Assembly (NCBI RefSeq): GCF_014280175.1 | Contig: NZ_CP047931.1 | Span: 1,890,001 to 1,922,000, forward strand | Source: Synechococcus sp. A15-28 | GTDB lineage: Bacteria > Cyanobacteriota > Cyanobacteriia > PCC-6307 > Cyanobiaceae | Length of the DNA: 32,000 nucleotides | Direction: 5' to 3' | In this document: one piece after another, positions 1-32,000 of the stretch | How positions within the stretch are numbered: position 1 is the first letter of the stretch | Layout of the letters: the number at the start of each line of letters is the position of its first letter | Translations under genes and position numbers: made by a program | The notes under the pieces: generated by a model | Databases searched by the model: none | What the model was told of the DNA's origin: nothing | Seen by the model: the letters and a program-made list of their open reading frames with translations, nothing else

Positions 1-2892
1 GATCTTGAGGAGGTCTGGAGCATCGGCCGCGAGGAGAAGCCAGAGCTGGCCCGCAGTGTGGTGACAAGCCCAGTCCCCCAGGAGCTCAGAAACCGTGGTG
101 TTGAAGGCTTATCGCTCCGTGGTGAATTCGGTCGCTGGCTGAAGGCACGCGAACGCTGGCTCTCGGCAGAAGACCTCTACCGAACCCTGAAATGGAAGGA
201 CGACCTCTACCAAGAGGTGATGGGTCACATCCTCGAGATGCTGTCGGCATGGGGCCTTGTGAAGACCGTGGACGTGCGGCTTGGCCGCAAGGCTCGTGAG
301 GTGATGCAAGGTTGGCGCCTCAACAGCACTGCTCTGCGTTGGACTCTGGTGGACCCGGAATCACCACCTCAGGACCGCTACGCCGCGTGTTTGGAACAAG
401 TGCGGCAGAACAGTGGGCGACGTGGGCCGGTCAACCCCTACTTCCGAAGTCTCTACGCCGACCTCGCCCATCTGATCGCAACAGAAGGCCGACCATTCCT
501 GCAGACGCTGTCCGCACGGGAGCACACAGCCCAAGTGGATGCGAGTGAGCGCGAACGACGGGAAGATGACTTCCGCAGTGCTGCCCTGCGGCTGATGTAC
601 TGCTCACCCACGATGGAATTGGGCGTTGATATTTCATCGCTCAACACTGTTTACATGCGCAATGTGCCGCCCACGCCGGCGAACTATGCGCAGCGCAGCG
701 GACGCGCCGGCCGTAGCGGGCAACCAGCTCTGGTGTTGAGCTATTGCGGTGCCACCTCACCCCACGACCAGTACTTTTTTGCGGATCCAGTGCGGATGGT
801 GGCGGGTGCTGTAAGTGCTCCAACGCTGGAATTGGCCAATGAAGAGTTGCTCAAGGCCCACTTCCGGGCGCTTTGGCTGGCAGCCACTCGGCAGCGCCTG
901 CCCGGGAAGGTGAAGGAGCTGGTGAACATCAGTGCCCCAGGGCGGCCAGTTCAAGCAGAGCTGATGGAGGCCCTCTCCAGGGATGAGGCCTACCGCTCAG
1001 CCCAGGCTGATTGCCAGGCCATCGTTGACGACCTGATCGAGAAGCAATGCCTCGGAAGCACGCCACCGCCATGGCTCACAGGCAGCTGGCTAGAAGCGAT
1101 CACCCATGGCGCCGCGCTGGATTTCGAGGCCGCGCTCAGCCGCTGGCGTGAGCTTCTTGAGGCAGTGGATGGTCAGATCAACCAGGCACTCAAAGATCTG
1201 GGGAACCACGCCATCAGCGAGCGGGAGCGTCTGGCCGCCGACACCCGCCTCAAAGCAGCACGAATGCAACAACAGTTGCTGCTGGCGGATAAGCCAGGAA
1301 GCGGCAACAGCAACAACGACTTCAGCACCTATCGCTACCTGGCAAGCCAAGGCTTCATGCCGGGGTACAACTTCCCGCGTCTGCCGCTGATGGCGTACAT
1401 CCCTGGCACACGAGAACAAGTGGGCGGCGGCACTTACATCACTCGCCCGCGGTTTGTCGGCATCAGTGAATTCGGTCCCCACTCACTGATCTATCACGAG
1501 GGGAACACCTACAAGGTGAAAGGTGCACTGCTGGGGTTGCAGGACAACGCGGCTGCAGCCGGATCAGCCACCCTCGCCACGCAGGACGCCTTGGTGTGTG
1601 GGGCCTGCGGCCATGCCCATCTCGGTAATGCCGCTGAATCAGAACTGTGTTGCCACTGCGGCACACCGCTGAAGCTGCATCCCGAGGGCAAAGCCGTTCG
1701 GATCCCAAAGCTGTATCAAATCGAGCAGGTCACCACGAGGAGAGCTGATCGGATCACCTCCGACGACGAAGAACGGCAACGCCTCGGCTATGAGCTGATC
1801 ACCACCTACGAATTCCCCAAGGACAACGGGGTGGTGAAAGTGGCGAAGGCCCAGGTGAGCTGCGAGGGGCAGCCGTTACTGGAGCTCAGCTACGCACCAG
1901 CTACGCAGATCAGCCGGGTGAACCTCGGCTGGCGGCGGCGGGAGAACAAAAACGACATGGGCTTCCCGATCCACCCGATCAACGGACAGTGGGGCGGCGA
2001 GAAAGACATGCGTGGCGATGCGGCCGACGACGACGGCCCAGAAGTGGGCTTCGTGAAGATCACGCCCTACGTGCAGGACCGCAAAAACGCATTGTTGGTT
2101 CGCTTCCTCGGGGAATGGGAGCCGCAACAGCTGGTGAGCGTGAAGAGCGCGATCAAACGGGGCATCGAAGTGGCATTTCAGCTCGATGGCAGTGAGGTGG
2201 CAGCTGAGCTGATGCCCAACGAAGAATCAGCAACGGCGCTGCTGCTCTATGAATCAGCAGAAGGTGGTGCGGGCGTTCTAAGCCGACTGGTGGAAAGCGC
2301 CAGCGCTTTGCAAGCCGTGGCCAAAACCGCCCTCGAGATTTGCCACTGGAGTTGGGACGGCAAGGTGCCCGCCCTCGAATCCCAATTGATCAACTCAGAT
2401 CCCGACTGTGAGGCGGGCTGCTACCGCTGCCTGCTCGGTTATCACAACCAACGCGATCACGACCTGATTGATCGCCAGCTCACCGAGCTCAAACAAGTTC
2501 TGCTCGATCTGGCGCGCTGTGAACTGGTGGGCCAGGGCGGAGTGGATAGCCGCAGCGCTTTGCTGGAGCGGCTCAAGGGGCTAGCCGGCAGTGGTCTGGA
2601 AAGGCTCTGGCTCGACACCCTTTACCGGCATGGCCACACGCTTCCTGACAACGCTCAACAGGAGGTGCCGGGTCACTACGTCACCCCAGACTTCACCTAC
2701 AAAGAGGCTTGTGTTGTGGTGTTCATCGATGGACCCCATCACGAGAAACCACTGCAGCAACGGCTGGACCAGCAGAAGCGCCAGGGCCTGATCGATGCAG
2801 GGATCTCGGTTGTGGTGTTTACCCAGGACACCACTAGTTGGCCTGAGGTTTTAAGCGAATACAGCTGGTTGTTTGGTGAGGGGAAAGGTTGA
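1..2892 (+). CDS. SF2 helicase (C-terminal half) fused to a DUF1998/MZB-type zinc domain and a C-terminal DUF559/Vsr-like endonuclease-fold domain. It is DrmA+DrmB-like or DruE-like. The 5' end lies outside the window.
   Basis: Frame 1 is open from nt 1: DLEEVWSIGREEKPELARS precedes the GTG at 58, so track ORF 58..2892 is 5'-truncated by the window. Helicase motifs V/VI are TMELGVDISSLNTVYMRN and QRSGRAGRSG (nt ~691-720). The Cys clusters CGACGHAH..CCHCG and DPDCEAGCYRCLLGYHNQRDHDLIDR (nt ~2398-2475) fit the DUF1998 signature as I remember it. The last ~100 aa (TPDFTY..VVVFIDGPHHE..RLDQQKRQGLIDAGISVVVF) look like a DUF559/Vsr-type PD-(D/E)xK domain. Confidence 0.8.
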   Translation, partial: DLEEVWSIGREEKPELARSVVTSPVPQELRNRGVEGLSLRGEFGRWLKARERWLSAEDLYRTLKWKDDLYQEVMGHILEMLSAWGLVKTVDVRLGRKAREVMQGWRLNSTALRWTLVDPESPPQDRYAACLEQVRQNSGRRGPVNPYFRSLYADLAHLIATEGRPFLQTLSAREHTAQVDASERERREDDFRSAALRLMYCSPTMELGVDISSLNTVYMRNVPPTPANYAQRSGRAGRSGQPALVLSYCGATSPHDQYFFADPVRMVAGAVSAPTLELANEELLKAHFRALWLAATRQRLPGKVKELVNISAPGRPVQAELMEALSRDEAYRSAQADCQAIVDDLIEKQCLGSTPPPWLTGSWLEAITHGAALDFEAALSRWRELLEAVDGQINQALKDLGNHAISERERLAADTRLKAARMQQQLLLADKPGSGNSNNDFSTYRYLASQGFMPGYNFPRLPLMAYIPGTREQVGGGTYITRPRFVGISEFGPHSLIYHEGNTYKVKGALLGLQDNAAAAGSATLATQDALVCGACGHAHLGNAAESELCCHCGTPLKLHPEGKAVRIPKLYQIEQVTTRRADRITSDDEERQRLGYELITTYEFPKDNGVVKVAKAQVSCEGQPLLELSYAPATQISRVNLGWRRRENKNDMGFPIHPINGQWGGEKDMRGDAADDDGPEVGFVKITPYVQDRKNALLVRFLGEWEPQQLVSVKSAIKRGIEVAFQLDGSEVAAELMPNEESATALLLYESAEGGAGVLSRLVESASALQAVAKTALEICHWSWDGKVPALESQLINSDPDCEAGCYRCLLGYHNQRDHDLIDRQLTELKQVLLDLARCELVGQGGVDSRSALLERLKGLAGSGLERLWLDTLYRHGHTLPDNAQQEVPGHYVTPDFTYKEACVVVFIDGPHHEKPLQQRLDQQKRQGLIDAGISVVVFTQDTTSWPEVLSEYSWLFGEGKG

Positions 2893-2926
2893 TGTTTGAC
2901 AGCACAGACCGGCTCGGAGGCCACCT

Positions 2927-5896
2927 ATGACCCTTTCAACTCTTACCGCAAGTCCGGTCGACATCCCGAGCCCCGGTTCGATCGTGAAGGTGCGCGGGCG
3001 TGAGTGGATCGCCCTGCCACAGAGCAGCACTGAGAAGCAGGAGCAGGTGCTCAAACTTCGGCCCCTGGGAGGTGGAGATCAGACGATCGCCACCTTGTAT
3101 TGGCCGCTGGAGGGCGCAGCGGTGAAGCCGGCCAGCTTCGATCCGCCGGATCCAGCCCAAAGTGGCTCACAAAGTTCGGCGTTGCTGCTGCGGGATGCCC
3201 TGCTGCTCAAACTCCGCGCTGGCGCAGGGCCGTTCCGCAGCCTCGGCAATGTGGCCCTGGAGCCACGGCCCTACCAGCTGGTGCCGTTGTTGATGGCGCT
3301 GAAGCAAGCCGTCACCCGGGTGCTGATCGCCGATGAGGTGGGGCTTGGCAAAACCGTGGAGGCGTTGCTGATCGCCCGGGAGCTGTTGGATCGCGGCGAG
3401 ATCCGCCAGATCACCGTGATCTGCCCACCACACCTCTGCGAAAAATGGCGAGTCGACATGACCGGCCAGTTCAACCTCGCCGCAGAGGTGGTTCGTCCTG
3501 GTACCGCCCAGAAGCTGGAGCGAGGGCTGCCGGCGGGCAAGTCGATCTTCGATGTGATCCCGTTCACCGTGGTAAGCCTTGATTGGATCAAGAGCGATCG
3601 CAACCGGGAGAGCTTCCTGCGCAGTTGCGGTGAGTTCGTGATCGTTGATGAAGCGCACACCTGCGCGGCGCGCAAAGGTGGCGGACGCCAACAGCGCTTT
3701 GAACTGCTGCGTGGGTTGTCGGCCCAGCCCGATCGACATCTGGTGCTGCTCACGGCCACACCCCACAGCGGCGATACCGAAGCGTTTGACAACCTTCTAG
3801 CGCTGCTGGACCCGAAATTCTCCGGCTTGAGCGAGATGCCGGAAGGTCAACGGCGCAAGGACCTGCGCGATGACCTGGGCAACTACTTCGTGCAGCGGCG
3901 CCGGCAAGATCTCAAGGAGGAATGGGGCACCAACGGCGCCGACTTCCCGGACCGGGAAACACGGGAGGCGGAGTACAAGCTCTCGGGCGATTGGGCTGAG
4001 CTGTTTCACGACGTGCTCGGTTACGCCAAGGATCTGGTGCAACGCAGTGCCGGTGAGAGCAAGCTGCGACAGCGCATGAGCTGGTGGGCAGCTCTGGCGC
4101 TACTGCGCTGCGTGAGCAGCAGTCCGGCAGCGGCATCCGCCTCGTTGCGAACAAAGTTGCTCAACCTGCAAAGCGACACCAAAGGTGATCGCGACCGGGA
4201 TGACAACCAAGTTGCCGACGACCTGGAAGCCATGGCTGCCCTGGCGGTGCTGGATGGAGCCGACGAGGGATTCAGTGGAGAAGAAGCAGCACCCGGTGCT
4301 GATCTGGCCATTGCCGAAGACGAGGAGCAACTCCAGGATCTGATCGCTCGAGCCGATCTCCTGCGCGGCAAGGCACACGACCCCAAGCTCAAGCAGCTGA
4401 TCAAGGAGCTGAATGCCTTGCTCAAGGAAGGCTTTCGCCCGGTGATCTTCTGCCGTTTCCGGCCGACGGCGTATTACCTCGCCGAGCAGCTCAAAGAGGC
4501 ACTGCCAAAGCGCAGCCACGTGGTGACGGCGGTCACCGGTGATCTGCCACCAGAAGAACGCGTCTTGCGCATCCAGGAGCTGGAAGCTGAGGTCGCCAAC
4601 GAGAAAGTCCCGGTATTGGTGGCCACCGACTGCCTGTCGGAGGGGATCGACCTGCAGCACACCTTTGATGCGGTGGTGCATTACGACCTCTGCTGGAACC
4701 CCACCCGCCATGAACAACGGGAGGGCCGGGTGGACCGCTTCGGGCAGGCGCGAACAGCTGTTCGGGCGCTGATGTTGCACGGCGGCAGCTCCAATCCCGT
4801 CGACGATCGGGTGCGCACGGTGATCCTTGAAAAGGAGAAAACGATCCGCAAGGAGCTGGGGGTGAGCGTGCCGATCCCCGGCAATGCCAACTCAATCACC
4901 CAAGCCGTCCTCAGCAACATCCTGCAAGGACCAGCCCAGACCATTCAGGGGAGCTTTGATCTCGAGCTTGCGGGAGACACCACGACGCAATTGGCACTTG
5001 ACGCGACGATCGATGCTGAATGGACGAGTGCCAAAGACAACGCCAAGAAGAACCAGGCGATCTTTGCCCAACGGAGCCTCAAACCAGAGGAGGCGCTCGG
5101 CGAGTGGGAGCGGATGAAGGAGTCGTTGGGGAGTGAAGACGCCGTCGAGCGATTGGTGGTGAATGCCAGCCGGCGGCTCAACCTCCCAATCGGCCCCATC
5201 GGTGCAAGCCCCGGAACCTGGGAGCTGGATCTCAGCCGACTGCAAGACGACCGCACGGCCCTGCGGGAGCGCCTGCGCAATCACGACCTGGAGGGCAGGT
5301 TGCGCCTGAGCTTCCGCTCACCCGCTCAGGCTGGAGGCCAACTGCTCAGCCGCTCCCATCCGCTGGTGGTGGAACTTGCTGACTTTGTGGCCGAGCGTGC
5401 CCTCAGCGGCCTGGAACCCGAGTTGGCGGCTCGGGCCTCGGTGATTCGCACCAAAGCCGTGAGCCGCCGCACCCAGTTGCTGGTGCTGCGGCTGCGGCAT
5501 CAGCTGCATCAAGACCGTTGGACCGGGAATGGCTACGACGCACTCCCCGATCTGCTCGTGGAGGAATGCCTCACGGTGGAGGTCAAGGAGCAAAGCGTTG
5601 AACCGCTGGAGGGAGCCACCGCACTGGAACTGCTCGAAGCGGCACCCACGGGCAACGTGGACCCTGGCCAACGCCAGCAGTGGCTGAAGGATGCCGTCGC
5701 TGGTCTTGATGCCTTGCAACCGGCACTCAAGGCTCTGGCTGAACGGCGGGCCCAATTAGCAGAAGACGACCACCGCCGCGTCCGCGAAGCCTCCTTGCGC
5801 CGCGGTGAATCGCTGCGGATGCGCTTCAACTGCGAACCCGCCCCGGCCGTGGATGTGATCGGCCTGTTCCTGCTGCTTCCTGCCCCAACCCTTTGA
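2927..5896 (+). CDS. SNF2-family (SF2) helicase/ATPase, DISARM DrmD-like
   Basis: 989-aa ORF with GGAGG about 9 nt upstream of the ATG at 2927. A full motif set is present: I ADEVGLGKT (nt ~3329-3355), II VIVDEAH (nt ~3638-3658), III LLTATPHSG, V VLVATDCLSEGIDLQ, VI HEQREGRVDRFGQ. It starts 34 nt after the upstream gene. Confidence 0.88.
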   Translation: MTLSTLTASPVDIPSPGSIVKVRGREWIALPQSSTEKQEQVLKLRPLGGGDQTIATLYWPLEGAAVKPASFDPPDPAQSGSQSSALLLRDALLLKLRAGAGPFRSLGNVALEPRPYQLVPLLMALKQAVTRVLIADEVGLGKTVEALLIARELLDRGEIRQITVICPPHLCEKWRVDMTGQFNLAAEVVRPGTAQKLERGLPAGKSIFDVIPFTVVSLDWIKSDRNRESFLRSCGEFVIVDEAHTCAARKGGGRQQRFELLRGLSAQPDRHLVLLTATPHSGDTEAFDNLLALLDPKFSGLSEMPEGQRRKDLRDDLGNYFVQRRRQDLKEEWGTNGADFPDRETREAEYKLSGDWAELFHDVLGYAKDLVQRSAGESKLRQRMSWWAALALLRCVSSSPAAASASLRTKLLNLQSDTKGDRDRDDNQVADDLEAMAALAVLDGADEGFSGEEAAPGADLAIAEDEEQLQDLIARADLLRGKAHDPKLKQLIKELNALLKEGFRPVIFCRFRPTAYYLAEQLKEALPKRSHVVTAVTGDLPPEERVLRIQELEAEVANEKVPVLVATDCLSEGIDLQHTFDAVVHYDLCWNPTRHEQREGRVDRFGQARTAVRALMLHGGSSNPVDDRVRTVILEKEKTIRKELGVSVPIPGNANSITQAVLSNILQGPAQTIQGSFDLELAGDTTTQLALDATIDAEWTSAKDNAKKNQAIFAQRSLKPEEALGEWERMKESLGSEDAVERLVVNASRRLNLPIGPIGASPGTWELDLSRLQDDRTALRERLRNHDLEGRLRLSFRSPAQAGGQLLSRSHPLVVELADFVAERALSGLEPELAARASVIRTKAVSRRTQLLVLRLRHQLHQDRWTGNGYDALPDLLVEECLTVEVKEQSVEPLEGATALELLEAAPTGNVDPGQRQQWLKDAVAGLDALQPALKALAERRAQLAEDDHRRVREASLRRGESLRMRFNCEPAPAVDVIGLFLLLPAPTL

Positions 5897-5899
5897 GCC

Positions 5900-8800
5900 A
5901 TGGCCCGCACCACCGCCACCGTCAGCTTTCAGGCACTCGAACTCAAAGGCAGCCTGCTTCCGGCATCCCTGCTTGAGGAGGTGTCCAAGTTCAGCCGCCC
6001 GAAGGAGCTTCTGTTGGAGCCGAAGGACTACGGCTTGGGCAAAGGCGAAGGCTTGCGGGAGCGGATCGATGCCGCCTGGGTGCTCACCAAAGAACTGTGG
6101 GAGGAGTACACCGATCTGAGCGATCGGGCGGGGAAGAGCATTGCAGGGCAGCACTTCGGTACCCGCTTGCTCAAGGAGGTGTTCGGCTGGAGGAGCACCC
6201 AACCCTGCAACGGCTGGCAGCAGGGCGAATCGCACTATCCGATCAACGCCCGCGCCTTTGATGGCGCGGTGCCCGTAATCCTGCGAGGGCTCGACCCAGA
6301 CGATCTCGATCGTGGCAGTGCCCAGTTCGGCCAGGAGGGGCGGAAGCGATCGCCCCATAGCTGCCTGCAGGAATGCCTCAACGCCGACGACGATGCGAAT
6401 TGGGGTGTGCTGCTCAGCGGCGATCGGCTGCGGCTGTTGCACGACAACCCCTCGCTGGTGAAACCTGCGTATCTGGCTGCCGATCTTGAGCTCTTGATCG
6501 AAGGCGGGCTGCACGCCGAATTCGCCGTGCTCTGGTTGCTGCTCCACTCCAGTCGTTTTCAGCACCCCCAAACGGGCAGCTGTGTTCTCGATGACTGGAA
6601 ACAACAGGCGGAAGCCTCCGGTGAACGGGTGCTCGGGGCCTTGCGCGGCGGCGTGCAGAGCGCCTTGGAATCACTGGGCTGGGGCTTCCTCAATCACCCA
6701 AGCAATGGCGAACTGCGGGAGGCGTTGCGAAGCGGACAACTCAGCCGCCAGCAGTTCCACGAGCAGCTGCTGCGCTTGGTCTATCGGTTCCTGTTCCTGT
6801 TCACCACAGAAGATCGCAACCTGCTTTTCCCCCGCGAAGTCGACAAGACTGACGCACGCCGGCGGATCTACCAGGAGGGCTACAGCGTCAGCCGGCTGCG
6901 GGAGCTGGCGATCAAGCGCAGTGCCTATGAAGGGGACTACGGCGATCTCTGGGAGCTGCAGCGGCTGGTGTTCCAGCAGCTGAGCATTGGCAACTCACCG
7001 CTCGGTCTGCCGGGCCTGGGCGGATTGTTCAGCCTGGAGCAATGCCCAGATCTGCAGGCCGCGGAGCTCTGGAATGGGCCCTTGCTGCGGGCGATCAAAG
7101 CGATCGGCTGGTTCGACGCCGACGGCAGCTTCACCCGGGTGCGCTACCGCGATCTCAACACTGAAGAGCTGGGCAGTGTGTATGAGGGCCTGCTTGAACT
7201 GCATCCCCAGCTGGAGCCGCAGGGCAGCCAATGGCAGCTCAGCTATGGCGGTGGTGCCGGCAGTGATCGCAAAACCACCGGCAGCTACTACACACCCGAT
7301 GCCTTGGTGCAGGAGCTGATCAAGAGCGCTCTGATCCCGGTGATCGACGACCGGCTCAGCAAGGCCCATGGCCAAGCGGAGCAGGAACAGGCTCTGCTGA
7401 ATATCAGGGTGATCGACCCGGCCTGCGGGAGTGGCCACTTCCTGTTGGCGGCGGCTCGGCGCTTGGCAGTGGCCCTCGCCCAGGTGCGCGCAGGCGATGA
7501 CCAACCCAGCGAAGACGACCGCCAGCACGCCCTACGCGATGTGGTGGCCCATTGCATCTACGCGGTGGACAAAAACCCAATGGCGGTGGAGCTGTGCAAA
7601 GTGGCGCTGTGGATCGAAGCGATTGATCCCGGCAAGCCGCTGAGCTTTCTGGATGCACACATCCAGTGCGGGGATTCACTGGTGGGGGTCTTCGACCCGA
7701 AGGTGTTGGAGGAAGGCATCCCGGATGGGGCCTACAAGCCACTCACCGGTGACAACAAACCGGTCTGCACGAGCCTGAAGAAAGAGAACGCCGCAGCACG
7801 CAAGACCATCAGCCGGCGCGGCTCCAATCGGGGCATTCAAGGGAGCTTGGCTCTCAGCGGCACGCAACCCCGCAGCCAGGGGCAACAGGACTTGCAGGCG
7901 ATCGAGGCCATGCCAGAAACCACCCTGGCAGAAACGGCGTCCAAGCAGGCTGCCTACGCCCAATGGCTCTCTGATCGAGGCCAGGATCCAGAGACGTTGG
8001 CTGCTGATCTCTACACAGCAGCGTTTTTCCTAGCGAAAACAAGCGATTCGCGCCCCACGGTGCCCACCACAGAGCACCTACTCAAACTCCTCGCTGGTCA
8101 ACCCGTTGATGAAGCGATGGAAGAGGCCGTTGTTGAGGCGGCCCAGAACTTCCGCTTCTTCCATTGGCACCTGCGTTTTGGCGAGGTGATGGAGCAAGGC
8201 GGCTTTGATTGCGTCCTGGGCAATCCGCCTTGGGAGCGAATTAAAATCCAAGAAAAGGAATTTTTTGCTCAGAAAGACGGCGAGATTGCCAAAGCAAAAA
8301 ACAAAAGTGAGCGAGCGAAGCTTCTCGAAGAGTCACTTTCAGGGAATCGCGGGAGACTTGCACTGGCTGCCGCGAATGAGTTTTTTGTAGCAAGGCGAAG
8401 CGCAGAGGCATCAGGCTTGATCGCGCGCTCTGCCCTTTTCCCTCTAACGAGCAAGGGCGACATAAACCTATACGCCTTATTCGCCGAACGATGCTGCCAA
8501 GCCTTGATATCCAGGGCAGGCATGTGCGGCGTAATCGTGCCAACAGGTATCGCCACAGATCTACCGTGCGCCGACTTTTTCTTTGATCTTATTAAAGACA
8601 GAAGAATCATATCAATCCTTGACTTTCGCAACAAAGGATTCTTCCCAGGCGCCGCTGGCGCACAAGGCAACCGCTTCTGCTTATTTACATTTGGGTCAAA
8701 AGATATCTCCAGACAAGACACACTTCTTGCATACAGGCTCGAGTCAATTGACGAATTACGTGACGAGCGCAGATTCTCTCGAATTACAGCTGATGACATA

Positions 8801-9820
8801 ACACTACTCAATCCCTCCTCAAGAACATGTCCAGTCCTAAGATCAAAGTTTGATTTTGAGCTAACAAAAAAGATCGCTCTTAGCAATACAAACCTAGATT
8901 CAAGCATCAGCGACTGGGATATTAACCTCGGGAGAATGTTTGATCTAGCCAATGACAGTGACTTGTTCAAGCAGGACGATCACAGCCTTGACATACCTGA
9001 CAATCACCTTCGACTTTACGAAGCCAAAATGGTTCATCAATTTGATCATCGTTTTGGCGATTACTCGCTAATTAAAAACCCGAAGCCACAGACGGTCAGG
9101 CAGCTTCCAAATCCATCTATAGATCTTTTAGCTGAAACGGGTTACATGGTCAGAGGAGCTTACTTAGTTGATCGGGAACACGTGGAATCATGGCTGGACG
9201 ATCAAGGATGGACGAGAAAGTGGCTTTTAGGCTGGAGAGATATCACCAGCGGCCTTGATGAAAGAACTGTAATCGCGTGTGCGTTACCTGTAGCCGCTTA
9301 CGGAAATACTCTCCCGCTGATGATGCCAAGACACACGGCAGTTGAAAGCTGCATTCTTCTCGGCCTTCTTAATTCGATTACATGTGATTACATTGCCAGG
9401 CAAAAAGTCGGTGGAGTCCACCTGACTTTCTTCATCCTTAGACAACTCGCAATACCTTCTCTTTATGGCATACCTAAAGGCTTAGGTTTCGAGTTGGCGA
9501 AGCGTGTAGCCGGCATTAGCTGCCATAGCAAAGATATGTTCGAACTTAGAGAAGAAATATCCTCTGATCTGCAACTGACTCTTATTCCCTTTGGGCACCC
9601 GCGGCTTGTTGCACGGGCTGAGATTGAAGCCATTGCTGCCAAGATCTACGGCCTAACAAGGGATGAGTTGCGTTACATCCTTGATCCCACTGATGTAATG
9701 GGGCCCGATTACCCTAGTGAGACCTTCAGGGTGCTCAAGAAAAATGAAATACGTGAGTTTGGTGAATATCGAACTCAACGGTTAGTACTCGAGGCGTGGG
9801 ATCGCCTATTCGGGAACTGA
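5900..9820 (+). CDS. Large gamma-class N6-adenine DNA methyltransferase (Eco57I/PglX/DrmMI-like) with a long C-terminal region, presumably for target recognition
   Basis: 1306-aa ORF starting 3 nt after the SNF2 stop. The AdoMet motif I is VIDPACGSGHFLLAAARRL (nt ~7409-7465). The catalytic motif IV is GNPPWERI (NPPW = nt 8222-8233). The size and motif order match type IIG/BREX/DISARM adenine methylases. Confidence 0.88.
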   Translation: MARTTATVSFQALELKGSLLPASLLEEVSKFSRPKELLLEPKDYGLGKGEGLRERIDAAWVLTKELWEEYTDLSDRAGKSIAGQHFGTRLLKEVFGWRSTQPCNGWQQGESHYPINARAFDGAVPVILRGLDPDDLDRGSAQFGQEGRKRSPHSCLQECLNADDDANWGVLLSGDRLRLLHDNPSLVKPAYLAADLELLIEGGLHAEFAVLWLLLHSSRFQHPQTGSCVLDDWKQQAEASGERVLGALRGGVQSALESLGWGFLNHPSNGELREALRSGQLSRQQFHEQLLRLVYRFLFLFTTEDRNLLFPREVDKTDARRRIYQEGYSVSRLRELAIKRSAYEGDYGDLWELQRLVFQQLSIGNSPLGLPGLGGLFSLEQCPDLQAAELWNGPLLRAIKAIGWFDADGSFTRVRYRDLNTEELGSVYEGLLELHPQLEPQGSQWQLSYGGGAGSDRKTTGSYYTPDALVQELIKSALIPVIDDRLSKAHGQAEQEQALLNIRVIDPACGSGHFLLAAARRLAVALAQVRAGDDQPSEDDRQHALRDVVAHCIYAVDKNPMAVELCKVALWIEAIDPGKPLSFLDAHIQCGDSLVGVFDPKVLEEGIPDGAYKPLTGDNKPVCTSLKKENAAARKTISRRGSNRGIQGSLALSGTQPRSQGQQDLQAIEAMPETTLAETASKQAAYAQWLSDRGQDPETLAADLYTAAFFLAKTSDSRPTVPTTEHLLKLLAGQPVDEAMEEAVVEAAQNFRFFHWHLRFGEVMEQGGFDCVLGNPPWERIKIQEKEFFAQKDGEIAKAKNKSERAKLLEESLSGNRGRLALAAANEFFVARRSAEASGLIARSALFPLTSKGDINLYALFAERCCQALISRAGMCGVIVPTGIATDLPCADFFFDLIKDRRIISILDFRNKGFFPGAAGAQGNRFCLFTFGSKDISRQDTLLAYRLESIDELRDERRFSRITADDITLLNPSSRTCPVLRSKFDFELTKKIALSNTNLDSSISDWDINLGRMFDLANDSDLFKQDDHSLDIPDNHLRLYEAKMVHQFDHRFGDYSLIKNPKPQTVRQLPNPSIDLLAETGYMVRGAYLVDREHVESWLDDQGWTRKWLLGWRDITSGLDERTVIACALPVAAYGNTLPLMMPRHTAVESCILLGLLNSITCDYIARQKVGGVHLTFFILRQLAIPSLYGIPKGLGFELAKRVAGISCHSKDMFELREEISSDLQLTLIPFGHPRLVARAEIEAIAAKIYGLTRDELRYILDPTDVMGPDYPSETFRVLKKNEIREFGEYRTQRLVLEAWDRLFGN

Positions 9821-9821
9821 T

Positions 9822-11048
9822 ATGGCGGTCGTCTCTCTGCCAGCAAGAGCTGCCATTCACCAAGTAGTTACAGCTCTGCGATCCGCAGATTCACTCCATC
9901 CCAACGGCGACACGGTTTTCCTCTCTTTTGCCGATGTTCCGTCGATCGACGTCTTGGCTTTCCTCGGTGCCTGGGGCCTGATGACTCGGAGCTCTGGCAC
10001 CACCATCAAACTGCGGGGAGAAGCCAAAACACTCGCGGCGCTTCAGCTGATGGGATTCCATCAGCTTCTCGATATTCCACCTTCAAGCACCAAAGCCAAC
10101 GTTCAACCTGCCAAGGCATCCACGGTTGGCATGCTGCCCCTCTCACCAATTGCCACGGAAGAACAGCAATACGAAGCCGTTGATGCCATCTGCGCTATCG
10201 CCCTGGCCGCCATCGACAACGCCGCCGCGTTCATCCCAGCCCTGGAATGGCTGGCCAACGAAATCCTCGGCAACATCCTTACCCACGCAGCATCAGAAAC
10301 ACCCGGCGTGGTCTGCGCTCAGTACCGCCCCAAGCAGCAACGCTTCGAGATCGGCATCTGCGACATGGGTCGGGGGCTGCTGGGATCCTTACAACCCGCG
10401 TTCCCAGAGGTACGTAGCTACGGCCAGGCAATTGACAAAGCGATCGAGCGCGGCGCGACTCGTGATCCCGCTATCGGTCAGGGCAATGGCATGGCCGGCT
10501 CCTTCGAGATCGTGCGCCTCAACGGCGGCACCTATCAGATCTGGACCGGTGATGTCGTCTACGAACTCAACAAAGGCAAGCGCCGCCCCGGTTTCCAGGC
10601 CATGCCGTCTGTCCTCGGGACAGGAGTGATGTTCTCGCTCGACACCAGCAAACCCGTTGATCTCGCCAGCACCTGGATCGCCTCCAATTCAGGGGTGGAA
10701 TGCCTCTTCCTCAATCTCCTCACGGAATCCGCCAGCGACAGCGGACTCGATGTCGCCGCTGAATGTCTCCACACCGGTGGGCGCGCCCCCGCCAAGCTGC
10801 TGCGCCGGAAAATCCAGGGGTTGCTGCCTGCCATGGAGGGCGAACCGCTGATCCTTGATTTCTCAGGTGTGAAATCAGCAGCCAGCAGCTTCCTCGATGA
10901 GCTGCTTGGTCGGCTCGCTGCAGAAGACCCGCGCGGGCAGGCGATCTTCGATGGAGCAGTGCGCATTCAAGGGATGAATCCCACTGTGCAAGCCATGGCC
11001 AATGTGGTGGTGGCGCAGCGGTTGAGGGGGTCGGTGCAAGCCCAATAA
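9822..11048 (+). CDS. GHKL (histidine-kinase-like / SpoIIAB-like) ATPase with a C-terminal STAS-like DUF4325-type domain and a possible N-terminal STAS-like domain
   Basis: 408-aa ORF whose ATG lies 1 nt after the methylase stop (TGAtATG). Bergerat-fold boxes are present: N box EWLANEILGNILTHA, G1 ICDMGRGLLG (nt ~10362-10380), G2 GQGNGMAGSF (nt ~10477-10500). The C-terminus LILDFSGVKSAASSFLDELLGRL matches my memory of DUF4325. The N-terminus (FLSFADVPSIDVLAFLGAW..LQLMGF) resembles an anti-sigma-antagonist/STAS fold. Confidence 0.8.
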   Translation: MAVVSLPARAAIHQVVTALRSADSLHPNGDTVFLSFADVPSIDVLAFLGAWGLMTRSSGTTIKLRGEAKTLAALQLMGFHQLLDIPPSSTKANVQPAKASTVGMLPLSPIATEEQQYEAVDAICAIALAAIDNAAAFIPALEWLANEILGNILTHAASETPGVVCAQYRPKQQRFEIGICDMGRGLLGSLQPAFPEVRSYGQAIDKAIERGATRDPAIGQGNGMAGSFEIVRLNGGTYQIWTGDVVYELNKGKRRPGFQAMPSVLGTGVMFSLDTSKPVDLASTWIASNSGVECLFLNLLTESASDSGLDVAAECLHTGGRAPAKLLRRKIQGLLPAMEGEPLILDFSGVKSAASSFLDELLGRLAAEDPRGQAIFDGAVRIQGMNPTVQAMANVVVAQRLRGSVQAQ

Positions 11049-11066
11049 ACCTTGCCCATTAGGGCA

Positions 11067-11393
11067 TCACTCCCCCGCCTGAATCTCACGCACCACCTCA
11101 TCGATCTGATCACTCAGATCAATCTCACCGTTCTGGCCAGCCAGCTCAGCAAAACAGCGCCCCTGTGGCAACAAACGGCTCTGCGCTGAACCCACCGCCG
11201 CGTTGAAGCTCTTGTTCAGGCGATTCAAATGGCTGCCGATGTCGTTGAACTTGTGGAGCAAGATCAAAAAGTCGACCAGAGCAAATCCGAAATTAAAGAG
11301 CCCTTCAGGAACACAACTCCACTCCAGATCCATTACACAAAGCATCAACAAAAGATGCCTGATCAAGGTAATAACAGGACCAGAAAGAGCCAA
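11067..11393 (-). CDS. Hypothetical small protein with a hydrophobic N-terminal half (possible membrane protein)
   Basis: 108-aa ORF starting 1 nt downstream of the stop of the 11395..11775 gene, so the two form a likely two-gene operon. Hydrophobic stretches are PVITLIRHLLLMLCVM and GLFNFGFALVDFLILL. I recognise no family. Confidence 0.45.
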   Translation of the reverse strand: MALSGPVITLIRHLLLMLCVMDLEWSCVPEGLFNFGFALVDFLILLHKFNDIGSHLNRLNKSFNAAVGSAQSRLLPQGRCFAELAGQNGEIDLSDQIDEVVREIQAGE

Positions 11394-11394
11394 A

Positions 11395-11775
11395 TCACTC
11401 CTCCTTGCGATTTTTTATAGGCAACCAATCCTCTGTGTAGGTGGTCTTCCACCTTGCTTTTCTCCACCTTGCCAACATGACCTCTCCCCCATACCTCTTG
11501 ATGAGGTCATGGAGCGTTATGCCACCAAGGTCACAACCATCAACGGGACAAGCAAGGATAAAGGTATCGCCTTTACGGGCATATCCCATAACCGCTTTGT
11601 GCTTCCCGCACCTTGGGCACACACACCTGTATGTTTCTTTCCCATTGAAGTTGTCTCTTCGTTTAATCCCATTCAATCTGTGAGACATCTCCAAAAAGAA
11701 TGGATACTCAATATGCAAATCTGTTCTGAACTTGTATCCCATAAGATTACTCCTATTGTTACTGATTGCTAACAT
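11395..11775 (-). CDS. Hypothetical zinc-ribbon protein (CHC2 primase-like Zn-finger pattern), phage/island-type
   Basis: 126-aa ORF in AT-rich DNA. The segment CVCPRCGKHKAVMGY..FILACPVDGCDLGGITLHDLI resembles the CPxH/C..CxxCxxxG pattern of primase-type zinc fingers. The competing plus-strand 189-aa ORF (11203..11772) has a non-protein-like composition. Confidence 0.55.
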   Translation of the reverse strand: MLAISNNRSNLMGYKFRTDLHIEYPFFLEMSHRLNGIKRRDNFNGKETYRCVCPRCGKHKAVMGYARKGDTFILACPVDGCDLGGITLHDLIKRYGGEVMLARWRKARWKTTYTEDWLPIKNRKEE

Positions 11776-11828
11776 TCAGCTGTATTTAACACCCAAACTC
11801 TTATAGATAGAGTGGGCATGTGATTTTT

Positions 11829-11885
11829 GGACTCTTAAAGAACTTAGAGGCCCTTAAGGGTCGCCATAAAGAGTCCCCTTAAAGG
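11829..11885. promoter_or_regulatory. Nested inverted repeats with three CTTAA(A/G)G copies in a divergent intergenic region; candidate operator
   Basis: GGACTCTT (11829-11836) pairs perfectly with AAGAGTCC (11869-11876). The perfect palindrome CCCTTAAGGG (11851-11860) lies inside that stem. CTTAAAG, CTTAAGG and CTTAAAG start at 11834, 11853 and 11878. Confidence 0.35.
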
Positions 11886-12009
11886 CCAAAAGACATAAAT
11901 ACAAAAAGAATGTCATTTAAAATGTAGATACCTTGTGCATCTAAGACGTATTCCAAAGAGAGGCACTACTGCCCTTGTTATCATCCATAGCAAATCTATT
12001 TACCAAATC

Positions 12010-12183
12010 ATGAGCATTAAGACACCAACTAAGCAAGATACTTTTACTATCTCCTACCAAAGACAAGAAGCAAAGAAGGTGATAGGAATGGAATATGAGT
12101 TAATGGAGCACTTTGGTTTTAACCGATCACAACTCCATAAGAACCTAGTCAGAGATGCCTACAGAAAAATGTCGATGCTTTGA
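12010..12183 (+). CDS. Hypothetical small protein, possibly ribbon-helix-helix (CopG/Arc-like)
   Basis: The track ORF is 11935..12183 (GTG start). I prefer the ATG at 12010, giving 57 aa. The pattern FTISYQ (beta-strand) followed by EAKKVIGMEYELMEHFGFNRSQLHKNLVRDAYRKM (two helices) is RHH-like. The assignment is weak. Confidence 0.4.
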   Translation: MSIKTPTKQDTFTISYQRQEAKKVIGMEYELMEHFGFNRSQLHKNLVRDAYRKMSML

Positions 12184-12213
12184 TCAAAATAATACCGAAG
12201 TCACGAACAACAA

Positions 12214-12519
12214 TCAGTAGAGTTGGATATGAATGATATGCAGCTGATCTTCTATACTGTTGTAATCCTGAATTTTTTGCATTAGAGGAATCATACTTTC
12301 CTCTTTTACATTCCACGTAGTTGTAACGCCGCCATTACTCCCCTGCCATTCAGCACCATCACCAAGACTTTTCATAATATCGTCAATATCATCCCTTTCA
12401 TCCAGAAAGATCTTTTGACGCTTCTCTTCGTCAGCAAAAACGGCAATTAAATCTTCGGTCTTGTTGTCATAATCACAATAAAGACAAAGGCAATAGGTCC
12501 TGGAATTCGTTTTAGACAT
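12214..12519 (-). CDS. Hypothetical acidic protein (island cargo)
   Basis: 101-aa ORF in AT-rich DNA, convergent with the 12010..12183 gene. I recognise no motif. Confidence 0.45.
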   Translation of the reverse strand: MSKTNSRTYCLCLYCDYDNKTEDLIAVFADEEKRQKIFLDERDDIDDIMKSLGDGAEWQGSNGGVTTTWNVKEESMIPLMQKIQDYNSIEDQLHIIHIQLY

Positions 12520-12850
12520 AATAAATAATTAGAAATACGCTTGGTATCGAAATTTACCGATTCAATCTCGAAAGAAACTTGCTAGAAATCAATTGCAGAC
12601 AAGAGCGCCCGAGGAGCGAAGGCTTAGAGGGCAAAAGGTATTTAGTTTGTATCAAGCGGAAGGATGAATCCTTTATTTCGATGAGTTGATTATAGCACTT
12701 TTTCACTAAAAGAGCAACATTCAAACCTTCATGCTTACCCATTGGCCTTCTTCCTACTTGTTAGTCCTGGGCAATGACTCCATAGCAATCCATCTATTCA
12801 GCGTTAAAAGAAGCACCCCTTATCCAGGTCAGTGAGGCGAAGGATAATGC

Positions 12851-13228
12851 TCAAGGCACCATCCAGTCGTCTTCTCCCATCTCAACGCCTGCAAGGAGTT
12901 CAGCCGCAGCAGCGATCTTTCCTTGATCACTGATCCAGTGAGCGGCAGCATCAAACTGCCGCTTGTTCATGCGCTCAAGACCTACCTCCCTGTGCAGATC
13001 GCTGAACTCTTGGGCACAACGCAGCATCAGGCATTTGAGCAGCAGGTAGTGGTCGTCAATGGAGGAGTCCTCGAATACCTCCCTCACGATCCCGTTGGCG
13101 ACTGAGCTGTAGTACTGCTTGGTCGTTTTTTTATATGCCTTTTTCTTAGCAGCAGACTTCTGTGCTTTACGAAGCAGGTGCTCCAGGTCCTTGTCGGATG
13201 GAACGAGGTTGTCGTCTGCACTTCTCAT
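12851..13228 (-). CDS. Hypothetical protein translationally coupled to the integrase (Lys-rich N-terminus)
   Basis: The track ORF is 12851..13285. The internal ATG at 13228-13226 overlaps the integrase stop (minus-strand ATGA, plus-strand TCAT at 13226-13230... tca 13228-13230), giving 125 aa that begin MRSADDNL. Confidence 0.5.
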   Translation of the reverse strand: MRSADDNLVPSDKDLEHLLRKAQKSAAKKKAYKKTTKQYYSSVANGIVREVFEDSSIDDHYLLLKCLMLRCAQEFSDLHREVGLERMNKRQFDAAAHWISDQGKIAAAAELLAGVEMGEDDWMVP

Positions 13229-14499
13229 CAGATGCACAACCCATACTGCTGGAGCAGTTCTCCCCACTGCTCTAGAAACTCCCAACGTTCATCGAGATAT
13301 TCAGCACCGTCATAGGCCTTGCCACAAGCACCTTTAGGCAGATGCCCCATCTGACGCTCAATCACCACCTCTCGTGCCTTGAGGACATCGACTCCATAGG
13401 TGCGGGCAACTCTTCTCCAGCCATGAGCTCGCTGTATTCCCCGGTAGCCAAGAGCAATGAGATAACTATTTGGAGCACCAGGATCGAGATGGGGACGTTG
13501 ACCCACCTGAATTTGGGGGAATACAAAAGTGCCTTTGCCATGCAACTGCTCCATCTGATCCAACAGAGACCGGATAGAAGCCGTCAACGGCACCACATGC
13601 TGAATGTCATCGCTTTTCCCCTTTCTGCGCTTCAACCCAGGTGTGTCGCCTGGAATTGCGATGACATCTGGGGTCACCCAGTCCCACTGCAGACGAGTCA
13701 AGCTGCCTGCACGCAAAAACGTCAAAAGCATCAACTTTGTTGCCGCAACCGTGGTGGCGTGGACGTTGGGACGATTTAAAGAGATGTCCTCAAGCAATTT
13801 GGGGACTTGATCCCACTCCACACAGGGATGATGCTTCGAGCTACTAGTTGGTGAGTCATCACCGACTAAACGAACGGCTGGATTCTCGCCACGACGCATC
13901 CAATCCCTGCCTTCAGCGAGATTGAAACACTGCTTTAAAAGGTTTTGACATCGACGAGCCAAATCCCCCTTACCATTCACTCCAATAACATCAATTGCAT
14001 CCATGACGATCTTCCTCCCACCATTGCTCCATTCAAGTGAACGAATGGGTGTTGACGGGGAGATGATGGTCACCACTTGTTCGAGCTTCAGACGATATTC
14101 CCTGACAGTTGCAGGCTTAATGGTGCGCTCTTTAAGCTCTAAAAACTTATCGACAACAAAAGAGAGTACTTTTTCCTCTTGAATTGACTGCTTTTGGATC
14201 TTCCAAAAGTCGCCAGGATCTCGGTCATTCTCAAGAGACCATTGCTTGATCTCGCTCCACTTCTGATGGGCAGATACAAGGGTGAATTGACCTGGTTTTT
14301 CTCCAAAAACGCCAATCTGGCACTCTTTCGAGACAGGCTTCGATTGGCCTGGAAGCCTCCGCTGCATCCTGCCAACAAAGTAAATACTCCCTTTGCTTGA
14401 GCGAGGGTCACGTACGGCAAGCAACCCATTGCCGCAGGCCCGCCGAGTCTTGTGATCCAGGAGAGATAACTCCTGGATCTGCTTCTTGGTTTTGATCAT
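13228..14499 (-). CDS. int: Tyrosine recombinase / phage integrase, P4-like, with an N-terminal DUF4102-type arm-binding domain
   Basis: 423 aa. The N-terminus GNGLLAVRDPRSSKGSIYFVGRMQ..FTLVSAHQKWSEIKQW fits the P4-integrase arm-binding domain. Catalytic residues are plausible: LTFLRAGSL (R), RAHGWRRVART (H-x-x-R), MGHL..KAYDG (H..Y). Confidence 0.88.
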   Translation of the reverse strand: MIKTKKQIQELSLLDHKTRRACGNGLLAVRDPRSSKGSIYFVGRMQRRLPGQSKPVSKECQIGVFGEKPGQFTLVSAHQKWSEIKQWSLENDRDPGDFWKIQKQSIQEEKVLSFVVDKFLELKERTIKPATVREYRLKLEQVVTIISPSTPIRSLEWSNGGRKIVMDAIDVIGVNGKGDLARRCQNLLKQCFNLAEGRDWMRRGENPAVRLVGDDSPTSSSKHHPCVEWDQVPKLLEDISLNRPNVHATTVAATKLMLLTFLRAGSLTRLQWDWVTPDVIAIPGDTPGLKRRKGKSDDIQHVVPLTASIRSLLDQMEQLHGKGTFVFPQIQVGQRPHLDPGAPNSYLIALGYRGIQRAHGWRRVARTYGVDVLKAREVVIERQMGHLPKGACGKAYDGAEYLDERWEFLEQWGELLQQYGLCI

Positions 14500-14511
14500 G
14501 AGACTTCTCCC

Positions 14512-14700
14512 TTACGCTACGCAAGAGAGACGCTTCAAATAATCGTCAATATCGTCAACAGCCCAACGCACCATCCGCGAACCAATCTTGAGAGGGCGAG
14601 GGAAATCCCCCGCATCCATGCTTCGATAAATCGTGGAGCGAGACATGGAGACCAGGACACTAACCTCTTTCAAGGTCAGCAACTTCTTGTTCAGATTCAT
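14512..14700 (-). CDS. AlpA-family helix-turn-helix regulator/excisionase
   Basis: The track ORF is 14512..14766. I place the start at the ATG at 14700, giving 62 aa (MNLNKKLLTLKEVSVLVSMSRSTIYRSMDAGDFPRPLKIGSRMVRWAVDDIDDYL), which is typical AlpA/HTH_17 length and pattern. The longer version would overlap the predicted -10 box. Confidence 0.8.
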   Translation of the reverse strand: MNLNKKLLTLKEVSVLVSMSRSTIYRSMDAGDFPRPLKIGSRMVRWAVDDIDDYLKRLSCVA

Positions 14701-14765
14701 AATTAGGACAAGTAAATATAAATTAGCCGGAAACTTTATTGCAATCGATCCGACATTTCTTCTCA

Positions 14766-14794
14766 ATTATATCAATATCTGTCAAAATATGCAA
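14766..14794 (-). promoter_or_regulatory. Near-consensus sigma70-type promoter for the alpA-int-orf125 operon
   Basis: The minus strand reads TTGCAT (14794-14789), a 17-nt spacer ending in TGA (an extended -10 TGn), then TATAAT (14771-14766). It sits about 66 nt upstream of the alpA ATG. Confidence 0.5.
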
Positions 14795-14850
14795 CGGACT
14801 TGATATCAAACAAGCCTTTGTTCTGGCGTGAATGAGAGTCATTTCGTGTA

Positions 14851-14872
14851 TGTGGGGGAATTTGTGGGGGAA
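14851..14872. repeat. Tandem direct repeat TGTGGGGGAA x2 (12-nt period) at the AT/GC boundary of the island
   Basis: TGTGGGGGAA occurs at 14851-14860 and 14863-14872, separated by TT. The second copy runs into the near-palindrome GGGGAAATCCCC (14867-14878). Confidence 0.6.
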
Positions 14873-14974
14873 ATCCCCTAGGAGCTGCTGGACTTGATGT
14901 CTTTCCTTCTCCTGCAGTGCCTCTGTGGATCAGTCGGAATCCCTCCCTCTCCGTTCCGGTCCAGATCCGCGGTT

Positions 14975-15880
14975 TCAGCTCTCTTCGGAAGGCATGAAAT
15001 CGCCCAGGGCCCGTGCCAGATCCGGCAAGAGCTGTTCATCCTGAGCGCGGTCACTGCCACTGCCGAAGGCCACGACCATCGTGGGGGGAGCATCCGGCAG
15101 CTGCCACCAGGCAGCGTCATGGCGAGCCTGACTCATCCAACCCGCCTTACTCCAGAGACGGCTCGCTGCAGGTAGGCCTTCCCCGAGAAATCCATCCACC
15201 TGGTTCTCCGGGTCGGCGCGTCGTTGATCGGGATCCAGGGAACGACTGAGCAGGTCCCGCAAGCGCCGGCAGGCGGGTGGTGACACCACAGCGCCGGTCA
15301 TCACCGCTTCCAACATCCGGGCCGTGGACGCGGTGCTCAGCGCATTGCGATTGCCATTGTCTGCGCCATAGAACCGTTTTTCCCGGCCGTAGGGCCCATC
15401 CCCCCAGGTCTTCTGGCAGCAGTTCACGCCATCGAGCTCCGGCCATTCCAGGGTGGCCAGCCAGTCATTCACCAGCCGTCTCTGGCGCTGCCACAGCTCC
15501 CAGCGATCCCCATGCAGCTCGGGACCACTGGTGGTGCCGGTGAGCAGATCCACCACCAATCCCGTGGCGTCATTGCTCGACTCAGCGATCATGTCGCGCA
15601 TCGCGCGCTTGAGTTCGTCGCTGTCGGGGATGAGATCCCGCTGCTGCCAACGCTCGACGGCCACCGCATAGATCAACTTCACCACGCTGGCGGGGTAAAC
15701 CCAGCGCTCCTGATTCCAGGAGGCACCGCGGCCCTCACCAGCCTGGGGGCTGACGTCGTCGTAGCGCACCCAGGTCATGGAGAGGCTGTTGCGCAACCCG
15801 GGACGACCTGCCGCATCCATCCGGTCGAGCACCGACTCCAGATGGGAAGCCATGGCGGAATCGGGACGGTAGAACGCCAT
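14975..15880 (-). CDS. Serine hydrolase with beta-lactamase class A-like fold
   Basis: 301 aa. Motifs are SxxK (ASVVK), SxN (ESSNDATG) and K-A-G (SKAGW). The start could instead be the ATG at 15853 (MASHLESV). Confidence 0.7.
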   Translation of the reverse strand: MAFYRPDSAMASHLESVLDRMDAAGRPGLRNSLSMTWVRYDDVSPQAGEGRGASWNQERWVYPASVVKLIYAVAVERWQQRDLIPDSDELKRAMRDMIAESSNDATGLVVDLLTGTTSGPELHGDRWELWQRQRRLVNDWLATLEWPELDGVNCCQKTWGDGPYGREKRFYGADNGNRNALSTASTARMLEAVMTGAVVSPPACRRLRDLLSRSLDPDQRRADPENQVDGFLGEGLPAASRLWSKAGWMSQARHDAAWWQLPDAPPTMVVAFGSGSDRAQDEQLLPDLARALGDFMPSEES

Positions 15881-15897
15881 GACGACAGCGACGAGCC

Positions 15898-16626
15898 ATG
15901 GCGACGTTAAGCACCCTGCTGGCTCCCGACCTCATGCAACCGGGAACGCAGTGGACCCTGTTGAGCGACGTCAATGGCTATGGGCGTCCCGTGGGCCACA
16001 GCCTCACCACCCAGGGCCGCCGTGGTCGCAGCATCCGTCTTTTGGAGTGGAGCAGTGGACGACTGCTGGTGCAGCTGCTGGAGGACGGCTACCGCTGCTG
16101 GATGGACCTCAATGACCTGATCGGTCGAGCGGAGCAACGGCCTGATTGGATGCCCACCTTGCTGCCGGCGATGGAAATCCAGCGGCGACTGCCGGCGGTG
16201 CTGGCCTGGAGCGAACGCGCCGAACAACAGCCCAACCACTACCTCTGGGGCGGAACCACTGAACCCAACATGGATTGCTCAGGCCTGATGCAATTGGCCT
16301 TCGCCAGCGAGGGTGTCTGGATCCCACGAGACGCCTATCAGCAGGAGCGTTTCTGCCAACCGGTGGCCGTTCAGGTGGGTCAACTGCAGCTGCTGCGCCC
16401 GGGAGATCTGATTTTCTTTGGTTCAGCACGGCGTTGCTCCCATGTGGGGCTCTATCTGGGCGATGGGTTCTACCGCCACAGCTCCGGCCGGGAGCATGGC
16501 CGCGACGGGATCGGCGTCGACAGCCTCCACGCAGCGGACCCCCATCCTGTGGCCAGCCACTATCGGGCGGAACTGAGGGGAGCGGGTCGCGTGATGCGTT
16601 GCCACGACGGAACCCCCCTCAGCTGA
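15898..16626 (+). CDS. NlpC/P60-family cell-wall peptidase with an N-terminal SH3-like region
   Basis: 242 aa. The catalytic Cys context is NMDCSGLMQLAF and the His context is CSHVGLYLGDGFYRHSS. Confidence 0.8.
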   Translation: MATLSTLLAPDLMQPGTQWTLLSDVNGYGRPVGHSLTTQGRRGRSIRLLEWSSGRLLVQLLEDGYRCWMDLNDLIGRAEQRPDWMPTLLPAMEIQRRLPAVLAWSERAEQQPNHYLWGGTTEPNMDCSGLMQLAFASEGVWIPRDAYQQERFCQPVAVQVGQLQLLRPGDLIFFGSARRCSHVGLYLGDGFYRHSSGREHGRDGIGVDSLHAADPHPVASHYRAELRGAGRVMRCHDGTPLS

Positions 16627-16675
16627 ACCCAGCGGCGGGTCGGCTTAGGTTGCAGCGATCAGTAGACCCTGAGGC

Positions 16676-17638
16676 ATGAGCACACCCCTGGACCTGTCCG
16701 TGGTGGTGCCCCTCTACAACGAGGAGGAAAGCCTGCCCCATCTGGTGGAGCAGTTGCTTCAGGCGCTGAGACCCAGCAGCGAACGTTTCGAACTGGTGTT
16801 GGTCAACGACGGCTCCAGCGACCGAACCGCTGAGGTCCTGGAGCAGATCAGCCGGGAGGTCCCGGAATTGGTGGCGGTGCTGCTGCGCAAGAACTACGGC
16901 CAGACCGCCGCTATGGCCGCCGGGTTTGATGTCGCCCAGGGCGAGGTGATCGTGAGCCTCGATGGCGACCTGCAGAACGATCCTGCCGACATCCCGATGC
17001 TGCTGGCCAAACTGCGGCAGGGCTATGACCTGGTGAGCGGCTGGCGCCATCAGCGCCAGGACGCTGCTCTGCAACGCAAACTCCCCTCCCGCATCGCCAA
17101 CCGCCTGATCGGGCGCGTCACCGGCGTGAAGCTGCACGACTACGGCTGCTCCCTCAAGGCCTACCGGCGGGAGGTGCTTTCAGATATGCGCCTCTACGGC
17201 GAGCTGCATCGCTTCCTGCCGGCGCTGGCCTTCATCGAGGGGGCCCGGATCACCGAGGTGAAGGTGAATCACCGGGCCCGCCAATTCGGCAGCAGCAAAT
17301 ACGGCATCGACCGCACCTTCCGGGTGCTGATGGACCTGCTGACGGTGTGGTTCATGAAACGCTTCCTCACCCGTCCGATGTACGTCTTCGGGTTCGGGGG
17401 ACTGATCGCCATGTTCGGCAGCCTTGTAGCCAGCACCTATCTCCTGGCGGTGAAGCTGATGGGTGGAGACATCGGCAACCGCCCCCTTCTCACCCTCGCG
17501 GTTGTGCTGGGGCTGGCGGGGATTCAGTTGTTCTGCTTCGGCCTGCTGGGGGAACTGCTGATCCGCACTTATCACGAAAGTCAGGGACGACCGATCTACC
17601 GCATCCGCGACACATTGCGCGGTGGCCGCACCGGCTGA
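16676..17638 (+). CDS. Family 2 glycosyltransferase (polyprenol-phosphate sugar transferase, GtrB/ArnC-like)
   Basis: 320 aa. Features are VVVPLYNEEESL, the DxD motif in SLDGDLQNDP, and two C-terminal TM segments (MYVFGFGGLIAMFGSLVASTYLL and LLTLAVVLGLAGIQLFCFGLLGELL). Confidence 0.82.
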   Translation: MSTPLDLSVVVPLYNEEESLPHLVEQLLQALRPSSERFELVLVNDGSSDRTAEVLEQISREVPELVAVLLRKNYGQTAAMAAGFDVAQGEVIVSLDGDLQNDPADIPMLLAKLRQGYDLVSGWRHQRQDAALQRKLPSRIANRLIGRVTGVKLHDYGCSLKAYRREVLSDMRLYGELHRFLPALAFIEGARITEVKVNHRARQFGSSKYGIDRTFRVLMDLLTVWFMKRFLTRPMYVFGFGGLIAMFGSLVASTYLLAVKLMGGDIGNRPLLTLAVVLGLAGIQLFCFGLLGELLIRTYHESQGRPIYRIRDTLRGGRTG

Positions 17639-18060
17639 GCCGAAGCGCGGCGGGGCGCTCCGCGGAACGGTTCCATCGCCTCAGCAGCAGCCTCCACCAC
17701 CCGGGCGTCGCTGTCCCGCAGGGCGCGCTTGAGCAACGGCAAGACGCAACGGTGTCCCCACAGGGCTGCTTCCCGCACCGCTTCAAGCCGTTCCTCCGGC
17801 CCCGCTGCCATGCGCCCTCGCAGCCGCTGCTGCAATGCCAGACGCTCCTGTTCCGTTTGGGGAGCCGTCCAATTCGCCGGAGGATCCTCGCTGGCGCTGT
17901 CTGGAGGGGATGATTCGATCACCAGCTCGAGCTGCGCCCGATTCAGTTGGGCCACCGTGCTGGTGTCGGTGCTGCTGAGCATGGGTTTGACCGGCTTGCG
18001 GCGCAGCCACAGGACCACCGTCAGAAGAACGACAGCACCGGGGACGAGAACGTTCTGCAT
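17596..18060 (-). CDS. Single-pass membrane protein with a HEAT-like repeat
   Basis: The track ORF is 17596..18291. I start it at the ATG at 18060 (MQNVLVPGAVVLLTVVLWLRR, an N-terminal anchor) because the upstream extension overlaps psaI antisense. The HEAT-like segment is RLEAVREAALWGHRCVLPLLKRALRDSDARVVEAAAEAM. Confidence 0.6.
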   Translation of the reverse strand: MQNVLVPGAVVLLTVVLWLRRKPVKPMLSSTDTSTVAQLNRAQLELVIESSPPDSASEDPPANWTAPQTEQERLALQQRLRGRMAAGPEERLEAVREAALWGHRCVLPLLKRALRDSDARVVEAAAEAMEPFRGAPRRASAQPVRPPRNVSRMR

Positions 18061-18150
18061 GCGGATTGAACTTTTATGTCGCCGTTGCGGCCTGAAAGAG
18101 ACCGTCAGATCAGTGATCTCTACAGTAGCGGCGAAGCTTTTGGCCTCGAC

Positions 18151-18267
18151 ATGACTGGAGATTTCGCTGCTGCCTGGCTGCCTGCGATTTTCGTTCCCAT
18201 TACCGGAATCGTCTTCCCTGCAGTGTTCATCGTCCTCGTCGGTCGAGTGATCACCGCCGCCGAGTGA
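18151..18267 (+). CDS. psaI: Photosystem I subunit VIII (PsaI)
   Basis: 38 aa, [38 protein letters not shown], a single TM helix. It lies 43 nt upstream of psaL, as in cyanobacterial psaI-psaL operons, and is embedded in track ORF 18076..18267. Confidence 0.75.
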
Positions 18268-18310
18268 CCGCGAATTGCGGATCGTTTCCACCCCTCAGCA
18301 TTCGACTTCA

Positions 18311-18802
18311 ATGACCGTCACTCCCGTCTCTGACCCCTGCGTAGGCAATCTCGCCACCCCGGTGAACAGCGGCTATTTCATCAAGGGCCTGATCAACAAC
18401 CTGCCCCTGTACCGCCCCGGCATCTCCCCCAACTTCCGCGGCCTGGAGACCGGTGCAGCCTTTGGCTATCTGCTGTACGGCCCCTTCACCATCTGCGGTC
18501 CCCTGCGGGCCACGGAGTATCAGCAGACCGCAGGCCTGCTGGCCGCCATCGGCGCGGTTCACATCCTCAGCCTGCTGTTCCTGCTGTACAACCAGCCCGG
18601 CAAGCAACCCAACATCCCCCCCGCGGACGCCACGGTTGAAAACCCACCGGCTGACCTGTTCACCCGCACCGGCTGGGCTGACTTCACCAGCGGCTTCTGG
18701 CTGGGCGGCTGCGGCGGTGCCGTGTTCGCCTGGTTCCTCTGCAACACAGTGCACGTTCAGGAGCTGTTCAAGATCGCTGCCGGGGTCTGGAGCGTCGGCT
18801 GA
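18311..18802 (+). CDS. psaL: Photosystem I subunit XI (PsaL)
   Basis: The track ORF is 18275..18802. The ATG at 18311 gives [53 protein letters not shown], a typical PsaL N-terminus. Confidence 0.88.
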
Positions 18803-18849
18803 TCTGCCCCTGGGGCCTCAGTCACTGATCTGACCAATCCCATCGCTGA

Positions 18850-18886
18850 CCCTCTGCTGTTCCCTCTTGGTGCAGCTGAGGGTTTT
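18850..18886 (+). terminator. Candidate intrinsic terminator after psaL
   Basis: CCCTCTGCTG (18850-18859) pairs with CAGCTGAGGG (18873-18882) in 9 of 10 positions. The loop is 13 nt and TTTT follows at 18883-18886. Confidence 0.45.
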
Positions 18887-18922
18887 CGACTGTCAAGATC
18901 CACCCATCTCTGAGTCGTCCCG

Positions 18923-21900
18923 GTGCGGTCGCTCTCCCAGCCGTTTCTGCGCCGACCGGTCTTCACCGTTGTCTGCAGCCTGCTGATCCTGCTGGCGGGC
19001 CTCGTGGCCCTCACCGGTCTTGGACTCGAGGACCTGCCGCAGTTGGCTCCGACCCGGGTCAGCGTTCGAGCCACCTTTGCTGCGGCGTCACCGGAAGTGG
19101 TGGAGCAGAGCGTCACGGCCGTCCTGGAACAGCAGCTCAATGGCCTGGAGGGGCTGGAGAGCATCAGCTCCAACAGTCGCCAGGGGGGCGCCAGCATCAG
19201 CCTGCGGTTCAGCGAAGGCGATCCCGAGCTGAATGCCATCAAGGTGCAGAACGAAGTGAACCTCGCCACCCGCCGCCTGCCTCAGGCGGTGAGCCGTCAG
19301 GGGCTGCGGGTGCGCCGGTCCTCGGATGACCTGCTGATGATCCTTGGCTTCAGCCATCCGCCCGACCAATACGTCTCCACCTTTCTGGCCGGCTGGCTGG
19401 ATCAATCCCTGCGGGAGTCACTGCTCACCACCCCCGGCGTCGGCGATGTGCTGGTGTTTGGCAGCAGTGAGCTCTCCTTTCGCCTCTGGCTCGATCCAGA
19501 TCGACTGGAACAGGCCAACCTCACCATTTCAGACGTCAGCCGAGCCCTGGCGGAGCAGAACGTTCTGGCCGCCATCGGCAGCCTGGGCGCCTCTCCAGCG
19601 CCGGATGGTCAGCTGATCAGCCTGCCCGTGGATGCCGAGGGACGGCTGCTGAGTCAGAAGGATTTCGAAAACCTGATCCTGCGCCGCCTCGACAACGGCG
19701 GCCTGCTGCGCCTCAAGGATGTGGGCCGCGTCGAGCTGGGACAGCGCAGCTACGGCAGCCAGGCCATGAATCTCGACGGGCAGCGCTCCGTGGCCGTGGG
19801 GCTCTACCAACGGGATGGAGCCAATGCCCTGGAGGTGAGCCGAGCTGTCAAGGCCGAGCTGAAGCGACTGGAACCCAGCTTCCCGCCCGGGATCGAGACC
19901 TCGATGATCGTGGACGTGGCTGACAACGTCCAGGCCAACCTCGACCGCACCATCGCCACCCTGCGGGATGCCGTGCTTCTGGTGCTGGTGGTGCTGGTGC
20001 TGTTCCTGGGACGCTGGCGCCTCGCCCTGATCCCTGGTCTTGCCGTGCCGGTGGCCCTGGTGGGAAGCCTGGTGCTGGTGAAACTGAGCGGCTCCAACCT
20101 CAACAGTCTGATTCTATTTGGGATGGTGATGGCCACGGGAATCGTGGTCGATGACGCGATCGTGGTGAGCGAGGACATCGCCGGTCGGATCGAACGGGGG
20201 GATGCCCCAAAAGCTGCGGCAGAAGACGCCATGGCCGAACTGGCCGGAGCGGTTGTGGCCACCTCCCTGGTGCTGGCTGCCGTGTTCGTGCCGGTGCTGC
20301 TGATCCCCGGCTCCGTGGGACGGCTGTATCAACCGATTGCCCTGGCCATCAGCGGCGCCATTCTGTTCTCCACCCTCAACGCCCTCTCCTTCACACCGAT
20401 GGCCTGCGCCCGGGTGCTGGACTCCGGCGAAGGGCGACTGCCGGGTCCGCTGCGACGCCTGAGCAGCGGGCTGAGGCAAGGCATGAGCAACCTGCAGCGG
20501 CGCTACGCAAATTTGCTGGAGCGTTGGCTGCGGCGCGCCCCGCTGGTGCTGGGCCTGCTGCTGACGGGACTGCTCATCACCGGCGCTGGGCTGGCGGCGA
20601 TGCCCACCGCCTTCATCCTCAACGAAGACCAGAGCCAGATCCGCGGCTATTTCACCCTGCCGGAGGGAGCAAGCCTGGAACGCACGGTGGCGGTGATGGA
20701 CCGCATCCGTGCTGTGGTGGCTGAAGAGCCGTTGATCCGCACGGGCAACTTTTATGCCGGTCGATCCTTCGGCCAGAGCGGTGAGGACCGTGGGTCGTTC
20801 TATCTACGGCTCCAGCCACTGGAGGAACGGTCCGGTCGCGATCAGAGCAGTGATGCGGTGAAACGACGGCTGAACCGGGCCATCCGCAGCCGGATCGGCG
20901 ACGCCCGTGTGGTGGTCACCACCCCAGCCACTGTGCGGGGCTTCAGCAGCGAATCCGGATTGAGGCTGGAACTGCTGGACCGCAGCGGCGGGCAACTCAG
21001 CCTGCAGGAGTTCGAAGCCGTGGCCCAGCGCTTCATCGACACCGCCCAAGCCAGCAACCGCTTTGAACGGGTGAGCACCCGCTTCGATGCCAGCTCCCCC
21101 CGCTGGCGCCTCAGTCTTGATCGGGATCTTCTTGCTGGCCTCGACCTCGATCTCAACACCACCCTGCGCGACATCGGCACGGCCATCGGCGGCCGCTACA
21201 TCGACGACACCTACGAGGGGGGGCGCATCCGCAGCATCTATCTGCAGTTGGACGGAGAGCGTCGAGCCGGCCCGGAGGACCTCAGCGGCTTGATGGTGCG
21301 CAACCGCAGCGGAGAGCTGGTCTCTTTGGAGAACGTGGCCACCCTGACCCGAACGGAAGGGGCCAACAGCATTCGCCACTATGGCCTCAACCGGGCCATC
21401 ACGGTCACGGCGGTGCCGGCCCCTGGGGTGAGCAGCGGTCAGGCGATTCAGCAACTCAAGGCCGCTGGCGATTCGGTGGGGGGCAACAACATCGGGCTGA
21501 CCTTCACGGGCCTGGCCCTGGAAGAGCAAAAGGCAGCCCGCTCAACCTGGGTGCTGTTCAGCCTCGGGGTGGTGGTGGTGTATCTGCTGCTGGCGGCGCT
21601 CTACGAAAGCTTTGTGGATCCGCTGATCATTTTGCTCACGGTGCCCATTGCCCTGATGGGGGCGCTGATCGGGCTGAAATTGCGCGGTCTGCCCCTGGAT
21701 GTCTACGGACAGATGGGACTGCTGGTGTTGGTGAGCCTGGCGGCCAAGAACGGCATCCTGATTGTCGAATTCGCGAACCAACGGCTCAACGCCGGCATGA
21801 ACCTGCGTGAGGCGATCCTCGGCGCCGCCGTGAACCGAATGCGGCCGATCCTGCTCACAGCAGTCACCTCCCTGGCCGGCTTTCTACCGCTGCTGCTGGC

Positions 21901-22033
21901 CCAGGGCAGCGGTTCCGCCAGCCGGATCAGCATTGGCACGGTGGTGTTCAGCGGCCTGCTGGTCTCCTCTTGGCTGTCCTTGTTTGTGGTGCCGACGGTG
22001 TATTTGTTGCTGAAACGCTGGCGTCCGGCATGA
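18923..22033 (+). CDS. RND-family efflux transporter (AcrB/AcrD/AcrF-like inner-membrane pump)
   Basis: 1036 aa with a GTG start. The N-terminus MRSLSQPFLRRPVFTVVCSLLILLAG is typical, and the size and the 12-TM/large-loop organisation fit the family (for example GMVMATGIVVDDAIVV and LAAKNGILIVEFAN). Confidence 0.88.
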   Translation: MRSLSQPFLRRPVFTVVCSLLILLAGLVALTGLGLEDLPQLAPTRVSVRATFAAASPEVVEQSVTAVLEQQLNGLEGLESISSNSRQGGASISLRFSEGDPELNAIKVQNEVNLATRRLPQAVSRQGLRVRRSSDDLLMILGFSHPPDQYVSTFLAGWLDQSLRESLLTTPGVGDVLVFGSSELSFRLWLDPDRLEQANLTISDVSRALAEQNVLAAIGSLGASPAPDGQLISLPVDAEGRLLSQKDFENLILRRLDNGGLLRLKDVGRVELGQRSYGSQAMNLDGQRSVAVGLYQRDGANALEVSRAVKAELKRLEPSFPPGIETSMIVDVADNVQANLDRTIATLRDAVLLVLVVLVLFLGRWRLALIPGLAVPVALVGSLVLVKLSGSNLNSLILFGMVMATGIVVDDAIVVSEDIAGRIERGDAPKAAAEDAMAELAGAVVATSLVLAAVFVPVLLIPGSVGRLYQPIALAISGAILFSTLNALSFTPMACARVLDSGEGRLPGPLRRLSSGLRQGMSNLQRRYANLLERWLRRAPLVLGLLLTGLLITGAGLAAMPTAFILNEDQSQIRGYFTLPEGASLERTVAVMDRIRAVVAEEPLIRTGNFYAGRSFGQSGEDRGSFYLRLQPLEERSGRDQSSDAVKRRLNRAIRSRIGDARVVVTTPATVRGFSSESGLRLELLDRSGGQLSLQEFEAVAQRFIDTAQASNRFERVSTRFDASSPRWRLSLDRDLLAGLDLDLNTTLRDIGTAIGGRYIDDTYEGGRIRSIYLQLDGERRAGPEDLSGLMVRNRSGELVSLENVATLTRTEGANSIRHYGLNRAITVTAVPAPGVSSGQAIQQLKAAGDSVGGNNIGLTFTGLALEEQKAARSTWVLFSLGVVVVYLLLAALYESFVDPLIILLTVPIALMGALIGLKLRGLPLDVYGQMGLLVLVSLAAKNGILIVEFANQRLNAGMNLREAILGAAVNRMRPILLTAVTSLAGFLPLLLAQGSGSASRISIGTVVFSGLLVSSWLSLFVVPTVYLLLKRWRPA

Positions 22034-23166
22034 CCTCAACACCTCCTGCGGCTGCGGTCCGCCGTCGGTTGATCCTGCACGCCGGCACCCACAAGACCGC
22101 CTCAACGGACATCCAATCGAGGCTGCTGCGCAGCCGGGCGTTGCTGGAGCAACAGCACATTCAGTACCGGTTTCCCCTGGCGGAGATTCCTGATTTCAAA
22201 CCCCTCATCAAAGCGATCACGCGAGGGGATTGGAGCCTGTGGCGTGACTATCTGGAGGCCATGGCCCGTCACGATGGCGATGTGCTGCTGAGTGCTGAAC
22301 AGTTCGCCCCTCGCCTCACGCAACGAACGACGCTCCGCCAGCTGAGGCGTTTAGCCCGGGAGAACGGTTATGAGCTGACGGTTGTGATTTTCATCCGATC
22401 ACAGCTCGATTACATCAACTCCCGTTATGCCTACACGCTGAAGCGTTTTTATCACACAACAACATTCAATGAGTATGTGGAGGAAGTGTTGGCGGGCCGT
22501 TTGCCCTCCAGCGGAACATTCACGGGGCCCAATGCCAAACGCAGTGATGTGTTCGACTTCTGGAGTTATTTCTCTGCCCTGCTGAATGAACGAAAGCGGG
22601 GACTGGATGTGCGCTTCATTCCCTTTCGCCAGACGGAGCAAGACCCGCTGCGACAACTGCTGAGGACCCTTGATCTCAATCCGGATCTGAACTGGGCCGC
22701 CAGCCGTTCAGAGGACCTCAATGCAAGTCCGGGCCCTCGCGCCACCTGGTTGGCACGCCAAGTGGGGCTGCGCCTGGCCCGCCATGGCATCAGCCATCGG
22801 GTCATCGAGAATTCCTCTGCGATCGTTCCGCGGGAGCAGAGCTTCCGTCGTTGGAACGATGGCAATTACTGGGGATTCGACAGGGATCTCGCCAGGGTCG
22901 TGCGACGGCATTTCAAGGACAACAACAACCGCTTTGCCGAAGCGGTCTGGGGACGGCGCTGGAAGGAGGTGTTCGTTCAGGACAAGACCCTGCTGCAACG
23001 CCCGCAAGCGGTGTACGCACCGGAGAGTGCGAGCGAAATGGTGGCGATGCAACGCATCGCTGATCATGTGCTGCTGCGCATCCAGCGACGGCTGCAACCC
23101 AGGGCGTTTCACCGATTGCGGGAAGCCGTGGAGCGATTGGGTTCAACCCTGCCGGGAACGATTTAA
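22030..23166 (+). CDS. Sulfotransferase-like P-loop protein (hypothetical)
   Basis: The track ORF is 21970..23166. The ATG at 22030 overlaps the RND stop (ATGA). A 5'-PSB-like loop is ILHAGTHKTASTD, and a 3'-PB-like R-x3-D-x3-S motif is IRSQLDYINS. Confidence 0.55.
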   Translation: MTSTPPAAAVRRRLILHAGTHKTASTDIQSRLLRSRALLEQQHIQYRFPLAEIPDFKPLIKAITRGDWSLWRDYLEAMARHDGDVLLSAEQFAPRLTQRTTLRQLRRLARENGYELTVVIFIRSQLDYINSRYAYTLKRFYHTTTFNEYVEEVLAGRLPSSGTFTGPNAKRSDVFDFWSYFSALLNERKRGLDVRFIPFRQTEQDPLRQLLRTLDLNPDLNWAASRSEDLNASPGPRATWLARQVGLRLARHGISHRVIENSSAIVPREQSFRRWNDGNYWGFDRDLARVVRRHFKDNNNRFAEAVWGRRWKEVFVQDKTLLQRPQAVYAPESASEMVAMQRIADHVLLRIQRRLQPRAFHRLREAVERLGSTLPGTI

Positions 23167-23507
23167 AAACTGTGGCGGGTCCCGGGATCAGCCCAGAACA
23201 CCTTGAGTGTGAGCTCTGGTGTTGTGAATTGGATCCCAGCCTCGTCATTGAAGCGCTGATAAGTGACGTTCTGCTTGGACGCTGGAAAGTCAAATTGCAG
23301 TCCACCAGGCAAACCAGGGTTCATCACCACGTGAACGTTGCCCTGGGACTGGCTGAACTGACAATTGGCAGCGCTATTGGTCCGCTTCATCACCGGAGAC
23401 TTCACGTGCAGATGGCAATGCACGCGAGCGGTATCGGCATCAACAGGAGGCGCAGTTCCTAGGAAAAGGGAGCAAACCGTGCCCACAAGCAGCTTGTTTG
23501 CGCTCAT
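23163..23507 (-). CDS. Small secreted hypothetical protein
   Basis: The track ORF is 23163..23510 (TTG start), and an ATG lies at 23507. A signal-peptide-like N-terminus is MSANKLLVGTVCSLFLGTAPPVDA. I recognise no family. Confidence 0.5.
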   Translation of the reverse strand: MSANKLLVGTVCSLFLGTAPPVDADTARVHCHLHVKSPVMKRTNSAANCQFSQSQGNVHVVMNPGLPGGLQFDFPASKQNVTYQRFNDEAGIQFTTPELTLKVFWADPGTRHSF

Positions 23508-23510
23508 CAA

Positions 23511-24251
23511 TTAACGCTGCAACAGAACATGGCGGCTGGCGATCCAACTGCCGAACGCGTCATAGCAGCGCTGAATACGCTCCAACCGCTCAGGACAGGG
23601 ACACCACCAGGCCTCGATGGCAAAGCCGCTGCCAGCCCTGACCTGTTCGGGGGCGCGGAAGGCGCCACCATCAGGGAGCCAGCGCAGGCCTTGCACCATG
23701 TCGTTGGTGATCTGCAGTTCATGGGGCGTGATGACAGAATCGACCGCTGAGCGGTCTCGCTCCAGCAACGTCTGCTGTCCACACCAATCGCCCAGAAGCT
23801 GCTCCGCCGTCAGGGGAGGTGCTTCATGGGCATGGACACCGGCACGGTGTTCGCGAATCAGAACCGGGTGATCAAAGCGACCGCTTCCATCCCAGAGCAA
23901 CACCAGGCGATGGCGGCGATCTCGCCAGAGGAATCCGAATTCGGCATAGGGCCTGGACCAGGAGGAGATGAACAGGGAACCCCGTGAAAAGCTGCCGCTG
24001 GAGAAGAAACCCAGCTCAGAATCCACCTGATGGAAGGACTGAGCGATCCGCTTCACCGGATCGCCCTGACGTTGGCCATCGAGAGCATCAGGCCAGAACA
24101 GCAACTCCAGCTCCACAAGGGCGTCGTCCCCCGCAAGGGTGAGTTGCGATGGCTGCCGCCGTCTCAACTCCAGACTCCGGTCCAGCGTGTCGAAGCTGCC
24201 CTGCCAGATGCCGCGGTTGAGCAAAAAGTGACTCCATTGGCGTGACGTCAC
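23511..24251 (-). CDS. Conserved cyanobacterial protein, DUF3598-like
   Basis: The track ORF is 23511..24317. I prefer the GTG at 24251 (MTSRQWSHFLLNRGIWQGSF), which fits my memory of the DUF3598 N-terminus. The longer version would run into the psaB terminator hairpin. Confidence 0.6.
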   Translation of the reverse strand: MTSRQWSHFLLNRGIWQGSFDTLDRSLELRRRQPSQLTLAGDDALVELELLFWPDALDGQRQGDPVKRIAQSFHQVDSELGFFSSGSFSRGSLFISSWSRPYAEFGFLWRDRRHRLVLLWDGSGRFDHPVLIREHRAGVHAHEAPPLTAEQLLGDWCGQQTLLERDRSAVDSVITPHELQITNDMVQGLRWLPDGGAFRAPEQVRAGSGFAIEAWWCPCPERLERIQRCYDAFGSWIASRHVLLQR

Positions 24252-24315
24252 AACCAGCAAGCAAAACCAGGGTCGACAACCTATCCAGCACCAGCCGATG
24301 GAGCGTGGCTGCAAC

Positions 24316-24345
24316 AAAAAACCCCGCCCGGCAAACCGGACGGGG
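24316..24345 (-). terminator. Rho-independent terminator downstream of psaB
   Basis: The minus strand reads CCCCGTCCGG-TTTG-CCGGGCGGGG followed by TTTTTT. The stem is 24322-24331 against 24336-24345 with 9 of 10 pairs, and the plus-strand A-run is 24316-24321. It lies 48 nt after the psaB stop. Confidence 0.75.
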
Positions 24346-24392
24346 TGAATACGAGGAACGACTCGTGAATCAGACGGTTGGACGGATATGAA

Positions 24393-26606
24393 TCAACCGA
24401 ACTTGCCTGAAGTGGAGGCGATCAGGAAGGCGGCGTACGTGAGCACGTAACCAACCGAGAAGTGGGCGAGACCCACAACACGAGCCTGAACGATCGAGAG
24501 AGCCACAGGCTTGTCGCGCCAGCCCATCATGTTGGCGATGGGGCTGCGCTGATGCGCCCAGACGATGGTCTCGATCAGTTCCTGCCAGTAACCGCGCCAG
24601 GAGATCAGGAACATGAAACCGGTGGCCCACACCAGGTGACCGAACAGGAACATCCAGGCCCAGACGGCCAGGTTGTTGCTGCCGAACGGGTTGTAGCCGT
24701 TGATCAGCTGGGAGGAGTTGAGCCAGAGGTAGTCGCGGAACCAGCCCATCAGGTAGGTGCTGGATTCGTTGAACTGAGCCACGTTGCCGGACCAGATGGC
24801 CAGGTGCTTCCAGTGCCAATAGAAGGTGACCCAACCCACGGTGTTCAGGGCCCAGAAGACAGCCAGATAGAAGGCGTCCCAGGCTGAGATGTCGCAGGTG
24901 CCGCCACGGCCGGGGCCGTCGCAGGGGAAGGAGTAGCCGAAGTCCTTCTTGTCAGGCATCAGCTTGGAGCCGCGAGCATCCAGGGCACCCTTCACAAGGA
25001 TCAGGGTGGTGGTGTGCAGACCCAGAGCGATGGCGTGGTGGACCAGGAAGTCACCAGGGCCGATGGGCAGGAACACGTCGGTGTTGCCGTTGATGGCATC
25101 CAGCCAGTAGTGCTCGCCGGGGATGTTCTGCGCAGCGAGGCTGGCGGAACTGGAGGCGTTGGAGAGCAGCACGTCCATGCCGTACATGGCCTTACCAGAG
25201 GCGGCCTGCACGAACTGGGCGAACACGGGCTCCACCAGGATCTGCTTCTCGGGGGTACCGAAGGAGACGACCACATCGTTGTGGACGTAGAGGCCGAGGG
25301 TGTGGAAACCGAGGAACAGGGAGACCCAGCTCAGGTGGCTGATGATCGCTTCCTTGTGCTCGAGCATCCGAGCCAGGACGTTGTCCTTGTTGGCTTCGGG
25401 GTCGTAGTCACGGATGAAGAAGATCGCACCGTGGGCAAAGGCACCGCACATCAGGGCGATGGCGATGTACTGGTGATGGGTGTACAGGGCTGCCTGGGTC
25501 GTGTAGTCCTTCGCGATGAAGGCGTACGACGGCATCGAGTACATGTGCTGCGCCACCAGGCTGGTGACCACGCCGAGGGAGGCGAGAGCCAGGCCGAGCT
25601 GGAAGTGCAGGCTGTTGTTGATCGTGTCGTAAAGACCTTTGTGGCCGGCGCCGAGGTCACCAGGGGTGCCCTTGGGTGGGTTGTGGGTCTCGAGGATCTC
25701 CTTGATGGAGTGACCGATCCCGAAGTTGGTCCGGTACATGTGGCCGGCGATCACGAAGATGCAACCGATGGCCAGGTGGTGGTGGGCGATGTCGGTGAGC
25801 CACAGAGCTTCGCTCTGAGGATGGAAACCGCCGAGGAAGGTGAGGATGGCGGTGCCTGCGCCATCAGCGCTGCCGAAAGCCTGGTTCAGGGAATCAGGGT
25901 TCTCGGCATACACACCCCAGTTGCCGGTGAAGAAGGGTCCAAGACCGGCGGGGTGAGGCAGAACGTTGAGGAAGTTGTCCCAACCGACGTGCTGTCCGCG
26001 GGCTTCGGGGATCGCGACGTGAACCAGGTGACCGGTCCAGGCGATGGAGCTGAAGCCGAACAGAACGGCGAGGTGGTGGTTGAGGCGTGATTCAGCGTTC
26101 TTGAACCAGGCCAGAGAGGGACGGAACTTGGGCTGCAGATGCAGCCAGCCGGCGAAGAGGGCCCAGGCCGACAGGATCATCATGAAGATGGAACCCTGAT
26201 ACAGCTCGGCGTTGGTGCGCATGCCGATCGTGTACCACCAGTGGTACATACCGGAGAAGGCGATGTTCACCGGAGAGGAAGCACCCGCTTGGGTGAAGGC
26301 ATCAATGGCGCCTTGACCGAAGTGGGGATCCCAGATTGCGTGAGCGATGGGGCGCACGTGCAGGGGGTCAGCGACCCACTGCTCGAAGTTGCCCTGCCAG
26401 GCGATGTGGAACAGGTTTCCCGAAACCCACAGGCCGATGATCGCCAGGTGACCGAAATGGGTGGAGAAGAGCTTCTGATAGAGGCGCTCCTCCGTCATTC
26501 CGTCATGGCTCTCGAAGTCGTGAGCCGTGGCGATCCCGTACCAGATACGACGGGTTGTCGGGTCCTGAGCCAGACCCTGGCTGAACGAAGGAAATTTCGT
26601 TGCCAT
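24393..26606 (-). CDS. psaB: Photosystem I P700 chlorophyll a apoprotein A2 (PsaB)
   Basis: 737 aa. The N-terminus [32 protein letters not shown] and the FX-cluster loop [13 protein letters not shown] are diagnostic. Confidence 0.97.
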
Positions 26607-26627
26607 TAGAGGGAAAGGTCAGTGAGG

Positions 26628-28931
26628 TCAGCCGACCACAAGAATGTGGGCGTGGAAGAAGGCCCACGTGGTCGCAATTCCGCCCAACAGGTAGTGGGCG
26701 ACACCCACGGCACGGCCCTGGATGATGGACAGCGCGCGGGGCTGGATGGCCGGAGCCACCTTCAGCTTGTTGTGAGCCCAGACGATGGACTCGATCAGCT
26801 CTTGCCAGTAGCCGCGGCCACTGAACAGGAACATCAGGCTGAAGGCCCAGATGAAGTGGGCACCCAGGAACATGATTCCGTAGGCGCTGGTGTTCGAGCC
26901 GTAGCTGTTGATCACCTGAACGGCCTGAGCCCACAGGTAGTCACGCAGCCAGCCATTGATGGTGATGGCGCTCTGGGCAAAGTTGCCGTTGGTGATGTGC
27001 GCGACGGAACCGTCGGCGTTCACCGTTCCCCAGATATCGCTCTGCATCTTCCAGGAGAAGTGGAAGATCACGATCGACAGGGAGTTGTACATCCAGAACA
27101 GACCCAGGAACACGTGGTCCCAAGCGGACACCTGACAGGTGCCACCGCGACCGGGGCCGTCGCAGGAGAAGCGGAAGCCCAGGTTGGCCTTGTCTGGAAT
27201 GAGACGGGAGCTGCGGGCGTAGAGCACACCCTTCAGCAGGATCAGCACCGTCACGTGAATCGTGAAGGCGTGGATGTGGTGCACCATGAAGTCGGCGGTG
27301 CCGAGCGGCATGGGGGCTGCGGCAACCTTGCCGCCGACCGCCACAACGGAGCCGTTGAACACTTCGCTCACGCCGGCAAGAGCGTTGGGAGCGGTGCTAC
27401 CGGCTGCTGCTGCATGGGCGTTCTGAATCCACTGGGCGAAGATCGGCTGAATGGAGATCGCCGAATCACTGAACATGTCCTGGGGACGTCCCAGGGCACG
27501 CATGGTGTCGTTGTGGATATAGAGGCCGAAGCTGTGGGCTCCAAGCCAGATGCACACCCAGTTGAGGTGGCTGATGATGGCGTCGCGGGCCTTGAGCACC
27601 CGATCCAGCACGTTGTCGATGTGCTTGGCGGGGTCGTAGTCGCGGACCATGGCGATGGCCGCGTGGGCCGCACCACCGACGATCAGGAATCCACCGATCC
27701 ACATGTGATGGGTGAACAGACCGATCTGAGTCGGGTAATCGACAGCCATGTACGCGTAGGGAGGCATGGCGTACATGTGCTGAGCCACGATGATGCTCAG
27801 TGAGCCGAGCATCGCCAGGTTCAGACCCAGCTGGGCGTGCCAGGAGGTGGTCAGGAACTCGTAGAGACCGTCGTGACCGTTGGGAGCGGGGAACAGCAGG
27901 GGATCACCCTTCTGACCTTCGTGGATCTCCTTGATGGAGTGCCCGATGCCCCAGTTCGTCCGGTACATGTGACCAGCGACGATGAAAAGGACGGCGATCG
28001 CCACATGGTGATGGGCGATGTCGGTCATCCAGAGACTGCCGGTGACAGGGTTCAAACCACCTTTGAAGGTGAGGAAGTCGCTGTAGGCAGCCCAGTTGCC
28101 GGAAAAGAAGGCTCCGATCCCTGCACCGATGCCGGGATAAAGCTGTGCCAGCAGGTCCTGATTGAAGAACTCGTGCGGCAGGGGGATGTCAGCGACAGTT
28201 GCGATGGTTTTGCCGTCGAGCACCAGCGGCTGACCAGCGTCAATCGCATCCATCAGCTTGCTGACGGGAGCGGACACATGGATGAGGTGACCTGCCCAGG
28301 AGAGAGAACCGAGACCCAGCAGACCTGCCAGGTGGTGGTTCAGCATGGACTCAACGTTCTGGAACCACTCCAGCTTCGGCGCAGCCTTGTGGTAGTGGAA
28401 AACACCAGCGTTGAGCATCAGGCCGGCCATCACCAGGGCACCGATGGCCAGAGCCATGAGCTGGGTTTCGCTGGTGATGCCCCATCCACGCCAGACGTGG
28501 AACAGGCCTGAGGTGATCTGAATGCCTTGGAAGCCGGCACCCATATCGCCATTGAGAATCTCCTGGCCAAAGATCGGCCACACCACCTGAGCACTGGGCT
28601 TCACGTGGGTGGGATCAGCGAGCCAACCGGAATAGTTTGAGAAGCGAGCACCGTGGAAGAAGGCGCCGCTCAGCCAGATGAAGATGACGGCCAGATGGCC
28701 GAAGTGTGCGGAGAAGATCCGCCGAGAGACCTCTTGAAGGTCACTCGTGTGGGCGTCGAAGTCGTGAGCGTTGGCGTGAAGGTTCCAAACCCAGGATGTG
28801 GTTTTGGGACCCTTCGCGAGAGCGCGGTCGAAATGTCCGGGCTTACCGAACAGCTCGAAGGTTGCTGGATTGTCAACCTTTTCAACCTGGCTCTTCGCGT
28901 CACTCCCACGCTCTGGTGGGCTGATGGTCAT
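26628..28931 (-). CDS. psaA: Photosystem I P700 chlorophyll a apoprotein A1 (PsaA)
   Basis: The track ORF is 26628..29021. The canonical PsaA N-terminus [40 protein letters not shown] begins at the ATG at 28931, giving 767 aa. The FX loop is [15 protein letters not shown]. The gene lies 21 nt upstream of psaB. Confidence 0.97.
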
Positions 28932-28977
28932 CGAGTCGTTCCTCGAGGGACTGGAGTCGAGGTGGAGGGCCACCCCT

Positions 28978-28999
28978 CCGATGGATCGAAATCCATCGG
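28978..28999 (-). promoter_or_regulatory. Perfect 9-bp stem-loop in the psaA leader
   Basis: CCGATGGAT (28978-28986), loop CGAA, ATCCATCGG (28991-28999). It lies 47-68 nt upstream of the psaA ATG. Confidence 0.4.
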
Positions 29000-29333
29000 G
29001 GCCCCGGACACAGCTCCGCAATGAAGCTGCATCAGGGCGTCAGTGCGATAAAGAGCCGAAACCCCTTGACTTCACTGAAGCTGGGGCCCCAAAAAGGGGA
29101 CCGCTGGCGGAAGCATAGATCTGAAGAAGGGCTTATACCGGTGTTGAGTTACAAAGGTTCAATCCCGCCCCGAGCCAGTCTGGAACTGGGGTCTCCAGAG
29201 GTGTGGTGATCAGCAAAAAACAGAATCTTGCGGCAGTTAGCAACACAAACGTCGTTATTTTTTCGGCCAGGCTGATAAAAACTGTTTCTTGCCACGCCAG
29301 GGTGGGCAGAATGAACCCATCCGCTGTTCAGCC

Positions 29334-30596
29334 ATGCCGCGCTCGGCCCTGAAGCCGCTGCTGGTGGGGGTTCTGGCCTTGCTGCTCCTGTTCAGCGCCC
29401 CAACGGGGGTTGCCGCCCTGCCGGGATGGCTCAACCGCGGCCAAGCAGCGGAAGGACCCATTCCAAGCGAGGGCCCCTCAGGACGTCTGCAGGAAGTGGC
29501 CCCACCGGGAGCTGTTCAGCAGCTGAAGCGCCAACTGACCGGACGGCACCCCCAGCTGACGCTGATCAGCCCCGCCGATGACGGCGTGATCAACAGCGAT
29601 GGCGTGGAACTGGTCCTGGCGGTGCAGGACTGGCCGGTGAGCCGGGATCCGGACTTGGGGATCGGCCCCCATGTGGTCGTGCAGGTCGATGACCGTCCGC
29701 TCATCCGAGTCGATCAACTCACCGATGGAGAGGTGCGGTTGGACCTCGATGACCTGACGCCGGGAAGTCATCGATTCAGCGCCTGGGCCGCCTACCCATG
29801 GGGGGAGGCTGTCACGGCCCCGGGCGGATCCGTTCAAGGGCGACTGCACCTCTGGCAACGGCTGAACGAAACCCAGCCATCGGCGGATGCCCCCTGGGTC
29901 GTGCCCGTCCCACCCGCAGATCAAAAGAACCAGCAACCGTTAATGCTGGATTGGCTGATCTGGAATGCCCCACTTCAGAACCTTCGCGATGGAGACGGCC
30001 GCTGGCGCATCCGCATCAGCGTTGATGGAGACAGCTTTCTGACGGACCACCAAGAAGCGATTTGGCTGAAAGGGAGCGGCAGCCAGGGCACCACTCTCCA
30101 GGTGGAGTTGCTGAATGGTCAGGGCGAACCCCTGCAGCCCGTCTTCAACAATCGTCTGGTTCGGTTGGAGGACGGCAGTCGTCACCGGCCCGTCTGGCTG
30201 AAGCCCCGCCTGAATGAGGATGAACTGGAGCGCCTAAGCGGAAGTCCCCAGCAGGAGCGAGTCAAACCTGAACCCTCATCGGATGACAGTCCCGAACTGA
30301 ACGAAGAAGCCGAACTTGAACCTGAACAAAAGGCAGAGGAAGAAAAAACAGACGTCACTCCTGAGCAAGTCGACACCTCAAGCCAGAATTTCAAATCTGA
30401 CCTTGAGCCGGCAACCGTTGAAGAGGCCGACCCAGACCCCGTGATCGCCCCGAGCCAGGAGCCATCGCTGGCCTTGGAGCCCGAACCGGAACCCGTTCCG
30501 ATGCACCAATCGGAACCTCTGCTGCGCCCGGAATCCAGCCTGGGAGGATCAGCCCGGGAGCTGCTGAATCCGGATGGACGTCTCAAGCAGCCCTGA
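29334..30596 (+). CDS. Secreted hypothetical protein with an acidic Pro/Glu-rich C-terminal tail
   Basis: The track ORF is 29289..30596 (TTG start). The ATG at 29334 gives a signal peptide MPRSALKPLLVGVLALLLLFSAPTGVAA. The C-terminal ~120 aa are low-complexity (EPSSDDSPELNEEAELEPEQKAEEEK..LEPEPEPVP). Confidence 0.65.
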   Translation: MPRSALKPLLVGVLALLLLFSAPTGVAALPGWLNRGQAAEGPIPSEGPSGRLQEVAPPGAVQQLKRQLTGRHPQLTLISPADDGVINSDGVELVLAVQDWPVSRDPDLGIGPHVVVQVDDRPLIRVDQLTDGEVRLDLDDLTPGSHRFSAWAAYPWGEAVTAPGGSVQGRLHLWQRLNETQPSADAPWVVPVPPADQKNQQPLMLDWLIWNAPLQNLRDGDGRWRIRISVDGDSFLTDHQEAIWLKGSGSQGTTLQVELLNGQGEPLQPVFNNRLVRLEDGSRHRPVWLKPRLNEDELERLSGSPQQERVKPEPSSDDSPELNEEAELEPEQKAEEEKTDVTPEQVDTSSQNFKSDLEPATVEEADPDPVIAPSQEPSLALEPEPEPVPMHQSEPLLRPESSLGGSARELLNPDGRLKQP

Positions 30597-32000
30597 GCCA
30601 CTCCCTGCCAGCGCCCGCCCTGACTTCGCCCAAACCACAGACGCATCACTCCGGCATCGGCATCGGCCTGTCCGCCGCCAGCCAACCGCTGCTGGATCGC
30701 CTGTTGCAAAGCGGTGAGATCCATAAGTCCTTCCGCGCGGATGGGGCGATCAAAGAGACACTCATCGATCACTGGCGGGAGGGAGAAACCCTCTTGTTCA
30801 TTGGCGCGGTCGGGGCCGTGACCCGGCTGATCGCCCCTCTGCTTCAAGGCAAGGAGCAGGATCCAGCCGTTCTTGTCCTCGATCCGAAGGGGCAGTGGGT
30901 CATCCCGTTGCTCGGGGGCCACAGCAGCGGCGCCGAGCAACGGGCGCGGGAACTGGCGCAGATGCTGCAGGCCAGCGCCGTACTCACCGGAGCCTGTGCC
31001 ACGGAGCAACGCCTGGCGTTGGATGCCTTCGGTGAGGGCTGGGGCTGGCGGCGTGGTGGCAGCAGCGCTGCCTGGCGGGAGTTGATGCAGAGGCAGGCCT
31101 GCGCAGAGCGATCGACCGTCTCCCAGACCTGTGGCGCCGTCGATTGGCAGCAGCAACACCCATGGCTGGACAGCGCGGCCAGTGCCGCGGACGCGCAGCT
31201 GAGTATCGGCGCCGACAACCTGGCCCCCTGCCGCTGGCATCCCACCAGCCTCTGGCTGGGGGTGGGCTGTGAACGCGACACCAGCCTGGAGCTGGTGCAA
31301 CGGGCGATCAGAGACGTCCTGGATCAGGGGGGACTGGCGGAGGATGCTGTAGCCGGCCTGGCCAGCATCGATCGCAAAGCGGATGAGCCAGCTCTACTGG
31401 CGTTGATCCAGCAACAGCAATGGTGCTTCCGCACCTACGGCGCAACGGATCTGGCATCGGTCACTGTGCCCACCCCATCCGAGGTGGTGCGCGCCGAGAT
31501 GGGAACCGCCTCGGTGGCGGAGGCGGCAGCCCTGCTGGCTGCTGGAGAGGGAGCTGCCCTGCGGCAAAGCAAGGTGATTCGACATGCCGGCCCCGGTGAA
31601 AAGGGTGCAGTCACCGTGGCGGTGGCGGAAGCACGCCTCCCCTTCGCCCCGTCGCGGGGTGAACTGCATCTGATCGGCAGTGGCCCTGGGGATCCGTCCC
31701 TGCTCAGTGGTGATGCCCGCCAGGCCCTCGCCCGCTGCACGGCCTGGGTGGGCTACGGGCTCTATCTCGATCTCCTCGAACCCCTGCGACAGGTGCATCA
31801 GGTACGGCTGGACGGCCAGCTCACCCGCGAATGGGACCGCTGTGCCAAGGCGCTGAGCCTGGCGCAGCAGGGGGCACGGGTCGCCCTGATCTCATCAGGG
31901 GACAGCGGGATTTACGGCATGGCCGGGCTGGCCCTGGAGTTGTGGCTGCAGCAGCCGGAACAGGACCGGCCGACCTTTCAGGTGCATCCGGGTATCTCCG
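30593..32000 (+). CDS. cobJ: Cobalamin biosynthesis CbiG fused to precorrin-3B C17-methyltransferase (CobJ/CbiH-type). The 3' end is outside the window and the start codon is uncertain.
   Basis: This ORF is absent from the ORF track because it runs off the window. My translation of frame 2 from 30602 has no stop up to 32000. The CbiG-like parts are SGIGIGLSAASQPLLDRLL, LLFIGAVGAVTRLIAPLL, VLVLDPKGQWVIPLLGGHSSGA and LWLGVGCERDTS. The methylase part is ELHLIGSGPGDPSLLSGDA..VALISSGDSGIYGMAGLALE (from nt 31661). Confidence 0.8.
   Translation, partial: MSHSLPAPALTSPKPQTHHSGIGIGLSAASQPLLDRLLQSGEIHKSFRADGAIKETLIDHWREGETLLFIGAVGAVTRLIAPLLQGKEQDPAVLVLDPKGQWVIPLLGGHSSGAEQRARELAQMLQASAVLTGACATEQRLALDAFGEGWGWRRGGSSAAWRELMQRQACAERSTVSQTCGAVDWQQQHPWLDSAASAADAQLSIGADNLAPCRWHPTSLWLGVGCERDTSLELVQRAIRDVLDQGGLAEDAVAGLASIDRKADEPALLALIQQQQWCFRTYGATDLASVTVPTPSEVVRAEMGTASVAEAAALLAAGEGAALRQSKVIRHAGPGEKGAVTVAVAEARLPFAPSRGELHLIGSGPGDPSLLSGDARQALARCTAWVGYGLYLDLLEPLRQVHQVRLDGQLTREWDRCAKALSLAQQGARVALISSGDSGIYGMAGLALELWLQQPEQDRPTFQVHPGIS

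Follow-up and report, generated by a model that had tools for sequence, protein, structure and literature searches.

Four open reading frames occupy the plus strand at the start of the 32,000-nt stretch of DNA that was analyzed (the window): ORF1 (nt 1 to 2892), ORF2 (2927 to 5896), ORF3 (5900 to 9820), and ORF4 (9822 to 11048), with gaps of 34, 3, and 1 nt between them. ORF2, ORF3, and ORF4 each begin with ATG and encode proteins of 989, 1306, and 408 aa. The ORF1 frame runs from nt 1 to a TGA at nt 2890 to 2892 (963 aa within the window); because it is already open at nt 1, the gene is truncated by the window start, and it appears as 58 to 2892 in the ORF listing because the listing requires a start codon. 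The ORF1 stop codon is followed by 34 nt with a GGAGG 5 nt upstream of the ORF2 ATG, the ORF2/ORF3 junction reads TGA-gcc-ATG, and the ORF3/ORF4 junction reads TGA-t-ATG, placing the ORF4 start codon 1 nt past the ORF3 stop; from the sequence, ORF4 is predicted to be translationally coupled to ORF3. When re-read, the coordinates, gaps, and junctions all bore out an earlier, sequence-only reading of this DNA, which had treated the four genes as a single operon, and its calls of DUF1998, SNF2, methyltransferase, and GHKL/STAS domains were all confirmed.

The gene order YprA helicase, SNF2 helicase, methylase is more than chance. Among 80 independent metagenome loci picked by similarity to ORF1 alone, an SNF2 gene followed the ORF1 homologue in 57 of the 58 evaluable loci, and a methylase gene came next in all 38 that were evaluable for it. 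Picocyanobacteria annotated as Cyanobium, Vulcanococcus, and Synechococcus carry the operon's closest relatives, and the homologues of ORF1, ORF2, and ORF4 in L009 and L003/L007 are 84 to 88% identical to those in the window.

What the window holds of ORF1 is 963 aa at the C terminus of a helicase-nuclease of the YprA family (ArmC-like), whose gene leaves the window at its 5' end; an N-terminal part of 650 to 850 aa lies beyond the window. Full-length relatives measure 1600 to 1690 aa. The window retains the second RecA-like domain with motifs V and VI (nt 508 to 720; Pfam Helicase_C, 3.9e-12, aa 170 to 240), including QRSGRAGR at nt 691 to 714. Two CxxC pairs, CGAC and CCHC (nt 1597 to 1659), form a probable zinc module N-terminal to the DUF1998 domain, and alignment A2 shows no variation at their cysteines (C533, C536, C550, and C553); Bell et al. 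(2025) describe one inserted zinc module (OB region) in ARMADA type I YprA helicases. The MZB/DUF1998 zinc-binding domain itself spans nt 2143 to 2433 (aa 715 to 811; PF09369, 8.9e-10) and contains CYRC at nt 2419 to 2430, with C803, C807, and C810 invariant. The PADLOC model that fitted ORF1 best was DruE (1.6e-53), compared with 5e-9 for DrmA; as the sequence-only reading had it, ORF1 is a fused helicase and DUF1998 protein of the DruE kind.

The sequence-only reading had also placed a nuclease other than PLD on ORF1, and this proved to be a C-terminal Vsr/DUF559-type (PD-(D/E)xK-related) domain at nt 2593 to 2889, with the motifs PDF (nt 2686 to 2694) and IDGPHH (nt 2725 to 2742). The DUF559 match fell under the Pfam cutoff both in ORF1 (0.004) and in L066, a relative with 91% identity (20.4 bits, against a cutoff of 20.6), and the assignment draws as well on conservation and structure: D897, Y900, D923, G934, and W947 are invariant, conservation reaches 90% or more at D910, G911, P912, and H914, and the AlphaFold model of the domain has a pLDDT of 85. 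Foldseek matched that model, with weak E-values, to the catalytic domain of I-Bth0305I (3r3p; target TM 0.63 to 0.68, probability 0.98 to 0.99) and to the DUF559 protein 3hrl (TM 0.52), the latter also being the match that Bell et al. (2025) give for the "active? Vsr domain" of ARMADA type I. This domain is the likely effector. L066 also supplied what lies upstream: its ORF1 orthologue (at most 1815 aa) contains DEAD (93 to 274), Helicase_C (985 to 1050), MZB (1525 to 1621), and DUF559 (1696 to 1753) domains, and no PLD gene precedes the operon there.

ORF2 is an SNF2-family helicase (ArmA/BrxHII/DrmD-like) with GLGKT at nt 3341 to 3355, DEAH at nt 3647 to 3658, and QREGRVDR at nt 4715 to 4738. 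Pfam returned SNF2-rel_dom (5.9e-10), ResIII, and Helicase_C (7e-18), and PADLOC model PDLC02853 matched over the full length (6.7e-190). ORF3 is a PglX/DrmMI-like (ArmB-like) N6-adenine DNA methyltransferase, with Pfam matches to Eco57I (3.5e-19), N6_Mtase, and MmeI_Mtase, the S-adenosylmethionine motif DPACGSGHFL at aa 506 to 515 (nt 7415 to 7444), and NPPW at aa 775 to 778 (nt 8222 to 8233). Residues 1 to 800 are mostly 64 to 99% identical to those of seven close picocyanobacterial relatives, with a few lower blocks in L008 and L012, whereas identity to the same seven is only 11 to 41% over aa 801 to 1200 (nt 8300 to 9499), downstream of NPPW, where the GC content drops from about 0.63 to between 0.43 and 0.53. 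This segment is probably the target-recognition part, and its divergence and composition point to acquisition by a recombination swap.

ORF4 combines a STAS domain, a GHKL domain of the SpoIIAB type, and a STAS-like DUF4325 domain. AlphaFold gave a confident three-domain model (pLDDT 87.8, pTM 0.88) in which the GHKL fold is present and the N-terminal STAS-like alpha/beta domain (aa 1 to 85, nt 9822 to 10076) alternates strands and helices. Within the latter, FLGAWG (nt 9960 to 9977) holds W51, a residue shared by 168 of 203 relatives and, by likeness to W68 of CapK and F54 of VapK (PMC13373217), a candidate for stacking with ssDNA. The ATP-binding domain (aa 113 to 275, nt 10158 to 10646) contains an N box (NEILGNILTH, nt 10257 to 10286), a G1 box (DMGRG, nt 10362 to 10376), and a G2 box (GQGNGMAG, nt 10476 to 10499); although the Pfam matches to HATPase_c_2 and HATPase_c were weak and under their gathering cutoffs, some 256 to 262 ORF4 relatives show about 99% conservation at E147, N151, H155, D181, G183, G185, G221, N222, G223, and G226. 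The C-terminal domain (aa 320 to 402, nt 10779 to 11027) was matched by DUF4325 (2.5e-11) and STAS_2 (8e-5). It carries a serine pair, S355/S356, in SAASSFLDELLG (nt 10875 to 10910), with S355 conserved at 92% and S356 at 98%. The earlier assignment of ORF4 to a GHKL/STAS class is upheld by the DUF4325 match, the conserved boxes, and the modeled fold.

The content and order of ORF1 to ORF3 are those of ARMADA type I, a recently cataloged relative of DISARM and Druantia, which the preprint of Bell et al. (2025) describes as a YprA helicase with DUF1998 and a C-terminal predicted-active Vsr domain, an SNF2 helicase, and a PglX-like methylase. Table S1 of that work records an "ARMADA Type I helicase" for each of two contigs, JAGQBW010000019.1 and JACVZV010000024.1, which carry L009 and L003/L007. 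The possibility that the three genes were a new combination therefore falls away, since they belong to a defined subtype, and ORF4 alone goes beyond the published description. The locus is quite probably an ARMADA type I antiphage operon with one extra gene in a cyanobacterial genomic island. The experimental tests in Bell et al. (2025) concern ARMADA type II only. By analogy with that type, DISARM, and Druantia III, the methylase would mark host DNA at a motif specific to the strain, the two motors (SNF2 and YprA) would engage unmarked or replicating invader DNA, and the Vsr-type domain would cut it, a defense that would be direct rather than abortive. ORF4 may be a phospho-switch accessory that could turn such a helicase-nuclease system on or off. 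On the model of VapK/VapS and CapK/CapS, it would unite a kinase and the STAS domain that serves as its substrate: the GHKL domain would be switched on by ssDNA, arising from infection or through the nuclease itself, and would then phosphorylate S355 or S356, and the modification would alter binding of the STAS domain to the helicase-nuclease and gate its activity.

The gene neighborhood of ORF4 bears on whether it belongs to this machinery at all. Seventeen of 28 near-full-length ORF4 relatives, gathered from genomes by ORF4 similarity alone, lie downstream of an SNF2-methylase pair; 12 (13 with a contig-truncated case), from several phyla, follow an ARMADA-like pair and 4 follow DrmD and DrmMI. 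ORF4 is 85 to 87% conserved in picocyanobacterial relatives, about level with ORF1 and ORF2. Only 1 of 32 sampled ARMADA type I loci with at least 1.5 kb of sequence past the methylase has an ORF4-like gene there. ORF4 is an optional accessory, most such loci being without it, and it could be a separate defense-island module that partners or regulates some other neighbor, such as PsyrTA; in the window it would then be a leftover or stand-alone sensor, coupled to ORF3 only secondarily, through deletions. Consistent with this, one or two unrelated, variable genes separate the methylase from the ORF4-like gene in all seven close relatives, three of which have PsyrTA behind it (the stop codon meets the PsyrT start in L003 and L010, and one ORF intervenes in L012). 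Other ORF4 relatives adjoin genes for type I HsdR, PDC-M27, NERD plus UvrD, or PDC-S68, or nothing recognizable, and CapK/CapS pairs often lie between a restriction-modification system and a downstream immune operon. However, an ORF4-like gene follows the methylase without PsyrTA in distant phyla (L004, L005, L020, L024, and L034) and is likewise kept without it in the window and in L008, L009, and L011, where the downstream sequence is readable. Moreover, L018, L023, and L028, all complete DISARM class 1 loci, have the module fused to the DrmA N terminus, and L026 has it fused to the C terminus of a DruE3-like YprA helicase. CapS uses a DNA-binding domain to repress transcription, whereas Pfam and the AlphaFold model show no such domain in ORF4. 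We regard independence as unlikely. It is quite improbable that ORF4 is instead a clamp- or chaperone-like GHKL ATPase (as in MutL, MORC, and Hsp90) that loads or remodels the helicase complex, with the STAS domains only as binding surfaces. Kinase activity is a prediction, the HATPase_c and HATPase_c_2 scores are nearly equal, and MutL-family and GyrB ATPase domains head the Foldseek list by E-value, with Hsp90 also matched. Yet SpoIIAB (1tid and 1til) gave the top target-normalized TM (0.68 to 0.70), and the GHKL domain has the minimal size seen in SpoIIAB and is not followed by a transducer domain. Its N box has the spacing E-x3-N-x3-H, the SpoIIAB/RsbW pattern. The conserved serine pair, placed where a STAS helix begins, also speaks for a kinase-substrate pairing; S355 aligns with the serine taken to be the VapS phospho-serine (profile match to VapS, E 0.03).

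The sequence-only reading had favored a noncanonical class 1 DISARM, with a DrmA-DrmB fusion, another nuclease in place of PLD, and an extra GHKL/STAS gene. Kinship to DISARM is well founded: the PADLOC DrmD and DrmMI models match ORF2 (1.5e-85) and ORF3 (9e-64), the first 350 residues of the PADLOC "DrmA" model PDLC02567 match ORF4 (6.9e-87), the DISARM loci named above carry this module on DrmA, and two proteins besides the YprA helicase are common to ARMADA and DISARM (Bell et al. 2025). Membership is another matter, because the helicase and DUF1998 parts sit in a single protein, a PLD gene (DrmC) is absent from the window as it is upstream in L066, and the NCBIfam scores stay under their cutoffs (335 bits for ORF2 with the DrmD model, cutoff 610; 14 bits for DrmA, cutoff 950). 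The far better fit of ORF1 to DruE than to DrmA, the cataloged contigs of the two close relatives, and the YprA tree in Bell et al. (2025), where the ARMADA type I clade groups with Druantia and not DISARM, also stand against it, making class 1 DISARM highly improbable.

Dpd and Druantia memberships also failed for the window locus. Hma and MADS, which had been mentioned as possible kin, differ from the window operon: none of the HmaC or MAD models matches ORF4, and for ORF3 the matches to mad2/MADS2 are marginal. ORF4 has parallels in VapK, an ssDNA-activated kinase, and its substrate VapS (biochemistry of VapK and CapK in PMC13373217), of which a fragment (PDB 9z7o) is itself a DUF4325 protein (6.3e-14). 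ORF4 resembles such a kinase fused to its substrate. The unusual part of the locus is ORF4 only, a rare gene joining a small kinase-like ATPase to a probable substrate domain.

The operon comprises four + strand genes, ORF1 (1-2892), ORF2 (2927-5896), ORF3 (5900-9820) and ORF4 (9822-11048), the last three with the limits given by the ORF listing. Because the translated ORF1 frame runs without a stop codon from nucleotide 1 of the window, ORF1 must be cut at its 5' end by the window start, leaving its last 963 codons visible. The start listed for it (GTG at 58, giving an ORF of 58-2892) is spurious and due to the window edge; nucleotides 1-57 contain no stop codon. Read directly, the ORF1/ORF2 junction consists of TGA and then 34 nt that carry GGAGG shortly 5' of the ORF2 ATG, and the two following junctions are TGA-gcc-ATG (ORF2/ORF3) and TGA-t-ATG (ORF3/ORF4). 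These coordinates and junctions bear out the four-ORF, same-strand layout proposed in the sequence-only reading of this DNA, and Pfam searches agreed with every domain that it had assigned: Helicase_C (3.9e-12), MZB/DUF1998 (8.9e-10) and a sub-threshold DUF559 in ORF1; SNF2, ResIII and Helicase_C in ORF2; Eco57I and N6_Mtase in ORF3, whose residues 506-515 read DPACGSGHFL and 775-778 NPPW; and DUF4325 (2.5e-11, aa 326-389) with weak HATPase matches in ORF4.

ARMADA type I, as described by Bell et al. 2025 (bioRxiv 10.1101/2025.09.15.676423), consists of ArmC, a YprA-family helicase, then ArmA, a BrxHII-like SNF2 protein, then ArmB, a PglX-like methylase; its helicase is closest to the Druantia helicases and ends in a Vsr nuclease predicted to be active. 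In gene content and order, ORF1-3 are ARMADA type I. The helicase core is fused to the OB-CON-DUF1998 module, with Helicase_C and MZB sharing ORF1, and a BrxHII/RapA-like SNF2 gene and a PglX-like methylase gene follow it. PADLOC matched ORF1 to DruE (DruE3, 1.6e-53), DrmA (5.4e-9) and DpdJ (9e-4), ORF2 to a model labelled DpdE over its full length (6.7e-190) and to DrmD (1.5e-85), and ORF3 to DrmMI (9e-64). The ORF1 scores, together with entries for the contigs of relative loci in Table S1 of Bell et al., place the helicase in the ARMADA/Druantia branch. In that table, JAGQBW010000019.1 (Synechococcus sp. HJ21-Hayes) and JACVZV010000024.1 (Vulcanococcus sp. Clear-D1) each have an entry "ARMADA Type I helicase"; these are the contigs of our relative loci L009 and L003/L007, respectively, where the homologues of ORF1, ORF2 and ORF4 are 84-88% identical to those of the window. 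In L003, a GmrSD_N (type IV restriction-like) gene (1-1087) lies directly 5' of the SNF2 gene, in the place that ORF1 has in the window, so the ARMADA helicase that Bell et al. listed on that contig must lie further away.

An independent metagenome sample of 80 loci, chosen by similarity to ORF1, confirmed the three-gene core: an SNF2 gene followed the ORF1 homologue in 57 of the 58 evaluable loci, and a methylase gene came next in 38 of 38. A RelE-GajB-like or UvrD-like fourth helicase was found neither in nor after the operon in a scan of its genes and the flanking ORFs.

We read the missing N-terminal part of ORF1 from L066, a relative locus that is 91% identical in ORF1 and has 10 kb of upstream sequence. 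Its helicase ORF (7571-13018, at most 1815 aa) contains DEAD (93-274), Helicase_C (985-1050), MZB (1525-1621) and DUF559 (1696-1753) domains. The ~700 aa between its DEAD and Helicase_C domains are consistent with the large insertions (BrxA-like, beta-barrel zinc and MarR-like) that separate the two RecA-like domains of ARMADA type I helicases. Full-length ORF1 relatives elsewhere have 1600-1690 aa and are likewise the first genes of their operons. The genes 5' of the L066 helicase are of housekeeping types (SDR/enoyl-reductase-like, Vgb-lyase-family and PLP decarboxylase), and no PLD gene occurs in the 7.5 kb upstream of it.

The last ~100 residues of ORF1 contain P-D897-F, I-D910-G-P-x-H914 and D923, all of them either invariant among 24 relatives or shared by at least 90% of these. 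An AlphaFold model of aa 820-963 had a pLDDT of 85, and Foldseek matched it, with weak E-values, to the catalytic domain of the homing endonuclease I-Bth0305I (3r3p; target TM 0.63-0.68, probability 0.98-0.99) and to the DUF559 protein 3hrl (TM 0.52), the latter being the match that Bell et al. gave for the "active? Vsr domain" of ARMADA type I (10.1101/2025.09.15.676423). A PDB sequence search with the C-terminal domain gave no match. We accept a Vsr/DUF559-type fold for the ORF1 C terminus. Like the ARMADA type I domain, it is predicted to be an active nuclease, with a borderline DUF559 score and a conserved PDF...IDGPxH...D pattern.

The sequence-only reading had taken the operon for a DISARM class 1-like locus of noncanonical and perhaps novel composition. 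The relationship to DISARM stands, as the PADLOC matches to DrmD and DrmMI show, but these indicate relatedness only; membership in DISARM fails, and the combination of ORF1-3 is not new, having already been named ARMADA type I. DISARM has separate, adjacent DrmA and DrmB (DUF1998) genes, a split that Bell et al. (10.1101/2025.09.15.676423) describe as the consistent feature of the system, and here both parts lie in ORF1. A PLD domain of the DrmC kind was found neither in the four operon proteins (Pfam, PADLOC and NCBIfam) nor in the larger flanking ORFs (Pfam). The NCBIfam DrmD model scored 335 bits on ORF2 against a cutoff of 610, the DrmA model scored 14 bits against 950, and ORF3 had no DrmMI-specific NCBIfam match.

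Four other named systems were rejected because components are missing. Druantia I-III is represented by the DruE likeness of ORF1 and nothing else; DruA-D, DruM/F/G and DruH had no PADLOC match among the four operon proteins. For Dpd, in which DpdA/B/C modification genes accompany DpdD-K, the NCBIfam DpdE model reached 176 bits against a cutoff of 500, and the window showed neither a TGT-like nor a ParB-like gene. Hma, a set of HmaA, HmaB and HmaC, was rejected as well: the HmaA match of ORF2 (7e-55) was far weaker than its matches to DpdE and DrmD, and there was no HmaC match. For MADS, with its genes mad1-mad8, PADLOC mad2 matched part of ORF3 (6e-10) and NCBIfam MADS2 gave 21 of the 720 bits required, with no other MAD match. 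The sole PADLOC match of ORF4, which has no helicase domain, was PDLC02567 ("DrmA", 1750 positions, PADLOC-DB v2), a model that includes the STAS-GHKL-STAS module. Since the best matches of ORF4 and ORF2 carry the labels DrmA and DpdE, automatic classifiers may assign such loci wrongly to DISARM or Dpd.

The fourth gene has no place in the published account of ARMADA: STAS, GHKL, HATPase and DUF4325 are mentioned neither in the main text nor in three supplementary files of Bell et al. (10.1101/2025.09.15.676423). Twenty relatives align with ORF4 over its full length. Its AlphaFold model (pLDDT 87.8, pTM 0.88) has two alpha/beta domains, one at aa 1-85 and one at the C terminus, with a GHKL domain between them, and Foldseek matched it to the ATPase domains of GyrB, MutL-family proteins and Hsp90, the best target-normalised match being the anti-sigma kinase SpoIIAB (TM 0.68-0.70). 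Across ~256-262 family members, the N box (E147-x3-N151-x3-H155), the G1 box (D181-x-G-x-G185) and the G2 box (G221-N-G-x-x-G226) are ~99% conserved, and S355 and S356 are conserved at 92% and 98%, respectively; in the model, both serines sit at the start of a helix (355-368). The N-terminal domain has STAS-like secondary structure in the AlphaFold model, with no sequence or fold match, followed by the GHKL fold and motifs.

Two phosphorylation systems offer a precedent for this architecture (Chambers et al., EMBO J 2026, PMC13373217). CapK (HTH-STAS-GHKL) is a kinase activated by single-stranded DNA (ssDNA) through a conserved aromatic residue, and its phosphorylation target is a conserved serine of the CapS STAS domain. 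The related VapK (STAS-GHKL) was proposed to act in the same way on VapS, freeing the VapC toxin, and the phosphomimetic S48E change in VapS abolished both VapC binding and antitoxin activity. A PDB profile search with ORF4 gave one weak match (E 0.03), between its C-terminal domain and VapS chain 9z7o_A. Because the VapS fragment is itself a Pfam DUF4325 match (6.3e-14), VapS and the ORF4 C-terminal domain belong to one family. The alignment pairs ORF4 S355 with the serine at 9z7o_A position 66, which is native VapS S48 if, as we assumed, the 134-residue chain carries an 18-residue tag. ORF4 contains a putative substrate domain of the VapS STAS type, whose second helix begins with the conserved serine pair, and W51 in its first domain, 83% conserved, is a candidate counterpart of CapK W68 and VapK F54. 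Given the aligned serine, its helix position, the shared DUF4325 family and the domain order, ORF4 looks like VapK and VapS fused, the likeness of the DUF4325 part lying in sequence and that of the N-terminal STAS-kinase part in architecture and predicted fold.

Further searches for relatives found little. The VapS fragment had no match in plasmids (tblastn), and an enterobacterial ORF4 relative had none in E. coli genomes (blastn); ORF4 itself matched one Nostoc plasmid gene (tblastn), annotated "DUF4325 domain-containing protein," whose neighborhood gave no further clue. In ORF4, the GHKL part matches phrog_3364, a family of unknown function (2.5e-16), and an IMG/VR viral contig (L146) carries one relative that is 30% identical and has no first STAS domain. 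Phage-borne relatives of ORF4 do exist and are apparently rare. A scan for promoters and terminators 3' of ORF4 gave nothing better than shuffled sequence did.

Whether ORF4 belongs with its neighbors can be judged from the places in which its relatives occur. A genome scan with the ORF4 profile yielded 59 loci, 28 of them with near-full-length relatives. Twelve of these 28 (13 if one contig-truncated case is counted) lie on the same strand downstream of ARMADA-like SNF2 and methylase genes, in cyanobacteria, Myxococcota, Thiohalobacter, Acidobacteriota and others, and four more follow DrmD and DrmMI. In three complete DISARM class 1 loci (L018, L023 and L028; DrmMII-DrmD-DrmMI-DrmA-DrmB-DrmC), a DrmA of ~1740 aa (9938-15190 in L018) begins with an ORF4-like module of ~400 aa, which accounts for the match of ORF4 to a PADLOC DrmA model. 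Another locus, L026, encodes a 2197-aa DruE3-like YprA helicase (4559-11152; 2e-173) with an ORF4-like module at its C terminus; the next gene there has RmrA and CapP-like matches, and PADLOC matched none of the three genes upstream. Elsewhere, ORF4-like genes lie directly before a type I HsdR gene (L022, 3964-7583), after PDC-M27B/C (L029, 3918-11221), before a gene for a NERD+UvrD protein (L033, 1029-7290) and before PDC-S68 (L013, 1642-5123). This range suggests that helicase-type restriction proteins are general partners of ORF4-like genes.

The variable neighbors lend some weight to a rival explanation, namely, that ORF4 is an independent module outside the ARMADA machinery and the partner of another neighbor, such as PsyrTA. 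PsyrTA lies directly or shortly 3' of the ORF4-like gene in three close relatives (L003, 11077-14561; L010, 11242-14705; L012, 12414-15776; in L003, PsyrT 4e-249 and PsyrA 5e-121), and in L003 and L010 the stop codon of the ORF4-like gene meets the PsyrT start. No PsyrTA pair is present in the window. The DEAD helicase and DprA-like genes 3' of ORF4-like genes had also been considered as the ARMADA helicase of a reversed-order locus, which was ruled out once the pair was recognized as PsyrTA. Among the 32 sampled ARMADA type I loci with at least 1.5 kb of sequence past the methylase gene, an ORF4-like gene occurs in one, L066. In all seven close relatives (L003, L008-L012 and L066), one or two unrelated variable genes occupy the slot between the methylase and the ORF4-like gene; they encode a WD40 protein, DUF2513 proteins and several proteins without a Pfam match, and in L020, a distant locus from Thiohalobacter, the slot holds an AAA_21/AAA_15 ATPase gene and a 165-aa ORF. 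The slot looks like a cargo-insertion hotspot inside the operon; in the window it is empty. The fusions to DrmA and to a DruE3-like helicase, in turn, argue for a functional link between ORF4 and YprA-family helicases, and we consider it unlikely that ORF4 is an independent module. We regard it as a rare, clade-restricted accessory that is unusually tightly joined to the methylase gene in the window.

Over aa 1-800, ORF3 is mostly 64-99% identical to its counterparts in the seven close picocyanobacterial relatives, although some blocks of L008 and L012 have lower values, and over aa 801-1200 (window 8300-9499), downstream of NPPW, identity to the same relatives falls to 11-41% and GC drops from ~0.63 to 0.43-0.53. 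In enzymes of the PglX-like or type IIG-like kind, the recognition part is expected in this position, and the pattern of identity and composition suggests a likely recombinational exchange of target specificity. For cyanobacterial ecology, a swapped recognition segment would suggest strain-level variation in the motifs used for self-marking. The operon is bordered on its right by a low-GC stretch (11049-14900, 11.0-14.9 kb; GC 0.41-0.52) with a tyrosine integrase gene on the - strand (13228-14499; phrog_1, 1.1e-23) and several small ORFs without a Pfam or PHROG match, two of which (11395-11775 and 11067-11393, - strand) are 1 nt apart. It is probably the edge of a mobile island; the window yielded no tRNA gene. 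Beyond the island are core cyanobacterial genes: psaL (18275-18802), an AcrB-family transporter gene (18923-22033), and psaB and psaA (24393-29021) with the psaA leader RNA (28928-29119; Rfam, 191 bits). These photosystem genes, identified with Pfam, mark the host as a cyanobacterium, and the loci closest to this operon come from picocyanobacteria annotated as Cyanobium, Vulcanococcus and Synechococcus.

By analogy with ARMADA type II, DISARM and Druantia, ORF3 would mark self DNA, ORF2 and ORF1 would translocate on unmarked or replicating foreign DNA, and the Vsr-type domain would cut that DNA. Judging from the genetics of ARMADA type II and from descriptions of DISARM and Druantia, defense would be direct rather than abortive. 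For ORF4, phosphorylation of S355 or S356, stimulated by ssDNA, might alter the binding of its STAS domain to the helicase-nuclease, either releasing an inhibitory contact, as in VapS/VapC, or licensing activity. More generally, and tentatively, the ORF4 family may be a self-contained kinase-substrate phospho-switch that senses ssDNA and licenses or restrains helicase-nuclease restriction machines posttranslationally, with ARMADA type I, DISARM class 1 (through the DrmA N terminus), DruE-like helicases and type I HsdR as its possible partners. If true, this would be an undescribed layer of control over restriction-modification-like defense, unlike the transcriptional CapK/CapS circuit or the VapKSC toxin-antitoxin system. 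How YprA-family systems (DISARM, ARMADA and Druantia) avoid self DNA and are triggered is still being worked out, and a fused kinase-STAS module recurring beside or inside their helicases provides the concrete hypothesis that phosphorylation controls the nuclease-helicase. As far as the searched literature shows, the novelty lies in the STAS-GHKL-STAS gene and in how repeatedly it is attached to helicase-nuclease systems, ARMADA and DISARM among them; we found no description there of a DUF4325 association or of DrmA with STAS or GHKL domains.

Compared with known systems, the operon is closest to ARMADA type I, with which it shares its three proteins, their YprA-SNF2-methylase order, the C-terminal Vsr-type nuclease and a helicase that is DruE-like rather than DrmA-like. 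It differs from the described type I in its fourth gene, which is translationally coupled to the methylase gene. Many cyanobacterial ARMADA loci have the reversed order (Bell et al. 2025, 10.1101/2025.09.15.676423), whereas this operon has the general one. Type I is widespread and known by prediction; the validated type is type II, for which experiments showed direct, nonabortive defense that requires all of the genes and the ATPase motifs (Bell et al. 2025). In the type II system of E. coli NCTC 12900, the same three kinds of protein (an SNF2 helicase, a PglX-like methylase and a YprA helicase bearing a Vsr domain) are encoded strictly in the order SNF2-methylase-YprA, and ArmD, a UvrD helicase of the RelE-GajB-like kind, follows as the fourth gene. 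The window, with its type I order, lacks ArmD and carries a different fourth gene. With DISARM class 1 the operon has in common the pair of SNF2 protein and N6-adenine methylase and a YprA-family helicase with DUF1998, and it differs in the fusion of the two latter parts, the DruE-like helicase, a Vsr-type rather than a PLD nuclease and the order of genes. Druantia III DruE, the best PADLOC match of ORF1, belongs to the same YprA subclade (Bell et al. 2025, 10.1101/2025.09.15.676423), but its nuclease domains are PLD-like, and in Druantia III it is not partnered by a methylase or an SNF2 protein; unlike Druantia III, the window has no DruH.

For ORF4 the comparison is with VapK/VapS and CapK/CapS, which sense ssDNA and release or derepress an immune effector (PMC13373217). 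ORF4 has a STAS-like, a GHKL and a DUF4325 STAS domain in the order of VapK followed by VapS, an aromatic residue is conserved in its STAS-like first domain, as in VapK and CapK, and a serine is conserved at the aligned phosphosite. ORF4 differs from both systems in having the putative kinase and its substrate in one chain and in having no HTH, wHTH or PIN toxin, and its partner, unlike those of VapKSC and CapK/CapS, would be a helicase-nuclease restriction system.

Follow-up and report, generated by a model that had tools for sequence, protein, structure and literature searches.

Genes and features of the locus

The stretch of DNA analysed here (the window, 32 kb) comes from a marine Synechococcus-type picocyanobacterium and opens within a DISARM-like defence operon. 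One gene of this operon encodes a large methylase, whose conserved front part (head) is followed by a segment with a different history (tail). The features are as follows.

1-2892, + strand: 3' half of a large helicase gene, Helicase_C and MZB/DUF1998, DrmA+DrmB-like or DruE-like (Pfam; PADLOC DruE, 1.5e-53)
2927-5896, + strand: SNF2 helicase gene, DrmD/DpdE-like, upstream operon partner of the methylase (Pfam SNF2-rel_dom/Helicase_C)
5900-9820, + strand: intact gene of a DrmMI-like gamma-class N6-adenine DNA methyltransferase, 1306 aa (ORF; Pfam; PADLOC)
5900-8236, + strand: conserved head, aa 1-779 (identity to relatives; GC 0.63, GC3 0.76)
7415-7441, + strand: motif I (DPACGSGHF; motif coordinates)
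8222-8233, + strand: motif IV (NPPW; motif coordinates)
8237-9619, + strand: hypervariable cassette, aa 780-1240 (low identity; AF2/Foldseek; GC 0.47, GC3 0.45-0.46)
8240-8269, + strand: sharp 5' recombination boundary, 2-12 codons past NPPW (nucleotide identity; blastn; pairwise breaks)
aa ~785-950, within the cassette: post-motif-IV helical insert and remaining Rossmann strands
aa ~960-1145, within the cassette: beta-rich putative target-recognition domain (TRD)
9620-9817, + strand: conserved C-terminal end, aa 1241-1306 (...YGLTRDELRYILDP...EAWDRLFGN; protein conservation ~0.75)
9822-11048, + strand: downstream operon gene, 408 aa, HATPase-like and STAS-like DUF4325 (Pfam DUF4325, 2.5e-11)
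9822-10060, + strand: 3' shoulder where the divergent low-GC tract fades out, ~240 nt at the start of the DUF4325 gene (nucleotide identity; shared low GC)

The large helicase is cut by the window start; it has 1773 aa in relatives, and its DNA is 96-97% identical to that of the loci L036, L038 and L040. The SNF2 helicase matches DpdE (6.7e-190) and DrmD (1.5e-85) of PADLOC, as well as DISARM_DrmD of NCBIfam (1e-99, under the curated cut-off). The methylase is matched by the Pfam families Eco57I, N6_Mtase and MmeI_Mtase, and its best PADLOC match is DrmMI (9e-64). An earlier, sequence-only reading of this DNA had placed NPPW at 8222-8233 in an unbroken frame; both hold, the motif being aa 775-778. 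The head comprises an N-terminal domain of ~450 aa and the SAM-binding/catalytic half as far as NPPWE. The cassette carries a match to the profile TIGR02987 (profile positions 112-458), and its last part is the start of a C-terminal helical bundle. Conservation returns in the final 66 residues (aa 1241-1306), which makes the variable part internal.

The composition break

The G+C content falls in the back half of the methylase gene. Per 60 nt, it was counted by hand as 45, 34 and 36 at 7441-7500, 8101-8160 and 8161-8220, then as 25, 27, 19 and 27 at 8221-8280, 8281-8340, 8581-8640 and 9061-9120, and as 42 at 10201-10260 in the next gene; our recount was identical for all eight. GC3 is ~0.72-0.84 up to codon ~675 and ~0.32-0.58 beyond codon 776. 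A two-change-point likelihood fit of GC3 over the four operon genes places the low-GC3 tract at 7972-10187, with a GC3 of 0.49 inside and 0.74 outside (2ΔlnL = 156); by 2-lnL support, the 5' edge falls within 7912-8242 and the 3' edge within 9896-10208. The GC3 sag starts already upstream of the NPPW break. The drop had been described as running from near NPPW to the stop codon. It is real, but it does not end at 9820, as the tract reaches ~75-390 nt into the next gene.

It may be asked whether the amino-acid composition of a K/N/I/F-rich recognition domain alone gives this drop. FYMINK residues indeed rise from 15.5% in the head to 25.0% in the tail, and GC1 falls family-wide from 0.70 to 0.54. 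However, GC2 is unchanged (0.44 vs 0.43), third positions fall most, and synonymous sites carry most of the drop. With the tail's amino acids encoded according to the codon preferences of the conserved operon genes, a GC3 of 0.740 would be expected, against an observed value of 0.449 (z = -14.8). Because GC3 itself falls (~0.74 to 0.49), amino-acid content fails to explain the low GC; as the main cause it is rejected by the GC3 test, and as the sole cause it is most improbable.

Head and tail among relatives

The head shares 72-98% amino-acid identity with 96 full-length relatives, while the tail shares 22-44% with the same relatives. Across the family, mean pairwise identity is ~0.8 for the head and 0.26-0.58 for the cassette. 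Over 4560 pairs, head identity and tail identity are uncorrelated (r = 0.15); thus, one pair has identical heads (100%) with tails at 79%, and another has heads at 77% with tails at 91%. The sequence-only reading had looked to relatives for near-identical N-terminal parts joined to differing C-terminal modules, and this is what they have (97-98% vs 23-42%). What follows NPPW evolves as a module of its own, bounded by a recombination breakpoint at the catalytic motif.

For residues 780-1240, identity to any protein found does not exceed 46%. This best value comes from tail-only searches, which covered database proteins up to ~1.75 times the query length. Full-length proteins were covered by the 96 relatives and by scanning 241 M metagenome records at the DNA level, where the best relatives reached 42-43%. 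No donor taxon can be named for the tail from relatives at such distances. The conserved C-terminal end has an amino-acid identity of 70-85%, distant orthologues included; its DNA is only ~80% identical to that of relatives, and its GC3 is low (0.52). The identity of this end tracks that of the variable segments (r 0.67-0.75) and not that of the head (0.18). The C-terminal end travels with the cassette.

Breakpoints and exchange between alleles

The head DNA is 93-95% identical to that of L036, L038 and L040, and this identity is lost at 8240-8269, up to ~12 codons past NPPW. In sliding windows, nucleotide identity to these three closest relatives is at least 0.87 to 8239, 0.67-0.73 at 8240-8269 and 0.13-0.57 beyond; the blastn HSPs of all three stop at 8268/8269. 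A break at aa 775-784 was observed in 68 of 160 informative locus pairs, a count that overstates the events since pairs share history. The recovery of identity on the 3' side is gradual (9640-10060) and runs inside the next gene, where nucleotide identity is 0.70-0.88 over 9822-10060 against at least 0.9 further downstream. Relatives have the same low GC at positions orthologous to this shoulder.

Exchange can be followed in single pairs. L041 and L042 are without mismatch across ~970 nt upstream and 2949 nt of the gene (~3.9 kb, 100% identical); beyond, identity falls to 30-68% over aa ~1000-1180, the recognition core, and then returns to 73-93%. This pair shows a recent swap of the recognition core. 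L043 and L044 have heads of 60-80% nucleotide identity and are 88-98% identical from codon 541 through the gene end. The tails are themselves mosaic: 135 pairs have one sub-segment at least 85% identical and another at most 50%. Since nothing close to the tail of the window itself was found (at most 46%), this allele may have been resident for long instead of having arrived recently.

Variability made within each genome, either by silent-cassette switching in the manner of hsdS shufflons or by repeat-mediated phase variation, is a very unlikely source of these alleles. The likeness to phase-variable mod and hsdS loci lies in the variable TRD only. Against it, no second copy of any tail part was found within the window at the protein or DNA level, and no inverted repeats are present in 7800-10400. 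The only direct repeat is a 10-nt exact seed, of which ~3 are expected by chance. The methylase gene has no simple-sequence tract, no invertase is adjacent, and the one recombinase present is an integrase that belongs to a different element.

Predicted fold of the tail

The AF2 model of the tail has a pLDDT of 90. With Foldseek, aa 741-1306 match M.BseCI, CamA, M.TaqI and PglX/BrxX (E ~1e-9 to 1e-7), with modest TM-scores of 0.44-0.49. M.TaqI, CamA and M.BseCI are the best fold matches (360-600 aligned columns). They share with the tail the order of motif IV, remaining Rossmann strands and C-terminal DNA-recognition domain, though sequence identity is 10-16%, and they are small orphan or Type II enzymes that lack the 450-aa N-terminal domain and the defence-operon context. 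The residue-level TRD boundary was taken from secondary structure, not from alignment. The tail is thus modelled as the catalytic lobe and recognition domain of an M.TaqI/CamA/PglX-type methylase, in agreement with the earlier placing of target-recognition determinants after motif IV. The motif that PglX uses in methylation as well as in defence is determined by its C-terminal domain (PMC11341690). By analogy, replacement of the cassette would alter the methylated DNA motif.

Origin of the low GC

The tail is AT-shifted against its own head in 33 of 33 GC-rich relatives and in all three low-GC cyanobacterial loci compared. In the first 31 GC-rich loci, mean GC3 goes from 0.81 in the head to 0.54 in the tail; in the three low-GC hosts, the tail has 0.22-0.30 and the head 0.31-0.39, the shift in one being just 0.03. 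A drop shared by GC-rich homologues had been put forward as a sign of amino-acid composition. It is shared, but the reason fails because the drop sits at synonymous sites. Low GC is a family-wide property of a non-homologous, accessory-like segment and was not left behind by one recent donor of AT-rich DNA.

The sequence-only reading had proposed that an AT-rich foreign donor recombined at NPPW; a single, recent event of this kind would have given a private chimeric module, possibly related to the integrase element nearby. The sharp 5' break and the lack of a close relative of the tail would fit such an event, and so would the composition, with a GC of 0.47 in the tail and 0.46 in the integrase module and a raw tetranucleotide correlation of 0.58-0.61. 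However, a hypervariable, GC3-reduced tail with the same head/tail discontinuity is present in every family member examined (33/33 and 3/3), and relatives share the low-GC shoulder at orthologous positions of the next gene. The likeness to the integrase module is one of shared low GC only: after GC normalisation, the tail correlates with the module at 0.48, no closer than the core genome (0.54) or the operon head (0.60), and tails of unrelated genomes match it equally well. The module itself is an integrative element in its own right and has rmuC, 1.2 kb downstream of the operon, as its insertion site. The private chimera is therefore largely refuted by the family-wide pattern and improbable.

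The cause of the AT shift across the family may lie in import or in processes acting in place. Cassettes could have been imported repeatedly from lower-GC lineages or mobile DNA and not yet ameliorated, which is a tenable, if tentative, account. In GC-rich hosts, the GC3 of the tail does not correlate with that of the head (r = 0.07). At the C-terminal end, GC3 resembles that of the host (~0.8) in some loci and that of the tail (~0.5) in others, which is what imported tracts with differing end points would produce. Exchange between divergent backbones is directly seen, low-GC cyanobacteria are included in the wider family, and relatives of the TRD core occur in many phyla. On the other hand, the tails of low-GC hosts are lower still, and therefore tails scale with host class and do not make up a single pool; tails of GC-rich and low-GC hosts are only ~36-42% identical, and no close pair was found between them. 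Alternatively, and quite conceivably, divergent alleles may be unable to pair, which would let the segment and the flanks next to it escape homologous recombination and GC-biased gene conversion; or they may be under weaker codon selection. In either case, the universal AT-biased mutation pressure would lower GC3. The shift against the own head in every host, GC-rich or GC-poor, points this way, as do the GC3 sag that precedes the break and the grading of the dip into conserved flanks with reduced between-allele nucleotide identity (9640-10060), and so would the general tendency of accessory DNA to exceed its host in AT content. Yet only three low-GC loci were compared, one with almost no shift, GC-biased gene conversion in these organisms is an assumption, and the bimodal GC3 of the C-terminal end is explained less easily than by import.

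Comparison with known systems

In the Type III mod genes of Haemophilus and Neisseria, a hypervariable part, read as the TRD, lies between conserved parts of one gene (Bayliss et al. 2006, PMC1557822). Both mod and the present methylase have conserved partner genes, mosaic or recombinant alleles and cross-species exchange. However, mod is a beta-class enzyme acting with Res, while here a gamma-class DrmMI-like enzyme stands in a DISARM-like operon without repeat tract or phase variation. The cassette is also larger (~460 aa, including half of the catalytic lobe, vs ~200-250 aa), and a systematic GC3 deficit is documented for it here.

PglX/BrxX (PDB 8C45, 8Q56, 9EWZ; Went et al. 2024, PMC11341690), one of the proteins that match the tail best in structure, is also a large gamma-class N6-adenine methylase of methylation-based defence, with an N-terminal methylase part and the TRD in the C-terminal domain. 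Sequence likeness is confined to the SAM-binding region, and NCBIfam PglX models score far under cut-off. The partners here are SNF2, helicase-MZB and DUF4325 proteins, whereas BREX has PglZ/BrxC/BrxL. Specificity was changed by engineering in PglX (PMC11341690); here, natural allele exchange is documented.

As in Class 1 DISARM (Ofir et al. 2018; bioRxiv 10.1101/2021.12.28.474362), the N6-adenine methylase adjoins an SNF2 helicase (DrmD) and a DUF1998 helicase. The present operon differs in gene order, in lacking a PLD gene (drmC), in the fusion of helicase and DUF1998 as one protein and in extra genes (the DUF4325 protein; GmrSD_N in some relatives), and its methylase matches PF07669/PF02384 instead of PF13659. 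The DrmMI of Serratia methylates the non-palindromic motif ACACAG (bioRxiv 10.1101/2021.12.28.474362). In Type I, IIG and III systems of Helicobacter pylori, replacement of recognition domains between alleles with conserved flanks is reported to lead to strain methylome diversity (Furuta et al., PMC3077401, PMC3983042). From that 'domain movement', the present case differs in organism, enzyme family and system, and its exchange unit is the post-motif-IV catalytic lobe with the TRD and a shoulder into the next gene.

Proposed explanation

The tail is probably an allelic, recombinationally exchanged specificity cassette of a DrmMI-like methylase in a picocyanobacterial DISARM-like operon. Of the chimeric module first proposed, the exchangeability, the boundary at the catalytic motif and the TRD fold are retained, but not its being private, its AT-rich donor, its likeness to the integrase module or its end at the stop codon. 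The cassette would reach from just past NPPW to ~aa 1240, with a softer shoulder through the C-terminal end into ~240 nt of the next gene, and would hold what remains of the catalytic lobe together with the DNA target-recognition domain. The head, with the N-terminal domain and the SAM-binding catalytic half, is conserved and would evolve together with the operon. Many deeply divergent alleles exist, which homologous recombination would move between backbones through crossovers in conserved flanks; these are the region of NPPW at the 5' end of the cassette and, at its 3' end, the conserved C-terminal end or the next gene. Recombination takes place inside the cassette too.

A swapped cassette would lead to another methylated DNA motif and, therefore, to another discrimination of self and foreign DNA. 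In Class 1 DISARM, losing the methylases causes no autoimmunity, and protection rises with unmethylated motifs (bioRxiv 10.1101/2021.12.28.474362); these findings are counted in favour, as the system would tolerate swaps. Phage-driven diversifying or frequency-dependent selection would maintain the many alleles. Swapping of specificity by exchange of TRD alleles is already known from Type III mod, hsdS and PglX, and here it would operate in a DISARM-like system of picocyanobacteria.

Composition break inside the methylase gene

The adenine methylase belongs to a DISARM-like operon, whose members in the window are as follows.

58-2892: 3' half of a helicase cut by the window start, with Helicase_C (3.8e-12) and MZB/DUF1998 (8.6e-10)
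2927-5896: SNF2 helicase (Pfam SNF2-rel_dom, 5.9e-10)
5900-9820, plus strand: methylase (PADLOC DrmMI, 9e-64)
9822-11048: 408-aa HATPase-like/DUF4325 protein, also an operon member

The 1306-aa frame of the methylase is intact, and its NPPW motif lies at 8222-8233 (aa 775-778). A sequence-only reading of this DNA had described an abrupt loss of G+C at the motif and had suggested that what follows is a chimeric, AT-rich C-terminal module. Its eight 60-nt G+C counts were all exact on recount. At coarse scale, GC is about 0.61-0.66 up to 8100, 0.43-0.52 at 8101-9900, 0.56 at 9901-10200 and 0.63 beyond. The fall occurs mostly at third codon positions, with GC3 of 0.72-0.84 before codon ~675 and 0.32-0.58 past codon 776. 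A two-change-point likelihood fit to the GC3 of the four operon genes puts a low-GC3 tract at 7972-10187 (edge support 7912-8242 on the 5' side and 9896-10208 on the 3' side), with GC3 of 0.49 inside and 0.74 outside (2*deltaLnL = 156).

Amino-acid composition as the source of the drop is rejected. From the amino acids of the tail itself, combined with the codon preferences of the operon, a GC3 of 0.740 is expected, and 0.449 is observed (z = -14.8). GC2 is unchanged between the head (aa 1-779) and the tail (aa 780-1240). Together with the change-point fit, these results establish that the break is real, far above chance and free of an amino-acid effect. The drop was supposed to last to the stop codon; instead, the low tract runs past the stop into the next gene, and protein conservation returns in the last 66 residues of the methylase. 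Thus, the observation itself was confirmed, and the interpretation placed on it is supported in part.

A hypervariable segment within a conserved protein

Querying with aa 1-774 gave over 100 relatives of ~1290-1315 aa at 71-98% identity, and each half was compared by BLASTP to 96 full-length relatives. As had been anticipated, near-identical N-terminal parts carry differing C-terminal modules: heads at 97-98% identity occur with tails at 23-42%, and the ceiling for tail identity among the 96 is 44%. For WH 8020, HK01-R and the strain of the window, the figures are 95-97% for the heads and 31-41% for the tails. In an all-against-all comparison of 4560 pairs, head and tail identity are uncorrelated (r = 0.15); some pairs, for example, are 100% identical in the head and 79% in the tail, and others 77% and 91%. 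Mean pairwise identity in the 96 proteins is ~0.8 over aa 1-779, 0.26-0.58 over aa 780-1240 and ~0.75 over aa 1241-1305, with the step directly past NPPWE. The methylase, therefore, has a hypervariable segment flanked by conserved parts, as in allelic hypervariable-TRD methyltransferases. The tails are mosaics as well, since 135 pairs combine one sub-segment of at least 85% identity with another of at most 50%. Identity in the C-terminal end follows that of the variable segments (r 0.67-0.75) and not that of the head (0.18).

Relatives of the tail were also sought directly. Protein searches with the tail or the core (aa 960-1240) alone covered proteins up to ~1.75 times the query length, so that such domain-only queries miss long multidomain proteins, and the 1306-aa protein itself was not returned; metagenomes were, therefore, scanned at DNA level as well. 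The best identity was 46-48% in the protein searches and 42-43% in the scan, which used six 8-residue peptides of the variable segment against 241 million metagenome records. Outgroup tails match the variable region of the window at 36-42%, no matter whether their catalytic regions are 42% or 84% identical to its own. Neither the length-bounded protein searches nor the metagenome scan yielded a donor, and the tail of the window is, judged by its sequence, an orphan allele in the collections searched.

Breakpoints and exchange

Against WH 8020, HK01-R and a metagenome contig (L040), the blastn alignments of 93-95% identity all end at window 8268/8269. No alignment follows before ~9640, after which identity is ~80% to the gene end and reaches 86-90% within the downstream gene. 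A comparison in 30-nt steps gives identities of at least 0.87 up to 8239, 0.67-0.73 at 8240-8269 and random level beyond. The 3' side is graded, with ~0.8 at 9670-9820, 0.70-0.88 at 9822-10060 and at least 0.9 farther on; the relatives, too, have low GC where the downstream gene begins. Over 33 loci, the best 5' change-point falls at aa 775-784 in 68 of 160 informative pairs, which are not independent of one another; 43 others break upstream of aa 700, and the remainder are scattered within the tail.

Two pairs of loci are instructive. L041 and L042, which come from metagenomes with the consecutive JGI sample IDs 3300021092 and 3300021093, have no mismatch over ~970 nt upstream and 2949 nt of the methylase. 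They first differ at the equivalent of aa 988, with identity of 30-68% across aa ~1000-1180 and 73-93% from there on, a pattern that shows the recognition core to have been replaced recently, the tract running on in the 3' direction. The converse is seen in L043 and L044, where the heads are 60-80% identical in nucleotides and the sequence from codon 541 to the end is 88-98% identical. Identity comparisons and breakpoints alike indicate that the conserved and variable parts have been recombined, and their relationships appear incongruent.

Close to the two edges of the low-GC tract there is a 23-nt imperfect direct repeat (8319-8341 and 10063-10085) with 74% identity and the 10-nt exact seed AGCTTCTCGA. 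Chance alone should give about three such seeds in 2.6 kb; hence, the repeat is probably coincidental and was rejected as a crossover site.

Enzyme class and fold of the tail

The methylase carries motif I (DPACGSGHF, aa 506-514) upstream of NPPW, which is motif IV, and its Pfam matches are N6_Mtase, Eco57I and MmeI_Mtase. It is a predicted gamma-class N6-adenine DNA methyltransferase with the recognition domain C-terminal to the catalytic domain. The tail matches positions 112-458 of 523 in the profile of the Alw26I/Eco31I/Esp3I adenine-methylase family. Searching the PDB by sequence with the full-length protein gave only a marginal match to MmeI (E = 0.009), and a fold search was thus needed. 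An AlphaFold (AF2) model of aa 741-1306, built on a 109-sequence alignment, has a pLDDT of 90 and a pTM of 0.88. It places a helical insert after NPPW, followed by Rossmann strands, a beta-rich domain and a C-terminal helical bundle, with these limits in the model:

aa ~875-950: remaining Rossmann strands
aa ~960-1145: beta-rich domain

The Foldseek matches are M.BseCI, PglX/BrxX, CamA and M.TaqI (E 1e-9 to 1e-7, 360-600 columns, TM 0.35-0.49), all of them gamma-class adenine methylases carrying a C-terminal recognition domain. In PglX, it is the C-terminal domain that sets the motif for methylation and defence (PMC11341690). It is on the beta-rich domain that the core swapped between L041 and L042 (aa 988-1180) falls. 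We infer from the model that this domain would be the TRD, with residue limits drawn from secondary structure alone.

A fused restriction-modification enzyme of the Type IIG or MmeI-like kind was also considered. The PADLOC IIG and MmeI (5HR4) matches are limited to the methylase region, and Pfam, NCBIfam and PDB sequence searches detected no nuclease family in aa 1-450. This candidate was rejected, as these searches reveal no N-terminal endonuclease domain.

Origin of the low GC

Low GC is not private to the window, as the idea of a foreign module in this genome would have it. The variable region has a GC3 far under that of the head in all 31 first-analysed loci (means 0.54 vs 0.81, tail range 0.40-0.65), and four further GC-rich loci have the same pattern. 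In GC-rich hosts, tail GC3 bears no relation to head GC3 (r = 0.07). Three low-GC filamentous-cyanobacterial loci have tail and head values of 0.28/0.31, 0.22/0.37 and 0.30/0.39, and their tails are also far lower in GC3 than picocyanobacterial tails. The cassette is AT-shifted relative to its own flanks in every host examined, at a level that scales with host class, which argues against a single AT-rich donor pool. Two explanations of the shift remain. One is repeated import of unameliorated DNA; the other is decay in place, with divergent alleles escaping homologous recombination and GC-biased gene conversion.

The tail had also been likened to the AT-rich integrase module downstream of the operon (11049-14874). 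The two are indeed close in GC (0.47 and 0.46), with a raw tetranucleotide r of 0.58-0.61, but this similarity is generic. Tails of unrelated genomes give r of 0.10-0.68 with the module, in line with their own GC; after GC normalisation, the tail-module value of 0.48 is not above module-core (0.54) or module-head (0.60). The proposed link was, therefore, abandoned. The module holds the following features.

11070-11270, minus strand: rmuC remnant (3' part, 67 aa), 85% identical to aa 413-479 of HK01-R RmuC
13228-14499: integrase (phrog_1, 1e-23)
14512-14766: excisionase-like protein (phrog_66, 3e-10)

The AT-rich integrative element (11070-14874) appears to have truncated rmuC, and these features mark the module as an element separate from the tail, inserted into rmuC. 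The window contains no tRNA. Directly past the element, core-like GC (0.65-0.67) is back at 14975-15880, where a class-A beta-lactamase-family ORF lies on the minus strand (Pfam Beta-lactamase2, 5.4e-18).

Switching within the genome, by phase variation as in a phasevarion or by an invertible shufflon, was rejected, as it is accompanied by no silent copies, inverted repeats or SSRs: no SSR tract was found in the methylase gene, no inverted repeats in 7800-10400 and no second tail-like sequence within the 32-kb window.

Operon and its relation to DISARM

The tetranucleotide usage of the operon agrees with the remainder of the window (r = 0.92). The nearest relatives are those of the marine Synechococcus strains WH 8020 and HK01-R; after these come many from freshwater Cyanobium, Vulcanococcus and Synechococcus.

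The Class 1 DISARM set comprises drmA (PF00271), drmB (DUF1998, PF09369), drmC (PF13091), drmD (PF00176) and drmMI (PF13659) (bioRxiv 10.1101/2021.12.28.474362). The domains of the drmA helicase and of drmB both lie in ORF 58-2892, and in the relatives Helicase_C and DUF1998 are likewise fused in one 1773-aa protein. The top PADLOC model for the helicase is DruE, not DrmA. The SNF2 protein fits PADLOC DpdE (6.7e-190) better than DrmD (1.5e-85), and its NCBIfam DISARM_DrmD match (E = 1e-99, 335 bits) is under the cut-off of 610. The PADLOC DrmMI match spans aa 454-779 only, and the Pfam families of the methylase are PF07669, PF02384 and PF20473, not PF13659. The PLD gene (drmC, PF13091) is absent from the 10 ORFs scanned in the window, which begins mid-helicase, and from the gene tables of the relatives, which show GmrSD_N in its place. 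As the PLD gene is missing, the system is best described as DISARM-like and is not filed as canonical Class 1 DISARM.

The gene content varies between loci. WH 8020, HK01-R and L040 have a 1.96-kb GmrSD_N (DUF262) gene between the helicase and SNF2, which the window lacks at 2893-2957 (helicase stop 2892, SNF2 start 2927). It is present in 9 distinct fetched loci and absent from 16, including the window, and is thus a putative effector with a presence/absence polymorphism. The helicase-MZB protein shows, at its C-terminus, a weak match to DUF559, a Vsr-like endonuclease fold (window 2656-2832, aa 867-925; E = 0.004, under the Pfam cut-off), and this region could be a built-in nuclease of the PLD-less system. 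The methylase/DUF4325 junction is an insertion hot spot in the relatives. It holds a 494-aa WD40 beta-propeller gene in HK01-R (L038 13892-15376), a 138-aa ORF in L040 (13891-14307) and an 80-nt spacer in WH 8020 (L036 13949-14027); in the window, the genes abut (9820/9822).

The methylase can also sit in another operon context, as in L044 (1-4000), where it has no SNF2 upstream and its neighbours are an HsdR-like gene of Type I and some small unknown ORFs; the tail there is 96-98% identical to that of L043, which differs in gene context. In filamentous cyanobacteria (Nostoc, Microcoleus), the methylase has 830-920 aa, and a separate ORF of 370-500 aa lies before it (L045 4576-5775, L046 4131-5246, L047 4523-6013). 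This suggests either that the ~450-aa N-terminal domain is a gene fusion in picocyanobacteria or that the gene has been split in the filamentous form; short BLAST matches between the upstream ORF and aa 1-450 hint at homology. At L047 (1-3180), Tn7-like genes adjoin the methylase (TnsA-like, rve/Mu-transposase TnsB-like and TniB/TnsC-like ATPase), and the defence genes there may be transposon cargo. Four MAG contigs with the picocyanobacterial-type operon (L004, L015, L017 and L024) bear the names Chitinophagaceae, Pimelobacter simplex, Ca. Sulfopaludibacter or Pseudanabaena. GC at these loci is 0.60-0.65, and the heads show ~70-80% identity; the odd labels are probably due to mis-binning or mislabelling and not to cross-phylum transfer.

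Comparison with known systems and significance

In architecture and inferred dynamics, the methylase resembles the Type III mod alleles with their hypervariable TRD region (PMC1557822) and also the movement of TRD domains in H. pylori. By analogy with PglX (PMC11341690), the tail would have the specificity role of the C-terminal domain. Several features are particular to the present case: the DISARM-like operon of picocyanobacteria, a ~460-aa exchange unit that starts at motif IV and, therefore, includes half of the catalytic lobe, a sharp 5' edge with a graded 3' edge, and a synonymous AT shift universal across hosts. A literature search outside subscription journals found no prior description of a hypervariable DrmMI-like tail in picocyanobacteria.

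A sharp intragenic break in GC and GC3 need not, then, signal that foreign DNA was recently inserted in that genome. In the present case, it is the mark of a standing hypervariable cassette, AT-shifted in every lineage examined. The family also offers many natural recognition modules on a single conserved scaffold, a large library useful for tying TRD sequence to motif, as has been done for PglX by engineering. If the tails confer different motifs, the cassette would split close Synechococcus and Cyanobium strains into restriction or 'self' groups, with consequences for phage-host networks and for gene flow among picocyanobacteria of oceans and lakes.

Picocyanobacteria are among Earth's most abundant phototrophs. 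It is conceivable, though we consider it rather unlikely, that the methylase plays a major part, at strain level, in determining phage and DNA-uptake specificity. Otherwise identical co-occurring genotypes would then differ only by a swapped core, as in L041 and L042, dozens of deeply divergent alleles would be kept by negative frequency-dependent selection, and the AT shift, seen in GC-rich and GC-poor hosts alike, would be a natural experiment that could show bacterial segments excluded from homologous recombination to lose GC for want of GC-biased gene conversion.
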